Below, one piece after another: positions 1 through 64,000 of a stretch of 64,000 nucleotides of DNA. Source of the DNA: Macrostomum lignano (taxonomy: Eukaryota); the NCBI GenBank assembly GCA_002269645.1, contig NIVC01000551.1, positions 477,287 to 541,286 of the forward strand, read 5' to 3'. The first letter of the stretch is position 1, and each line of letters begins with the position of its first letter. The translations under genes and the position numbers were made by a program. The notes under the pieces are model-generated. The model saw only the letters and a program-made list of their open reading frames with translations. It searched no databases and was not told where the DNA came from.

Positions 1-59
1 CTTTGATTGAGGCTACTGAATGGTTCATTTCGCACGAGGCATTTCATGACATTCCGCAG

Positions 60-911
60 GTGTTCAATGTGGCTTCTAATGTCTGCTCGCAGCTGCTGGT
101 GCTGAACTCCACCAACGCCGGCTGCCAGTTGCCCTCCTGCACAACGGGAGGCTTTCTGGACCTGCTGTCCAGGACGTGCGCCAGCACCCAGTACGTCAAC
201 AACAGCGGTAACGGCTCAGACGCGTACGCCGTCAGAGTGCGGCAGCTGCAGCCGGGCACCGAGTACTCGGTGAGGGTGACGCCGGTCAGCCAGACTTTAG
301 CTGGGGACTCAGCTGAGCTCAACTTTGTCACTGCTGGTGGAGACGGTGGCGGTGGCGCAGCGACCATCGTGGTGGCAGTCGCGGTGCCGCTGGTGGTCAT
401 TCTGGCTATCGTTGCGGCTTCGCTGATCTTCCTTCGGATTCGTCGGCAAAACAGGTGCGACTCAAATTTTGTGCTCAAAGCAGCTGAGCTGGGAAGGTGC
501 AGAGAAACTGAGAGTCCCGGTTTCGATTCCGTTAATTTGTGTGCACGTACCTGATGGTGAGGTGGTCAGGACCGATGTGCACTCTGTGTGAGCCTGTGTT
601 ATGCTGCAAAGTTTCATTGGCTGAATGATGTCCCCAAACTACAAACTGAGCACCTGGTCTGAGAGCCATTGGTTAGTGCTGGTGGCTCGAACTCAAACCG
701 AATTTTACAGAGTGCTCAACTTAATTTAACAGCAGGTGCTGTCATTTCATTGAACCCTTCCAGATCTCCACAGAAAGCTGCCAAGCCAGCTTCTGACAGC
801 CCTGCAGGCAGCGGAGTCAGCGGTGCACCAAACGATTACGCCACTGTGGTTGGAGGCTCCGCTCAGTCAGCTGAATATGTGGAGATCCCTGCTGTGAATG
901 GCCGGCGTTAG
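60..911 (+). CDS. 3' end of FN3-repeat single-pass receptor, paralog 1 (exons 60-454 and 764-911; 5' part lies outside the window)
   Basis: Exon 60-454 (cag|GTG...AG|gtgcg) encodes an FN3 C-terminal half (VRQLQPGTEYSVRVTPVS), a Gly linker, a hydrophobic TM helix and RIRRQNR. A phase-2 junction to 764 (ttccag|A) gives the tail SPQK...NDYATVV...AEYVEIPAVNGRR*. Structure and phases match gene 2. Confidence 0.85.
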
Positions 912-1246
912 AGACTTGAGGTTACATTGCTCAGTGAAACTGAGTGAACCTCAATATTTGAGTCTGTTTGCACAAAATATAATAATATGTGTTACACCCA
1001 CATTGCAGACTAATCATTGCATTGATTGACTATTCTAACGAAAACTGAATTTCCAAATCTCTGCTCTGCTGTGATGTCACAATACTACTAATGGGTAGCA
1101 ATCGATAGCCTGTTATGTCAGGTTGATTTCTCTCTGATTGTCAAACCCTGCATTGATGACTGCTTTTTCAGAATTATATGAAATATATTTTAAATCTATC
1201 ATGTACGATACACACTTATTGGTACATTCAGACTAAATAAAAAAGA

Positions 1247-1878
1247 ACATTCAGATGGCATAATGAGTGACATTCAGATTGCATAGGGAATGACATTCAG
1301 ATTACATAAGGAATGACATTCAGATTGCATAGGGAATGACATTCAGATTGCATAGGGAATGACATTCAGATTGCATAGGGAATGACATTCAGATTGTATA
1401 GGGAATGACATTCAGATTGCATAGGGAATGACATTCAGATAGCATAATGAGTGACATTTAGATTGCATAGGGAATGACATTCAGATTGCATAGGGAATTA
1501 CATTCAAATTGTATAGGGAATGACATTCAGATTGTATAGGGAATGACATTCAGATTGCATAGGGAATGACATTCAGATTGCATAGGGAATGACATTCAGA
1601 TTGCATAGGGAATGACATTCAGATTGCATAGGGAATGACATTCAGATTGCATAGGGAATGACATTCAGATTGCATAGGGAATGACATTCAGATTGCATAG
1701 GGAATGACATTCAGATTGCATAGGGAATGACATTCGGATTGCATAGGGAATGACATTCAGATTGCATAGGGAATGACATTCAGATTGCATAGGGAATGAC
1801 ATTTAGATTGCATAGGGAATGACATTCGGATTGCGTAGGGAATGACATTCAGATTGCATAGGAAATGACATTCAGACT
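1247..1878. repeat. 23-bp minisatellite (CAGATTGCATAGGGAATGACATT), about 27 copies
   Basis: Period read directly from the sequence; lies between the two FN3 receptor genes. Confidence 0.95.
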
Positions 1879-2643
1879 GTTGATATTGATATCAAAATGA
1901 AAACTGTATTTTGAAGAGAGTCTTGAGCAATATGACTCACTGATAGCACAGAAAACCTGTGGATAAGCCAGGTGTTTCCGTGATGCAAAACCGGAGGGCT
2001 ACTGCTCAAAACTGCAAAAGGACACTCCAACTGACAGTCAGCCATGCATGTGGCTTCTCTGCACTACTTTGAGCTGCTCAATATCAGCTGGTGAAACTGC
2101 AGATAAGAACAGATGCGTCTGTACTGCGCATGGCTGGGCGAAGCCACTGATAAACAAGTCTTTCTGAAGAAAAAAATATTCGTGACTGTCCGCAACATGG
2201 AGACTCAGCTAATGGCTCTGTTTATAGCTGAGCTCAGGCTGACTTGGCGAGCGTTGTCAGACTCAAAATGTCAGCTGCAGCTGAGGCCGTTGACCGTTGA
2301 GGCGGTTGCTCAAAGTGACCTCGTGAGGAAAATCCTGACTAACCATGCTTTTGAGTACTTTATTGACGGATCCATAAGTTGATATTTTCCAGGTAGCTCT
2401 GCACTGCGGCAGATAAGAGCAGGTGCGCACAAGCTCTACTTATCATGGCAGACGCAAAACAGGCGATAGCAACTTTTTGCAATAACTTTGCTTTTTTCAG
2501 TTTAAGGCCTGAGCTTGGCTCAGTGTGCGAGTTTTTTTAGAGCGAAAGTCCGCAATAAATTTGACTGCAAAAGCCACCTCTGGGACTTTTATCGGATCAG
2601 CACAAACACAATTTTCGTCACACAGGTTTCTCAAACTCGCAAA

Positions 2644-5600
2644 ATGCACTGCGTGTCTGCTGGAGCCCGACGTCTCTTCCGCTGCAGTTGCTGCTGCTGG
2701 CTGCTTCTGGTTGCTGCTGCAGCTGCTCTGCTGCTGTGCGATGAGGCGGCTGCTCAAGGCACGTCGTGTGGAAAACTGGTGCCGGGTCAGGTGGATCCTG
2801 TGACAGTGGCTGCTGTTCGCTCTTCCACAAATTCATCAATAACAGTTGATTGGCTGGCACCAGACCGTGGCATCACAGGGTACTTTTACATAGTAAACTG
2901 CCCCAGCTGTCCCAGTCGGCAGCAAAACACTACACATGAGACATTCACGTTTCGAGGTCTCACAGCGGCTATTGAGTACAACTTCTCCATTCAGGCAGGA
3001 CTTCACAACTGCAGCCTCAGCCCTGCGTTCCATCTTTCTGGAAAGACAGGTGAGAATGAAGCTGAAAATTCAGTACAGAATGCACCTCAGGTGCGACGCT
3101 GGCTGCCACACTTTGGCCATCTGAGTTTCTCCTGGATTTTTACGACTGTAAATATACGCTCGTGAGATCATAGCATTTCTCACTCTAACAAATCAATTTG
3201 ATTATTCTGGGTTTTGTCAGCATTCCAATTTTTATTTAATACTAATTTAATGCTGCCAAAAATACAGAACCAGATCGCGAAACTTCTCAACAGCAGTTAA
3301 GCAAAATTCCCAACACAATTGCAGCACTCAGCGGAATCGCAGGACCAGTGCACATCTCGGATGTGACGGAGACGAGCTTCAGAGCCCGGTGGGCGGCCTC
3401 TCCCGATGTTGGAGTCGAGTATGAAGTCAGCTGCGCTGGCAGAGTGCCAGACACAACCGCTGTGTGCACAGGCCAGCCATCCGGAGCCTCTGTCACAGTC
3501 ACTGTGAGACCCGTCAAAACTGGGTTTCCGACTGGGTTTTACATTTACGGCACAGCTTTGACCAGTGAGCTGCATTATCAAACTGAAAATATTTTGAATG
3601 TACTTCGATAAAGAGATTGTCAAATAGATCGAAGTACATTAATTGCTGATTCCAAACAATAACAAGGCGGATCAAACTAATTTATAAAAAGCCGATATCA
3701 AGATTCTGTCGCATTACTGTTTGTGCCATAAACTTTACTCGTAGTTGTGAATACTTATGCACTATATAACAGCTGCATGTATCTATTGAAATTGAAATCG
3801 CTGTTCTGGATATTGCTCGGATAAGCCATTCACACCAAAAAATAAAATAAAGACAGACTTGCTCAGTGAACAGGCAGACAGGTACGGTAATAGTCACGAG
3901 CTGTCCTGAAAATTTCCAATAAATTGCTGCTCAATAAATGTAAAATCTTGAAGCTGCTGCTGTGTAAGTCTGTAAGTGGCAGGATTAAGCGTACTCCTAA
4001 TACCTGTATGACTGCTTTTAGATGGAAAATTATTTATGAATAAATTAAGTTTAGCCGCCATCCGTAGGAACCAAAATCATCAGAGATGCTCATCAATTGC
4101 AGAGCTGTTCGGCATTGACGCCAGCTCAGCTCAGTACAGCTCCAATGAGACCGCCATCTCTGTGACTTGGCAGCCATCCAGCACTTCTGGCGTCTCGTAC
4201 CAGCTCACCTGCAAGCGAGTCGGCTCAGGTGAAGTCTCGACCGCGTCTTCATCCACTCCGTCAGCCACCTGCGGCTCCCTGCAGTCTGGACAGGCCTATG
4301 AGCTGCGGGTGGCTGTGCAGAAGTCGGGCGGCTTTGATGACGTCATCACGCGTCTGTCCAACCAGCTGACCAGTGAGTTCCTTCAGATGCTTTGCTTTGG
4401 AAATCTTTGCAAGCAAAGTAGCGGTGGCAACAGTGGGTCGCGTTTGCATTGCCATCAAATTACATCACAAAGCACAATAAAAGTCACATGGATAGATTTA
4501 GCAATAGTGATTGAGTTCTTTGGCTTCTGCAATGAGGATTTTACATCTATATTTCTATACGTGCGTATGCACGATTATTTGTATTGAATTTGAGGTTTTT
4601 GAGCTGCTAAACTTCCTCTGATATTTTGCTTTGCTGAGGCTGTAGAGAAACATTACTTAATAAGTTGTTATATAGCTTTGCTTGGTGTTATTATTTATTG
4701 AAATGAATGACTGGGTATACAAGTTAAATACGCATCAGGTAATTCACGCTTTAAACATTGCCTATACTTCCATCGGAAACAGGATTATCGGCCAATATGC
4801 TATAATTAGAGACAGTTCTGTAATGACCGCTGTTTTACTGGTAAACACAGAATAACAACAGTAGGTCTCTCAGTAAAACAGTTTTCGAAACTACTTTCAG
4901 TAGTTAAACTCTTTAGTAAACTGAACTTAAGAAGAAAAAACTATTGCATCACCTCTCAAGCTTTTTAGGTACATTCGTCTATTTCACAGCGTTTAAACAA
5001 ACTCGTGCATTGAAATTTGCAGAGCTGTTCGGCATTGACGCCAGCTCAGCTCAGTACAGCTCCAATGAGACCGCCATCTCTGTGACTTGGCAGCCATCCA
5101 GCACTTCTGGCGTCTCGTACCAGCTCACCTGCAAGCGAGTCGGCTCAGGTGAAGTCTCGACTGCGTCTTCAGCCACTCCGTCTGCCACCTGCGGCTCCCT
5201 GCAGTCTGGACAGGAATATGAGCTGCGGGTGGCTGTGCAGAAGGCGAGTTTTGATGACGTCATCACGCGTCTGTCTGACCAGCTGACCAGTGAGTGCTCA
5301 GCTGCTTCGGTGCCAGTATTTTACTTTATTTTAGTTGGTTTACGTCACACAGATTGGCCATCTACTTGTTTGACAAAAAGACCGTGCTCACCGGAACTGT
5401 TCGAAAGGATCGTGGAATCCCGAAAGAATTGCAAGAAAAATTAGTGGCTGCTCCGGGTCAGGGCTTCGATCGTGAGGTGCGATCAGACCTTTAACATTTG
5501 AGAGTGAAAATATATAACGGAAATGCATACTGGACTTCTTTAAATCAATCATGACCTGCACAGCAGGCCATACTGGGCACTTGCTTTAGTGATTGGGAGA

Positions 5601-8600
5601 TGGTTTTTGATGCCATAGACATTTTTCAATCTCTGGGTTTTTGGACCGTTTCGGTATGGCCTGCGGTGCAGGACTTTGGTTTCCAAATGTTTAAGGTCCA
5701 GACCAGCGTTGTGGCAAACGCTGGAATGTCATCATATATAGAAATGTGTTACTGAGTTTCCTTCTTCATATTTTATACAGTCCATCAGCATTAACCTTTA
5801 CAACAGCCCCCTTTCTAACCTTCATAATCGCGCCATTCGTTTTAATCCCCAAGTACATCCATTCAGAACATACAGTGTTGCTTCTTGCTGCTCCAACTAA
5901 CGGGGACACTTGGATAATTTGAAAATATGTTCACTCATGAGCGTCTGACATTCTGACCAAAGGCCAATTAGGTAGATTAATTTTGTTCAGTGACTTAAAA
6001 AAGAAAACGAATCCAAACTAAAATGTTCGTTCCAATGTTGTTCAATCGGGTCAGAGCTGTAACGCGACAGAACTTCCATTGCTGCTGACACAATTCTTGT
6101 CGGGTGGCGTGGCTTGTGGTGCGTTATTTAGACTTCCTACTGCTGCCTGATGCATGGTTTTATCTACTCTAATATCGCAGTCTTGAGAAGTGTGAAGCTT
6201 TGGTTTGCAGTTCTCCGTGTTGAATTTTGCAAGAGCAGAGTTCAAGTATCTTAGCTCAATGAGCAATTTATGCCATCCATCCAGGTTGCTTGTACTCCAG
6301 AGGAAGTAATACACAGTTCTGAATTCGCTTGCATTAGACCAAGGGTGAGAAGCTGTTCACGAAGAGCTCATAATCTACTCCGTACTCTTGAGAGCACCCC
6401 TTCACTACTAATCTCACCTTGAATCTGTCAACTGGGCCATCTGACTTGTACTTCACTCGAAACACCCATCTGCAGCCAATAGTTTGTCGTCTTTTTGGTA
6501 GCCGAACTAACTTTCTGACACTTCCTTTAGAGTCTTGGGTTCTTCAATCTGTGTTGCATTAGGTGCTAAGTTTCTGTCGACGGGTTTCTTCTCCCGAGTC
6601 GACATCCGGACTTCCTGGTTGTCACTGGTACGAGCGTACGAGAGCCGCATTTCGATTCAGTCACCATTGGTTCTGTATCCGTCTGTAACCGAGGTGTGTC
6701 CTGATGATCTGATTCTTGCTTCTTAAAACACGACTCTTGAAACGTTACCTCTTGGCTGAGAGCGTTTTGTAGTATAGACATCGATTAGTTTCCGAGTATC
6801 CTATAAATCCTACTTCTCGGACTTTTAAGTCAAATTTGTGACGGTTTTTGACTAGAAAGTGAGCGTAGGCCACGCATCCGAATACTCGCAAATGTTGCAC
6901 GTTTGGCTTATTGCCAGCCAGAAGGTACGGAAGGCATAGGTACAGAAGGCTTTGAACTCACCTGATACAGACTCTCCACCAGTATCAGTTCGAATAACTT
7001 AAATGAATTTAATTGATTGCTTTGTGGCTTGTGCTTGTGAATTCTTAAATCTGTCCAAACAAATCTAACTTGCCTTTTTTGCAGAAAGTTAGACTCAGCA
7101 GTAGTACGAGCTGTCATCAATGAATGTTTGCATTGGGCCGCACAAATCGCTGTAAATCTGGGCCAACAGTTTGCTGGACCTTGAACTCTCCCCCTTCTTA
7201 ATTGGTGTTCTGTCCATTTTGCCTTCCACGCATGCCTTACAAAATGAAATGCCGTCAGTCTGCACGCTGATATTTTCCAGTGCGATTACTTTGACTATAT
7301 TTTCTTGAATTAGTGAGTTTGTTGTTGTTGTTGTTGTTAAACGGGGGTGGGAAGCTGGGCTTACTCGCGGATCAGCCCTAAAGGGGGCTCTGCCGCTAGT
7401 GGGGCACTTTCCAAGGGCACGGGGAATTCCGTGTACCCGAGTTACCCTCCTCGGAAGTCCCAGGACCAATTTAGTTGGGCCCTGACTTAGGCCAGGGGAG
7501 GCGAGGGACTTCAAACCTACGGTACAAGACAATTAGTGATTTTAGAGCTTGCTCTCCACTAGCAGTTGCTGCTCCATTAGCTACGGTGAATTATTCGATT
7601 TTTAAAGTATTCCAATTTTCATGACGTCTCCAGCAACATTTCCACTTTTGTCTACAATTTTTATACAGTTTTGAAAACTGCACATTAAAGCCTTTTCTTG
7701 TAGCTGCTGATACTGAGAACAGGTTTTGATTTAACTAGCTAACGTTATATCACACCACACGACATGAAATAATTTATCGATGCAAAATGCTCACTGATTC
7801 TGAGAAACACTTATCTTTCTACTTGCTAAAAAACAAACATTTGCAGTCATTAGATATTTATCAGGCAGGCATGTCCGGTGTCAAATGATAAGACAAAAAT
7901 TAGGATTCCCACCCGCCTCGCAACCGCAGAGCTCTTCCCGATCGACGCCAGCTCAGTAAGTTTCACCATCAGAGAGACTTCCATCTCCCTGACTTGGGCG
8001 GCGTCCATCACTGAAGGAGTTCTGTACCGGGTGACTTGCAAGCAAGTCAGCACAGGGAATTCAATATCTACGCCTCCATCAGAGTATCTGAGTGTCACCT
8101 TCGCCCGTCTGCAGTCAGGAGAGGCCTACAACCTGAGTGTGGCTGTGACTAAGCAGGGCGGCTTCGATGAAGTTGTCACCTGGCTGCCAATCCAGCTGAC
8201 CAGTGAGTTGGAGCTCAGCAAATGATTGCAGCTGCTCTGATGAGGCACAGCTCGCTTCTATTGGGTCCGTTTCATTGCAGAGCTGTTCGGCATTGACCCC
8301 AGCTCAGCTCAGTACAGCTCCAATGAGACCTGTACGTTGTACGTTGAAGCTTAAAGTGCAACTTGATGAGAAATCTTTTATCAGTTCGCTCATCCTATGC
8401 TTTACTTCAGCTCACCTTATTTCCCAATTTGTTTTGAATTTCTTGGAACCCGGTAGTTAAAGTTTGAAACCCGGATTACGAGCCGCGAGCGGTCGCATTA
8501 ATTTGGGCATTTTGGGTGACAAGGGGCACGCCTACATTTTTATGACAAGCACCACTTGAAGTTGCCATTGCAGTGGGACTTAACAGTCGTTTTGCATAGA

Positions 8601-11600
8601 TGATTCAGTATTTGAAGGCTGAAACATTTTAAGATCCTGGTGCACGATCGCTTAAGTCTGGTTTGCGCTTGCGTGCAAAGTGGCTTCATTCTTTTTTTTA
8701 TTTGAACTCAAGAAAACTGCTTTAAGGAGATTGTCGAAGACAGAAAATCTGATGCAAAAAAACTTTAGTTTCATATACAAATTTTTTTAGGTCTAAGATT
8801 GTGGTAAAACCCTATTTTGATTCAATGCTTTCTGTGAGATTCCTGATATGCAACGCCAACTTCTAGTTCTAGTGGTCCTTGGCCCTAAGGATGAGAAAGT
8901 CAGGGCGGCTCTGCACCCTGTGTGAGCGTGTGTCTGGGTACATGTCTCGTCGCCTCCTCGCTCTTGCTTGCTTGCGTCTTCTTGCGACTAAAGGAACTCG
9001 CACCTCACCCATTCCCTCGCACCCGTCAACCGCCGCAGAGCTGTACTCAGTGAACCCCAGCTCGGTCAGCTACTCAGCCAACGAGTCGGCCATCAGCGTG
9101 ACCTGGGACGCCTCAGCCACCGGTGCTGGAGTTCACCACCAGCTGCGCTGCCTCAGTGGCTCAAACGGCTCAGTCGTGATCAGAAATGTCACCTCGCCTG
9201 AGCAGCGGCTCAGCGCCACCTGCGACTCCCTGCAGTCGGGCTCGGAGTTCAGCCTGCAGATTTTCGTGCTGAAGGTGGGCGGCTTCAAGCCCGCATTGGC
9301 GAAGGTGGGACAGCTGCTCACCTGTGAGTCTCGGGCGATAATTGAAATAATCGATGTTTTATAGATGCCTGGTATCGTTTAAAGTGCATTAATTAGTGGG
9401 ATCGCACTTTTTCAGATTTTCGGCACGAAACTTTAGAATATGTAGTCTAGTACAGCCGCCCCCGGGGTAAGAGGCTTAATTAGGCTTTAAACAGATTATA
9501 ATTTCACCGTGTAAAACAAAAATATTCATCTGGCATCTCTGCATTCTAAGCACGTATTTCATGGCATTATTTTCTTCAGATGGTTTTCTCAACGAATTTC
9601 GTACTGTCACTCAGCTCACAGTGTTACTCAGCTCACAGTGTCACTCAGCTCACAGTGTCACTCAGCTCACAGTGTCACTCAGCTCACAGTGTCACTCAGC
9701 TCACAGTGTCACTCAGCTCACAGTGTCACTCAGCTCACAGTGTCACTCAGCTCACAGTGTCACTCAGCTCACAGTGTCACTCAGCTCACAGTGTCACTCA
9801 GCTCACAGTGTCACTCAGCTCACAGTGTCACTCAGCTCACAGTGTCACTCAGCTCACAGTGTCACTCAGCTCACAGTGTCACTCAGCTCACAGTGTCACT
9901 CAGCTCACAGTGTCACTCAGCTCACAGTGTCACTCAGCTCACAGTGTCACTCAGCTCACAGTGTCACTCAGCTCACAGTGTCACTCAGCTCACAGTGTCA
10001 CTCAGCTCACAGTGTCACTCAGCTCACAGTGTCACTCAGCTCACAGTGTCACTCAGCTCACAGTGTCACTCAGCTCACAGTGTCACTCAGCTCACAGTGT
10101 CACTCAGCTCACAGTGTCACTCAGCTCACAGTGTCACTCAGCTCACAGTGTCACTCAGCTCACAGTGTCACTCAGCTCACAGTGTCACTCAGCTCACAGT
10201 GTCACTCAGCTCACAGTGTCACTCAGCTCACAGTGTCACTCAGCTCACAGTGTCACTCAGCTCACAGTGTCACTCAGCTCACAGTGTCACTCAGCTCACA
10301 GTGTCACTCAGCTCACAGTGTCACTCAGCTCACAGTGTCACTCAGCTCACAGTGTCACTCAGCTCACAGTGTCACTCAGCTCACAGTGTCACTCAGCTCA
10401 CAGTGTCACTCAGCTCACAGTGTCACTCAGCTCACAGTGTCACTCAGCTCACAGTGTCACTCAGCTCACAGTGTCACTCAGCTCACAGTGTCACTCAGCT
10501 CACAGTGTCACTCAGCTCACAGTGTCACTCAGCTCACAGTGTCACTCAGCTCACAGTGTCACTCAGCTCACAGTGTCACTCAGCTCACAGTGTCACTCAG
10601 CTCACAGTGTCACTCAGCTCACAGTGTCACTCAGCTCACAGTGTCACTCAGCTCACAGTGTCACTCAGCTCACAGTGTCACTCAGCTCACAGTGTCACTC
10701 AGCTCACAGTGTCACTCAGCTCACAGTGTCACTCAGCTCACAGTGTCACTCCGCTCAATCTCAATCCCCATCTCCCCGCCCTCCCCAGGGCCGCAGCTCA
10801 GCGCCGACCCCGCCAGCCGACCCTCAGCCGCTGCCGCGGAGTCGCAGCCGAGCGAGTCGCAGCCCGCTGAGGCGGTGCTGCTGCTCAACTGGACGTCCAG
10901 TGCTGCCGAGGGCGCCGACCTGCTGCAGTTCCGCGTGAGCAGCGCCTCGAAGCCCGACTTGCTGAGGGAGGCTGCGTTCATCTCGATGAGGCTGCTGCTG
11001 AGCCTGGCGGAGGCGGAGCTGCTCTCGCTGAAGCTGACAGTGGCGGTGACTGCCGTGGCCAACAAATCCGGGCTGAGGCAGGAGAGCTCGGAGATCGTCA
11101 TTGCTGAGCAGCTGCAGATGCGTGAGTTCAGCTCAGAGTCTTTGTTGTGAGTGAGTGTTGGTTCTGAGTGAGTGTTGGTTCTGAGTGAGTCTTGGTTCTG
11201 AGTGAGTGTTGGTTCTGAGTGAGTGTTGGTTCTGAGTGAGTGTTGGTTCTGAGTGATTGTTGGTTCTGAGTGAGTGTTGGTTGTGTGAGAGTATTGGTTT
11301 CGAGTGAGTCTTGGTTCTGAGTGAGTCTTGGTTCTGAGTGATTGTTGGTTCTGAGTGAGTTTTGGTTGTGTGAGAGTATTGGCTTCGAGTGAGTCTTGGT
11401 TCTGAGTGAGTATTGGTTTCGAGTGAGTCTTGGTTCTGAGTGAGTCTTGGTTCTGAGTGAGTGTTGGTTCTGAGTGAGTGTTGGTTCTGAGTGAGTCTTT
11501 GTTCTGAGTGAGTGTTGGTTCTGAGTGAGTGTTGGTTCTGAGTGAGTGTTGGTTCTGAGTGAATGTTGGTTCTGAGTGAGTCTTGGTTCTGAGTGAGTCT

Positions 11601-14600
11601 TGGTTCTGAGTGAATCTTGGTTCTGAGTGAGTCTTTGTTCTGAGTGAGTCTTGGTTCTGAGTGAGTGTTGGTTCTGAGTGAGTCTTGGTTCTGAGTGAGT
11701 CTTGGTTCTGAGTGAGTCTTTGTTCTGAGTGAGTCTTGGTTCTGAGCCCCGTTTCCCCGCTGCCGTCCCGCAGCGCCCGGCCGCCCTTCGGTGTCGCTGC
11801 TGCCGGACAGGCGCGCCGTCGAGGTGTCGCTGACTGCCAGCTCTGGCTCCGAGCTGCTGACAGCGGCCGCCCACGCAGACAGCGGGAGCTTCGCTGCTGC
11901 TACCAACAGCTGCCGCCCGGACTCCGGCAGGTGCACCGTGGCTCTGCAGCCGCTGAGGCCGTTCACCAACTACTCGGTGGAGGCGGTCGCCGAGCTATCG
12001 GGCCTGGCCTCGCTGCCCCAGAGGTCGGAGGTTCAAACGCTGGAGGACGCGCCGTCGCAGCCGCAGTCGGTGAGGCTGGACGATGCGTCATCGCAGTTGC
12101 TTTGCATCTGGCGGGCTCCCAGCGAGCCGAACGGCGTCATCCGCAACTACTCGGTGGCCTGGGGCTCGCTGAGCTTCCCGGACGGCGCTGAGATTCGCGT
12201 CGGAGCCGAGGTGACAGCGGCCGACACGACCTTCCTGCCGCTCGAGCCGCCGCCGCTGCCGGCCCACGTCGGCTTCTGCCGCGTCAGCGCCTGCACGGGC
12301 GGCGGCTGCAGCCGCGGCAGCGACAGGGCGGAGCGGCGGCTGCCCGACGGCGAGGCGCCCGCGGTGTCCGGCGGCCTACAGCCGCTGGCGGTCCCTGGCG
12401 GTCCCGTCCGCCTCAGCTGGAAGCCGCTCAGCCCCGAGCTCGGCCGGGGCGTCGTGTTCGAGTTCGAGCTGCGACTGGACGGTCCGGGCGGCTGCGCGGC
12501 GGCCCGGCGGCTGAACTGCTCCGACTGCGGCCGCCACCGCCTCCAGCTGCAGTCGGAGGAGGCCCGGCAGCGGCTCGAGGCCCTCACGGCCGACTGCTCA
12601 GCGCCGGTGCTCGTGCGGACCTTTGAGTTCGGCGACGCCTCGCTGTCCGCGGAGGTCGCCGTTAGCTCCGAGGGCGCCTCGCCGAGCTCGCTGCTGCCCT
12701 GGACCGAGTACGGCGCCTCGCTGTGGCCGGTGAACCTTGCGGGGCCCGGCGCCGCCGCCTCCGCCTCCTTCCGCAGCCCGGAGACTCGCAGCGGCGCCGT
12801 CGGCGGCCTGCGGGCGACGCCCTCGGAGGCGGAGGCGCTGGTGGAGTTCGAGGAGCCGCGGCTGCCAAACGGCCTGCTGCAGGCGTTCGCTGTGCAGGTG
12901 AGGCCGCCTGCGACTGGGAGCCCCATTGCGAGGCATGAGAGGGACTGAAGGGACACCGGAGGCACTGAAGGGACAGCGGAGGCACTGAAGGGGCAGCGGA
13001 GGCACTGAAGGGACAGCGGAGGCACTGAAGGGACAGCGGAGGGACTGAAGGGGCAGCGGAGGGACTGAAGGGACAGCGGAGGAACCCATGGACAGGAAGT
13101 GACTGATGACTCAATGCAGTGACCTAAGTGGCATTGTCAAGCACATTATTCTGATGCTAAAAGCTACCCAGTGGCAAATATTAGCGAATATTTTCATAGA
13201 CCCTGTGCTCACTCAGAGTTTCAGTCCTGACTCGCCTTCTGTTGAGATTCTCACACAGTCGGCACGATGCTCTGGGTTGGCCAGATTTTGTTTGTGTGGA
13301 GTTGGCGAATCGATAAGAAAGCAGCAGTGCGCATGCAGAGCTATCTAAACTGCATGCCAGTATCCGGGTTATTTTTATTCCTTATGCAGCAACCGCTATA
13401 ATTGAGTGTACATATTTAGTGCTATGCTTATGGTTGATAACAGGGTAGATTATGATAGCTTTGGAGGACTTGACTGACTGTGCATTGCCTCTCTCGCTGG
13501 GCCTCTCATTATCTATTTTTTCCAAAAGCCTGCAGGTGGAAAGTTAATCTGATATAAGTACATGCTGATATATATATTTTCTATACGAACTACTTATAGC
13601 CATATCTGATTGATTAATATTTTTTATTCGTGATGGGGAGAGTGAAGGGGAGAGTGATAGGGAAAGTGAAGGGGAGAGTGATGGGGAGAGTGAAGGGGAG
13701 AGTGAAGGGGAGAGGGATGGGGAGAGTGATGGGGAGAGTGATAGGGAGGGTGATGGGGAGAGTGATGAATAGAGTGATGGGGAGAGTGATGGGGAGAGTG
13801 AAGGGGAGAGTGAAGGGGAGAGTGATGGGGAGAGTGATAGGGAGGGTGATGGGGAGAGTGATGAATAGAGTGATGGGGAGAGTGGTTGGTAGAGTGATGG
13901 GGAGTGTGATGGGGAGATTGGAGAGTGATGAGCGTGATAGAGAAAGTGATGGGAAGAGTGATGAAGAGAGTGATGGAGAGAGTGATGAGGTGGTAAGTGA
14001 TGAGGAGACTGATAGGGAGAGTGATAGAGAGTGTGATGGCGAGAGTGATGGCGAGAGTGATGGCGAGAGTGATGGCGAGAGTGATGGCGAGAGTGATGGG
14101 GGAGAGTGTGAGAGTGATGGAGATACAGAGGAGGGAACTGTTAGAGCTGAGCCGTTTAGTCAAACGCAGTCATGAAAACTCAAACTGCAGCTAAAAGCTC
14201 CATAGAGGTGTTCCAGCAGCCCCAAGTTGCATCCAGCTTGAAACTGCAGCTGCCAATGTCAGTCACTGGACAGCCAAATCTCCCCCAACTCCCCAGGTGC
14301 TGAACTCATCCTCAGGCTGCTCCCAGATGCTGGTGCTGAACTCAAGCTCAGCTCCCGGCTGCCAGCTGCTCAACTGCAGCACCAATGAGCTGCTGAATGA
14401 ACTCGCTGCTGAGTGCGGCTCCGCTCCCACGGTTGCTATGCCGACTGGTGACCCTAGCAACGGCTTCACCCGTCACACAGTGAGGCTGGAACACCTGCAG
14501 CCAGGCTCAGAGTACTCAGTGAAGGTGATTGCCGTGAGCCAGACTCTCACAGGAACTCCAGCTCAGGTCAAATTCACCACAACTGGAGGCGGAGGCGGCG

Positions 14601-15858
14601 GCTCGATGACCATCGTGGTGGCGGTTGCGGTGTCGGTGCTGGTTGCCATGGCGATTGCGGCTGGCCTGTTGGGCTTGTTGTGGTACCGCAGGCGCAGCAG
14701 GTTCGGCTTGTCGTGACTTTTGATTGGATTCCACTGACTGGAAATCCCCTGACCGGGATTCTCCCTGCTGGGATTTCCCTTACTGGGATTCCCCTGACCG
14801 GAATTTCCCTGCTGGGATTTCTACTGTCTGGGATTCCCCTGTCTGGGATTCCCCTGACATGGATTCCCCTGACATGGGTTCCCCTGATAGGGATTTCTCT
14901 GACTGGGGCCTTTCATAACTGGGATTCCCTGAGGAGGCCAGCAAGCAAGCCCTTCCACCTGATACCACTGTCGTTAGTAGTAAGTTTGAGTGTGCAAAAT
15001 TTGATGAAACAATTTTATTTTGTAGTCGATAAAAAATAAAACACCAAGGAATCCCATTGAGGAAGGCCATGTTTAACCTGTTGTGGAAACCAATCCCTGA
15101 TTTTTGCTAACTGTGGCTTTCATTTAACCAGTTTAATTGCGAAAAGTTCCATTTTTCAAAAACTTTTCCAGACGTACCGACCAGAATCAACAGTCGACAT
15201 CCATGGAGCGAATTTCGAAAGGATTGTCCAACCAAGGACTTCAAAAGGAACGTCGGTCAGGAGACTCGTTGAAAAATGATTCAAACCCTGTGTAAGTTTT
15301 GACAGTTTTGTGTTAGCACCTAATGGACCATTGACCAGTTCTGTATAATCTTTATATTGTAGGTTTCCTGGAAAATATCATAAAGTTTAGAACCCTCCGC
15401 ACATGTATGTTATCAGCATCACCCACACCATCACCCACCCCATCAACCACCCCATCACCCACCCTATCTCACCAAATCACCCACCCCATCACTCACCCCA
15501 TCACCCAACTCATCACCCATCCCATCACCCACCCAATCACCCACCCATCACTCACCCCATTACCCACCCCATCACCCACCCCATCACTCACCCCATCACT
15601 CACCCCATCACCCACCTCATCACTCACCCCATCTCACCAAATCACCCACCCAATCACCCACCCCATCACCCAATCACCCACCCCATCACCCAATCATCAT
15701 CCATCACTCCATCATACTGCAGGTCTCAGCAGTCATCAGGTGACACCAGCAGCACCTCAGCGAGAGCCAGTGTCCATGAATATGCCATTGTGGTGACACC
15801 AGCTGTTCCCACAAGCTCAGAATATGTGGAAGTTGTCGGCACAAAGGATGGTGCTTAA
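2644..15858 (+). CDS. FN3-repeat type I membrane receptor, paralog 2 (about 1239 aa). Exons 2644-3049, 3343-3564, 4103-4372, 5023-5289, 7930-8202, 9039-9323, 10789-11121, 11774-12897, 14297-14700, 15723-15858
   Basis: All junctions are GT-AG with consistent phases (1,1,1,1,1,1,1,0,2), and exon lengths sum to 3720 nt with no stop. It has an N-terminal signal peptide (WLLLVAAAAALLLC), FN3 signatures (WRAPSEPNGVIRNYSV, LLPWTEYGASLWPVNLAGPG, LQPGSEYSVKVIAV), a TM helix (IVVAVAVSVLVAMAIAAGLLGLLW) and a short Tyr-motif tail. Confidence 0.8.
4103..4372 (+). CDS. FN3-like cassette exon copy 1 (phase 1-1)
   Basis: ttgcag|AGCTGTTCGGC...CAGCTGACCA|gtgag; encodes LFGIDASSAQYSSNETAISVTW...LQSGQAYELRVAV. 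Confidence 0.85.
5023..5289 (+). CDS. FN3-like cassette exon copy 2 (phase 1-1), about 96% identical to copy 1
   Basis: Same splice boundaries as copy 1; about 10 substitutions and one 3-nt indel by manual alignment. Confidence 0.85.
5880..7315 (-). mobile_element. Degenerate Ty1/copia LTR retrotransposon pol remnant, intronic and antisense to the host gene
   Basis: The minus strand gives CKACVEGKMDRTP...IYSDLCGPM (GAG-pre-integrase/integrase start, 7098-7315), LVRLPKRRQTIGCRWVFRVKYKSDGPVDRFKVRLVVKGCSQEYGVDYE (copia RT, about 6340-6530) and YLNSALAKFNTENCKP...HQAAVGSLN (RT C-terminal part). Confidence 0.85.
7318..7535 (-). mobile_element. Probable 3' end of a non-LTR retroelement or SINE with an (AAC)n tail, abutting the copia remnant
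   Basis: A (GTT)7-like run at 7318-7338 is followed by a GC-rich segment that is compositionally unlike the copia and intron flanks. Confidence 0.3.
7930..8202 (+). CDS. FN3-like cassette exon copy 3 (phase 1-1)
   Basis: ccgcag|AGCTCTTCCCG...CAGCTGACCA|gtgag; encodes LFPIDASSVSFTIRETSISLTW...LQSGEAYNLSVAVTKQGGFDEV. Confidence 0.85.
8281..8331 (+). pseudogene. Truncated fifth cassette-exon copy or possible 51-nt micro-exon
   Basis: ttgcag|AGCTGTTCGGCATTGACCCC...GAGACCT|gtacgt; the first 50 nt match copies 1 and 2 with one mismatch. Confidence 0.6.
9039..9323 (+). CDS. FN3-like cassette exon copy 4 (phase 1-1)
   Basis: ccgcag|AGCTGTACTCA...CTCACCT|gtgag; encodes LYSVNPSSVSYSANESAISVTW...LQSGSEFSLQIFVLKVGGF. 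Confidence 0.85.
9602..10750. repeat. 17-bp intronic minisatellite (TGTCACTCAGCTCACAG), about 67 near-perfect copies
   Basis: Period read directly; ends just upstream of the acceptor at 10788. Confidence 0.97.
11146..11746. repeat. 17-bp intronic minisatellite (TGAGTGAGTG/CTTGGTTC), about 35 copies
   Basis: Period read directly; fills almost all of the intron 11122-11773. Confidence 0.95.
12939..13082. repeat. 20-bp intronic repeat (GGCACTGAAGGGACAGCGGA), about 7 copies
   Basis: Period read directly. Confidence 0.9.
13630..14120. repeat. 12-bp G-rich intronic repeat (ATGGGGAGAGTG), degenerating toward the 3' end
   Basis: Period read directly. Confidence 0.9.
14722..14930. repeat. About 15-bp intronic repeat (GGGATTCCCCTGNCT), about 14 copies
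   Basis: Read directly; starts about 20 nt after the TM-exon donor. Confidence 0.85.
15415..15712. repeat. 12-bp C-rich intronic repeat (CATCACYCACCC)
   Basis: Period read directly; reverse complement of the 13630-14120 family. Confidence 0.9.
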
Positions 15859-16536
15859 TACTTAGCCACGTGACTGGTTGGCTTTTGCAAATTTGAACTT
15901 AAAAAGCGTCTATTGCTACTGATAAAGTCCGATAGTGTACACTAGAAGTAGTTTGACGTGCTTTTTACTCACAAATTCTTTAAGAGATTAAAGAAAATCA
16001 AACTCAATTTTTTTCGATTTATTTGTTTAAATGATTGTCCTATGTTTCCATGAAAGAACCTAAGCATAACTGAGCCTTTTAATCTCATCACTAATAACCA
16101 AAACCATTTTTATGTAAAATAATTGATAACTGTTGTTTGTTCAAGTCTAACGTTAATAATAAAATTTCATTAGACTGTGCACTCAATTAAAGATTTGTTT
16201 TAAGTAGGAAATTCGCCGGAAGAAACCAAAGAAAAGCAAATATTTTTTCAAAATTCCTGTAAAGGAGTCTAGGATCATATTTAGAAAGTTGCAATGCTGA
16301 AAATGTAGCTTCAGGCAGTGACAGTTCCGCCTTGGTCTAGCAGGTATTGATGATGGTGTATCAAACATGAAACTCTAAGAAAAAAGATTGATTCTGGGGA
16401 ATATTTTCCTGTTAACAGATTTCCTACGTTACGTTTTGTACTATAAGTTGCTGTGGTTACGAGCTGAGCCATGCATTCTCTTCCTAAAATAATGTTTTTG
16501 TGTTGTGTTTTCTTGTGAATTTTGTGACGACGGAGC

Positions 16537-17045
16537 GTGTAGAGTAGATGAAGTAGATAGGGTAGATATGGAAGAGTAGATAAAGTAGATAAAGTAGAGA
16601 TGGAAGAGTAGCTAAAGTAAACAGGGTAGAGATGGAAGAGTAGATAAAGTAGATAGGGTAGAGATGGAATAGTAGATTAAGTAGACAGGGTAGAGATGGA
16701 AGAGTAGATAAAGTAGATAGGGTAGATATGGAAGAGTAGATAAAGTAGACAGGGTACAGATGAAAAAGTTGATAAAGTAGACAGGGTAGATATGGAAGAG
16801 TAGCTAAAGTAGACAGGGTAGAGATGGAAGAGTAGATAAAGTAGATAGGGTAGAGATGGTAGAGTAGATAAAGTTGACACGGTAGAGATGGAAGAGTAGA
16901 TAAAGTTGACACGGTAGAGATGGAAGAGTAGATAAAGTTGACACGGTAGAGATGGAAGAGTAGATAAAGTAGACAGGGTAGAGATGGAAGAGTAGATAAA
17001 GTAGACAGGGTAGAGACGTTAGAGTAGATAAAGTAGACAGGTGGA
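16537..17045. repeat. 33-bp purine-rich minisatellite (GTAGAGATGGAAGAGTAGATAAAGTAGACAGGG), about 15 copies
   Basis: Period read directly. Confidence 0.92.
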
Positions 17046-18040
17046 GATGTAAAAGAAGATAACACATCCATATACTAAAAATGGTCTGTCGGTATCTTAG
17101 GCTTCTATAAATAGATAAAATATCTGCTCTAAGAAGGTTTCATTTTTTTCAAGAGATGAGTTAAGCCTCGGTGTTAGCAAAATGTCAATAATTTGTTACC
17201 CGAAATAAGAAAAATGAGCATTTATTAACTATAGAGAACTGCTTGAACTTGTTCGCCAATGAAAGGTGCAATTAATAATTGCTGCGTGCACCAGGCAGAA
17301 ATGTCTACACATAAATAATTTATAATTATATAGCTTCGTGGAACTTCAGTCCAAAGAGAGACTCATTCGAGGTCGCGCGTGATGTTCGCGCGTGTTTTCA
17401 TCATTGTTTTGCACCAGGGCTTATTATAGCCGCACAGGTAAAAAGGTATTGGAATTTGCCTATACATGGACAGTCACCACATGCACTGGGGAAGCGTCTC
17501 CCTGCACGCGTTCGTGTCCGAGTGTCCGCGTTTTCGCCTGTGTCCTACATGTAAGTGCAGCCACGTGTGTAGAGCGCGGCAAAGGCAAAAAAGACAAAAA
17601 CAAAACGCTGCTGAAGGCTCTCCTCAACTGATCGAATCCCGGTGCAGATCCCACAGCTACTAAAGACACGTCTGAATCCCAGCAAAGGAATTGGGAATCC
17701 GATGCAATGCGCTCAGATGAAGTCCAGATGCAGGGGGAGGCAGACAGAGAGTGAATCTGCATGCCAATCTGCTTTAATGGAGAATTAATTCCCTGTTCGA
17801 GTCCAGCTTATAGCTAAGACATTGCCGTCATGCGGGTAGCAACTTGAGCAGACGAGGATGAGTAATCTTCAGTTAAGTCTTCTTTAAAGCTCGACAAAGT
17901 CGCCTCCCAAAACAGTTTTTCTGTTGGCTTGATTGAATGGCCTGATTTGCGTCAGCTGTAGGCGAGGGTGCCAAGCAAATCTCTGTAAATGCATTTGAAC
18001 AGGGAGCCTTCTGATGGTCATTAGCGAGCTTAGCGAGTTT

Positions 18041-18968
18041 CATTGTTTACAATCTCTGTTGCATTGTTTACAATCTTCGTTTCCTTGTTTACAATCTCTG
18101 TTCCATTGTTTACAATCTTCATTTCCTTGTTTACAATCTCTGTTTCATTGTTTACAATCTCTGTTGCATTGTTTACAATCTCTGTTGCATTGTTTACAAT
18201 CTCTGTTCCATTGTTTACAATCTTCATTTCCTTGTTTACAATCTCTGTTCCATTGTTTACAATCTTCATTTCATTGTTTAAAATCCATGTTCCATTGTTT
18301 ACAATCTCTGTTCCATTGTTTACAATCTTCATTTCATTGTTTAAAATCTCTGTTCCATTGTTTACAATCTTCATTTCATTATTGTTTAAAATCTCTGTTC
18401 CATTGTTTACAATCTTCATTTCATTGTTTAAAATCTCTGTTCCATTGTTTACAATCTTCATTTCCTTGTTTACAATCTCTGTTCCATTGTTTACAATCTT
18501 CATTTCATTGTTTAAAATCTCTGTTCCATTGTTTACAATCTCTGTTCCATTGTTTACAATCTTCATTTTCTTGTTTACAATCTCTGTTCCATTGTTTACA
18601 ATCTTCATTTCATTGTTTACAATCTATGTTCCATTGTTTACAATCTCTGTTCTATTGTTTACAATCTCTGTTCCATTGTTTACAATCTTCATTTCATTGT
18701 TTAAAATCTCTGTTCCATTGTTTACAATCTTCATTTCCTTGTTTACAATCTCTGTTCCATTGTTTACAATCTTCATTTCATTGTTTAAAATCTCTGTTCC
18801 ATTGTTTACAATCTCTGTTCCATTGTTTACAATCTTCATTTTCTTGTTTACAATCTCTGTTCCATTGTTTACAATCTTCATTTCATTGTTTACAATCTAT
18901 GTTCCATTGTTTACAATCTCTGTTCTATTGTTTACAATCTCTGTTCCATTGTTTACAACCTCTGTTTC
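18041..18968. repeat. 21-bp minisatellite (CATTGTTTACAATCTCTGTTC / ...CTTCATTT variants), about 44 copies
   Basis: Period read directly. Each unit holds the inverted motif ATTGT-TT-ACAAT. The period is a multiple of 3, which explains the long spurious ORFs. Confidence 0.95.
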
Positions 18969-19196
18969 ACTTTATACAATCACGGATATATTTTTTACGG
19001 ATCCTTGTTTATCCATAAATTCGCTTTATAAAAATCATAACTGTAATTTTCACAATTCAGAACCAGCATTTAGTAAGCAAAATTAACCAAAAGATTAACC
19101 ATGCTCAGACCTCACCTGCTAATTAAATTATGGGGCTTTGAAAAACTGGCACACTTTGAAAAAAATAAATTTTTCAAAAGTTTTTAAAGCAATTTT

Positions 19197-19198
<2 letters not shown>

Positions 19199-19236
<38 letters not shown>
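19199..19236. repeat. (GA)n microsatellite
   Basis: Read directly. Confidence 0.95.
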
Positions 19237-19239
<3 letters not shown>

Positions 19240-19657
19240 GTTCGCCTACAGCCGCCTGCATCCCCATTTCCCAATGAGGTTCCGCCCCCCATCTCCTATT
19301 ACTCATCCTCTTCTGCTCACCTCTTTTTCCCCGCCTTCTTCTTTCCTTCGCCCCCCCCCCCGGCCATTCCAGTTTGTTCCGACGTTCCGGGCACTCCTGA
19401 CTGGCCTGGCAGGTCTTCCCCGGCAACCCCCCCCCCCCCTGCGCCTTCCCAGTCGTCGACCACGGGCTGAGCAGGTGGCGGCATGGGTTTATAAATGAGG
19501 CAAGCGATGCGGAATAACTATCTAGATTACACCCAGGAGCTGCAAAGTCTGACTGACTCTTCCAGCTAACTCTCACTCCCTAGCGCCCTGCCTCATCGAG
19601 AGTTACCCAGGGTCCAAGCCTAGGTTTTAAAGTGCACAGTAAACAGCACGATCCGTC

Positions 19658-20713
19658 ATGCTGCGTTCAAATTATCGCTACAGCCGCGACCATCACCATC
19701 AACAGTCTGGTCAGCATCACAATCACCATCATCACCATCAACAAAGTCATCACCAGCTGCCGTCTTCATCTCCGTCAACCGGCGGGGCCAACTGCAACGC
19801 CTGCGGCAGCGGCAGCTCCCCGGTGTCTGTCTTCTTCGACGAGATGGAGTGGCGCTGGGGCGAGACGCCGCCCGGAGCCGGCGGAGTCGCAGCGGCAGCG
19901 GCTGTCGGGCACGCGGGCAGGCAGGGCAGCCTGAAGCAGCAGCTGGGCCTCTCGGCGCTTGGCCGGCGGGCTCGCGAAGGCTTCCGCCGCTGCCAGACGT
20001 CTCGGGACTCCTCGGCGGAGATGAGCCGCTCATTCGAGGCTTCGGTTGTCCAGCAGCTGGGCGTCGGCGGCAGCGCCAAGCTCGTCAAGCTTCTCGGCGA
20101 GGAGGTGAAAGCCGACGAGAAGGTGCTGTTCGACCATTTCTACGACCGCGGACGTCGCAACGCCTTCGCCAACATCTTCTGCGGCCTGTCCAGTCGGGGA
20201 CTTCGTCGACTGTTCGCCGTCTACGGCATCGACGAGGTGCAGATGAAGCCGCCGGCGCCGGCGTCGCCAACGCAGCTGTCGCCGCCGCTGGCCTCGGCGA
20301 TGTCGCTGGTGACGGACGCGCACCATCGGGAGCGTCGACGCAACCGGCCGGAGTTGGCGACGTCTCGCGGTGGCAGCGTTGAAAGTCGCGACAGCTCCGG
20401 CGGTCGCAGCGGCGTCGGCGGGGGCGGCAGCGGCGGCAGCTACCGCCCGAGAGCGGGCAGCGCCAACCAGCAGCTGCGGCAGCGGCGCCGGCGGCAGCAG
20501 CAGCCAAGCCAGCACCAGCAGCTGGCATCGGCCGCCTTCACGCTGCTTGGCTGCGGCAAATCTTCGTCTGCCGACGACGATCGAGACGACGCAGCAGCCG
20601 CCGATGCCGGCGGCGACTTTCTCGGCGGCAAAGACGAAGGCAGAGCGGCTGCAGGTCGCCGCCGCGACACCGTGGAAGACCTGGGCGTGGTGGCTGCAAT
20701 CAATAACCAGTAA
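19658..20713 (+). CDS. Hypothetical protein (351-aa ORF; His/Gln-rich N-terminus, central non-repetitive segment, Ala/Gly/Gln-rich C-terminus)
   Basis: Long GC-rich ORF with the same codon style as the other exons here. It includes a plausible folded stretch (AKLVKLLGEEVKADEKVLFDHFYDRGRRNAFANIFCGLSSRGLRRLFAVYGIDEV). No family recognised. Confidence 0.6.
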   Translation: MLRSNYRYSRDHHHQQSGQHHNHHHHHQQSHHQLPSSSPSTGGANCNACGSGSSPVSVFFDEMEWRWGETPPGAGGVAAAAAVGHAGRQGSLKQQLGLSALGRRAREGFRRCQTSRDSSAEMSRSFEASVVQQLGVGGSAKLVKLLGEEVKADEKVLFDHFYDRGRRNAFANIFCGLSSRGLRRLFAVYGIDEVQMKPPAPASPTQLSPPLASAMSLVTDAHHRERRRNRPELATSRGGSVESRDSSGGRSGVGGGGSGGSYRPRAGSANQQLRQRRRRQQQPSQHQQLASAAFTLLGCGKSSSADDDRDDAAAADAGGDFLGGKDEGRAAAGRRRDTVEDLGVVAAINNQ

Positions 20714-21150
20714 CTGGCGGCTTTGAGCCAGGGAATTGGGTCAATGACTTTTCCGGATATTGCGTTCGAGCGTTTGTGTCACATCAGAACAACAACACTG
20801 AATAGCCACTGCAACCACAGTTGCTTCCTTTGATGCACCGAGTGTAAATAATACATGGCCCCTGTCATAATAATTAACCTGGTTCATTTCGTTGATCATT
20901 TCTAAGAAAGATCTTTAGTGTTAGTATAGTATCAAAAAATGCACAACTCAAGCTTATTATTTTGCTGTTGCACGAGAACTTGCAATACCGAATGCAATAA
21001 ATATACTCATCTCTATTCAGTCTTTACATGTCGGGAAAAAGAAAGTATTGCTCCATAAGGTTTAATTTTTTGCAAAACTTTTTTCTAACCCCTGATACAC
21101 AATGAACAGGGGATTTTTTCCGTTCACGAACTACAAATTGAAAAAGCCAC

Positions 21151-21197
21151 TCACGGATTCGAACCTCGAGAGCCCGATGCGTTACCGCTCTGAGCTA
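21151..21197 (-). ncRNA. tRNA-derived Pol III remnant (A box TAGCTCAG, B box GGTTCGAATCC) followed by a T5 run
   Basis: The minus strand reads TAGCTCAGAGCGGTAACGCATCGGGCTCTCGAGGTTCGAATCCGTGAGTGGCTTTTT. There is no complete anticodon arm or acceptor stem. Confidence 0.4.
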
Positions 21198-21466
21198 GAA
21201 CTAGAGCAGAGATTCTTGTCCGTTTTTGAGTCCGCTTCTTTGTGAACTCGTTTCGGTTATTTTGGTCGAGGCAAACCTCATGGTTTGGAACACTCCATGG
21301 CAAAACGGTGGCAGCTCTAGAAATAAAAACAATTCGAGACACACATCAGGCCCAATAGGGCTTTCTACGAAACTAGATCATTCTTTCGTACTACTTCAGT
21401 ATTTCAGATTCACCATCAACCAAACTGAGAAGCAGCAGCCCAATCTGACACTCCACGGGTCTCCAG

Positions 21467-21691
21467 CAGGCCATCATGACCTTCGTGCGTTCACCTTCTT
21501 TCACTGCTGGACGCGGCCTACCAATCTATATCCGGGCTGTCCTTCAGTTCGAAGCGCTGCCCGATCGCCAGAGGGCTCAGCTGCGACAGCCGGTGGTCGA
21601 GACCGTCCTGCTGAACAGCGTGAAGCGTGCAGAGCGGACGGAGGCTCAGCTGCAACGCTCGTCTGCCATCCTGCATCGGCGACGACTTTAA
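21467..21691 (+). CDS. Candidate terminal coding exon (QAIMTFVRSPSFTAGRGLPIYIRAVLQFEALP...ILHRRRL*), possibly belonging to the 19658 gene
   Basis: A CTGAC branch point at about 21445 and a CAGCAG acceptor precede a coding-like GC-rich frame that ends in TAA. Confidence 0.45.
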   Translation, partial: QAIMTFVRSPSFTAGRGLPIYIRAVLQFEALPDRQRAQLRQPVVETVLLNSVKRAERTEAQLQRSSAILHRRRL

Positions 21692-23487
21692 TTGGCAGGC
21701 CACGTCCACGTGATCCACGCCGAGTGCTACTGCCCGCAGCCTCTACAGGACGCTGGGGCGCCGCTAGCAACGATGAGAGGAGAGGTTGAGCTTCAGAGCT
21801 TGAGGTCCCGGGGACGTGAGTCACGACACTCGCCATCTCTTCCGCTGCTGCCTCATACAGTCGGACTTCTGACCTCGATTCCTTGGCCGCGGCCCTTGAT
21901 TCCTTGTGTTGCCAGGGGATTACTCGAGCTGGGGCCCCTAAGGCTTACTATGCACACAAAGGCACCGCTGGCAGCGACTTCGTCTGCTCGCTCGCGCCTT
22001 GGCGCGCCATCTGACGCACCCTGACCGCAGGAGTCTTTTGTTGTTGATTATAATGATGATCATGTAGCGTCAAACAACGAAAGAAAAAAGCAAATAGAAA
22101 AGAAACAAAGATGTGTTGTTTTGATTAGCAGGATTACAAGTATGCAGTAAGTAGAAATTTGAATAGCTAAAAATATTTACCTTTCTTAGAATAGTTTGCA
22201 AATAAACCTCGGATCACCGAGGAACCTCGACTTCACCGAAGACTGCAGAGTGCTAAGATAAAGGCCATAACGTTAGGTGTGCGAATCCAAGGCCCTACCT
22301 TACCTTACCCAGCTCGAATGTGAATCACCCCGCACTAGGCACTAAAGATCAAAACGTAGATCTTGGCAGGCGGGTTCAAGCAGATGAAGAATGTGGAGGA
22401 GAGTTCGAACTTGCTTCCGGCCTTCACGGGTAGTTTTCTACAGCCGCATCCAGTCTGTTTAGAGAATTCCGGTTCTCTCACCTGAGGTGACACTGGTCAA
22501 CAAGCTATGTAGGAGATATTTTTTTTAATTTCCTGAAAGCTTTGTTAAGAGACTAATCCTTTAGAAACCCACTGGTGCTGCAGAAAACTCCGAGAAAGTA
22601 AAGAAGATCTATATTTTTATTTATGCTGAAGGCATCCAAAGTTGAAAACTTGGCAATAGAGCATTGCAAAGCGCAACACGTTCTGGAAAAAATCTATCTC
22701 TTTATTAGAAGTGTACTTTGCTCAGTTTTACAGGTATCTAACCTTGCTAACAGCTATATAAGAATACATAAATCTAGGCCGAATGACCTTCGCTCTTCGG
22801 GACTTTCCAGGTAACTTAAGTTATTTCCTAGCACTGGCCCCGTGTTTACAGAGTGCGAGGCAACGAGATGTCATTGAGCCCTGCGAGCTGGGGTCCCTGT
22901 AGGCAGGCAGGCAGGTGCGAAAATCGATATTCGAACTAGTCAGATTAAGTTTCGAATGGAGAGCTGCTCGCAAAATCGTCCGATTCACCTGCGGATTGAC
23001 CATCTTATATTTGTCTGCAGGTTCTCTGTGTCAAAGGCGATGAGACTTAGCTGGGTCTTAATCTCATCTGATTGATCAAATCTGCTCACGTGATGAGCTT
23101 TGCCGATTACTGCGGATGCACAGTTTGCTGTAATTCGATAGTCAAGTGATCGGGAAAGATTTGCTAGCTATTTGGATATAACTCTGAAGTTCAAGACCAT
23201 TATAGAGTCCATCGTCTGCTGCAGATGCTAGGGCCTCACAGGGAAGTTCGTGAGAATTTTGCAGCTCATTATTGTAGGGGAAAAGCTGCTCACAGTTGCT
23301 CAGGGCGCAAGTTTTTTAGACAGTTCGTCTTCTTTTTCAAAGCAAGAGAACTTTTCAGCGCAGATCTGTAAGTTAATTACATGTAGCTCGTATGGCTCGA
23401 GCATTTTACTTTTTACAAAAGTACATCCAGCTGCAATAGAAGGGCAGGGTAGCTTTGCGGGACGGCAAAAGGCCTCAGCAAGAGACG

Positions 23488-24188
<701 letters not shown>

Positions 24189-24973
24189 CTTCAAGCATGG
24201 AAATTAATCGATGCTGTACACCCTGTGTGGGCATGTGCCTTTGTATGTATCCATTTGAGTGTTGAGTAGTGTATTTCAATTAATTGAGTCGCTTGAGTTC
24301 TTTTGGAAGAATGTACACGAACTATTAAGTTAAACTCTTGTTGGCAACAAAAGAATGCTCACAAAAGATTAGTTCCAACTTTGTCATAGTAAAGTAGTTG
24401 CAGTCTTCTTGGCTTCCTGCAGACATCTTCACCATCTTCACCACTGAGTTCATTAGGCTGACTACTCCCGTAGCTTCTCAAGCCTCAGTCAGACGCAAGC
24501 ACAATGCAAGCACGTCATGCATACCAGGGTAATTACTCCCGTGTGAAACTGGCACGAGCGGGGGGGGGAGGCGCTGACTCACTGATGTGACTATTACAAA
24601 TTTGTGCTCATGCAGTTTTTGCCGGTCGACCGCGGCATCAATTAATCGAAGGCCTTATAGCAACCGCTTCGTGCCTCGATGCTCATATCTCGTAGTATCA
24701 AGCATGACGAAATTGATTAACTATTAACAGGAGGTGGAGGCTGAGATAAGACTGATACTATTTTCCAGTAGCAATTTTATTATTCTACAGACCAGACCGT
24801 AGTACTATACTGCACAAATACTGGAACTCGTGCACTTTTGTCTGAACTATATGCAAAGTCAGGTCTTAGCCACCTGAGGGGTAGAAACACGCTTAGCTAT
24901 AACTATGAAGCGCAGGTGTCTGACTAATTCAACCTGGGTACTACAGGTAGCTGTTGTAAACATGTTAGCTATT

Positions 24974-25345
24974 GGGTCAGAGTACTATAGTTAAAGGGTC
25001 AGAGTACTATAGTTAAAGGGTCAGAGTACTATAGTTAAAGGGTCAGAGTACTATAGTTAAAGGGTCAGAGTACTATAGTTAAAGGGTCAGAGTACTATAG
25101 TTAAAGGGTCAGAGTACTATAGTTAAAGGGTCAGAGTACTATAGTTAAAGGGTCAGAGTACTATAGTTAAAGGGTCAGAGTACTATAGTTAAAGGGTCAG
25201 AGTACTATAGTTAAAGGGTCAGAGTACTATAGTTAAAGGGTCAGGGAACTAGCTAATGGGTCAGGGTACTAGTTAATGGGTCAAGGTACTAGTTAATGGG
25301 TCAGGGTACTAGTTAAAGGGTCAGAGTACTACAGTTAATGGGTCA
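24974..25345. repeat. 22-bp minisatellite (GGGTCAGAGTACTATAGTTAAA), about 16 copies
   Basis: Period read directly; contains the palindromes AGTACT and ACTATAGT. Confidence 0.95.
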
Positions 25346-25386
25346 GGATAATACATGTATGAGTCAGAGATATCTTGATGTTAAAG

Positions 25387-25642
25387 TGTCGTGTCGTCAA
25401 ATTGCCGAATGCTTAGCTTGTTTATTTGTGAAGTGCGAAGGCGAGGGGTATAAAACCGGAACAAAGCGTACATGTATGAGCGTACGTGCATGCATACAAA
25501 TGAGTCACAACGTACGTAGAAGTGAGAGCGCGAGACAGAGAAGTCACGAGTTTAAAACTGGGGGTGGCAATTACGCAATATGCAGAGCGAGTGAGTCCGT
25601 CAGTCACAACAGTGTGCCAGGGCTCAGCGCCCCGACACCACA
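25387..25642 (-). repeat. 3' LTR (256 bp, TG...CA with imperfect 10-bp terminal inverted repeat)
   Basis: On the minus strand it starts TGTGGTGTCG right after the PPT and ends CGACACGACA; it contains AATAAA. Confidence 0.8.
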
Positions 25643-28600
25643 TCCCCTTTCACCAACGAGGAGCCAGGCGGTCAGGTGGGGCCCTTGGTGCAGCGCTCGC
25701 TCCTCCTTGGCGGCGAATCCGCCAGCTCGCCAACTCGGTCGTGTCGAGGCGGTTCGAGGGCCTGCGGTTCTTCTGGGTCGGTTTCCGCCGCCTCGCCATC
25801 AGCCTCCGCCGCCTCTGCCTGATCAGGCTCGGCTGCTGTGGTCGAGGGCGCGGCAGGCAGCATGCGCAGTTGTCTCGGTGCGCCAGCAGGGCCGGTCAAA
25901 CTTGCCCTTGGTAATGATCGCCGTGTTGTGCCCCGCCTGCACGACGAACCGGGCATGCTTAGCCGGCGCACCATGACGGGCTTGGTAGATGACCGGGGCG
26001 TCTATCTCGAACGTTAGCATCAAGGGGCTTCTCAGCTGACGGCCCATCAGCGCTGACGGGCTGCCCCGACCGTCGCTTCGTGGAGTCGCGCGGTAGTTCA
26101 ACAGCAGCTTTGCGAGGTATGCATCGAAGGGTCCTTGGTGAGCAACAAACGCCCGAAGTCCATGCTTGACGGTCTGCACCATTCGCTCTGCGCACCCGTT
26201 GGACTGCCGATGGTACGGCGGCGTGAACAGCTGGGCGCAGCCGATCCTCTCCAGCCAGTCATGCAGCTCCTGGTCGTGGAACTCCGGCGCGTTGTCGGTC
26301 ACGAGCGTGTTGGGCACGCCCTGCCTGGCGAATATCGCTCGTAGCACTCGAACCACCGTCTTAGCGCTCTTGTCGGCAACCGGCACTGCCTCCGGCCAGC
26401 CGGAGAAGGCATCGACCACCACGAGGATTAGGCCGACTCCAGGGACATGCGCGTGGTCCATGTGCACCCTCTTCCAGGCAGCGTCCTCTGCTGGCCAAGT
26501 GTGTCGGGAGCGGTCTGGCAGCCGTCGGATCTCGGCGCATCTCTGGCACTGCCGCACAGCCTTGAACGGTCTCTCTGCTGCCGAGCACTTGGACCAAACA
26601 TTGTGCCGGGTTCGGTGCTTAATCTTCATCAGAACCGGGTCATTTTCCGTAGCCCGGGAGATCTTGTCCAGCTTTAGCACGTTAGTTTCTGTCCAGTGGA
26701 TGAATTCGCCGCTTCGTAATGGTGTTGCCCCGGACGTAGGCGATGTCGTAGTCGAACGCGGCCATCTGGATCACCCACCGCATGATCCGGGCCGAAGTCA
26801 CCATAGGCAGCTCCCGGCTGGGGCCGAAGATGAACTCCAGCGGCTGATGGTCGCACTGGAGCAGGAACTTCTTTCCTAGCAGGAAGTGCCTCGCACGCTG
26901 GATTGCCCAGACCACGGCCAGAGCTTCCCGCTCGATGTTCGAATAGTTGCGTTCGGCGAGGGTCAGGCGCCTGGACAGGTACAGCACCGGGTGGCCGTCC
27001 TGGGTGAGAATGCCGGAGACCGCTAGTTTACTCCCGTCGGTCGTCAGGGTCGTCAGCTTCTTGGGGTCAAAGATTCGGTACGCTGCGAGGGCCTTCTTGA
27101 GGTCGTCAAAGGCTTTCTGCTGTTCCGGGCCCCACTCGAAACTGACCTTCCGACTTCGCAGCGCCGTCAAAGGCTCGACCCTCCCGGATTAGGCCTGGGT
27201 GTAGCGTGCGTAGTAGTTGGTGAGCCCAAGAAAGGACTCGAGCTCCTTCCTAGTTGTTGGCTGCGTAACCTTCTGAATCTTCTCGACTAGCTTGGCGTCA
27301 GGCCGGACACCGTCTACGGAGACGCGGTAGCCCAGGAAGGAGATCTCGGTGCTCCTAAAGGCGCACTTGCCTGGGTTGATCTCCATGCCGGCCTCCAAGA
27401 TGCTGAGCAGCTGCGCCACCGTTGTATCCAGCTGGGCCTCCGATGGAGCGCCTACGCAAATTTCGTCCTGGTAGATCACCATGTTCGGCACTGCATCGCC
27501 GATGGTGGCATCCATGGCTGCTTGAAACTGGGCGCTGGCCATCTTGACTCCACAGGGCATCCTTGTCCACCGCAGCAGGCCAATCAGCGTATTGATGGTG
27601 AGCACCTCTCTCGCGCTCTCATCTAGCTCGATTTGGTTGTATGCGTTGGTCAGGTCGACAGTAGCAACGTGCGACATCCCCGCCAGGGCGCAGAAGGCGG
27701 ACTAGATGTTGGGCAGAGGGTAGGAGTCCGCACAGGTCTTCGGGTTGACGCCGACTTTATATTCCGAGCAGAGCCGCAGATCGTTGTTCAGCTTGCGCAC
27801 CACGACGATGGGCAACGCCCACTGGCTTCCTCCAGGTGGGACGTGCTCTACTGGTAGAACGCCGCTTTTTACGATCTTGTGCAGCTTGTCTATCACCAGC
27901 GGCTTCATGTGGATCGGCACCGGGCGCGCCTCGTAGTAGCTGGACTGCACATTGTTCTTCAGTAGGATACTGACCTGAAAGCCTCGCAGCTTGCCTAGTG
28001 GGGGTGCAGTCTCCTCAGCATGATTGATGGAGACTCCATCCAGCTTGAAGTCAAGGGCGTCCGTGCTTAGTAATCCATGGCTCTTTTCACAGGCGGCCAC
28101 CGTGACTTCGATGCAGCAGACTCTGTGGCTGAGCTCCACCACGGCCGTGAAGCAGCCGAGGGTCTTGACAGAGCCGTCGAATTGGCGAAGCTGCCGAGGA
28201 CACCGCTCGAGCTTTGGTTCTCCCAAAGCCATTCAAAAGTTTCTCGGGATGACGCTAGCGTCGGATCCAGAGTCCAGCTGCATAGCCAGCAGCTTGCTGT
28301 CCAGCCTCAAATTCTTGATGCTGCTGGTTTTCACGCTGTGCGCGCTGCTGACCGTGAAGACTCCGCTGGTTGCTGGCCCCGATGCGTCAGGCAACTCCTC
28401 CGCTTCCAGCTCATGTGCTGACCTTGAGTTCTGGGCGCCACCTCGGCACACGGCGGCGAAGTGATTTCGGCGCCCTCACTTCGCGCATGTCTTGCACCAA
28501 TCAGGGAGGGCATCGGCCGCTCTGGTGCCGCTGGCCGCAGAACTTGCATGACTTCTCGGCCCGACGATTTTTGTCAATGCTGGCGATGGCGGCTGGGCCG

Positions 28601-29081
28601 GGTGGCTCCGCTGCTGGGATGGCCTCGGCAGCTTTACTGGTTCTGCTGTAATGCTGGATCAGCTCGAGCTGCTGGATGTACTCCACGCAGCTCTGCAGTC
28701 TCACTTGTGCTGTAGCGCTCTGGATGAAGCGCTGCTTCATCCGCTGATCATGAGGGTCTGGATGAGTTCATCTTCAGCAACTGCTGGCTGACATAAAGTT
28801 GGAGCGCTCAGCGATTACAAGCCGCTTCTTGGGGGCCACCTTCTCCATAATGAGGGTCCGTATGTCCTTGAAGTCCATTGACTCGAGCTCTCCCGGCCGT
28901 GCCATTACGCAGATTCACCGGATAGCGTCCACTCCTGCCTTTGAAAGGATAGTCGGTGATTTGCCTGTCCTCCGGTTTGTCTGTCAGCTTTTTGCTCCGA
29001 CTGAGTGCTGCAAAGCTACGGAGCCAGGCCTCAGTCATAGCTGGGTTGTCCAGTGGCAATTCACCTGCTTGCGACGCCATT

Positions 29082-29162
29082 TGTCGTGTCGTCAAATTGC
29101 CGAATGCTTAGCTTGTTTATTTGCGAAGTATTTGCCTTTACGGGTTTAAAACGGGCACAACA
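29082..29162 (-). repeat. 5' LTR (81 bp)
   Basis: Shares its terminal about 48 bp with the 3' LTR. It ends CA directly before the PBS, starts TGTTGTG and is bounded by the TSD. Confidence 0.65.
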
Positions 29163-30487
29163 TAAAGGAATCAAGCTAATTAAGTCGAAAGGTTACTAGA
29201 TTTTATGGGTCAAGTGAGGAGATTAAATAGTTTACCTTACAGGTGGTCAAGCATTGATTAGCAGCTGATCAACAGTAGCACGGGACTTCAGAGAAAAAAC
29301 TATTTAAAATCTTTAACCAACAAGCGCAAATTTAGCTTATAGCTTTTAATTATTTTTGCCGGACATTGGCGATGCCGGCCTGAAGATAAGCGAACAAAAA
29401 TAATAAGAGAGAGAGACAGAGAGAGTTGCTCAGAAGGCGCGTTTTAATTAACACGCGCAACAGAAACACGCGTGACCAGGGCGACGAGTGTGTTTTTTGG
29501 AAATGAATGAGCAATGGTCCCAGGTGAGCATAATTACACACGTGACAACTTGTAGGCTACTGAACAACATGTTATTTTCCATGAGATACTCGAGGTGCGT
29601 GAAAATTACTACTACTGAACTAAGCATATGCATTGAAGGTGACGCACTAGCTGGCTAATAAATTCTTTAGTTTTATTGTGAGACACTGATACTACTGATG
29701 AGAAGTAGGCATACTAGGGACAGTCAGAGCACAATGTAGAAAAATTGCTGAAATCGCAGAGATGGGGATGTTTTATAAGCCATAGTTACGAAAAAGTTCA
29801 ATCTGACAACAATTTGTAAGTCAAACGGCCTTCTATTTTCCAGCTACCCCAAATTTTCGCTTTTAAAGATGCTGAAAAAAGCTTTTCTAGAAGCTAGAGA
29901 CGAGAATGATGGTTTGATAATTTGGTTCTCATCAGTGTAAATTGAACCCAGAAACTCTGGTTCGAGGACGCCTTGAGCCCTAGTGCCAGCAGCTGTTGTC
30001 CCAGAGAGGAAAGCTTCACTCATGGGGCTTCTCAACTTTCTGTTTATTCATTTTGCATCTGCAGCTCGGGAGCTGGAAAAACGGTATAAAGGGCAAACCC
30101 AAGCATCGTCAACAAAGCCTTCGCTTCGGTGCCTTCTCATGCCAACCTGGGCACAATGGAGTTGACGAAATGCGCTCGCTGCTTAAGCCTATCGAAAAGC
30201 AGACCTGCCAGAGAAAAAGCAGAGAAAAGGTGGGACAGAGAGTTGTGCTGCATATACCCGCCTCTATAAGTCTCGTCCCGCAGGCCAACTACAACGGTCT
30301 CTATGTGCGCATTTCTAAGCTCTGCATAAAAAAAGAAGCTGTCAGGTGGCACTGCAGACGGCAGAACCCTCGCCGTGCTCAAGTGAAGCCTCGCTTCGTT
30401 GCCTAACTGTTTTTATATACACACCTTCTAATTTTGTAAGACAGCAATTATTTGGTCTTCAGCGAGCAGCTGAAATAATATCCAATA

Positions 30488-33400
30488 ATGACTGATATGC
30501 TTGATCCGGAGCTGTTCCTTTTGCGAAAGAAGCAGAAACAACAACAACAACAGCAGCAGCAACAGCAACAACAGGAACAGCAGAAGCCGCCAGTACAACT
30601 AGACATTGACGATCTGCTATCAAAAGCCAAGCAGGACTTCCCGGATCCAGAGAAACTGCAACAATCAAAAAGTGAAAAGAAGGACTTCCCAGATCCACCA
30701 CTTCCGGCGGCGAAAGGAGGCAAGAGCGACTTCCCAGATCCGCCACTTCCGGCGGCGAAAGGAGGCAAGAGCGACTTTCCAGATCCGCCACTTCCGGCGG
30801 CGAAAGGAGGCAAGAGCGACTTCCCAGATCCGCCACTTCCGGCGGCGAAAGGAGGCAAGAGCGACTTCCCAGATCCGCCACTTCCGGCGGCGAAAGGAGG
30901 CAAGAGCGACTTCCCAGATCCGCCACTTCCGGCGGCAAAAGGAGGCAAGAGCGACTTCCCAGATCCGCCACTTCCAGTGGAGAAAGGAGGCAAGAGCGAC
31001 TTCCCAGATCCGCCACTTCCGTCGGAGAAAGGAAGCAAGAGAGACTATCCAAATCCGCCACTTCCGTCGGAGAAAGGAAGCAAGAGAGACTTTCCAAATC
31101 CGCCACTTCCGGCGGAGAAAGGAAGCAAGAGAGACTTTCCAAACCCGCCATCGGGACAGCCAAAGAAGGGTCAAGTAGAACTGAGCAGCACCACAGAATC
31201 ACAGACTCAGCAAAAGCCGTCATCATTCGACTTGCTTGATCCGGAAGCGATGCTCAAAAAGCGTTTGCAGTCAAAAACGGAACCTTCGAAGCCAGCTGAT
31301 GAGAAAGTAACTCAGCAACAGAGTTTACAATCCTCTGCAGAAGCAGCTAACAAAGCAGAAAAGCCAGTAGATCTAGCCGCAAAAGGCGATTCTGAGATAG
31401 CAATAAAGAACCAAATCGACACAGAGTCTTCCAAAACGTCACGATCTGGGTTGCCCGATCCGACTGAGCTGTTGAAGAAGCGCAAAGGATCGTCAGCCGA
31501 GACGGCTGCGATAGTAGAGACAAAGACTTTAGACATTCCCAGCCCAGTTGAGAAGGACCAACAGTTGACTGACGGACAGGACCCGACGGAGCTTCCAAAG
31601 AAGACGAAAGGGTCAACGGCTGAACGGGTGTCAGCAGAAGCAGAGACTCCCAAGAAAACTGAAGATGTCAAGTTCGACACCTCTTCGAAAGAGGTAACTG
31701 AGGCCTCAACTAAATCTTCATTGCCAGAACCGAGCCAGCTGATCAAAAAAGAGAAGCCCAAGGCCGATGAAGGACCGAAAATTTCCCAGACTGTCACGTC
31801 AGAAGACAAAGAATCAGTGACAAAGACTTCAAAAATGACAAAGAGCACTTCAGAAAAGCAAATAGAGTCTACCAAACAGTCAGAAGAGACAAAAATCAGT
31901 CCAAAAGACTCGTCACCGAAGCCTCCAGCTGTCAAAATCAGTCAGAAACCACCGATTCAAGTCGTCGAGCCACCTGCTAGAAGAGAGCTACAAAGACGAC
32001 CTATTGAAGAGGTGGCCACAATTGAAGAAGAAAGCGAGGACAGGGCAGCAGATACGGATTCTGATGAAGCATGGAGGCTGAGCTCCGCGAGGTCTCAGCC
32101 GGCCGCATCGCCAAGATCGCCTCGACGTACGGGAGGTCAGGCGTTGGGACCGCTGCCCACCTATTCCAGTTCGTCAAGAGATCTGATTGCCAAGATGCGG
32201 GCAAATTTGGCCAACAGCCAGGTATGAAGCGTATTTAAAGTTAAGTCTAAGTCCCTTAAGTCCCTTAACAGTAGTTGACAAGCAGGAGGTCCACAAATGT
32301 CGATCGACGCGTTTTAGTAGCCAGACTTTCGGCAAAAATAAAATAAAAACATGACACCTTAATAGTTTTTGTTTAATATCTTGATGTCGTTAAGTCTTGC
32401 GATTCAAAGCAACGCAGGGTTCCTACTCGTAATGTACAATGGATATCACTATCACGGGAAATGAACCAATGTCCAACAACCATTCCAACACGATTTCAGC
32501 CTACGCCAGCTGCCAACGAAGACTACACAGTCTACGACGAGGAGGAGCGCGAAGCCATGGCAACCGCGGTTGCCGCCGGCGCCGCCATGGCTGCCTCCAG
32601 CCCCAGAGGCGGCGGCACATCCCGGATGACCGCCTTCGCGCCCAGCTTCGGCAACCAACTGCCGCACTTCCGACCTCCAACCTCGACGGCATCGCCACGG
32701 CTTCAGTCGCAGCAACAGCAGCAGCAGCAGCAGCCGCTTGGAGTTGCTCATGAGGTTAGAGCAAAGCTAGAAAGCGAACGAGCTGGTCGAGAAGCCGACG
32801 CCGAGCTACGACAGGAGCTGCATCGCCGACAAGTGGACGTTGACCGATTGCACAACAGTCTGGACAGGTTGCAGAGGCAGAATGTCCAGACGAAGGCTTA
32901 CCTGGTTGCGGCACTCGAGAAGGGCGAAAGCCAGGTAAGTATTTATCTACCCACCTACATAGCAACTTCCAAAATGCTTCTATTCAAGATTTCGCATGCA
33001 AAAGCCTCTGAAATACACGATATATAAACCCCAACACAGGCTAGCGAACTCATGCAGATCATGGAGGAGGACCGAGCAGTGCTGCAAGCGACTCGCCAAG
33101 AAAATCTTGAGTTGCGCTCCCGTGTCGAATCGGATTCTCGCGACATCGCCGGCTTGGAGAGTCGGCTCGGCGAGCTGGAGCAGCTGCTGCAGTCGGTGCA
33201 GCAGGAGAACCGCCGGTTGGCCCAGCAGCTGCAAGCGACATCAGCTCGTCTGGATAGGCAGCAGCAGCCGCAGTCTGGCGTCTACTTCAATGATGATTAT
33301 AGCATAGGCGGCGGTAGCGGCGGACATTTTGTCGGCTCAGCCTCAGCCGAAACGGCGCGACTCCGACGAGAAGCCGTCAATCAGCGGCTGAAGGCAGAGC

Positions 33401-34989
33401 TGAACAGTCAGCAGCAGTATGCGCAGCTGCCGCAGGGATTTTCATCGGACCTACAGACGGGAGCTTTTCAACAGCAAGCCGGAACCGGAGCGCCGATGAG
33501 TCGACTGCAACGAGCCCTGCAGTTTCCGCTTCCAAAGCCGCAACCACCGCAGCAGCAGCAGCAGCAGAGACAGCAGCCGACTCAGCATCAGTCATCATTC
33601 CTAGCCAGAATTCGAAGAACCCATCAGACGCCAATGCAGCCACAGTCAGTCTACGGAGCTGTCAGTGCCAACGAGCCAGCCAGCAATTACAACTACGATC
33701 GATTCCGCAGCTCAGCCGCCACCGCGTCGAGTATCTGGCAGGGCTACGAGGCTTTGAACAGCTTCCGCAGCCGGTCTGGGGAAGATTCGGTTCCTAAGCA
33801 ACGGGCTCTAGAGAGGTACGAGCTGATTGCGATTATCGTGAGACTGAGTAGCAGCGGTAACTTGTCGAACTCTCGTACCTGAGTTCGGATTCTCGAGACA
33901 ACCTCCTAGGCAGAGAATATACATGTATACTCAACAGCATTAAAAAGTCGCCACCTTTAAAAGTGCGCAGTAAATTCTAGCTCAGTATAGACTTTTGAGT
34001 GCCGCAACTTGCGCCACGCGACGCAGAGTTGGGCTGGGTGAGGAGGGATCTCTCAACCAATCGAACGTTGGTGCCGGCGTCCATTAAATGTCCGTGTAGT
34101 AATTCCAGTTTAACATAGGGTAAAAAGTCTGATGGACGTCTAATGCAGACCTAAGTATTTTTCACGGACTTATTCCAAACTGACGTTTGCCTGGCAACTA
34201 CTTTCGTTCAACTAAGCGTACATGTGTATCTTAAAAAAACAGACTTAAGAGTCCGACGTTCAAAAGTCCAAAGTGGAGTTCAATTAATAGACGTCCATCA
34301 GACGTTTTGCCCTATGTTAAACTTCAATACCACACAGACGTTTAAAGGAGGACGTCCGCACCAACGTCTGATTGGTTGCGCGGGGAATCCGGGGATTGTG
34401 AAGAGCGGAAGGCGAAGATTGAATGGATTGAAGCTTCCGCCCGTTTTTTATTGTTTTTCAAGCATTTTTAATCAAAATGGCTGGCCAGGTGATAGACATA
34501 CTTAACTATAAATAAAGTAAGGGCCGCCGTACACTCCTGTGTGTGTCTGTGCGTATGACTGCGTACGTATCCGCGCGCTTGTGTGTCCGCTCAGGCCGGG
34601 AGTCGGTGTAATGGGCAATGATGCCTCTCGCCGGTTGTGTGACAATGTCGCTTAAAGTGCGCCAGGGTGCACGCAGCCCCTTAAAATTCGAATCTTAAAA
34701 AGATGGGTAAGGGAATACATGTAAATTCCCCTACGATGCTTGGTTTTAACAGCAAAAGTTAAAAGCAAGCACACGCATAGTTACATACCGTGACTTTCTA
34801 GCACTTTAGAATTTCGGAAATTAATATGATATCTAACTAAACAATTGCAGAAGCCTAACAGGAGCTCTGGATGACTATGTGACAGCCAGAGAGCTGGGCG
34901 CCAGCGCCAGACGATACGCTGACGAACTGCTGGCCAAGTACTCCAAGGAGCTGCAGCAGTGCTCAAGCTCCAATGGTGCTCAACAGTAA
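30488..34989 (+). CDS. About 1027-aa protein with polyQ, DFPDPPLPAAKGGKS repeats, a low-complexity S/K/E/T region and a C-terminal coiled coil. Exons 30488-32221, 32500-32934, 33040-33815, 34851-34989
   Basis: GT-AG junctions in phases 0,0,2 join in frame (3084 nt total). There is an in-frame stop upstream of the ATG, and a heptad-like segment LESRLGELEQLLQSVQQENRRLAQQLQ. No family recognised. Confidence 0.8.
30673..31150 (+). repeat. 45-bp coding tandem repeat (15-aa unit DFPDPPLPAAKGGKS), about 11 copies
   Basis: Read directly in DNA and in the translation. Confidence 0.95.
34114..34316. mobile_element. 203-bp MITE with about 29-bp TIRs and TTAA target-site duplication (intronic)
   Basis: ttaa|CATAGGGTAAAAAGTCTGATGGACGTCTA ... 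TAGACGTCCATCAGACGTTTTGCCCTATG|ttaa. Confidence 0.8.
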
Positions 34990-35744
34990 TACTTAGTGAC
35001 CCGAAGAGCGACATTCAAGACGATCATTTTATCCAAGATTGTTGCGATGGTTTTCGTTTAAAAGGTGGACCAACATTACTAAAATTTAGTTCTATTTAAA
35101 TTATTGTTAAAATACAAGCATTATATAGCACGTGTATCACACATGTAGCATCGATTGTAGCTTTCTAATAACCATACGACAATTAGATGACATGTTATAT
35201 TCTATATTATTTTGTTTTACAGTGCCAAAATGATAAAATCTTGAATTGTAAAAGTGCCTAAGTAATTTATCTACTATTTTCGTTGAACTAATTTTATAAG
35301 TATTAAATACAAAACAATTTTAGAATTTATTTTCTAAGAGACCTAACATTTATTAATTGATTTTCACTTGAATTTTCTCACTAAGATAAAAAAATAATTC
35401 GGTAAAAGTATTCATAAAACCTTTTACCACTTTAATTCGCTTCAAGCTTAAATAGAGAAGCATTTCTGTTAAGAACAGTGCTAGGTATATTATGTATAGG
35501 CACAAATAAACTAGATTATTTAATAAAATAAGTACTTCCGTTCGTTTTTTGACAAAACAAAACTTTAGTTTCTACGCAAAAATATGATGACTAACAAATT
35601 AACTTAGGACTGCGAAGTAGATTAAGACTAACAACTGGAAACACACCGATTCATTGATGAAAAAGGGCTTAAATATATAAAATATGTAACTAAACAAAAA
35701 TCTCAGAACACTTTATGAAATCATCCAAGAGGATGGCCCAACAG

Positions 35745-36333
35745 CAACTGAGGATCTGGGAGGCTGGCCTAGCAACTGAGGATCTGAGAGGCTGGCCCAG
35801 CAACTGACACTCTGGGAGGCTGGCTCAGCAACGGACACTCTGGGAGGCTGGCCCAGCTACTGAGGATCTGGGAGGCTGGCACAGCAACCGAGGATCTGGG
35901 AGGCCGGCACAGCAACTGAGGATCTGGGAGGCTGGCACAGCAACTGAGGATCTGGGAGGCTGGCTCAGCAACGGACACTCTGGGAGGCTGGCACAGCAAC
36001 TGAGGATCTGGGAGGCTGGCCCAGCAACTGAGGATCTGGGAGGCTGGCCCAGCAACTGAGGATCTGGGAGGCCGGCACAGCAACTGAGGATCTGGGAGGC
36101 TGGCCCAGCAACTGAGGATCTGGGAGGCTGGCACAGCAACTGAGGATCTGGGAGGCCGGCACAGCAACTGAGGATCTGGGAGGCTGGCACAGCAACTGAG
36201 GATCTGGGAGGCTGGCACAGCAACTGAGGATCTGGGAGGCCGGCACAGCAACTGAGGATCTGGGAGGCTGGCACAGCAACCGAGGATCTGGGAGGCCGGC
36301 ACAGCAACTGAGGATCTGGGAGGCTGGCCCAGC
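35745..36333. repeat. 28-bp minisatellite (CAGCAACTGAGGATCTGGGAGGCTGGCA), about 21 copies
   Basis: Period read directly. Confidence 0.95.
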
Positions 36334-36917
36334 AGCTTCGGTAAGCCCAACCTTTGACAAACGCGATGGTCAAGTTACAGTTAAAAGCATAATATGGCCC
36401 CTTGCCGTATGTTTAAATTGCTTTGCAGTTGAAAAAACTCAGTGAAAATGTGTATGCATGTCTGCAATATGGCATATATAATTTAATGGGCATAACTGAG
36501 ATAAGCAATCAAATATCAATGAATCAGAGCATGCACAATGCCAAAATAATTCAATGAACTACAAAAACACAACCTATTATATATTTTCTTTAGTAGTAAA
36601 GCACACAAAAACAGACTAAAGGCAATTAAAAAACTTGCCAATATCATAATATATGAAAATGGAGAAAAATGAAGGGTTAAAAATGCTTTTGAATAATTTT
36701 TATAAGTAATAATGAACAGGATTTTAATGACGAAATAATCGGACTTTCTGTTCCTGATCAAATACTACTTTGGCACCAGCTCTACAGTAGTCACTAACTC
36801 GAGCATTCGAATATTTGGATAAAATTATTTAAAAAACTATAGAAACAGAAGCGGGTTAGAAACTTGAGAGAAAGTATAATTTTACCAGTTTAAACAAAAA
36901 ACTACTCAACGATGTAG

Positions 36918-38593
36918 CTATTCGAAACCCTGCCAGTCGCTGCACTCGCTCTCGTCCTCAGATCGAATCCCGATCGATCGAATACCATTCTTCAATGCCG
37001 GAGTGCCTTTGTGCTTGCCTGATTTAGTTTTTTGTAAGAGGATTAGATGTCATACCTTGCAATTAGCATTCGAAAAAGGATATTTTCAACAAGTATTTTT
37101 TTGCTTTGGTTCATCGTGACGTCACGCAAGTTTAAAACACATTTTTTTTGGCCTGACGAGGAGCCAAACAGGAGTCTGTCTGCGTGACCTGCTACCTTGG
37201 GTTGGTTTTTCACTTCTTCCACATCGAAAGTCAAATATATTAACACGATATTAAATGTGCCAACAACAACCTTACTGATAAGTGTCGCACTGCCTATAGA
37301 CTATCAGGGCATTGTCACCAAGGCCTGTACTACGTTTGCTGCAACCTTGATTGCCTGATGACTGACTTCTTGACTCATGTGTAGGCACTCTTACCATAAC
37401 ATTGCTGTCTAAGCTACACTTAGAGAGTGAGAAATGTGACAGGTATCAGTCGCTATTATTAATTCAGTCAGCATGGAGCGCCTCGTTGCCGCTGAGCTCC
37501 CCGTCTGCAATCTTCAATCTTCAAAATGTTATATTACGAGTACATCATCTGGCCTCTGTCAAGGCTAAGCCGTAATCGTATGGTCTTAGGGAATTCCTAG
37601 ATGCCGTGATTTTGTCAGAAAGTGAAATCCAAGAGTTCAAAATTTCATGGTTTCAATCTTCACCCGCGCTCTTTTAATGTACACTCAGCACCCAGTCAAA
37701 CTCGAAATTTGTCACTATGAATTTCATCAGCCAATAGCTTTAGTACGGGGGTAAATTTCAGAACGCTGACCATAGACACTTGGATCCTTGCTACTCCTTC
37801 ATAAATGGACGGAGCCCCCACCAACTACCATAGACTATTTTTCTATAAATAAACTTCAGAAAGTTCCAGACAGTTAATAGAGTTTTAGCCATAGACAGTT
37901 CTTTGTATCGACCACTTCTACTACGCCTAGCTACCTACCTACTAGAGTTAAGGTGCTAAATAATACAGATACAACTATATAGGAAGTTATGGACACAGCA
38001 GATTTTTAAGACAGATAACATACAGATTATGTAACATATCTAGTTTCCCATATCTGAGACTTAAAAGACCATTGGAGCCTTTATTTTTATGGGTGGGGGC
38101 TAAAGTTAAGATGAATGCAGCCCCAGCCATTCTTCTTATGTAATAAATAAGTAAGACACTGGTAATGAGTGATAGGTTAAACTATTGCTCTCATTCTTTA
38201 CTTCCTCACAATATTACAGTAAAAGCGATACTCACCAAGCACTCTGGCATGAAATTTCACCGCCATACTCTTGCCAGTGTCAGGATTTTCAAGCACAGCC
38301 ACCTCTTGCATAAGTCTCTCTTTATGAGCAAACAACTCAAAGGTGAATGTGTCCAAGTCAGGCTCAGATGAGGCTTGCACATTCAACAGTCGGACAAATA
38401 AATTCTGACTACACTGCACATTTTGGCCAAGGCTGTGGCTGATTGGCACTTCAATGCTATAAATGTGATCAACCTGCAGGAAGCCAAGGTGAACATCCAT
38501 GGCGTCGTGGATGCTGCTTTGCTCAACTATAATCTCCAGATTGTGATGAGGAAGTTGGCTCGGGTCAAAGTGCACATGACTGTCAGCACTCAT
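36918..38593 (-). CDS. ADISSP: UPF0687 / C20orf27 (ADISSP) homolog, 152 aa; exons 38593-38236 and 37018-36918
   Basis: The spliced protein MSADSHVHFD...VHLGFLQVDHIYSI...AHKERLMQE...KFHARVLG|KHKGTPALKNGIRSIG...SECSDWQGFE* reproduces the family motifs SHVHFD, VGFL, AHKE, ARV, GTPML and SDWxGF. The intron is phase 1 and GT-AG. Confidence 0.9.
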
Positions 38594-41500
38594 GGTGAAA
38601 TTTTACTATCTTTTAGCTGCAAACTGTATGGTTGTATACTGCTAACACAATGCAAATTAGTTATAAGTCCAGGAAAATCATAACTATCCTAGTTAACGGT
38701 TTATTTGGTTCAATAAAAACAATAGCATGAATGACACCAGAAATTTTAGCATCTAAAACAGGCAAAATACAACTTATAGTTGCTATAAGACTTAATAATT
38801 AAAACAAATAAGAATAAGACAAAGGTGACAAATCTGATGAGATTTTAAGTTTTTTTGTATTTTTTAATTCTATTTTATGAATTTCATGTGCCTAAGTAAA
38901 ATACACCTTACTTTTGACAATTGGTCAAATAATAAAAAGTTATAAAACTTTTTATCTAAATTTCAACTTTTTGGAACATACTTTGTCCATTACACACATA
39001 TATATGTATATAAATAGAGTAAATTTTCTTTATTTAACCAATGTGCATGCCTAATATAACATTTTAAAGCTTTTTATCCTTTATCTACACTGATAAAAAG
39101 TCTAATTAATATAAGCACAATGGCCAAAATCTTTGTAGCAATACATATAAAAGTTAGCCTTAAGCCTAAAATGTGTAGAGAAGACTATAAAAAACATTTT
39201 AGCCATTATTTATATTATTAATTTTTTTATTTCTATTATCTTGTAATTAAACATAATTTAACCTATTAAAAGTTGCTTTCTAACTAATGACAACAAAGCT
39301 AATATGTTGAAAAAAAGAATAATAATTTTGTTAAAATTTCAAGTATATTTTCTTACTTGTGTTTTCAAATAAAATATGGCATAGTTTATTATTATCCTAA
39401 TGAAAGCCAGATATATATATATATTATGTAAAGTCTTTTTTCTCTATAAATATACTTTTTTATATATATATTAATTATTAGAGTTCCACTGTAGCTATAG
39501 ATACTGCTATGGGAAGTTACGGATATGGAGGTTTTTTGGCAAAGCATATGGATACAGTGGATATGGTTACTAGAACATATATTTCCCATATCTAGTAATA
39601 GCACTCAATTGAGAATTGAAAGACCATTGGAGCTATTGATTTGAAAGGGTTAGGGTAGTAGAAATAAATGAATTTTGCTTGTTTCAAAGTGAAGGAAACT
39701 CATAAGTCCCTGGACTAGAAGTTAGGACTTAAGCATCAACATAGATTGCCAATGCCATGTCCATGTTGTGGTTGGGTGGTAGGGGCTTAAGTTAAGATGA
39801 ATGTTTTTACTTTCAAAGGGTAGCTCTTAAGTCCCTACATGGATTTGGGGACTTAGCAACAAAGTGTTTCAATGCCACATGCACACTATGGTTGGGTAGT
39901 AGCCTAGTAAAGGCCCATAGGCAAGAAGGTGGCAGGTTTATGCCGGAGTGATTTTTGGGATGGATGGCTGATTATATGCCAAAAAATGTAAGTGTACGCC
40001 AAAGTTTTCTTTAAAAGGTCATTAAACTTAGACAAGCTATTTTTAATAAAGTCATTTAACTTGATGATTGTTTCCTAAAAATTCAATGCTTTTCTAACAT
40101 TTTACCAAGTGTTTCCTAACATGTACACAAAATCAAAGAGTTTTGCAGAACAGAAAGCTTGTGTGCATGGTATGCAGTGATAACTAATTACTTAAACTTA
40201 GCTGAATGCACTATATCATACAAAAATGAAAATAAACAAACATTCTTTATTTTAAAATTTTATGTAGTCACTTTTTAAAACAAAAATAAAAACAAATACT
40301 TCATTTATTGTATTATATACTAATTGATTTTTAGTTTAAAAGTTTTGCAATATTAAACTATATGTTTTAAAATAAAAAACAACATTCTTCATTTTTACAC
40401 TTTATTATTCTTACCTTTATGTTAAAATTACATTTGGTAAATATTGTATTCCAGGTAAGTGACAGAAGTAAAAATGTATGCTAGTGTCACCAGTGTATAT
40501 GCAAAGTTTGTCAGCCATAATTTTTTTGTATGCCAGAGTTTACACCAGGCTGAATACAGCATAGCAAATGTATACCCAAAAATTGTTATGTAGGCCTCCT
40601 TCCTGACTATGGGTAAGGGCTATAAAATGAAAGATTTAACTTTCAATGCAAGCCCAGGAGGAGCTCCTAATTTTGTAGACATGGGGACTTAAACAATAGA
40701 GAGTTTTGATACCACATGTACATTAGGATTGGGTGGTGGGGCTAAAGTTAAGATGAATATTTTCACTTTTGAGGGGATTTCTAAATCCCTAGGGTTGGTG
40801 ACTAGGATAGGGTTGGGATGTTAGGGGCTAAATTTAAGATGAATCTTTTCACTTTCAATATGAAGGGAATTCTCAAGTTGCTAGAGTCGGGGACTTAAGC
40901 AACAAAGACAGAAATGTTTGACACTACATGCACATTAAGGTTGGAATAGAGCAATAAAGTTAAGATATGTTATCACTTTCAATACAAATGAGCTCTTGCT
41001 CTTAAGTCCTTGGGATCAAAAAAACATTTTTGACATCATATGCACATTGTCGTTGGGATGGTAGAGGCTTAAGTTAGGATGAATAAAGATGATAGGGAAG
41101 CTGCCTAGCATTTACCACTATCAAAGAAGGCTAGATTGCAAAGGAGGCTTCTTGGAAACCAACTGATGAGTAAGCCATTGCTGTTGCAGATATTGGTAGG
41201 AATTGGAGATTTTGTTACTTTAGTTACTTAAACAATACAAGAAAAGGAGAGAATGAAGAAAAGGAAGAGAGGAGAGATAAAGAAACTAGTGAAAAGGGAA
41301 AAGAAAAGAAAGGAGAGAGGAGAGGGGAGAGGGAAGGAAAGAGGGGAGAGGAGAAGGAGAAAAGGGAATAGAAGAAAGGACATTTGCCTTTGGCCTTGCT
41401 TGGGCAGTCCCTGCAGCTTGATCAAGTGCTCAGCACTTTATATAGGTCTCCAACAAGGCAGCAGGTCTTAAACTGGATGACATGGCTAGCCAGTTGAAAT

Positions 41501-43515
41501 TGTCGCCTGCATAGCAGGTCAGAAGGTTGCATCAGGTGTGCCCTTGTATAGAATGTAACATTGGTCTTGCTGTCTAGATTGCTACATATATGCAACATGG
41601 CTGGATATGCAGCATCTAGCTGCCTCTCTAAGGCATCTATCAAGGTCTAGGTCTTGACATTGTACAACAGTTACAGAAAGTTTTACTAGCTATAGATGTA
41701 GATAGGCTATGGAAAAATACTTGAGATATGACTACAGATAGGATATAGGAAAAATTGGTTATGGCAGAAATCTATAGATTATTTTGCTTTTTATTCTTAA
41801 ATTCAATTGATTACATTTACATTGGAAAGTTCCTGATGCCCCCTTGGCTATACCCCTAGTTAAGAGACCCTTATTTAAGTCCCTAGGCTAATAAAGGCAA
41901 ATATTATTGAATAAATATGTAATTTTTCTTTTAAAATGAAAGCAATGCAACTTATTGAATCAGTTGTAGTTGCAAGTATTGCAAAATTAAATAATGCTAT
42001 TTTTTTAGACCTACTTTTTTAGAAAGTTGCCTAGCTAGGCCTAGTAGTAGTATTATAAAAATGGATACCTAGTAAAATGCAGAATCTATAATAGAATTGG
42101 AATGGAATAGCACAATAAAATGCAGAATCTGTGCATAGTGGAATAATAAATTTTAGAATGACAGATTCCACTAACTTGAAATAAAACATGAAATATAAGA
42201 CAAAAAAATTGTAATTTTTAGAATAGATATATACTAACAGTAATGTGTTTCAATTTGTAACAATTCTTTAGAAAAATGAAAAAACATTTAGCTATAGATA
42301 GATTATAGCAATGCAACCATATTAAAAAGATATATAAAGAAATTTATTGTATGATTCTGCATTTGTATTATGAACTAGAGATGGTTCTGGTTCTGGCATA
42401 TGACTAAGAGTCCAAGATGGCCACACACCAAAATGGCCATAGCTTTAAATGGCTAAATAGATTATAATAAGCTATAGTTATAATTAGTTTATATATTTCA
42501 TTTATATCCTATTGGTAGCAATTTGTATTAGGTATAAACCTTCAAGTCTTATATTATGCGATTTATGGAGATAGTAGATACTATGATGGAACTATATTAT
42601 ATAATAAACATTTCCTTCTGTTTTAGCTTTAATTGTAGCCTGACCTATATATATTATATATAGATCTAGTGCACTTTACTTAAAGTTAGTGGAATCTAAA
42701 GCTCATTCTGTAATTTACCATTCTGTTGCAGAACTTTCTCGAAATTTCTAAAAGTCAAACTTTCATTCTCTTTCTAGAAGCTCCTTTGAGTCAGCAGCTT
42801 ATTCATAACGTACATATTATAAATAGTAAATAATTAATTTATTACATTAAAATAGCATATTCAATATCAGTAAAATTATCTGTAGTTTATCTGCGCTTTG
42901 GATTTGTTATACTGTAAAATACTGTCTAAAACTTGTATACTTGTATATAGATAGTACTTTGTAAGTCTATTTTCTAGAACTTTTCGGATTAGTCAAATTA
43001 TATCTATAATACAGCAGGCGCATCGCATCGCCAATTCTTCTCACTTTCCCCTTTTCTTATTTCCTTCCTATTATTCAAACGAATCACCACCTTGCAATTT
43101 TTTCACTAACCAACATATAACATTACGCTTCTACAGGGCTATTTAGTATTATTAAGACTGCCAACCCTCTACTGAAAACACAGAAAGGCCAAAAAGGTAA
43201 AAAATGCAGTTTTTTAAACCGCGAGGGTTTCGGAAAAACGAAGCCTAAGATTGACTTAAACAAATTCTATAATTTCTATTTCTATTTATGTACTGATCCA
43301 AATGTAAAGAAATTAAGCACTTTTTAAAAAACTTCATTCATGCAATCCACTTACATGTAGTTTGTTACCTTCCTTTAAGCCTTGCACTCTATATAGGTCG
43401 CTTCGACTCTGTTAAGCCCCTAAAATCTGGGATTTGGCAACTTTGGCACTTTGGCAATGGCCAGCAGGTTAGATCAAATTAACTTGTACTAAAGTAATAC
43501 ATGTACAAGTTCATG

Positions 43516-43826
43516 CAGGCACGTCGCCACCGAGGGGGGGGGGAACAGGGGGGACATGTCCCCCCAAAGTAAAAGCTATGAGAGGGGGGACATGCCAATG
43601 CTTTGTCCCCCCACCCTACCTATAGTGACATTGTGTTAATCAATAATTTTTCTTCACGGCGCCAAAATATAGCACCTTCGGCGCCAAAATGAGTGTCTGC
43701 GGCGCCAAAATAAGCGCTGACAACACGATTCTGAAAATATGAAATTTTAGAAAAATTTGTCATGCACATGATAAATTTTTCGCTTTAATTTGTCCCACAA
43801 CCATAAAATCCATGGCGACGCCCCTG
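43516..43826. mobile_element. 311-bp hAT-like MITE
   Basis: Imperfect 14-bp TIRs (CAGGCACGTCGCCA / TGGCGACGCCCCTG), 8-bp flanks AGTTCATG and CGTGCATG (6/8 match), and internal GGCGCCAAAAT subterminal repeats. Confidence 0.7.
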
Positions 43827-45417
43827 CGTGCATGTGTACAAATCTTTCTGGGTCCCGTTTCAGAGGAGGTAAAAATGATTTAAAATGTTAATATAAATCA
43901 ATATTATATACTCGTAGCTTTATTAACTTGGACTGCATTGACGAGAGGAACGCAATAATGCTGATGCATGTATGCATACAGTGTATGTTGTCTTCATGCA
44001 GGTTCAGGGAGATCTCAGGGCGAATGGCGTTATGGTCTGGCAGTCTGCGCGGGACCGAGGGAGGTTGAACTATCACGGGAATTAAAAGTGAGCCGGAGTT
44101 CGCGTGATGTGGAAAACGGGAAATACATTTATGATGTATTTTATGTGCATGTACATGTATTGAGAGTCGCCTAGCTAGCACAAAAGTAGCCTATTACAGC
44201 TTGTCGATCGTGTACTTCTGTGATTGACCATAAAAAAAGGGTTTTGATTAATTGGTTCGACTAATTAATTCCAAGGGTTGCAATCTGAAGAATGTGTCAC
44301 ATGATGTGAGAAAATTAGGCGATAGGAATGAGATAAAAGCGGACACCACCGCCTACTGTGAATGATTTCAAGCAGTATCGCGCGTTGTTGTGATACATGT
44401 ACATGTAGATGAAAAGCAGTGGGGCCGGCCGGGTGGGCAGTCATCTGATTTGGTCATTGATGGAGAATCGAGGAATCTGCATGGATTCCCTTGCAGGGTG
44501 GAGACAAAGTACATGTACATACGGCTTGGACGAAATCATTAGAGCTATGGCCTACCAACCCTATTGGTCTGGCGGCTTTAGCTAGACTACTATATAGGAA
44601 TTGAATTTTCGGAATGTACATTTTGAGAGACCAGAGAAAGCCACACGTACGTAACTACGTATAGTTGTGTCCTGCAAGTCCTGCAAGAGTACGTAGGTAC
44701 ATGTACATAAGTGTACATAGACTGAATGAAAGGAATATGGTGTACATCAGGACAAATAGCAGAAGTTTAGGAATAGTAACTTAAAACTTCAGTCTAATAG
44801 GTTTAGCAGCTGGCATACAACTCACGTAAACCGGAGTAAAATTTCTTGTTCAACACAAAATCGTGACAAAATTCCTCAGAGTAGAATAATAAGCTTCAGC
44901 AGGTAATTCAAAGAGGCCCTGCTCCTAGGCCCAAAATGCTCCTGTAGCTTAGCCATACACACAGCTTGTCATTATGAGTTGCTGCACAAGCTTCAACAAG
45001 AAAAGCTACAGGGAGAACTGAACCTCTCTCAGTCTCCGCTCCATGCTAGCTCGTAACATACGTGTCGCTAGTCCTCGGAAAAAACTGCTGGGGACACGCT
45101 CCGCTGACTTTTGCTGAGTTAAAAACTGTTGAATTGTTCAGATGCGTTGCCTTTGTTAACCATGAGCGCTTAGCTTTGCTATACCTTCATGTATAGCCTG
45201 CCAGGATCATCGCCCTCCCTCCATCTCTCCACAGTCAGCACCTGCTTCCCCCCTACTGTTTGCTGCTAGCTATGGCAACAAAACAAATAGAAGCAAAGGC
45301 AGGCATCCGATGCGCATAAGGCCTGGACCCCCGAGGCGGGAGACGGGCCAGAAGCAGGAGAGAAAAGTTTTGTCACTCAGCAACACAGCAATCGGCAACT
45401 TCAGCAAGCAAAGCCTG

Positions 45418-47538
45418 ATGGGCCTCTCGGTGGCGACCTTAGTACTCCTGACTGCGGCACGGCTGACCGACGCTTCCACAGTCAGGGAGTTCAACTTCAA
45501 CGCGTCTCACCGTCTGCCGTCGGAAATCGGCGGTCCCAACGAGTCCGAGGTCTCAGCCGTGGCGCTGAGTCCGGGCTCCATCAAGCTGGTGGGTCCGGTG
45601 GGGATGAACGCCAGCTGGCTGGGGAGTCTCCAGTGCGCGACCAAGTGCAGAGCGTGGGCTTTCTGCCACGCGTACTACTTCAATGCCAGTGCGGGCCTGT
45701 GCCACCTGGCTGACCAGGGACAGTTCGAGACCTACTGGACTGGCAACGGCACGGCTGGGGAAGCCGCCTTCGTCAAGCTCTACCACGGTGAGTGGGTCTT
45801 CTGTCACTCTGTACCACGGTGAGTGGTTCTTCTGTCACTCTGTACCACGGTGAGTGGGTCTTCTGTCACTCTGTAACACAGTGAGTGGGTCTTCTGTCAC
45901 TCTGTAACACAGTGAGTGGTTCTTCTGTCACTCTGTACCACGGTGAGTGGGTCTTCTGTCACTCTGTACCACGGTGAGTGGGTCTTCTGTTACTACGTAC
46001 CACGGTGAGTGGATCTTCTGTCACTCTGTACCACGGTGAGTGTTTCTTCTGTCACTCTGTAACACGGTGAGTGGGTCTTCTGTCACTCTGTACCACGGTG
46101 AGTGGGTCTTCTGTCACTCTGTACCACGGTGAGTGGTTCTTCGGTCACTCTGTACCACGGTGAGTGTTTCTTCTGTCACTCTATAACACAGTGAGTGGGT
46201 CTTCTGTCACTCTGTACCACGGTGAGTGGGTCTTCTGTCACTCTGTACCACGGTGAGTGGGTCTTCTGTCATTCTGTACCACGGTGAGTGGATCTTCTGT
46301 AACTCTGTAACACGGTGAGTGGGTCTTCTGTCACTCTGTACCACGGTGAGTGGGTCTTCTGTCATTCTGTACCACGGTGAGTGGGTCTTCTGTCACTCTG
46401 TACCACGGTGAGTGGGTCTTCTGTCACTCTGTACCACGGTGAGTGGGTCTTCTGTCACTCTGTACCACGGTGAGTGGGTCTTCTGTCACTCTGTACCACG
46501 GTTGAGTGGGTCTTTAATCGAGCTGTTTCCTGGATACTTTGATTCATGAAAGCACACCGACTTCTCCTGCTCAGACATCTGCACCTGGCAGTCCTGGACC
46601 AACTGGACCACCGCCTCTGGTGCGACCGGAGATTCCGACATCTGCAACGCGCTTGTGAATCGAACCCGCGTCCGCCAGTGCACCTGCCCAACCGATGAAG
46701 GGGCCTCCGTGAGCGGCTGGTGTCAGGGAGCGAAGGACAAAAGCCAGACGCAGGGCAGCTTCATCAGCTGGTGCCAGTGGTCCGAGTGGGCCACCGACTC
46801 GTCCGAAGGCAGCCTGGTCTGTGGGAACTCGAACAGCAGGCACCGGTCCAGGATCTGCCGCTGCCCGATTGACAGGCCGCCTGAGACCATCGAGACGGCC
46901 GCGGTTGATAACATCACCCAGGTAAGCTTTAAGGTGTTGCTGGATTTAATTTTTGTTTAAAAATGCAACAGGGCTACTTTCAGTAGGATAAAGCCAATAT
47001 TTTTAATTGTCCTTATTCCCCGAAGACTTGGAACTGGTGCAACTGGCAAGGCTGGAACGAGTGGACGAGTGACAAAGGCTATAGGAAGTCTTGGTACTAC
47101 GCGAACAACTACGATCCCGGATGCAACAGGCAGTTCACTCGAAGGAGAGTCCGAAAATGCGGCTGCTCCACTCCAATCAGCGCGTCGGCTGGCCCGGAGG
47201 TGAGCAGCGAGTCGGACACTGCCTACACTGCCTGGTGTGACTGGGGCAACTGGGGCAACTGGTACAAGGACTGTAGATATAGTTATAAAATTACGCGAAG
47301 TAGGACTCGCACCTACAACGACTGCATCAGGAGCTCGTCAAACAGCTGTTCACGAGAATGGTGGCAAAGAGAAGCCGGTCCCTCGTGCCGCTGGAGTGAC
47401 TGGAGCAGCTGGCAGTCTTGGCGGCATTGCAATTCCAAGAGAGCCAAATTCAAGACATGCAGATGCGAAGATGATGAAGATTACAATACGGCAGCTGTCA
47501 CTGACTACAGGTGTTATTATTCGTACGGTTTCTGGTAG
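45418..47538 (+). CDS. Secreted PAN/apple-domain plus thrombospondin type-1 repeat protein, copy A (about 409 aa). Exons 45418-45787, 46575-46921, 47026-47538
   Basis: Signal peptide MGLSVATLVLLTAARLTDA, PAN-like CATKCRAWAFCHAYYFNASAGLCHL, and about five TSP1-like units with WxxWxxW and R-x-R-x-R-x-C. Phases 1 and 0 join in frame. Confidence 0.85.
45781..46512. repeat. 31-bp intronic minisatellite spanning the exon/donor junction (GTACCACG|GTGAGTGGGTCTTCTGTCACTCT), about 24 copies
   Basis: Period read directly; the first unit includes the true 5' splice site. Confidence 0.95.
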
Positions 47539-48540
47539 CTTTCGTAAAGCCACATTACATTTTAGTCGCAAAATCGCGTATATAAACTGCAAAATCTAAA
47601 TTGAAAATTTGAAACTCTGACATCTGCAGTAGAATTACTTTTCCCAGTCTATGATAGATCATGCCATAATTATTATTTTAGACAGGGGTCACCAGACTCC
47701 GTCCCACGGGCCACATGCGGCCCCCGAAGCCTCTCTATCCGGCAGTCGGTTACTTTGAAACTTCACAATAGCAATCCGGCCCGCTCAAGGCTTGTTTCTC
47801 TTCTCAGCTCTCCTCTCTCTTCTCTCTCCTCCCCCCTATCCCCTCTCTCTTCTCCTCTCTCCCCTCTCCTCTCTCCCCATCCTCTCTCCCCATTCTTCCT
47901 CCCATCTCTCCTCTTTTCTCTTTTAATCTGCTTTTAATCAGCCCGGAGCTGGATTCTTTATCTGGCCCTTGTGGTAAAAAAGTTTGCCCAACTCGCGACT
48001 GAGATATGTTTAACAACAAGAAAACGCTATTTTTTAATACGGTTACTATTTCACCTTCAACTCTAGACAGTAGTGACTCTACTATTTATAAGAATAGTTA
48101 CCTTTTTGCTTTCAAATATATCGAGACTATCACGAAAAATTGGCTATACGCTCTTACGAGTACACTGTAGTTTGGTTAAACAATTCCTAAAATGTGGCAT
48201 TTCAAACCAAGTTGGAACGAGTTTCCTATAGCTACAGTAGAGACTGCATGCACTAAATAATGAAGTTTAAAAGTAAAGTGGCCACCAGAAGGAAACAAAC
48301 TACAGTTTTCTAGGGGAAATTATTGTCAATGAATTTGGTTACACATTCTCAGGACAAGGCGCGCGCAATGTGTTCCTGGTTCCTTGTAATCCTTGATGTA
48401 AAACCCGTTAATTACCCACAAAGTTTTTACCTTTTATTTAGTACCTTACGTTATAAAGTTATCTTATTTTTACCTTATATTTAGTACTAATATATTTACC
48501 TACGAGCTTTGACAAAACACTTGGCATAATGGGCAGACGT

Positions 48541-48760
48541 GCAACCGACAGCTCAGCCGCAGCTATTGCGCAGCGCATCTGAAGGCTGCGTACGACTGTT
48601 CAGTCCAAGGTCGGGGGGGGGGGGGTCGCCACACACAAACTCAGTTACCCCAGCTAATTCTAGCACCCATTTTACAGCTGGGTGAGCTGAAGCAATGCAT
48701 AGTTAAGTGTCTTGCTCAAGGACACAAATTGTTCCAGTGGGATCGAATCCCCGACCAAGC
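48541..48760 (-). mobile_element. tRNA-derived SINE with CORE (MIR-like) domain
   Basis: CCCATTTTACAGCTGGGTGAGCTGAAGCA...GTTAAGTGTCTTGCTCAAGGACACA...GGGATCGAATCCC parallels the MIR/CORE motif. Related partial copies occur at 56240-56325 and 59741-59820. Confidence 0.6.
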
Positions 48761-48849
48761 AGATGTAGAATAGGGCTTGAAGCTAAACACATTCTATGCA
48801 GTGAATAAATTGCCTAGACAAATCATGCAAATCCTTCAATAAATCATGA

Positions 48850-49385
48850 TCTTCCCTTGACATTTCTGCCATTCCCCCAAGCCTAGACATCTCAGCAATC
48901 CCTCAAGACTTGACATCTCAGTAATTCCCCCAAGCCTACACATCTCAGCATTCAGCAATCCCCGTAAGACTTGAAGACTTGACATCTCAGTAATTCCCCC
49001 AAGCCTACACATCTCAGCATTCAGCAATCCCCGTAAGACTTGAAGACTTGACATCTCAGTAATTCCCCCAAGCCTACACATCTCAGCAGTCCCCCAAGAC
49101 TTGACATATCAGTAATTCCCCCAAGGCTACAAATCTCAGCATTCAGCAATCTCCCTAAGACTTGACATCTCAGTAATTCCCCCAAGCCTACACATCCTAG
49201 CAGTCCCCCAAGACTTGACATATCAGTAATTCCCCCAAGGCTACAAATCTCAGTAGTCCCCCAAGACTTGACATCTCAGTAATTCACTCTTGAGCCTTGA
49301 TGTCTCATAACATCTCAAAAATGCCCCACAAGCCTTGAAATCTCAGCAATTTTTCCCCACAAGACTTGACATCTCATAAATTCCC
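48850..49385. repeat. Composite minisatellite built on GACTTGACATCTCAG(T/C)AATTCCCCCAAG subunits
   Basis: Read directly; related units recur at 51535-51760 and 52280-52440. Confidence 0.85.
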
Positions 49386-49394
49386 TCTTAAAGA

Positions 49395-50095
49395 GCTGCT
49401 ATGGGATTATTGCAAAGCTGTTATGACATTATTGCAGAGCTGCTATGAGATTATTGCTATGAGATTATGGAAGAGCTGCTATGAAATTATTTGAGAGCTA
49501 CTATGAGATTATTTGAAAGCTACTATGAGATTATTAAAGAGCTGCTATGAGATTATTGAGGAGCTGCTATGAGATTATTGAAGAGCTTCTATGAGATTAT
49601 TGCAAAGCTGCATTGAGATTTTTGAAGAGCTGCTATAAGAATATTTCAAAGCTGCTATGAGATTATTGTAAAGCTGCTATCAGATTATTGCAAAGCTGCT
49701 ATCAGATTATTGCAAAGCTGCTATGAGATTATTGCTATGAGATTATGGAAGAGCTGCTATGAGATTTTTGCAAAGCTGCTATAAGAATATTGCAAAGCTG
49801 ATATGAGATTATTGCAAAGCGGCTGTGAGATTATTGAAGAACTGCTATGAGAATATTTCAAAGCTGCTATGGGATTATTTAAGAGCTGCTATGAGATTAT
49901 TGAAGCGCTGCTATGAGATTATTGAAGAGCTTTTATGAGATTATTGCAAAGCTGCTATGAGATTATTGAAGAGCTGTTATGAGATTGTTAAAAAGATGCT
50001 ATGAGATTATTGCAAAGCTGCTATGAGACTGTTTGAGAGCTGCTATGAGATTATTGGAGAGCTACTATGAGATTATTGAAGATCTGCTTTGAGAT
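49395..50095. repeat. 22-bp degenerate minisatellite (GAGCTGCTATGAGATTATTGAA), about 30 copies
   Basis: Period read directly. Confidence 0.9.
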
Positions 50096-50354
50096 TATTT
50101 TTATGAATTACATGACGCTTCTTGTTTTTAATCCGGCGCTTTTTAAAGTTTCTTTAGATTTCTTGACGTTAAAAAATTTAATAAAAATCTCTAGACTCTA
50201 AAATTTCGAACCCACGTCGCTGCATTTGCAGTTCAGTCTGTTCACATGTAAGCTAGCTCGCATCGTTATGGTAACATGAATTTTATAACTTATATATAAA
50301 TTTCAAACTTTTAATGCTCCAAGCATAGCAGTTATTACATAATCAATTTCTCGG

Positions 50355-50997
50355 GCAGTCTGTATCAGTTTCAATTAAAGTCAACATAGTTACGCAATCT
50401 AAATCTAGCTAGTCTCGTGCAATGCTTCCACGCAGAATTACAATTCAGCTGTGACGCAATCTATTTCAGTATTCAACCAGTCAGTTTTCTCTCTAGCATT
50501 CATACAATGCTTTTCACGTCGAAAGTTCTGCTTGACCTTTACAAAAAAGCATGTTTTTCGAATATTTAATGCCTTTAGCATCGAGCAATTTCTTAGCCAA
50601 GATGCATGTACCGAGACGCGAAAATTTCTGATCGAATGGTGCAAATTTGAAAAAAAAATCGGACAACGCGTTCACTTAAACGACGACAATACGGCTATTT
50701 TACATTAAGCCAATGGAAGAAATTTTCGCGTCTCGGTACATGCATCTTGCCTAAGAAATTGCTCGATGCTAAAGGCATTAAATATTCGAAAAACATGCTT
50801 TTTGTAAAGGTCAAGCAGAACTTTCGACTTGAAAAGCATTGTATGAGTGCTAGAGAAAAAACTGACTGGTTGAATGCTGATTCTGAAATAGATTGCGTCA
50901 CAGCTGAATTGTAACTCTGCGTGGAAGCATTGCACGAGACTAGCTAGATTTAGATTGTGAAACTATGTTGACTTTAATTGAAACTGATACAGACTGC
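50355..50997. mobile_element. Foldback element / long-TIR MITE: about 275-bp near-perfect inverted arms with an 88-bp spacer
   Basis: 50355-50629 is the reverse complement of 50718-50997 with few mismatches; a (TA)n run follows the right arm. Confidence 0.85.
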
Positions 50998-53267
50998 ATA
51001 TATATATATATACATATAGTTTTCATTTTTAGTATATCTGACTAGCCATTTAGCCCCCCGCTGGGGGGCTTTAAAATGACACCAGGTGGTCTTTATTTTG
51101 GCCCAACAGTAACCATTATTTTTCATTTCAATTAATCAAAAATTACTTTTCCTCATTTTGATAAAAATAAATTGCTATGAATCAAAACTTTCACCAGCAA
51201 AAAAGTTTCTTTCATTAGCCCAAAACCCTTTTTCAATCAGCAAATAGTGCTTATCCTTTCAAGCACAAACTCTTAGTGCATATCGTCATTGGCCTGGGCA
51301 TACTCTGGTCCGCAGCAGGAGCTCAATATGCCAATCCCTGACGGCCTTTGACCCCCTCTTTATTAGCCTAACTCAAAGAATCAAACCTTTAATAAATACG
51401 CTGGTATTTCCTACCAGCAGAATTCAGCATCACCTGTGTGTACTTTTTACTATCTGAATTAAATGAGCTACTTGAGCCGTACTACTTGACGATCTGACAA
51501 TCGCTCAACAACCTAACCCCCTCCCCCAACAATTCAGCCATCCCCCATGAGCCTTGATATCTCAACAATTCAGCCATCCTCATGAGCCTTGACATCTCAG
51601 CAAGTCCCCCAGTATGCCTTGACATCTCAGCAATTACCCCAGTAAGCCTTGACATCTGAGCAATTCCCATGAGCCTTGAAATCTCAGAAATTATCCCAAA
51701 AAAGCCATGAAATCTCATCAAATCAACCAATAAGCCTTGACATCTCAGCAATTCCTGAGATGTCTCCACAACAACCTGAAATTATCCCTTCCAATCCCAA
51801 AAAAACAGGCTTCAGTCATACTCTAGTGGCCTAGGATTGTCCCCACAGTAAACAATAATTTACTCAGAAGTCCACAGTAGTCCACAGTTACCTCCTCAGC
51901 AGTTTGCAGCTATACGCTCATAAGTCGGGAGCAAAGATAAAAGAGCAAAGAATATGGTCTGGAGGAACTCCGTCTGCACATCTCACATCTTTACATCTAT
52001 GATATGATCCTCCAGACGATATGATCTATATGTCTGGAGGAACTACCTTAGCAGTTTGTAGTTTGTCCCCTTTGCAGTCTGCAATGAACCTTTTGACAAT
52101 CTGCAGTTCTTCTGTCGGCCGGCTCCTCAGTCTCCTGCTTAGCAAACTGCAATGATATTTTCAACAATAAAAATTTGCTCACAATGTAGTACGGTTCACT
52201 AATCAATTTTCGATACATATCGGCAGTGTTTTGCACAAATCAGCATTAAGCAATACCTTCATTCCTAAATAGCAAGCATCCCCCAAAAGAAAGCAATCTC
52301 AGCAGTCCCCCCATAAGCCTTTGAAACCTCAATTCAAGCAATTCTTCCAGTAAGCCATGGCATATCAGCAATTCCCCATGGGCCTTGAAATCTCAGAAAT
52401 TGCCCCAAAAAGCCATGACATCTCAGCAATTCCTGAGATATGCCCACAACAACCTGAAATTATCCCTTCTAATCCCACAAAACAGACTGCAGTCATTATC
52501 TTAGCAGCCTGGAGTTATCCCCTTGCAGTCTATAACTTTCATTAACATTAAGCATTTATCCCCTCAGCAGCCTGGAACTGTCCCGTCAGCAAACCATAAT
52601 AATTCACTCAGCAGTCCACAGTAATCCCCTAAACAACCTGCACTTAATCACTTAAACTGTACAGTTTTGAAACTGATGTCTTCCTATCCTATCCTCTCTG
52701 AGAGTTGTCTTGCTCAGAAGTCTACCAATCCTCCAAGCAGCTCCCCTCAGCAGTTTTCAGCTATATGCTTAAAAGTCTGGAGGAACTACCTCAGCAGTTT
52801 TCAGTTTGTCCCCTTTGCAGTCTGCATGAATGACCTTTTCGCCAATCTGCAGTTCCCCTCAGCATCTGCAGTTCTCCTCTCGGCCGTCTCCTTAGTATCC
52901 TCAGCAAACTGAAAAATAAAGGATCCTTTCAAGAATCTTAATTTTTTCTCAGCATTTATTACGGTTCACTAATCAATTTTCGATACATATCGGCAGTTTT
53001 TTCACAATTCAGCCTTCATTTTAACAATAAATTTAGCAGCTTAGCAATTTGATACTTTCATGGAGCTAGGCAATACCCATTAATGCGATAAGTAATGCTC
53101 AAAGCACTTTTTTTACAAATCAAATTTGCTTAGTAAATTTGAATAATTTTGTATGGCAAATATTATTCATTAAGTGTGCGTTGCGAATTCAACAAAAATA
53201 TTCCTATTAGTTGAGCCCGAAGCTATAAATGAATAAATTAATTTAATTTTAATCCTCCGCCGAGGAG

Positions 53268-53331
53268 GCAGACTCGAACCTTGGACCTTACGCCTAGCCT
53301 AAACCTAGTCCTAGTGCCTACACTGCGGCTA
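53268..53331 (-). mobile_element. tRNA-derived SINE head or tRNA pseudogene
   Basis: The minus strand reads TAGCCGCAGTGTAG ... GGTTCGAGTC (A and B boxes); there is no intact cloverleaf. Confidence 0.35.
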
Positions 53332-55779
53332 TTCCGTCTACTGGGCGCAAAAATCAGCCATAAATGCTTCGGCACTGCAGTCAAATACATAGCAGTGATA
53401 GGCTGCTCAGTGTGCACAGGTTGTGCAGGCAGAGCCAATGCAAAATTGAGTGAAATCTATAAATAGCAATTGTCTATGCAGTCAGCCAGAGCAGAATGTA
53501 CACACGCCGCCACTGAGCATTATTTTCCTCTCCCTTGCTGCATCCAGTACTGAGGCCTACTACACAATGAAGAGAGAAAAGTTGTGGCGCAATCTTAATT
53601 GGAATTGCTATTCAGTTAGTCAAGATTTTGACCTTTTCTAGCCTCCAATTGAAAGCATTGGGAAAACTCGTTTTTCGAATATTTAACCATCTTCCCATTC
53701 GAATTTTTCAATACAATTAAATCCACACAATCTCACAAGAATTTGCAATTGAATAAAGCAAGTTAGAAAAAAATCGGTTCAGGCATTCAGGCTGTAGACA
53801 AACCTTAGAGATTTAGTCTATTGTGATTGGAAAGCAATTGCATTTGAAAAGCAACAGTTATAACAAGCCTATTTTAAACCTCGCGTCAGAGGGGGGCCGA
53901 TGTCAGGCATGCATGTAGTCTAAAATTTTGTTGAAGTAGATAAGGAGAGCTGCTTGTGAAAAAGTCTTTAAAATGTTAATTGTTCTCTCTATGCGTGCGT
54001 CACCAATTCTAACCCTATTGGTCTGGCAGCTGGCTTTCTAGACTTCTATATAGGAATTGAATTTTTGGCATGTAGATTTTGAGAGACCAGAGGAAGCCAT
54101 GCAGTCGTCACACGTACGTAAACTACGTACACTACGCGTATAGTTGTGTCCTGCAAGTTTTGAAAGAGTAAGTAGGTACGAGGACGTACCTAGTGTACTA
54201 GTGTATTAGTGTATTAGTGTACATTAGTGTACATTAGTGTATTAGTGTACATAGACGAAAGGAATTAAAGACCAGGTGTACATCAGGAAAAATAGCTGAC
54301 GTTTAGGACTAATACAGTAATACAGTTTCCAGGAAGGGCAGCTGCAGTGGCTATTGCCTTGTATATATTAGAATGGGAATAATAATAACTATAGTTACGT
54401 GGAACAAAAGGCTTGCATGTTCCAGCAATGCGCAGTCATATGTAGTACCATTTAAAATATCAATGCGATCGATGAATTGTAAACGCATTGAATTGTGTGC
54501 CACCTAGTGACAACTAATAATAAAATACGAATACTATAACTACAAGAATTATGTCTTTAAGACTGGGCCTGGGGTGGTTACTTTGAATATATAGAACCTT
54601 CCAAAAACTTCAGTCTAATAGGTTTAGTAGCTGGCATACAAACTCAGGTAAACCGAAGAAAGATTTCTTGTTTAACACAGTATCGTGACAAATTTCCTTA
54701 GTATATAATAATAAGCTACAGCAGGTAATTCAAAGAGGCCCTGCTCCTAGGCCCAAAATGCTCCTGTAGCTTAGCTATACACACAGCTTGTCATTATGAG
54801 TTGCTGCACAAGCTTCAACAAGAAAAGCTGCAGGGAGAACTGAACCTCTCTCAGTCTCCGCTCCATGCTAGCTCGTAACATACGTGTCGCTAGTCCTCGG
54901 AAAAAACTGCTGGGGACACGCTCTGCTGACTTTTGCTGAGAAAAAATTGTTCAATTGTTCAGATGCGTTGCCTTTGTTAACCATGAGCAGACGGATTGCC
55001 CGAATTCGGGTCATGGCTCAACACCCAAACCCAACGGGGAATTTTTTTTATATCTATGGCCAAAAGACCAGCAAAATTGGCACACCCGTTCTGGACTTAT
55101 GTGGCCCGAAACCGGGTCAAGTAGTGGCCAATAAGATAGTGAAAACGCACTTAGAAAATATAGACTGTAACAAAACAAAGTAATTTCAAATATTCATATA
55201 TTTTTCTTCTGTTTAAAAGTTAACGACTTAAGTTATACTAGAACATAGTGAAGTGGGGTCATTTCTTTACTGGTCAAAACTGGAGGGAAGCTGTCACAAT
55301 TGTCACGCTGTCACGTCATTTTCTGTGGAGTTGATTTTAGAAAGCTTTTAGAAAACTAGAAAGAAACGGATAATCTAAAAGCAAAAAGCATATAAATTTA
55401 TTATAACTCCAAATTAAGTACGGAATAATGTAATTTCTATCCACGATAATGCAACAAATATATTATTTTATTTCGAGGGGCGTTGGTGCTAGGACTGAGG
55501 TCTAGGAGCTGAGAGACCGGGTCCCTGGATTGATTGCGAATCCTCGCCATCTCTAACACTAACACTCCCTGCCGCCCCGTCTCTGCGCCTGCGGTTATCA
55601 CTGTGCGAATCCTATTGTAATTCCCTCACCTCTACCCCTGTGCTCATGACCCTACCCTCTTCTACTGTTTTCTGATTCCTACGTCCCATATTAGTAGTTT
55701 CTGTAACCAGGACAATTTCTGGACTATCTGTAACCAGGTGAAGTCGGATGTAGGTTGGCAGCTTGCAGTTCAGCTGGGA

Positions 55780-56240
55780 TACCGCGGTTTTCCGTACTAT
55801 CCCGGTTAGCAGTGTATCATGCTGCAGCAGCCAAGTAGCCAGCCGCTGAGACGTAAACCAACGGTCGGTGAAGACGTGGTGTCCAAGATACAGCAAACCG
55901 CGGCACAGTTCTGCAACAACCTTCGCACTCATCGTCAAGTCCTGACACCCGAGGCCTTCACCGAACTGATTATTGACCTCAGGGAATGTGTGGACGATGA
56001 AGTTCCATAAGTACGCACTCTCACTCTCACAGATACAAGACATTTTAATTCCATATTTACTTTTCTTTGTTGGAATGTACTGTTTAAAAGCAACTCTGCC
56101 CTTGTACAAAACGAGTGTCTCATCAACCGACAGTCGCTGCCGTGGCATGTAATTGCACAGATGCTTTACGCTGTGCAGAAAGGGCTCCATCTTTGCCAGA
56201 GGCCCATCTCCTAAAGCCTCAGCGCAGTTGTAAAAACGCA
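55780..56240 (-). mobile_element. piggyBac (PGBD4-like, DDE_Tnp_1_7) transposase fragment
   Basis: LSVDETLVLYKGRVAFKQYIPTKKSKYGIK..CESESAYLWNF, GHHVFTDRWFTS and LTGIVRK are typical piggyBac catalytic-core motifs. The fragment is truncated at both ends, and its N-terminal side is fused to a SINE. Confidence 0.88.
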
Positions 56241-56875
56241 GTGTCTCTTGCTCAAGGACACATATTGTTCCAGTAAAGTCGGGAATCGAGCCTCCGACCT
56301 TCAAGTCGTGAGTCGGACGCTCTAAAAGTTATTTAGTTTTTTATATTCATATTTTTTGTTTCAATCCGCATGCACATGTAACAATAACCTGCACGAATTC
56401 TTTAGAACCTTTTTCCCGAACCTAGGCATACACGCGATCCAGCTGGGATGACAGGATAAATCGTTATTTGGTGAGTGCTAATTTATTCTGTACTGTTTTT
56501 TCAGCAACCCGGATATGTAACAGGTAAAACTGACTAAATTTTGTCAAATGCCTGATGGGAAACATGGTCTGGAATGGATTCGCGGATTTTTTCCCTATTT
56601 GCGATCAGAAAATAACGGATGCTGGCTTCTCGGAGTCATTCCGCATTGACAGCGTCTGAATTCCTGTGCAATTATTATTCAGCTTCTCCCACCTCCGTAG
56701 CCGCCCACGGAATCGCCCAAAAGCGCTGTTTCCATGGCAACCAACAAAACAAAGAGACGCATCAAGCCGGTGCATAAAACACCTGAGCCCGAGGTGGGAG
56801 ACGGGCCAGAAGCAGGAGAGAAAAGTTTTGTCACTCAGCAACACAGCAATCGGCAACTTCAGCAAGCACAGCCTG

Positions 56876-58688
56876 ATGGGCCTCTCGGTGGCGACCTTAG
56901 TACTCCTGACTGCGGCACGGCTGACCGACGCTTCCACAGTCAGGGAGTTCAACTTCAACGCGTCTGATCGTCTGCCGTCGGGAATCGGCGGCCCCAACGA
57001 GTCCGCGGTCTCAGCCGTGGCGCTGAGTCCGGGCTCCATCAAGCTGGTGGGTCCGGTGGGGATGAACGCCAGCTGGCTGGGGAGTCTCCAGTGCGCGACC
57101 AAGTGCAGGGCGTGGGCTTTCTGCCACGCGTACTACTTCAATGCCAGTGCGGGCCTGTGCCACCTGGCTGACCAGGGACAGTTCGAGACCTACTGGACTG
57201 GCAACGGCACGGCTGGGAAAGCCGCCTTCGTCAAGCTGTACCACGGTGAGTGGGTCTTCTGTCACTCTGTACCACGGTGAGTGGGTCTTCTGTCACTCTG
57301 TACCACGGTGAGAGGGTCTTCTGTCACTCTGTACCACGGTGAGTGGGTCTTCTGTCACTCTGTACCACGGTGAGTGGGTCTTCTGTCACTCTGTACCACG
57401 GTGAGTGGATCTTCTGTCACTCTTTACCACGGTGAGTGGTTCTTCTGTCACTCTGTAACACATTGAGTGGGTCTTCTGTCACTCTGTACCAGGCTGAGTG
57501 AATCTTCTGTCACTCTTTACCACGGTGAGTGGTTCTTCTGTCACTCTGTAACACATTGAGTGGGTCTTCTGTCACTCTGTACCAGGCTGAGTGAATCTTC
57601 TGTCACTCTGTACCACGGCGAGTGGGTCTTCTGTCACTCTGTACCACGGTGAGTGGGTCTTTAATCGAGCAGTTTCCTGTATACTTTGATTCATGAAAGC
57701 ACACCGACTTCTCCTGCTCAGACATCTGCACCTGGCAGTCCTGGACCAACTGGGCCACCGCCTCTGGTGCGACCGGAGATTCCGACATCTGCAACGCGCT
57801 TGTGAATCGAACCCGCGTCCGCCAGTGCACCTGCCCCACTGACGAAGGGGCCTCCGTGAGCGGCTGGTGTCAGGGCGCGAAGGACAAAAGCCAGACGCAG
57901 GGCAGCTTCATCAGCTGGTGCCAGTGGTCTGAGTGGGCCACCGACTCGTCCGAAGGCAGCCTGGTCTGCGGGAACTGGAACAGCAGGCACCGGTCCAGGA
58001 GCTGCCGCTGCCCGATTGACAGGCCGCCTGAGACCATCGAGACGGCCGCGGTTGATAACATCACCCAGGTAAGCTTTAAGGTGTTGCTGGATTTAATTTT
58101 TATTTAAAAATGCAACAGGGCTACTTTCAGTAGGATAAAGCCAGTATTGTTAATTGTCCTTATTCCCCGAAGACTTGGAACTGGTGCAACTGGCAAGGCT
58201 GGAACGAGTGGACGAGTGACAAAGGCTATAGGAAGTCTTGGTACTACGCGAACAACTACGATCCCAGATGCAACAGGCAGTTCACTCGAAGGAGAGTCCG
58301 CAAATGCGGCTGCTCCACTCCAATCAGCGCGTCGGCTGGCCCGGAGGTGAGCAGCGAGTCGGACACTGCCTACACTGCCTGGTGTGACTGGGGCAACTGG
58401 GGCAACTGGTACAAGGACTGCAAATATAACTATAAAATTGTGCGAAGTAGGACTCGCACCTACAACGACTGTACCAGGAGCTCGTCAAACAGCTGTTCAC
58501 GAGAATGGTGGCAAAGAGAAGCCGGTCCCTCATGCGGCTGGAAAGACTGGAGCAGCTGGCAGTCTTGGCGGCATTGTCGTTCTGGGAAAGCCCAATTCGC
58601 CACATGCAGGTGCGAAGATGATGAAGCTTACAATACGGCCACTGTCACTGGCTACAGGTGTTATTCGTACCGCGACGATGATGACTAG
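56876..58688 (+). CDS. Secreted PAN/apple plus TSP1-repeat protein, copy B (about 410 aa). Exons 56876-57245, 57722-58068, 58173-58688
   Basis: Exons 1 and 2 have the same lengths (370, 347 nt) and phases as copy A, and the frame is intact. Confidence 0.85.
57238..57661. repeat. 31-bp donor-spanning minisatellite, copy B, about 13-14 units
   Basis: Same unit as 45781-46512. Confidence 0.95.
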
Positions 58689-60482
58689 TGGCTATACATT
58701 GAAATTTAAATTCTGATATCTGTCGTAGAAATACTTTCTCCCAGTGTATGATGATAGAAAGCGCCATACTTATCAATAATCATTTTATTTGCCTAAGACA
58801 GAGGTCGGCAAACTTTGGCCCGCGAAACCTCTGTATCCGGCCCTTAGGTCCTTTGAAACTTCACAATAGCAATCCAGCCCGCTCAAGGCTTGTGCCGCTT
58901 CTCAGCTCTCTTCTCTTTTCTCTACCCTCTTCTCTCTCCTCCCCTCTCTCCACTCTCTCCTCTCTTCTACTTTTATCTTCTTTCTTATCTTTTAACTCAA
59001 TTCATCTCTCGCCTCTCCTCTACTTCTCTCATCTCTAATCTTCTATTCCCTCTGCTTTCTTCTCTCATCTCGCCAGCAGTCGTGAGCTGGATTCTTTATC
59101 TGGCCACTGAGGTAAAAAAGTTTGCCTCAAAAACTCTTGTCTGCGATATGTTTAACAACCAAAAAAACGCTAATTTTTTTTTATAACACGGAACCTACTC
59201 TTTGATACAAGCCTAGATTGGTGATAAAACGTGACGTACTATATTTAAGCTGCCGTAATTTTTCAGCTCATATCTTCAACTCTAAACAGTGACTACTATT
59301 TATAATATTATTAGAACAGAACACCCTTTTGTTTTGAAACGTAGAGACTATTACAAAAGTTGTTATGGTTTGGTTAATATATTTCTTAATGTAGTATTTT
59401 AAATCGAGTTGGAATGAGTTTCCTAATGTGTGTGTTACAATAACGGCAACTGCACTGTGCCCAGAAGCATTCGAATAATTAAGTTTAAAAGTACAATGGC
59501 CACCAGGAGCAAACTAAGTGCAGATTTTGAATCTATTTGAAGTCAATACTAGTGGAAAATATTGTCTAGGAAGTAGGAATCCGGAACACATTCTCAGGAC
59601 AAGGCGCCTGGAATTTGTTCCTAGCACCTTCGTGACCTTTTGATCCTTGATGTAAACGTGTAAAATGATACTCAAAACTTACTAATAGATTACTTATTAC
59701 GAACTTAACTCCATACTTAACAAAATATTGAACTGCACCACAACTGAAGCACTGCAGAGTTAAGTGTCTTGCTCAAGGACACAAATTGTTCCAGTGGGAT
59801 CGGGAATCGAATCCCCGATCAAGCAGATATAGAATAAGGGCTTGAAGCAAAACACAATCTATGCAGTGAATAAATTGTAAAAACTCGATAATTCGAGCAA
59901 GTAATCCATGGTTTGGTTCAATATGCCTAGGTGCTACTGCAAAAGCAAGCATCCGTCCATTCTAGTAGTACACGAATAAAACGGCTTGACAATTTTTTTG
60001 AGTAGTTACTATTCTGCTTGCCTGCCGCTACTGGCTGAGGGAGGACTCTACAGCTGCTATACTGTCTGTTTTTTTTTAATTTTTCGACTGACGTTTACAT
60101 CCGTTATTTCTCTCTGACTCGAGCCAGCTCCAGCAGTCTCTAAAAATCCTTCATCTTGAAAAGAAAAAATCTAGCTAAATGACAACATGGCTATTTTTTT
60201 CATAAATCCAGGATGTAATAACTGCGTTTGTTATCCTTATTGTCCAAAGAGATACAAAGAGATACCAATAAGTAGATGCACAGTAAAGCAACGAATTTTT
60301 AACACAATCCTTCGTCTTGAGCAAAATCTGTGATACTTGAGGTTGAGAATTATTTTTTGAAGCTCATTCAATATTCACAAGGCTGGACGCTCTCAAGCAA
60401 CTATAAAAGAACAAAAAGCCTGACAAGTCCGCACTGCATACACAGCTATAGGCCCTATAGATCGCATGAGAAAACAAAGATA

Positions 60483-60992
60483 ATGAGACTGCTCTGCTTG
60501 TTGATTATCGCAGCCCTTGCCATCGCATTGTTTGCATCAACTGCAACCGCTAGAAGAAATGCTCGCAGAAGTGAATCTGCTGTTGCTAGGTGTCTACGGA
60601 GCTGCCCAACCAAGATAAAGTTCGTGTGCGCCTTCAAAGGGAGAATCGTTTACAGGAACGCGTGTCACGCCAGGTGTCACGGAAAGCGCTACCACCCGGG
60701 CCTCTGCAAGGTGCCATGGTATACTTGTCGATGCATAACGATGGTTAAAAAGCGGTGCATATACGGCATGAACTCGCGTAGTCCATGCTACTTTCACTGT
60801 CGGGGCAGCGTTCCGCGCTATGAGATGTACGATGGCAAATGCTGTCCAAGATGTTCGCTTCGGGTGAATGAGCCAGTCTGCGGATCGAGAAACCAAACGT
60901 ACAGGAACGGCTGCTTCGCCAGGTGCAATGGCGATTGGATTACAAAGCCTGGGATCTGCCGAGCCGAGGTTGGCATCCCGGTCAGGCGCTGA
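60483..60992 (+). CDS. Secreted three-domain Kazal-type protease inhibitor (169 aa, single coding exon)
   Basis: Signal peptide MRLLCLLIIAALAIALFA; CPTKIKFVC...YRNACHARC...GLC, a degenerate middle domain, and EPVCGSRNQTYRNGCFARC...GIC. Confidence 0.88.
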   Translation: MRLLCLLIIAALAIALFASTATARRNARRSESAVARCLRSCPTKIKFVCAFKGRIVYRNACHARCHGKRYHPGLCKVPWYTCRCITMVKKRCIYGMNSRSPCYFHCRGSVPRYEMYDGKCCPRCSLRVNEPVCGSRNQTYRNGCFARCNGDWITKPGICRAEVGIPVRR

Positions 60993-61631
60993 ATGATGAA
61001 AATCATCGCAGTGCAGTTCTTGACAAATTAGCCTGGACATACAAGATGTTCTTGCTTGTATAGATGCTGCCTTAAGTATACATGTAGAAGTATTTATACA
61101 GTTCAATTTGATTTTATTTCTAGAAATGAATTCCTACTAGCCTACCATATATTTTGTGTGTTTTTAAACCTTTTAGTTAAAATAGATTGTACTCGTAGAT
61201 ACTGCTACTTTCAGTAACCAAAGTTAGAACCGTGCGTAGTAAAACTCTATGTAGTATCTACTCAAGTAAAAAATAATCAGTCGACTTGTCCGCTTCTTTT
61301 TCCATAGAATACAGCTTCCAGGGTTTATTATCGAACACTGAAACAGTAAAACCTCTGACTAATTTTTGCTTTGATTACAAGCTGCAGATGTAGATCGGCA
61401 AACAATGTTTTCTAAATTACATGTATTCTTTGAAGACTGCATTGTATCATTCGGTTTTTGCTACGTAGCTACGTATAGACAATTACAGCTACAACATAAA
61501 ACAATAAGGATTTTTCTTTAAAGAAAACTTATATGAAAGTCGATAAACTTTAAAAATCATTACAGAAAATGAGACATTTGGCAGACTTTATATTTTAGAA
61601 AAGGTTAATGTCCCACTGATCGTTATACAGA

Positions 61632-62081
61632 TCAACAAGCTCCGTGGTGATAGCTTTTGACGCCGTGGCACAGAGCATGACAGAAATTCCTGTAGGTCTT
61701 CCCGTTTGCGCACACTGGCCGCAACCAGTTCGAGCAGGAGGCGCAGCCGGTCTTGCCGGAGTCGGAGCACCGTCCCGGCGTGGTTTCCGTGGCGCCGGCG
61801 CATTTGGCGTAACAAGCGTTGCGATAGGTCCTGCCAGAGCTAGATGAGCACACCGGATTTGAGCCGGGCGGGCACAGACAGAGGCAGCGACCGCGAACGA
61901 ACTTAACAGAGCCGGAGCAACGAGCCAAGCAGGCGTTGCGGAAGGTGCGTCCGCTGGCGCACACTGGACGGTAACGTCTGGTGCAGCGATTGCAGTGACC
62001 GGCCGAGGCGCAGTCGTGCTGCTGCAGCACCAGAGCCAGCAGCAGAGCTAGCAACAGCAAAGACGCTTGGCTGAACTTCAT
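61632..62081 (-). CDS. Secreted three-domain Kazal-type protease inhibitor (149 aa, single coding exon)
   Basis: Signal peptide MKFSQASLLLLALLLALVL; three units of PVC...T(F/Y)RNxC..xC...GxC. Confidence 0.92.
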   Translation of the reverse strand: MKFSQASLLLLALLLALVLQQHDCASAGHCNRCTRRYRPVCASGRTFRNACLARCSGSVKFVRGRCLCLCPPGSNPVCSSSSGRTYRNACYAKCAGATETTPGRCSDSGKTGCASCSNWLRPVCANGKTYRNFCHALCHGVKSYHHGAC

Positions 62082-62597
62082 AGTTGCTTCAATGTTAAAT
62101 AGATTTAATGGCTTGTTATAAAATTTGTTTATGCAGGCACTGAGCTAGTAAATGAGATATTATATATCCACGAGAAAGTATTCAGCTTTCAAGCAGGTGA
62201 AAGAGACACAGTAGATCGTGTACGAGCTGGTTTAATTGTCAAGAGCCCAATTCAGCAAGCCCTTTACCAGGTACGATTGTGTACTCGCTTGCCGTGCCTG
62301 CCTGTTCGGTCTTGACGGCAGTCTTGGAGAATAATGTAAGCTTCGTTGCTTTTTAAGTCCATTGTGTGTGATACGAATGGTGCGTGCGTGCTTTAGGGGC
62401 ACGAGTTGCATCTTGCAGGTAACTTGGCACTTTGTTCTGAGTCACTTTGTCTAAACCAGTTTTTTCGCTAGGAATTTGCTATTCAGTATTCGTTTTTAAA
62501 TATTAATTTTATTTAAACAAAACAGACAAACAAGCCAACTTCGTTTACATGTACACCAGAAGCTCTCGACACCTTGCAAACTAAGAGCTATATGGCT

Positions 62598-63630
62598 TCT
62601 CTTCCATTCACTTCGCTCTCTCCATTCACTTCCCTCTCTCCCATTCACTTCCCTCTCTCCCATTCACTTCCCTCTCTTCCATTCACTTCCCTCTCTCCAT
62701 TCACTTCCCTCTCTCCCATTCACTTCCCTCTCTTCCATTCACTTCCCTCTCTCCCATTCACTTCCCTCTCTCCATTCACTTCCCTCTCTCCCATTCACTT
62801 CCCTCTCTCTATTCACTTCCCTCTCTTCCATTCACTTCCCTCTCTCCCATTCACTTCCCTCTCTTTATTCACTTCCCTCTCTCCCATTCACTTCCTCTCT
62901 TTATTCACTTCCCTCTCTTCCATTCACTTCCCTCTCTCCCATTCACTTCCCTCTCTCTATTCACTTCCCTCTCTCCCATTCACTTCCCTCTCTCCCATTC
63001 ACTTCCCTCTCTCTATTTACTTCCCTCTCTCCCATCCACTTCACTCTCTCTATTCACTTCCCTCTCTTTATTCACTTCCCTCTCTCCCATTCACTTCCCT
63101 CTCTCTATTCACTTCCCTCTCTCTATTCACTTCCCTCTCTTCCATTCACTTCCCTCTCTCCCATTCACTTCCCTCTCTCTATTTACTTCCCTCTCTCCCA
63201 TCCACTTCACTCTCTTTATTCACTTCCCTCTCTCCCATTCACTCCCCTCTCTCCATTCACTTCCCTCTCTCCATTCACTTCCCTCTCTCCCATTCACTTT
63301 CCTCTCTCCATTCACTTCCCTCTCTCCCATTCACTTTCCTCTCTCCATTCACTTCCCTCTCTCCCATTCACTTTCCTCTCTCCCATTCACTTTCCTCTCT
63401 CCATTCACTTCCCTCTCTCCCATTCACTTTCCTCTCTCCCATTCACTTCCCTCTCTCCCATTCACTTTCCTCTCTCCATTCACTCCCCTATCTCCTCCAT
63501 TCACTTCCCTCTCTCCCATCCACTCCCCTATCTCTCCCATCCACTCCTCTCTCTCTCTCTCCATTCACTTCCCTCTCTACCATCCACTCCTCTCTCTCTC
63601 TCCCATTCACCCCTCTTTCCCATTAACTAC
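62598..63630. repeat. 18-19-bp pyrimidine-rich minisatellite (CCATTCACTTCCCTCTCT)
   Basis: Read directly. Confidence 0.95.
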
Positions 63631-64000
63631 CCTCTCCCATTTGGTGTCAAAGCACTGAACTACAAGCAGGTGCACAGAATATATACTGCAATGCAATGGC
63701 GGCATCTAAAAAATTACGAGCGCTACTATAAAACTGCACACGTAAAAGCCTGGCGTGACGACTGTCAGGCTGTCAGGCTGTCAGGCGTGACGACTGTCTC
63801 AATAGTAGCTGAGAAGCAGCAGGGCAACTAAACCTTGAGTTGATTTTCCACTACATAACCTGTATATATACCTCTCCTTTGTAGTAGCTTCACTATTGGA
63901 GAGCTTATAGGAAAAGGTTCCCTCAGAGCGATGAATAGTCAATGATCTCGCGTAGCAAGGGTTCGCATTGGGTAGCAGAAAAAAACTGTATAGAAAATTC

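What the first reader, a model, noticed from the sequence alone, without database searches (positions are those of the whole stretch)
4103..9323. Array of homologous, symmetric phase-1 cassette exons: Dscam-like combinatorial splicing potential
Seen: four homologous exons (267-285 nt, all multiples of 3) each start cag|AG CT and end CAG CTG (ACC A / CTC ACC T)|gtgag. They are about 96% identical (copies 1 and 2) or much more diverged (copies 3 and 4). Any subset can be skipped in frame, as can exons 3343-3564 and 10789-11121. Established: tandemly duplicated exons underlie mutually exclusive splicing in arthropod Dscam1. Inference: ectodomain length or specificity could be varied by splicing.
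Basis: partly seen in the sequence, partly recalled or inferred. Interest (0 to 1): 0.7.

Follow-up and report, generated by a model that had tools for sequence, protein, structure and literature searches.

The report
Repeated FN3 exons in flatworm receptor
Four look-alike exons, each coding one fibronectin type III domain, sit in a row in a receptor gene of the flatworm Macrostomum lignano; this is ordinary domain expansion that may be skipped as a block, not a Dscam-style pick-one-exon system.

Summary
Exons at 4103-4372, 5023-5289, 7930-8202 and 9039-9323 are homologous, are multiples of 3, are phase 1-1 and have cag|AG acceptors and |gtgagt donors. Each encodes one whole FN3 domain. A fifth copy survives as a 50-nt remnant at 8281-8330.

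The window comes from Macrostomum lignano. The gene is a signal peptide, FN3 ectodomain, transmembrane segment and short tail. It is a paralogue of an R3-type receptor tyrosine phosphatase but has no phosphatase domain.

The Dscam analogy fails:
- There is no docking/selector complementarity above shuffled controls.
- Nothing penalises including two copies.
- RNA-based gene models of three paralogous loci carry a B-type and an A-type exon in series.

The weaker idea, that splicing varies ectodomain length, gets indirect support. At the closest sister locus (L002, array A-A-B-A-D) the RNA-seq-based GenBank model joins E0 directly to E5 and skips all five intact array exons. The array exons are nonetheless conserved like the expressed flanking exons (94% against 80% for introns).

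The closest known analogues are the optional FN3 repeats of tenascin-C and FN4-7 of LAR-type phosphatases. No RNA evidence exists for the window gene itself. Interest is low to moderate.

The parts
2644..3049 (+). Exon 1: start codon, signal peptide and first FN3-like domain; donor CAG|gtgaga, ends in phase 1
   Evidence: 91.7% protein identity to the RNA-based model P0159.
3325..3564 (+). Exon E0, a short FN3-like module, phase 1-1. The acceptor homologous to the one used in RNA-based paralogue models is 3325.
4103..4372 (+). C1: A-type FN3 exon, 270 nt, phase 1-1
   Evidence: Pfam fn3 31.5 bits against a cut-off of 25. Positional orthologue is L002 11862-12131, 95.9% identical.
5023..5289 (+). 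C2: A-type FN3 exon, 267 nt, phase 1-1. It shares a 3-nt deletion with its positional orthologue in L002.
6334..7300 (-). Decayed copia-type retroelement pol fragments inside the 2640-nt intron C2-C3
   Evidence: One search lists the ORFs. One search gives SH3_retrovirus E 3e-12 at 6745-6900 and RVT_2 at E 0.004, below the curated cut-off, at 6334-6465.
7930..8202 (+). C3: B-type FN3 exon, 273 nt, phase 1-1
   Evidence: (fn3 30.5 bits).
8203..8280 (+). 78-nt intron that joins B-type to A-type exons in paralogues. It is 78/78 identical to L002.
   Evidence: No unusual fold (z 0.27).
8281..8330 (+). Remnant of a fifth exon (A-type): first 50 nt with an intact ttgcag acceptor. The rest was lost in a deletion of about 310 nt relative to L002. 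Using it would introduce a stop codon unless C4 is skipped.
9039..9323 (+). C4: D-type FN3 exon, 285 nt, phase 1-1, the most diverged copy
   Evidence: 96.8% identical to L002 18728-19012.
9605..10757 (+). 17-nt minisatellite, about 68 copies, filling most of intron C4-E5
   Evidence: Present at the same place in L002.
10789..11121 (+). Exon E5, phase 1-1. Its acceptor has a 90% pyrimidine tract. At the sister locus it is joined directly to E0 in the RNA-based model.
11774..12897 (+). Large exon encoding further FN3 domains
14297..14700 (+). Exon with the membrane-proximal FN3 and the transmembrane segment
   Evidence: Homology to L002 ends near 14932.
15723..15858 (+). Inferred last exon: about 45-residue cytoplasmic tail with YAIV and YVEV, then the stop codon. 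No phosphatase domain.
   Evidence: The tail resembles that of the upstream paralogue P0004. No PTP exons anywhere in the window.

Best explanation
The region is a block of one-domain-per-exon fibronectin type III (FN3) exons in the ectodomain of a Macrostomum lignano single-pass membrane protein.

**The gene.** It is a phosphatase-less, tandemly duplicated paralogue of an R3-type receptor tyrosine phosphatase.

**Origin of the block.** It arose by tandem exon duplication and unequal crossing-over of A-type and B-type units. It has since lost one A copy by deletion. Its A copies are kept alike by gene conversion confined to the exons. Phase 1-1 symmetry is the normal state of FN3 module exons.

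**Splicing (inferred).** When used, the exons are spliced in series to lengthen the ectodomain. The block as a whole is optional. The E0 donor can pair with the much stronger E5 acceptor to give a short-ectodomain form. This resembles the optional FN3 repeats of tenascin-C or FN4-7 of LAR-type phosphatases. There is no one-of-N selection.

**Shown:** anatomy, domain identity, organism, gene family, conservation, lack of docking/selector pairing, and serial inclusion or whole-block skipping in RNA-based models of paralogues.

**Inferred:** that the window gene itself behaves in the same way.
For: - **Exon anatomy** and a clean 1239-codon reading frame.
- **FN3 matches** above Pfam's cut-off.
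- **Organism and family:** all close relatives are Macrostomum lignano proteins.
- **Sister locus L002** has the same layout (exon 1, E0, A, A, B, A, D, E5...) with all five array exons intact.
- **Whole-block skipping:** the L002 GenBank model P0159 reads ...GTALT-R-PLLIADPAS..., that is E0 joined to E5.
- **The annotation is RNA-based:** built from RNA-seq with StringTie/TACO plus a de novo transcriptome (PMC5730564).
- **Serial inclusion:** three RNA-based models (P0003, P0154, P0155) carry E0-B-A in series; the exons of one of them, P0003, were mapped on its locus L001.
- **Conservation, window vs L002:** array exons are 94.0% identical with no gaps in 1095 nt. Flanking introns are 79.9% identical with 16 gap events in 1105 nt (Fisher P 2e-23). 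E0 and E5 are 93.7% and 95.2%.
- **Acceptor strength:** pyrimidine tracts are 0.50-0.70 for array exons and 0.90 for E5.
- **Gene conversion among A copies:** they are 92-96% alike regardless of position or locus. Introns between positions share nothing. The four-gamete test fails, and C1/C2 show 0 differences in the first 139 nt against 13 afterwards.
- **Copy number differs among paralogues**.
Against: - There is no transcript evidence for the window gene itself.
- The skip-all model comes from a paralogue about 90% identical. Multi-mapping reads or transcripts from another copy (minId 0.8 in the pipeline) could have created or placed that junction.
- TACO was run with isoform-frac 0.75, so minor isoforms were discarded. 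No array-including isoform is on record for L002, so inclusion there is unproven.
- dN/dS is about 0.8 for both array and flanking ectodomain exons. Coding constraint is therefore weak, and exon conservation could partly reflect gene conversion rather than selection.
- The protein searches were visibly incomplete. P0159 was missed and P0007, so other annotated models may exist.
Confidence: 0.5

Rival explanations
1. Constitutive domain expansion. In this gene all four exons are always included. The array is simply a longer FN3 stalk with no regulated splicing.
For: - Intact frames and canonical splice sites in all four exons.
- Conservation equal to that of flanking expressed exons.
- Both intact array exons of the mapped paralogue locus L001 are included in its RNA-based model P0003; the near-identical models P0154 and P0155 of two further loci also read E0-B-A.
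- Phase 1-1 is generic for FN3 modules (established knowledge of module exons).
Against: The closest sister locus, with the same array, has an RNA-based model that skips the whole block. Array acceptors are weaker than the E5 acceptor.
Confidence: 0.25
2. Unused relic exons. The array is no longer recognised by the spliceosome in this gene or its sister. The only mRNA is the short E0-E5 form, and the exons look intact only because gene conversion from expressed paralogues keeps refreshing them.
For: - Only the skip-all product is on record for L002.
- dN/dS is about 0.8.
- There are clear gene-conversion signatures.
- One copy has already been destroyed by deletion in the window.
Against: - None of the nine full-length array exons in the two loci has a stop, a frameshift or a lost splice site. 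Flanking introns carry 14.5 gap events per kb.
- The same exon types are expressed in other paralogues.
- The annotation pipeline drops minor isoforms.
Confidence: 0.12
3. Free combinatorial cassette use. Each of the four exons is included or skipped independently, as with tenascin-C A1-D, giving up to 16 ectodomain forms per gene.
For: All exons are symmetric phase 1-1. Tenascin-C shows this behaviour with recently duplicated single-exon FN3 repeats (PMC4422809).
Against: No partial-skip model is on record. Only all-in (L001 type) or all-out (L002) patterns are seen in RNA-based models.
Confidence: 0.1
4. Dscam-like mutually exclusive choice. Exactly one of the homologous exons enters each mRNA, selected by competing RNA pairings.
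For: Tandem homologous exons of similar length at one position.
Against: - No inverted-repeat family shares one arm.
- Helix scans between candidate docking introns and selector regions equal shuffled controls: observed 8-12 nt, with 63-93% of shuffles at least as good.
- Duplex energies have z between -1.0 and +0.8 in 14 of 15 comparisons, and -2.7 in one.
- Lengths are multiples of 3 and each exon is a complete domain.
- B and A exons occur together in RNA-based models, and none is present in P0159.
Confidence: 0.02

Closest known systems
Tenascin-C alternatively spliced FN3 repeats (A1-D)
   Same: [quoted passage not shown]
- Neighbouring repeats are recent duplicates (A1-A4 about 80% alike).
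- They lie between constitutive FN3 repeats.
- Inclusion lengthens the protein in frame (PMC4422809).
   Different: Tenascin-C is a secreted matrix protein with documented isoforms. Here the protein is membrane-bound, and only all-in or all-out patterns are seen, and only in paralogues.
LAR-type receptor tyrosine phosphatases: optional FN4-7 block
   Same: A receptor-phosphatase ectodomain in which a contiguous block of FN3 domains is removed by splicing to give a short form (PMC13486334).
   Different: LAR-type proteins have Ig domains and two phosphatase domains. The sister gene here has an FN3-only ectodomain and one phosphatase domain. The window gene has none.
R3-subtype receptor tyrosine phosphatases (PTPRB, PTPRJ/DEP-1, PTPRH, PTPRO)
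   Same: - FN3-only ectodomain and a single transmembrane segment.
- Pfam Fn3_Dep-1 matches.
- The sister gene's catalytic domain matches PTPRB, PTPRJ, PTPRH and PTPRO best among single-domain structures.
   Different: The window gene has no catalytic domain. It ends in a tail of about 45 residues.
Arthropod Dscam1 variable exon clusters
   Same: A tandem array of homologous exons produced by duplication, in a cell-surface protein.
   Different: Dscam variants each replace the same part of one Ig domain. Exactly one is chosen, with docking/selector RNA pairing. None of these properties is found here.
Tandem exon duplications in repeat-domain genes such as obscurin
   Same: Runs of near-identical domain exons produced by tandem duplication within one gene (PMC9013439).
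   Different: Those are giant muscle proteins. No comparison of splicing behaviour was made here.

Membership tests
Dscam1-type mutually exclusive exon cluster | Tandem array of homologous exons of similar length at one position in the gene | tested here: met
   Four exons of 267-285 nt; tblastn E 1e-25 to 2e-18 between copies.
Dscam1-type mutually exclusive exon cluster | One and only one variant exon in each mRNA | tested here: not met
   Tested by proxy in paralogues only. RNA-based models P0003, P0154 and P0155 contain B and A in series. P0159 contains none of five. There is no RNA data for the window gene.
Dscam1-type mutually exclusive exon cluster | One intronic docking site complementary to a selector sequence next to each variant | tested here: not met
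   No inverted-repeat family shares an arm. The best common helix is 8-12 nt, equalled by 63-93% of shuffles. Duplex z-scores are mostly near zero. Power is low with only four exons.
Dscam1-type mutually exclusive exon cluster | Double inclusion is prevented or penalised (frameshift, steric block, incompatible splice sites) | tested here: not met
   All lengths are multiples of 3 and phase 1-1. Introns are 650-2640 nt. The 80-nt B-to-A intron is spliced in P0003.
Dscam1-type mutually exclusive exon cluster | Variants encode alternative versions of the same part of one domain, so domain number stays constant | tested here: not met
   Each exon covers a whole FN3 domain, profile positions about 3-76 of 84.
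Fibronectin type III domain (Pfam PF00041) | Profile match above the curated cut-off | tested here: met
   C1 31.5 bits and C3 30.5 bits against a cut-off of 25. C4 scores 20.6, below the cut-off, but is 42% identical to C1. The whole protein scores 148 bits over five stretches.
Optional FN3 cassette block (tenascin-C A1-D, LAR FN4-7 type) | Each optional FN3 domain on its own symmetric exon, flanked by constitutive exons in the same phase | tested here: met
Optional FN3 cassette block (tenascin-C A1-D, LAR FN4-7 type) | mRNAs both with and without the exons produced from the same gene | tested here: inconclusive
   Skip-all is the only model at L002. The include model is seen at L001-type loci. 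Nothing is available for the window gene. The pipeline drops minor isoforms.
R3-subtype receptor tyrosine phosphatase | FN3-only ectodomain with one transmembrane segment | tested here: met
   Pfam finds only FN3-type domains. A hydrophobic segment MTIVVAVAVSVLVAMAIAAGLLGLL is present.
R3-subtype receptor tyrosine phosphatase | Single intracellular tyrosine phosphatase catalytic domain | tested here: not met
   There is no Y_phosphatase match in the predicted protein. There is no tblastn match to P0159 residues 828-1238 anywhere in the 64 kb. Homology to L002 ends near 14932. The sister gene P0159 does have the domain.

The most novel reading that the evidence does not exclude
Across the six or more paralogous Macrostomum loci, A-, B- and D-type FN3 exons are independently regulated cassettes. 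Their number and sequence are reshuffled by unequal crossing-over and gene conversion. Together, gene copy variation and splicing would generate a diverse repertoire of receptor ectodomains, some with and some without a phosphatase. That would be a flatworm cell-surface diversity system working by cassette choice rather than by Dscam-style exclusion.
Probability: 0.07. Interest if true: 0.6.

Novelty: new member of a known kind. Interest (0 to 1): 0.3.

Why it matters
If the block is truly optional, this flatworm receptor family would make long and short ectodomains from one gene, as vertebrate tenascin-C and LAR-type phosphatases do. The phosphatase-less paralogues could then act as decoy or adhesion forms.

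The locus is also a clear small example of exon-restricted concerted evolution. Exons stay 92-96% alike while the introns between them share nothing.

None of this opens a long-standing question. The main practical value is as a caution: in-frame, homologous, phase 1-1 domain exons do not by themselves indicate Dscam-like splicing.

Tried and rejected
- **Whole-intron RNAduplex energies.** These were uninformative because long sequences give sprawling duplexes. I replaced them with a compact-helix scan against shuffles, which was negative.
- **Looping-out pairing between the first and last array introns.** Nothing appeared.
- **Spliced protein handed to the representative search.** The large single exon was used instead. 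That search recovered close Macrostomum relatives (P0005, P0007 and P0004 again), about 150 generic FN3-rich proteins, and one 960-residue relative of unknown origin (P0033).
- **Translating intron frames directly.** This failed on stop codons, so ORF peptides were used.
- **Literature search for the locus tags Mlig029524, Mlig011792 and Mlig022912.** No paper was found.
- **The three word-indexed protein searches.** They gave non-overlapping, clearly incomplete hit lists. No RNA-read-derived (Logan) proteins appeared, so direct junction evidence could not be obtained.
- **A regulatory hairpin in the perfectly conserved 78-nt intron.** Rejected: z = 0.27.
- **The UniProt name 'Protein-tyrosine-phosphatase'.** Rejected for the window gene, which has no catalytic domain.
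- **P0003's C-terminal part.** It looked lectin-like by eye but has no Pfam match, so it is not named.


Full report
**1. Observation**

Each follows cag| and starts AGCT. C1-C3 end CAGCTGACCA|gtgagt and C4 ends CAGCTGCTCACCT|gtgagt. Only the phase-1 frame is open.

C1 and C2 are 96.2-96.3% identical in nucleotides. C1/C3 are 67% and C4 against the others about 55%. Searching each peptide back against the window finds the other copies at E 1e-25 to 2e-18 and nothing comparable elsewhere, so this is homology and not chance.

The flanking exons 3343-3564 and 10789-11121 are also phase 1-1. Joining ten exons (2644-3049, E0, C1-C4, E5, 11774-12897, 14297-14700, 15723-15858) gives one clean 1239-codon frame.

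Two additions:
- A fifth A-type copy survives as a 50-nt remnant at 8281-8330, with an intact acceptor.
- RNA-supported paralogue models use an E0 acceptor 18 nt upstream, equivalent to window 3325.

**2. What the exons encode and whose gene it is**

Each exon is one complete fibronectin type III domain. Pfam fn3 scores are 31.5, 30.5 and 20.6 bits for C1, C3 and C4 against a cut-off of 25. There are weaker matches to the DEP-1/PTPRJ FN3 models.

The whole predicted protein has a signal peptide, FN3 domains only, one hydrophobic transmembrane segment and a tail of about 45 residues. All close relatives are proteins of the flatworm Macrostomum lignano.

The nearest relative is GenBank BOX15_Mlig029524g2 (P0159). 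It continues after the membrane into a single tyrosine phosphatase domain. Among single-domain structures that domain is most like PTPRB, PTPRJ, PTPRH and PTPRO, the R3 subtype.

The window gene lacks that part:
- No phosphatase exons are detectable anywhere in the 64 kb.
- Nucleotide homology to the sister locus stops near 14932.

A second phosphatase-less paralogue ends at window 3-554 and matches P0004. So this is a tandem pair of truncated family members.

**3. The sister locus and the key RNA-level evidence**

The P0159 locus (L002, GenBank contig NIVC01000551.1) is about 90% identical to the window and has the same layout:

| Element | L002 coordinates |
|---|---|
| Exon 1 | starts at 10001 |
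| E0 | 10550-10771 |
| A | 11862-12131 |
| A | 14965-15231 |
| B | 17291-17563 |
| A | 17642-17911 |
| D | 18728-19012 |
| E5 | 20213-20545 |

All five array exons are intact, with AG/GT sites and lengths that are multiples of 3.

Yet P0159 reads ...FIYGTALT-R-PLLIADPASRPS.... That is the E0 donor joined to the E5 acceptor, with the junction codon A+GG. The Mlig_3_7 GenBank annotation was built from RNA-seq (StringTie, TACO) and a mapped de novo transcriptome (PMC5730564), so this junction reflects transcript data. The look-up tool records only the longest product per gene. An array-including isoform would be longer, so none was annotated there.

By contrast, three RNA-based models from other paralogous loci (P0003, P0154, P0155) read exon 1-E0-B-A in series. 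Mapping P0003 onto its locus L001 confirms that E0, B and A are separate spliced exons, with the 80-nt B-to-A intron removed, and that further exons follow. L001 contains no other intact array exon.

Caveats:
- The pipeline accepted transcript mappings at 80% identity.
- TACO was run with isoform-frac 0.75.
- The genome holds several near-identical copies. The junction could therefore derive from another copy, and minor isoforms would be invisible.

**4. Test of the Dscam model**

- **Inverted repeats.** Across 3343-11121 no family shares one arm.
- **Compact-helix scan.** G-U pairs and one mismatch were allowed. Candidate docking introns (after E0 or after C4) were compared with the 200 nt next to each variant. 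Common helices were 8-12 nt, equalled or beaten by 63-93% of shuffles.
- **Whole-intron duplex energies.** z was between -1.0 and +0.8 in 14 of 15 comparisons and -2.7 in one. No common site emerged.
- **No penalty for double inclusion.** All exon lengths are multiples of 3 and the introns are long.
- **Whole domains.** Each exon is a complete domain, not an alternative half-domain.

With serial B-A inclusion and zero-of-five inclusion both seen in RNA-based models, the defining features of a mutually exclusive cluster are not met.

**5. Are the array exons alive?**

Comparing the window with L002:

| Sequence class | Identity | Gap events |
|---|---|---|
| Four array exons (1095 nt) | 94.0% | 0 |
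| Adjacent orthologous intron (1105 aligned nt) | 79.9% | 16 |
| E0 | 93.7% | 0 |
| E5 | 95.2% | 0 |

The exon-versus-intron difference gives Fisher P 2e-23. The array exons are therefore maintained like expressed exons.

However, dN/dS is about 0.8 for both array exons (0.79) and flanking ectodomain exons (0.84), and 1.2-1.4 for the B type. Protein-level constraint is weak throughout the ectodomain.

Part of the conservation is concerted evolution:
- A copies are 92-96% alike whatever their position or locus.
- Introns between positions share nothing, even with 7-nt words.
- C1 and C2 have no difference in the first 139 nt and 13 afterwards.
- Sites 193/194 and the 3-nt indel show all four combinations among C1, C2, L2A1 and L2A2. 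This four-gamete failure indicates gene conversion.
- Copy number and order differ among paralogues: A-A-B-a-D here, A-A-B-A-D in L002, B-A in L001, and longer A/B runs in predicted models P0001 and P0002.

**6. Mechanism proposed**

The E0 donor (CCA|gtgagc) can pair with any downstream acceptor. Array acceptors have pyrimidine tracts of 0.50-0.70 and the E5 acceptor 0.90. This is consistent with E5 winning by default and the array needing positive recognition.

I therefore favour an optional block: a long form with the FN3 exons in series and a short form with E0 joined to E5. This step is inferred from paralogues and from splice-site quality. It is not shown for this gene.

The remnant at 8281 keeps the acceptor and the 78-nt upstream intron, which is 78/78 identical to L002. 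Its use would be non-productive unless C4 were also skipped:
- Read-through runs into TAA.
- A 51-nt mini-exon ending at T|gtacgt creates TAG when joined to C4.

**7. Comparison with what is known**

- **Tenascin-C.** It has nine optional FN3 repeats, each on its own exon, with A1-A4 about 80% alike through duplication (PMC4422809).
- **LAR-type receptor phosphatases.** They drop FN4-7 as a block (PMC13486334).

These are the closest functional analogues. By family, the gene belongs with R3-type receptor phosphatases but fails the catalytic-domain criterion. In-frame skippability of 1-1 module exons is textbook. It carries no information about regulation.

**8. Verdict**

- **Observation:** confirmed.
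- **Dscam-like interpretation:** not supported.
- **Length variation by splicing:** plausible on indirect evidence.
- **Novelty:** a new member of a known kind.
- **Interest:** about 0.3.

Noticed in passing
window 8281-8330: A 50-nt remnant of a fifth (A-type) FN3 exon with an intact acceptor. A deletion of about 310 nt relative to L002 removed the rest. Using it gives a premature stop unless C4 is also skipped, so it may act as a poison exon.
   Followed up: yes
window 8203-8280 vs L002 17564-17641: The 78-nt B-to-A intron is 78/78 identical between the two loci. The adjoining B exon is only 90.5% identical and other introns about 80%. L001 differs at 4 substitutions and a 2-nt indel. There is no unusual predicted fold, so this may be a recent conversion tract or short-intron constraint.
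   Followed up: partly
window 9605-10757 and 11136-11746: Two 17-nt minisatellites (about 68 and 36 copies) fill the introns on either side of exon E5. Both are present at the same places in L002. Every unit of the second contains GTGAGT, the donor consensus used by this gene.
   Followed up: no
window 3-554 (+): The 3' end of an upstream tandem paralogue (membrane-proximal FN3 and transmembrane segment), identical to the C-terminal part of UniProt model P0004. That model also has a short tail and no phosphatase domain.
   Followed up: partly
window 14700-16000 vs L002 26443-31085: Homology to the phosphatase-bearing sister gene ends near 14932, in a 15-nt satellite just after the transmembrane exon. 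The window gene instead ends in a short tail exon (15723-15858) with YAIV and YVEV motifs.
   Followed up: partly
window 3325 vs 3343: Two in-frame AG acceptors lie 18 nt apart for exon E0. RNA-based paralogue models use the upstream one.
   Followed up: partly
window 6334-7300 (-): Decayed copia-type retroelement fragments (SH3_retrovirus, plus a weak RVT_2 match at E 0.004, below the curated cut-off) lie antisense in the 2640-nt intron between C2 and C3.
   Followed up: partly
window 25823-28232 (-): Retrotransposon pol fragments (integrase core rve, reverse transcriptase RVT_1) split over several ORFs.
   Followed up: no
window 55612-56304 (-): An ORF with a piggyBac-type DDE transposase domain (DDE_Tnp_1_7, E 8e-25).
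   Followed up: no
window 45310-47600 and 56666-58700 (+): Two tandem copies of a gene with a near-threshold PAN-domain match (20 bits against a cut-off of 21.4) and cysteine/tryptophan-rich repeats. Each copy carries the same 31-nt minisatellite.
   Followed up: no
window 60330-60992 (+) and 61632-62081 (-): Two ORFs with Kazal-type protease inhibitor domains on opposite strands.
   Followed up: no
window 30488-32227 (+): A 579-residue ORF containing about ten copies of a 45-nt coding repeat (KSDFPDPPLPAAKGG).
   Followed up: no
C3 vs L001 B and L002 B exons: The B-type exon shows dN/dS of 1.2-1.4 (20-21 non-synonymous against 5-6 synonymous changes). This is higher than the A and D types, but the counts are too small for a test.
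   Followed up: partly
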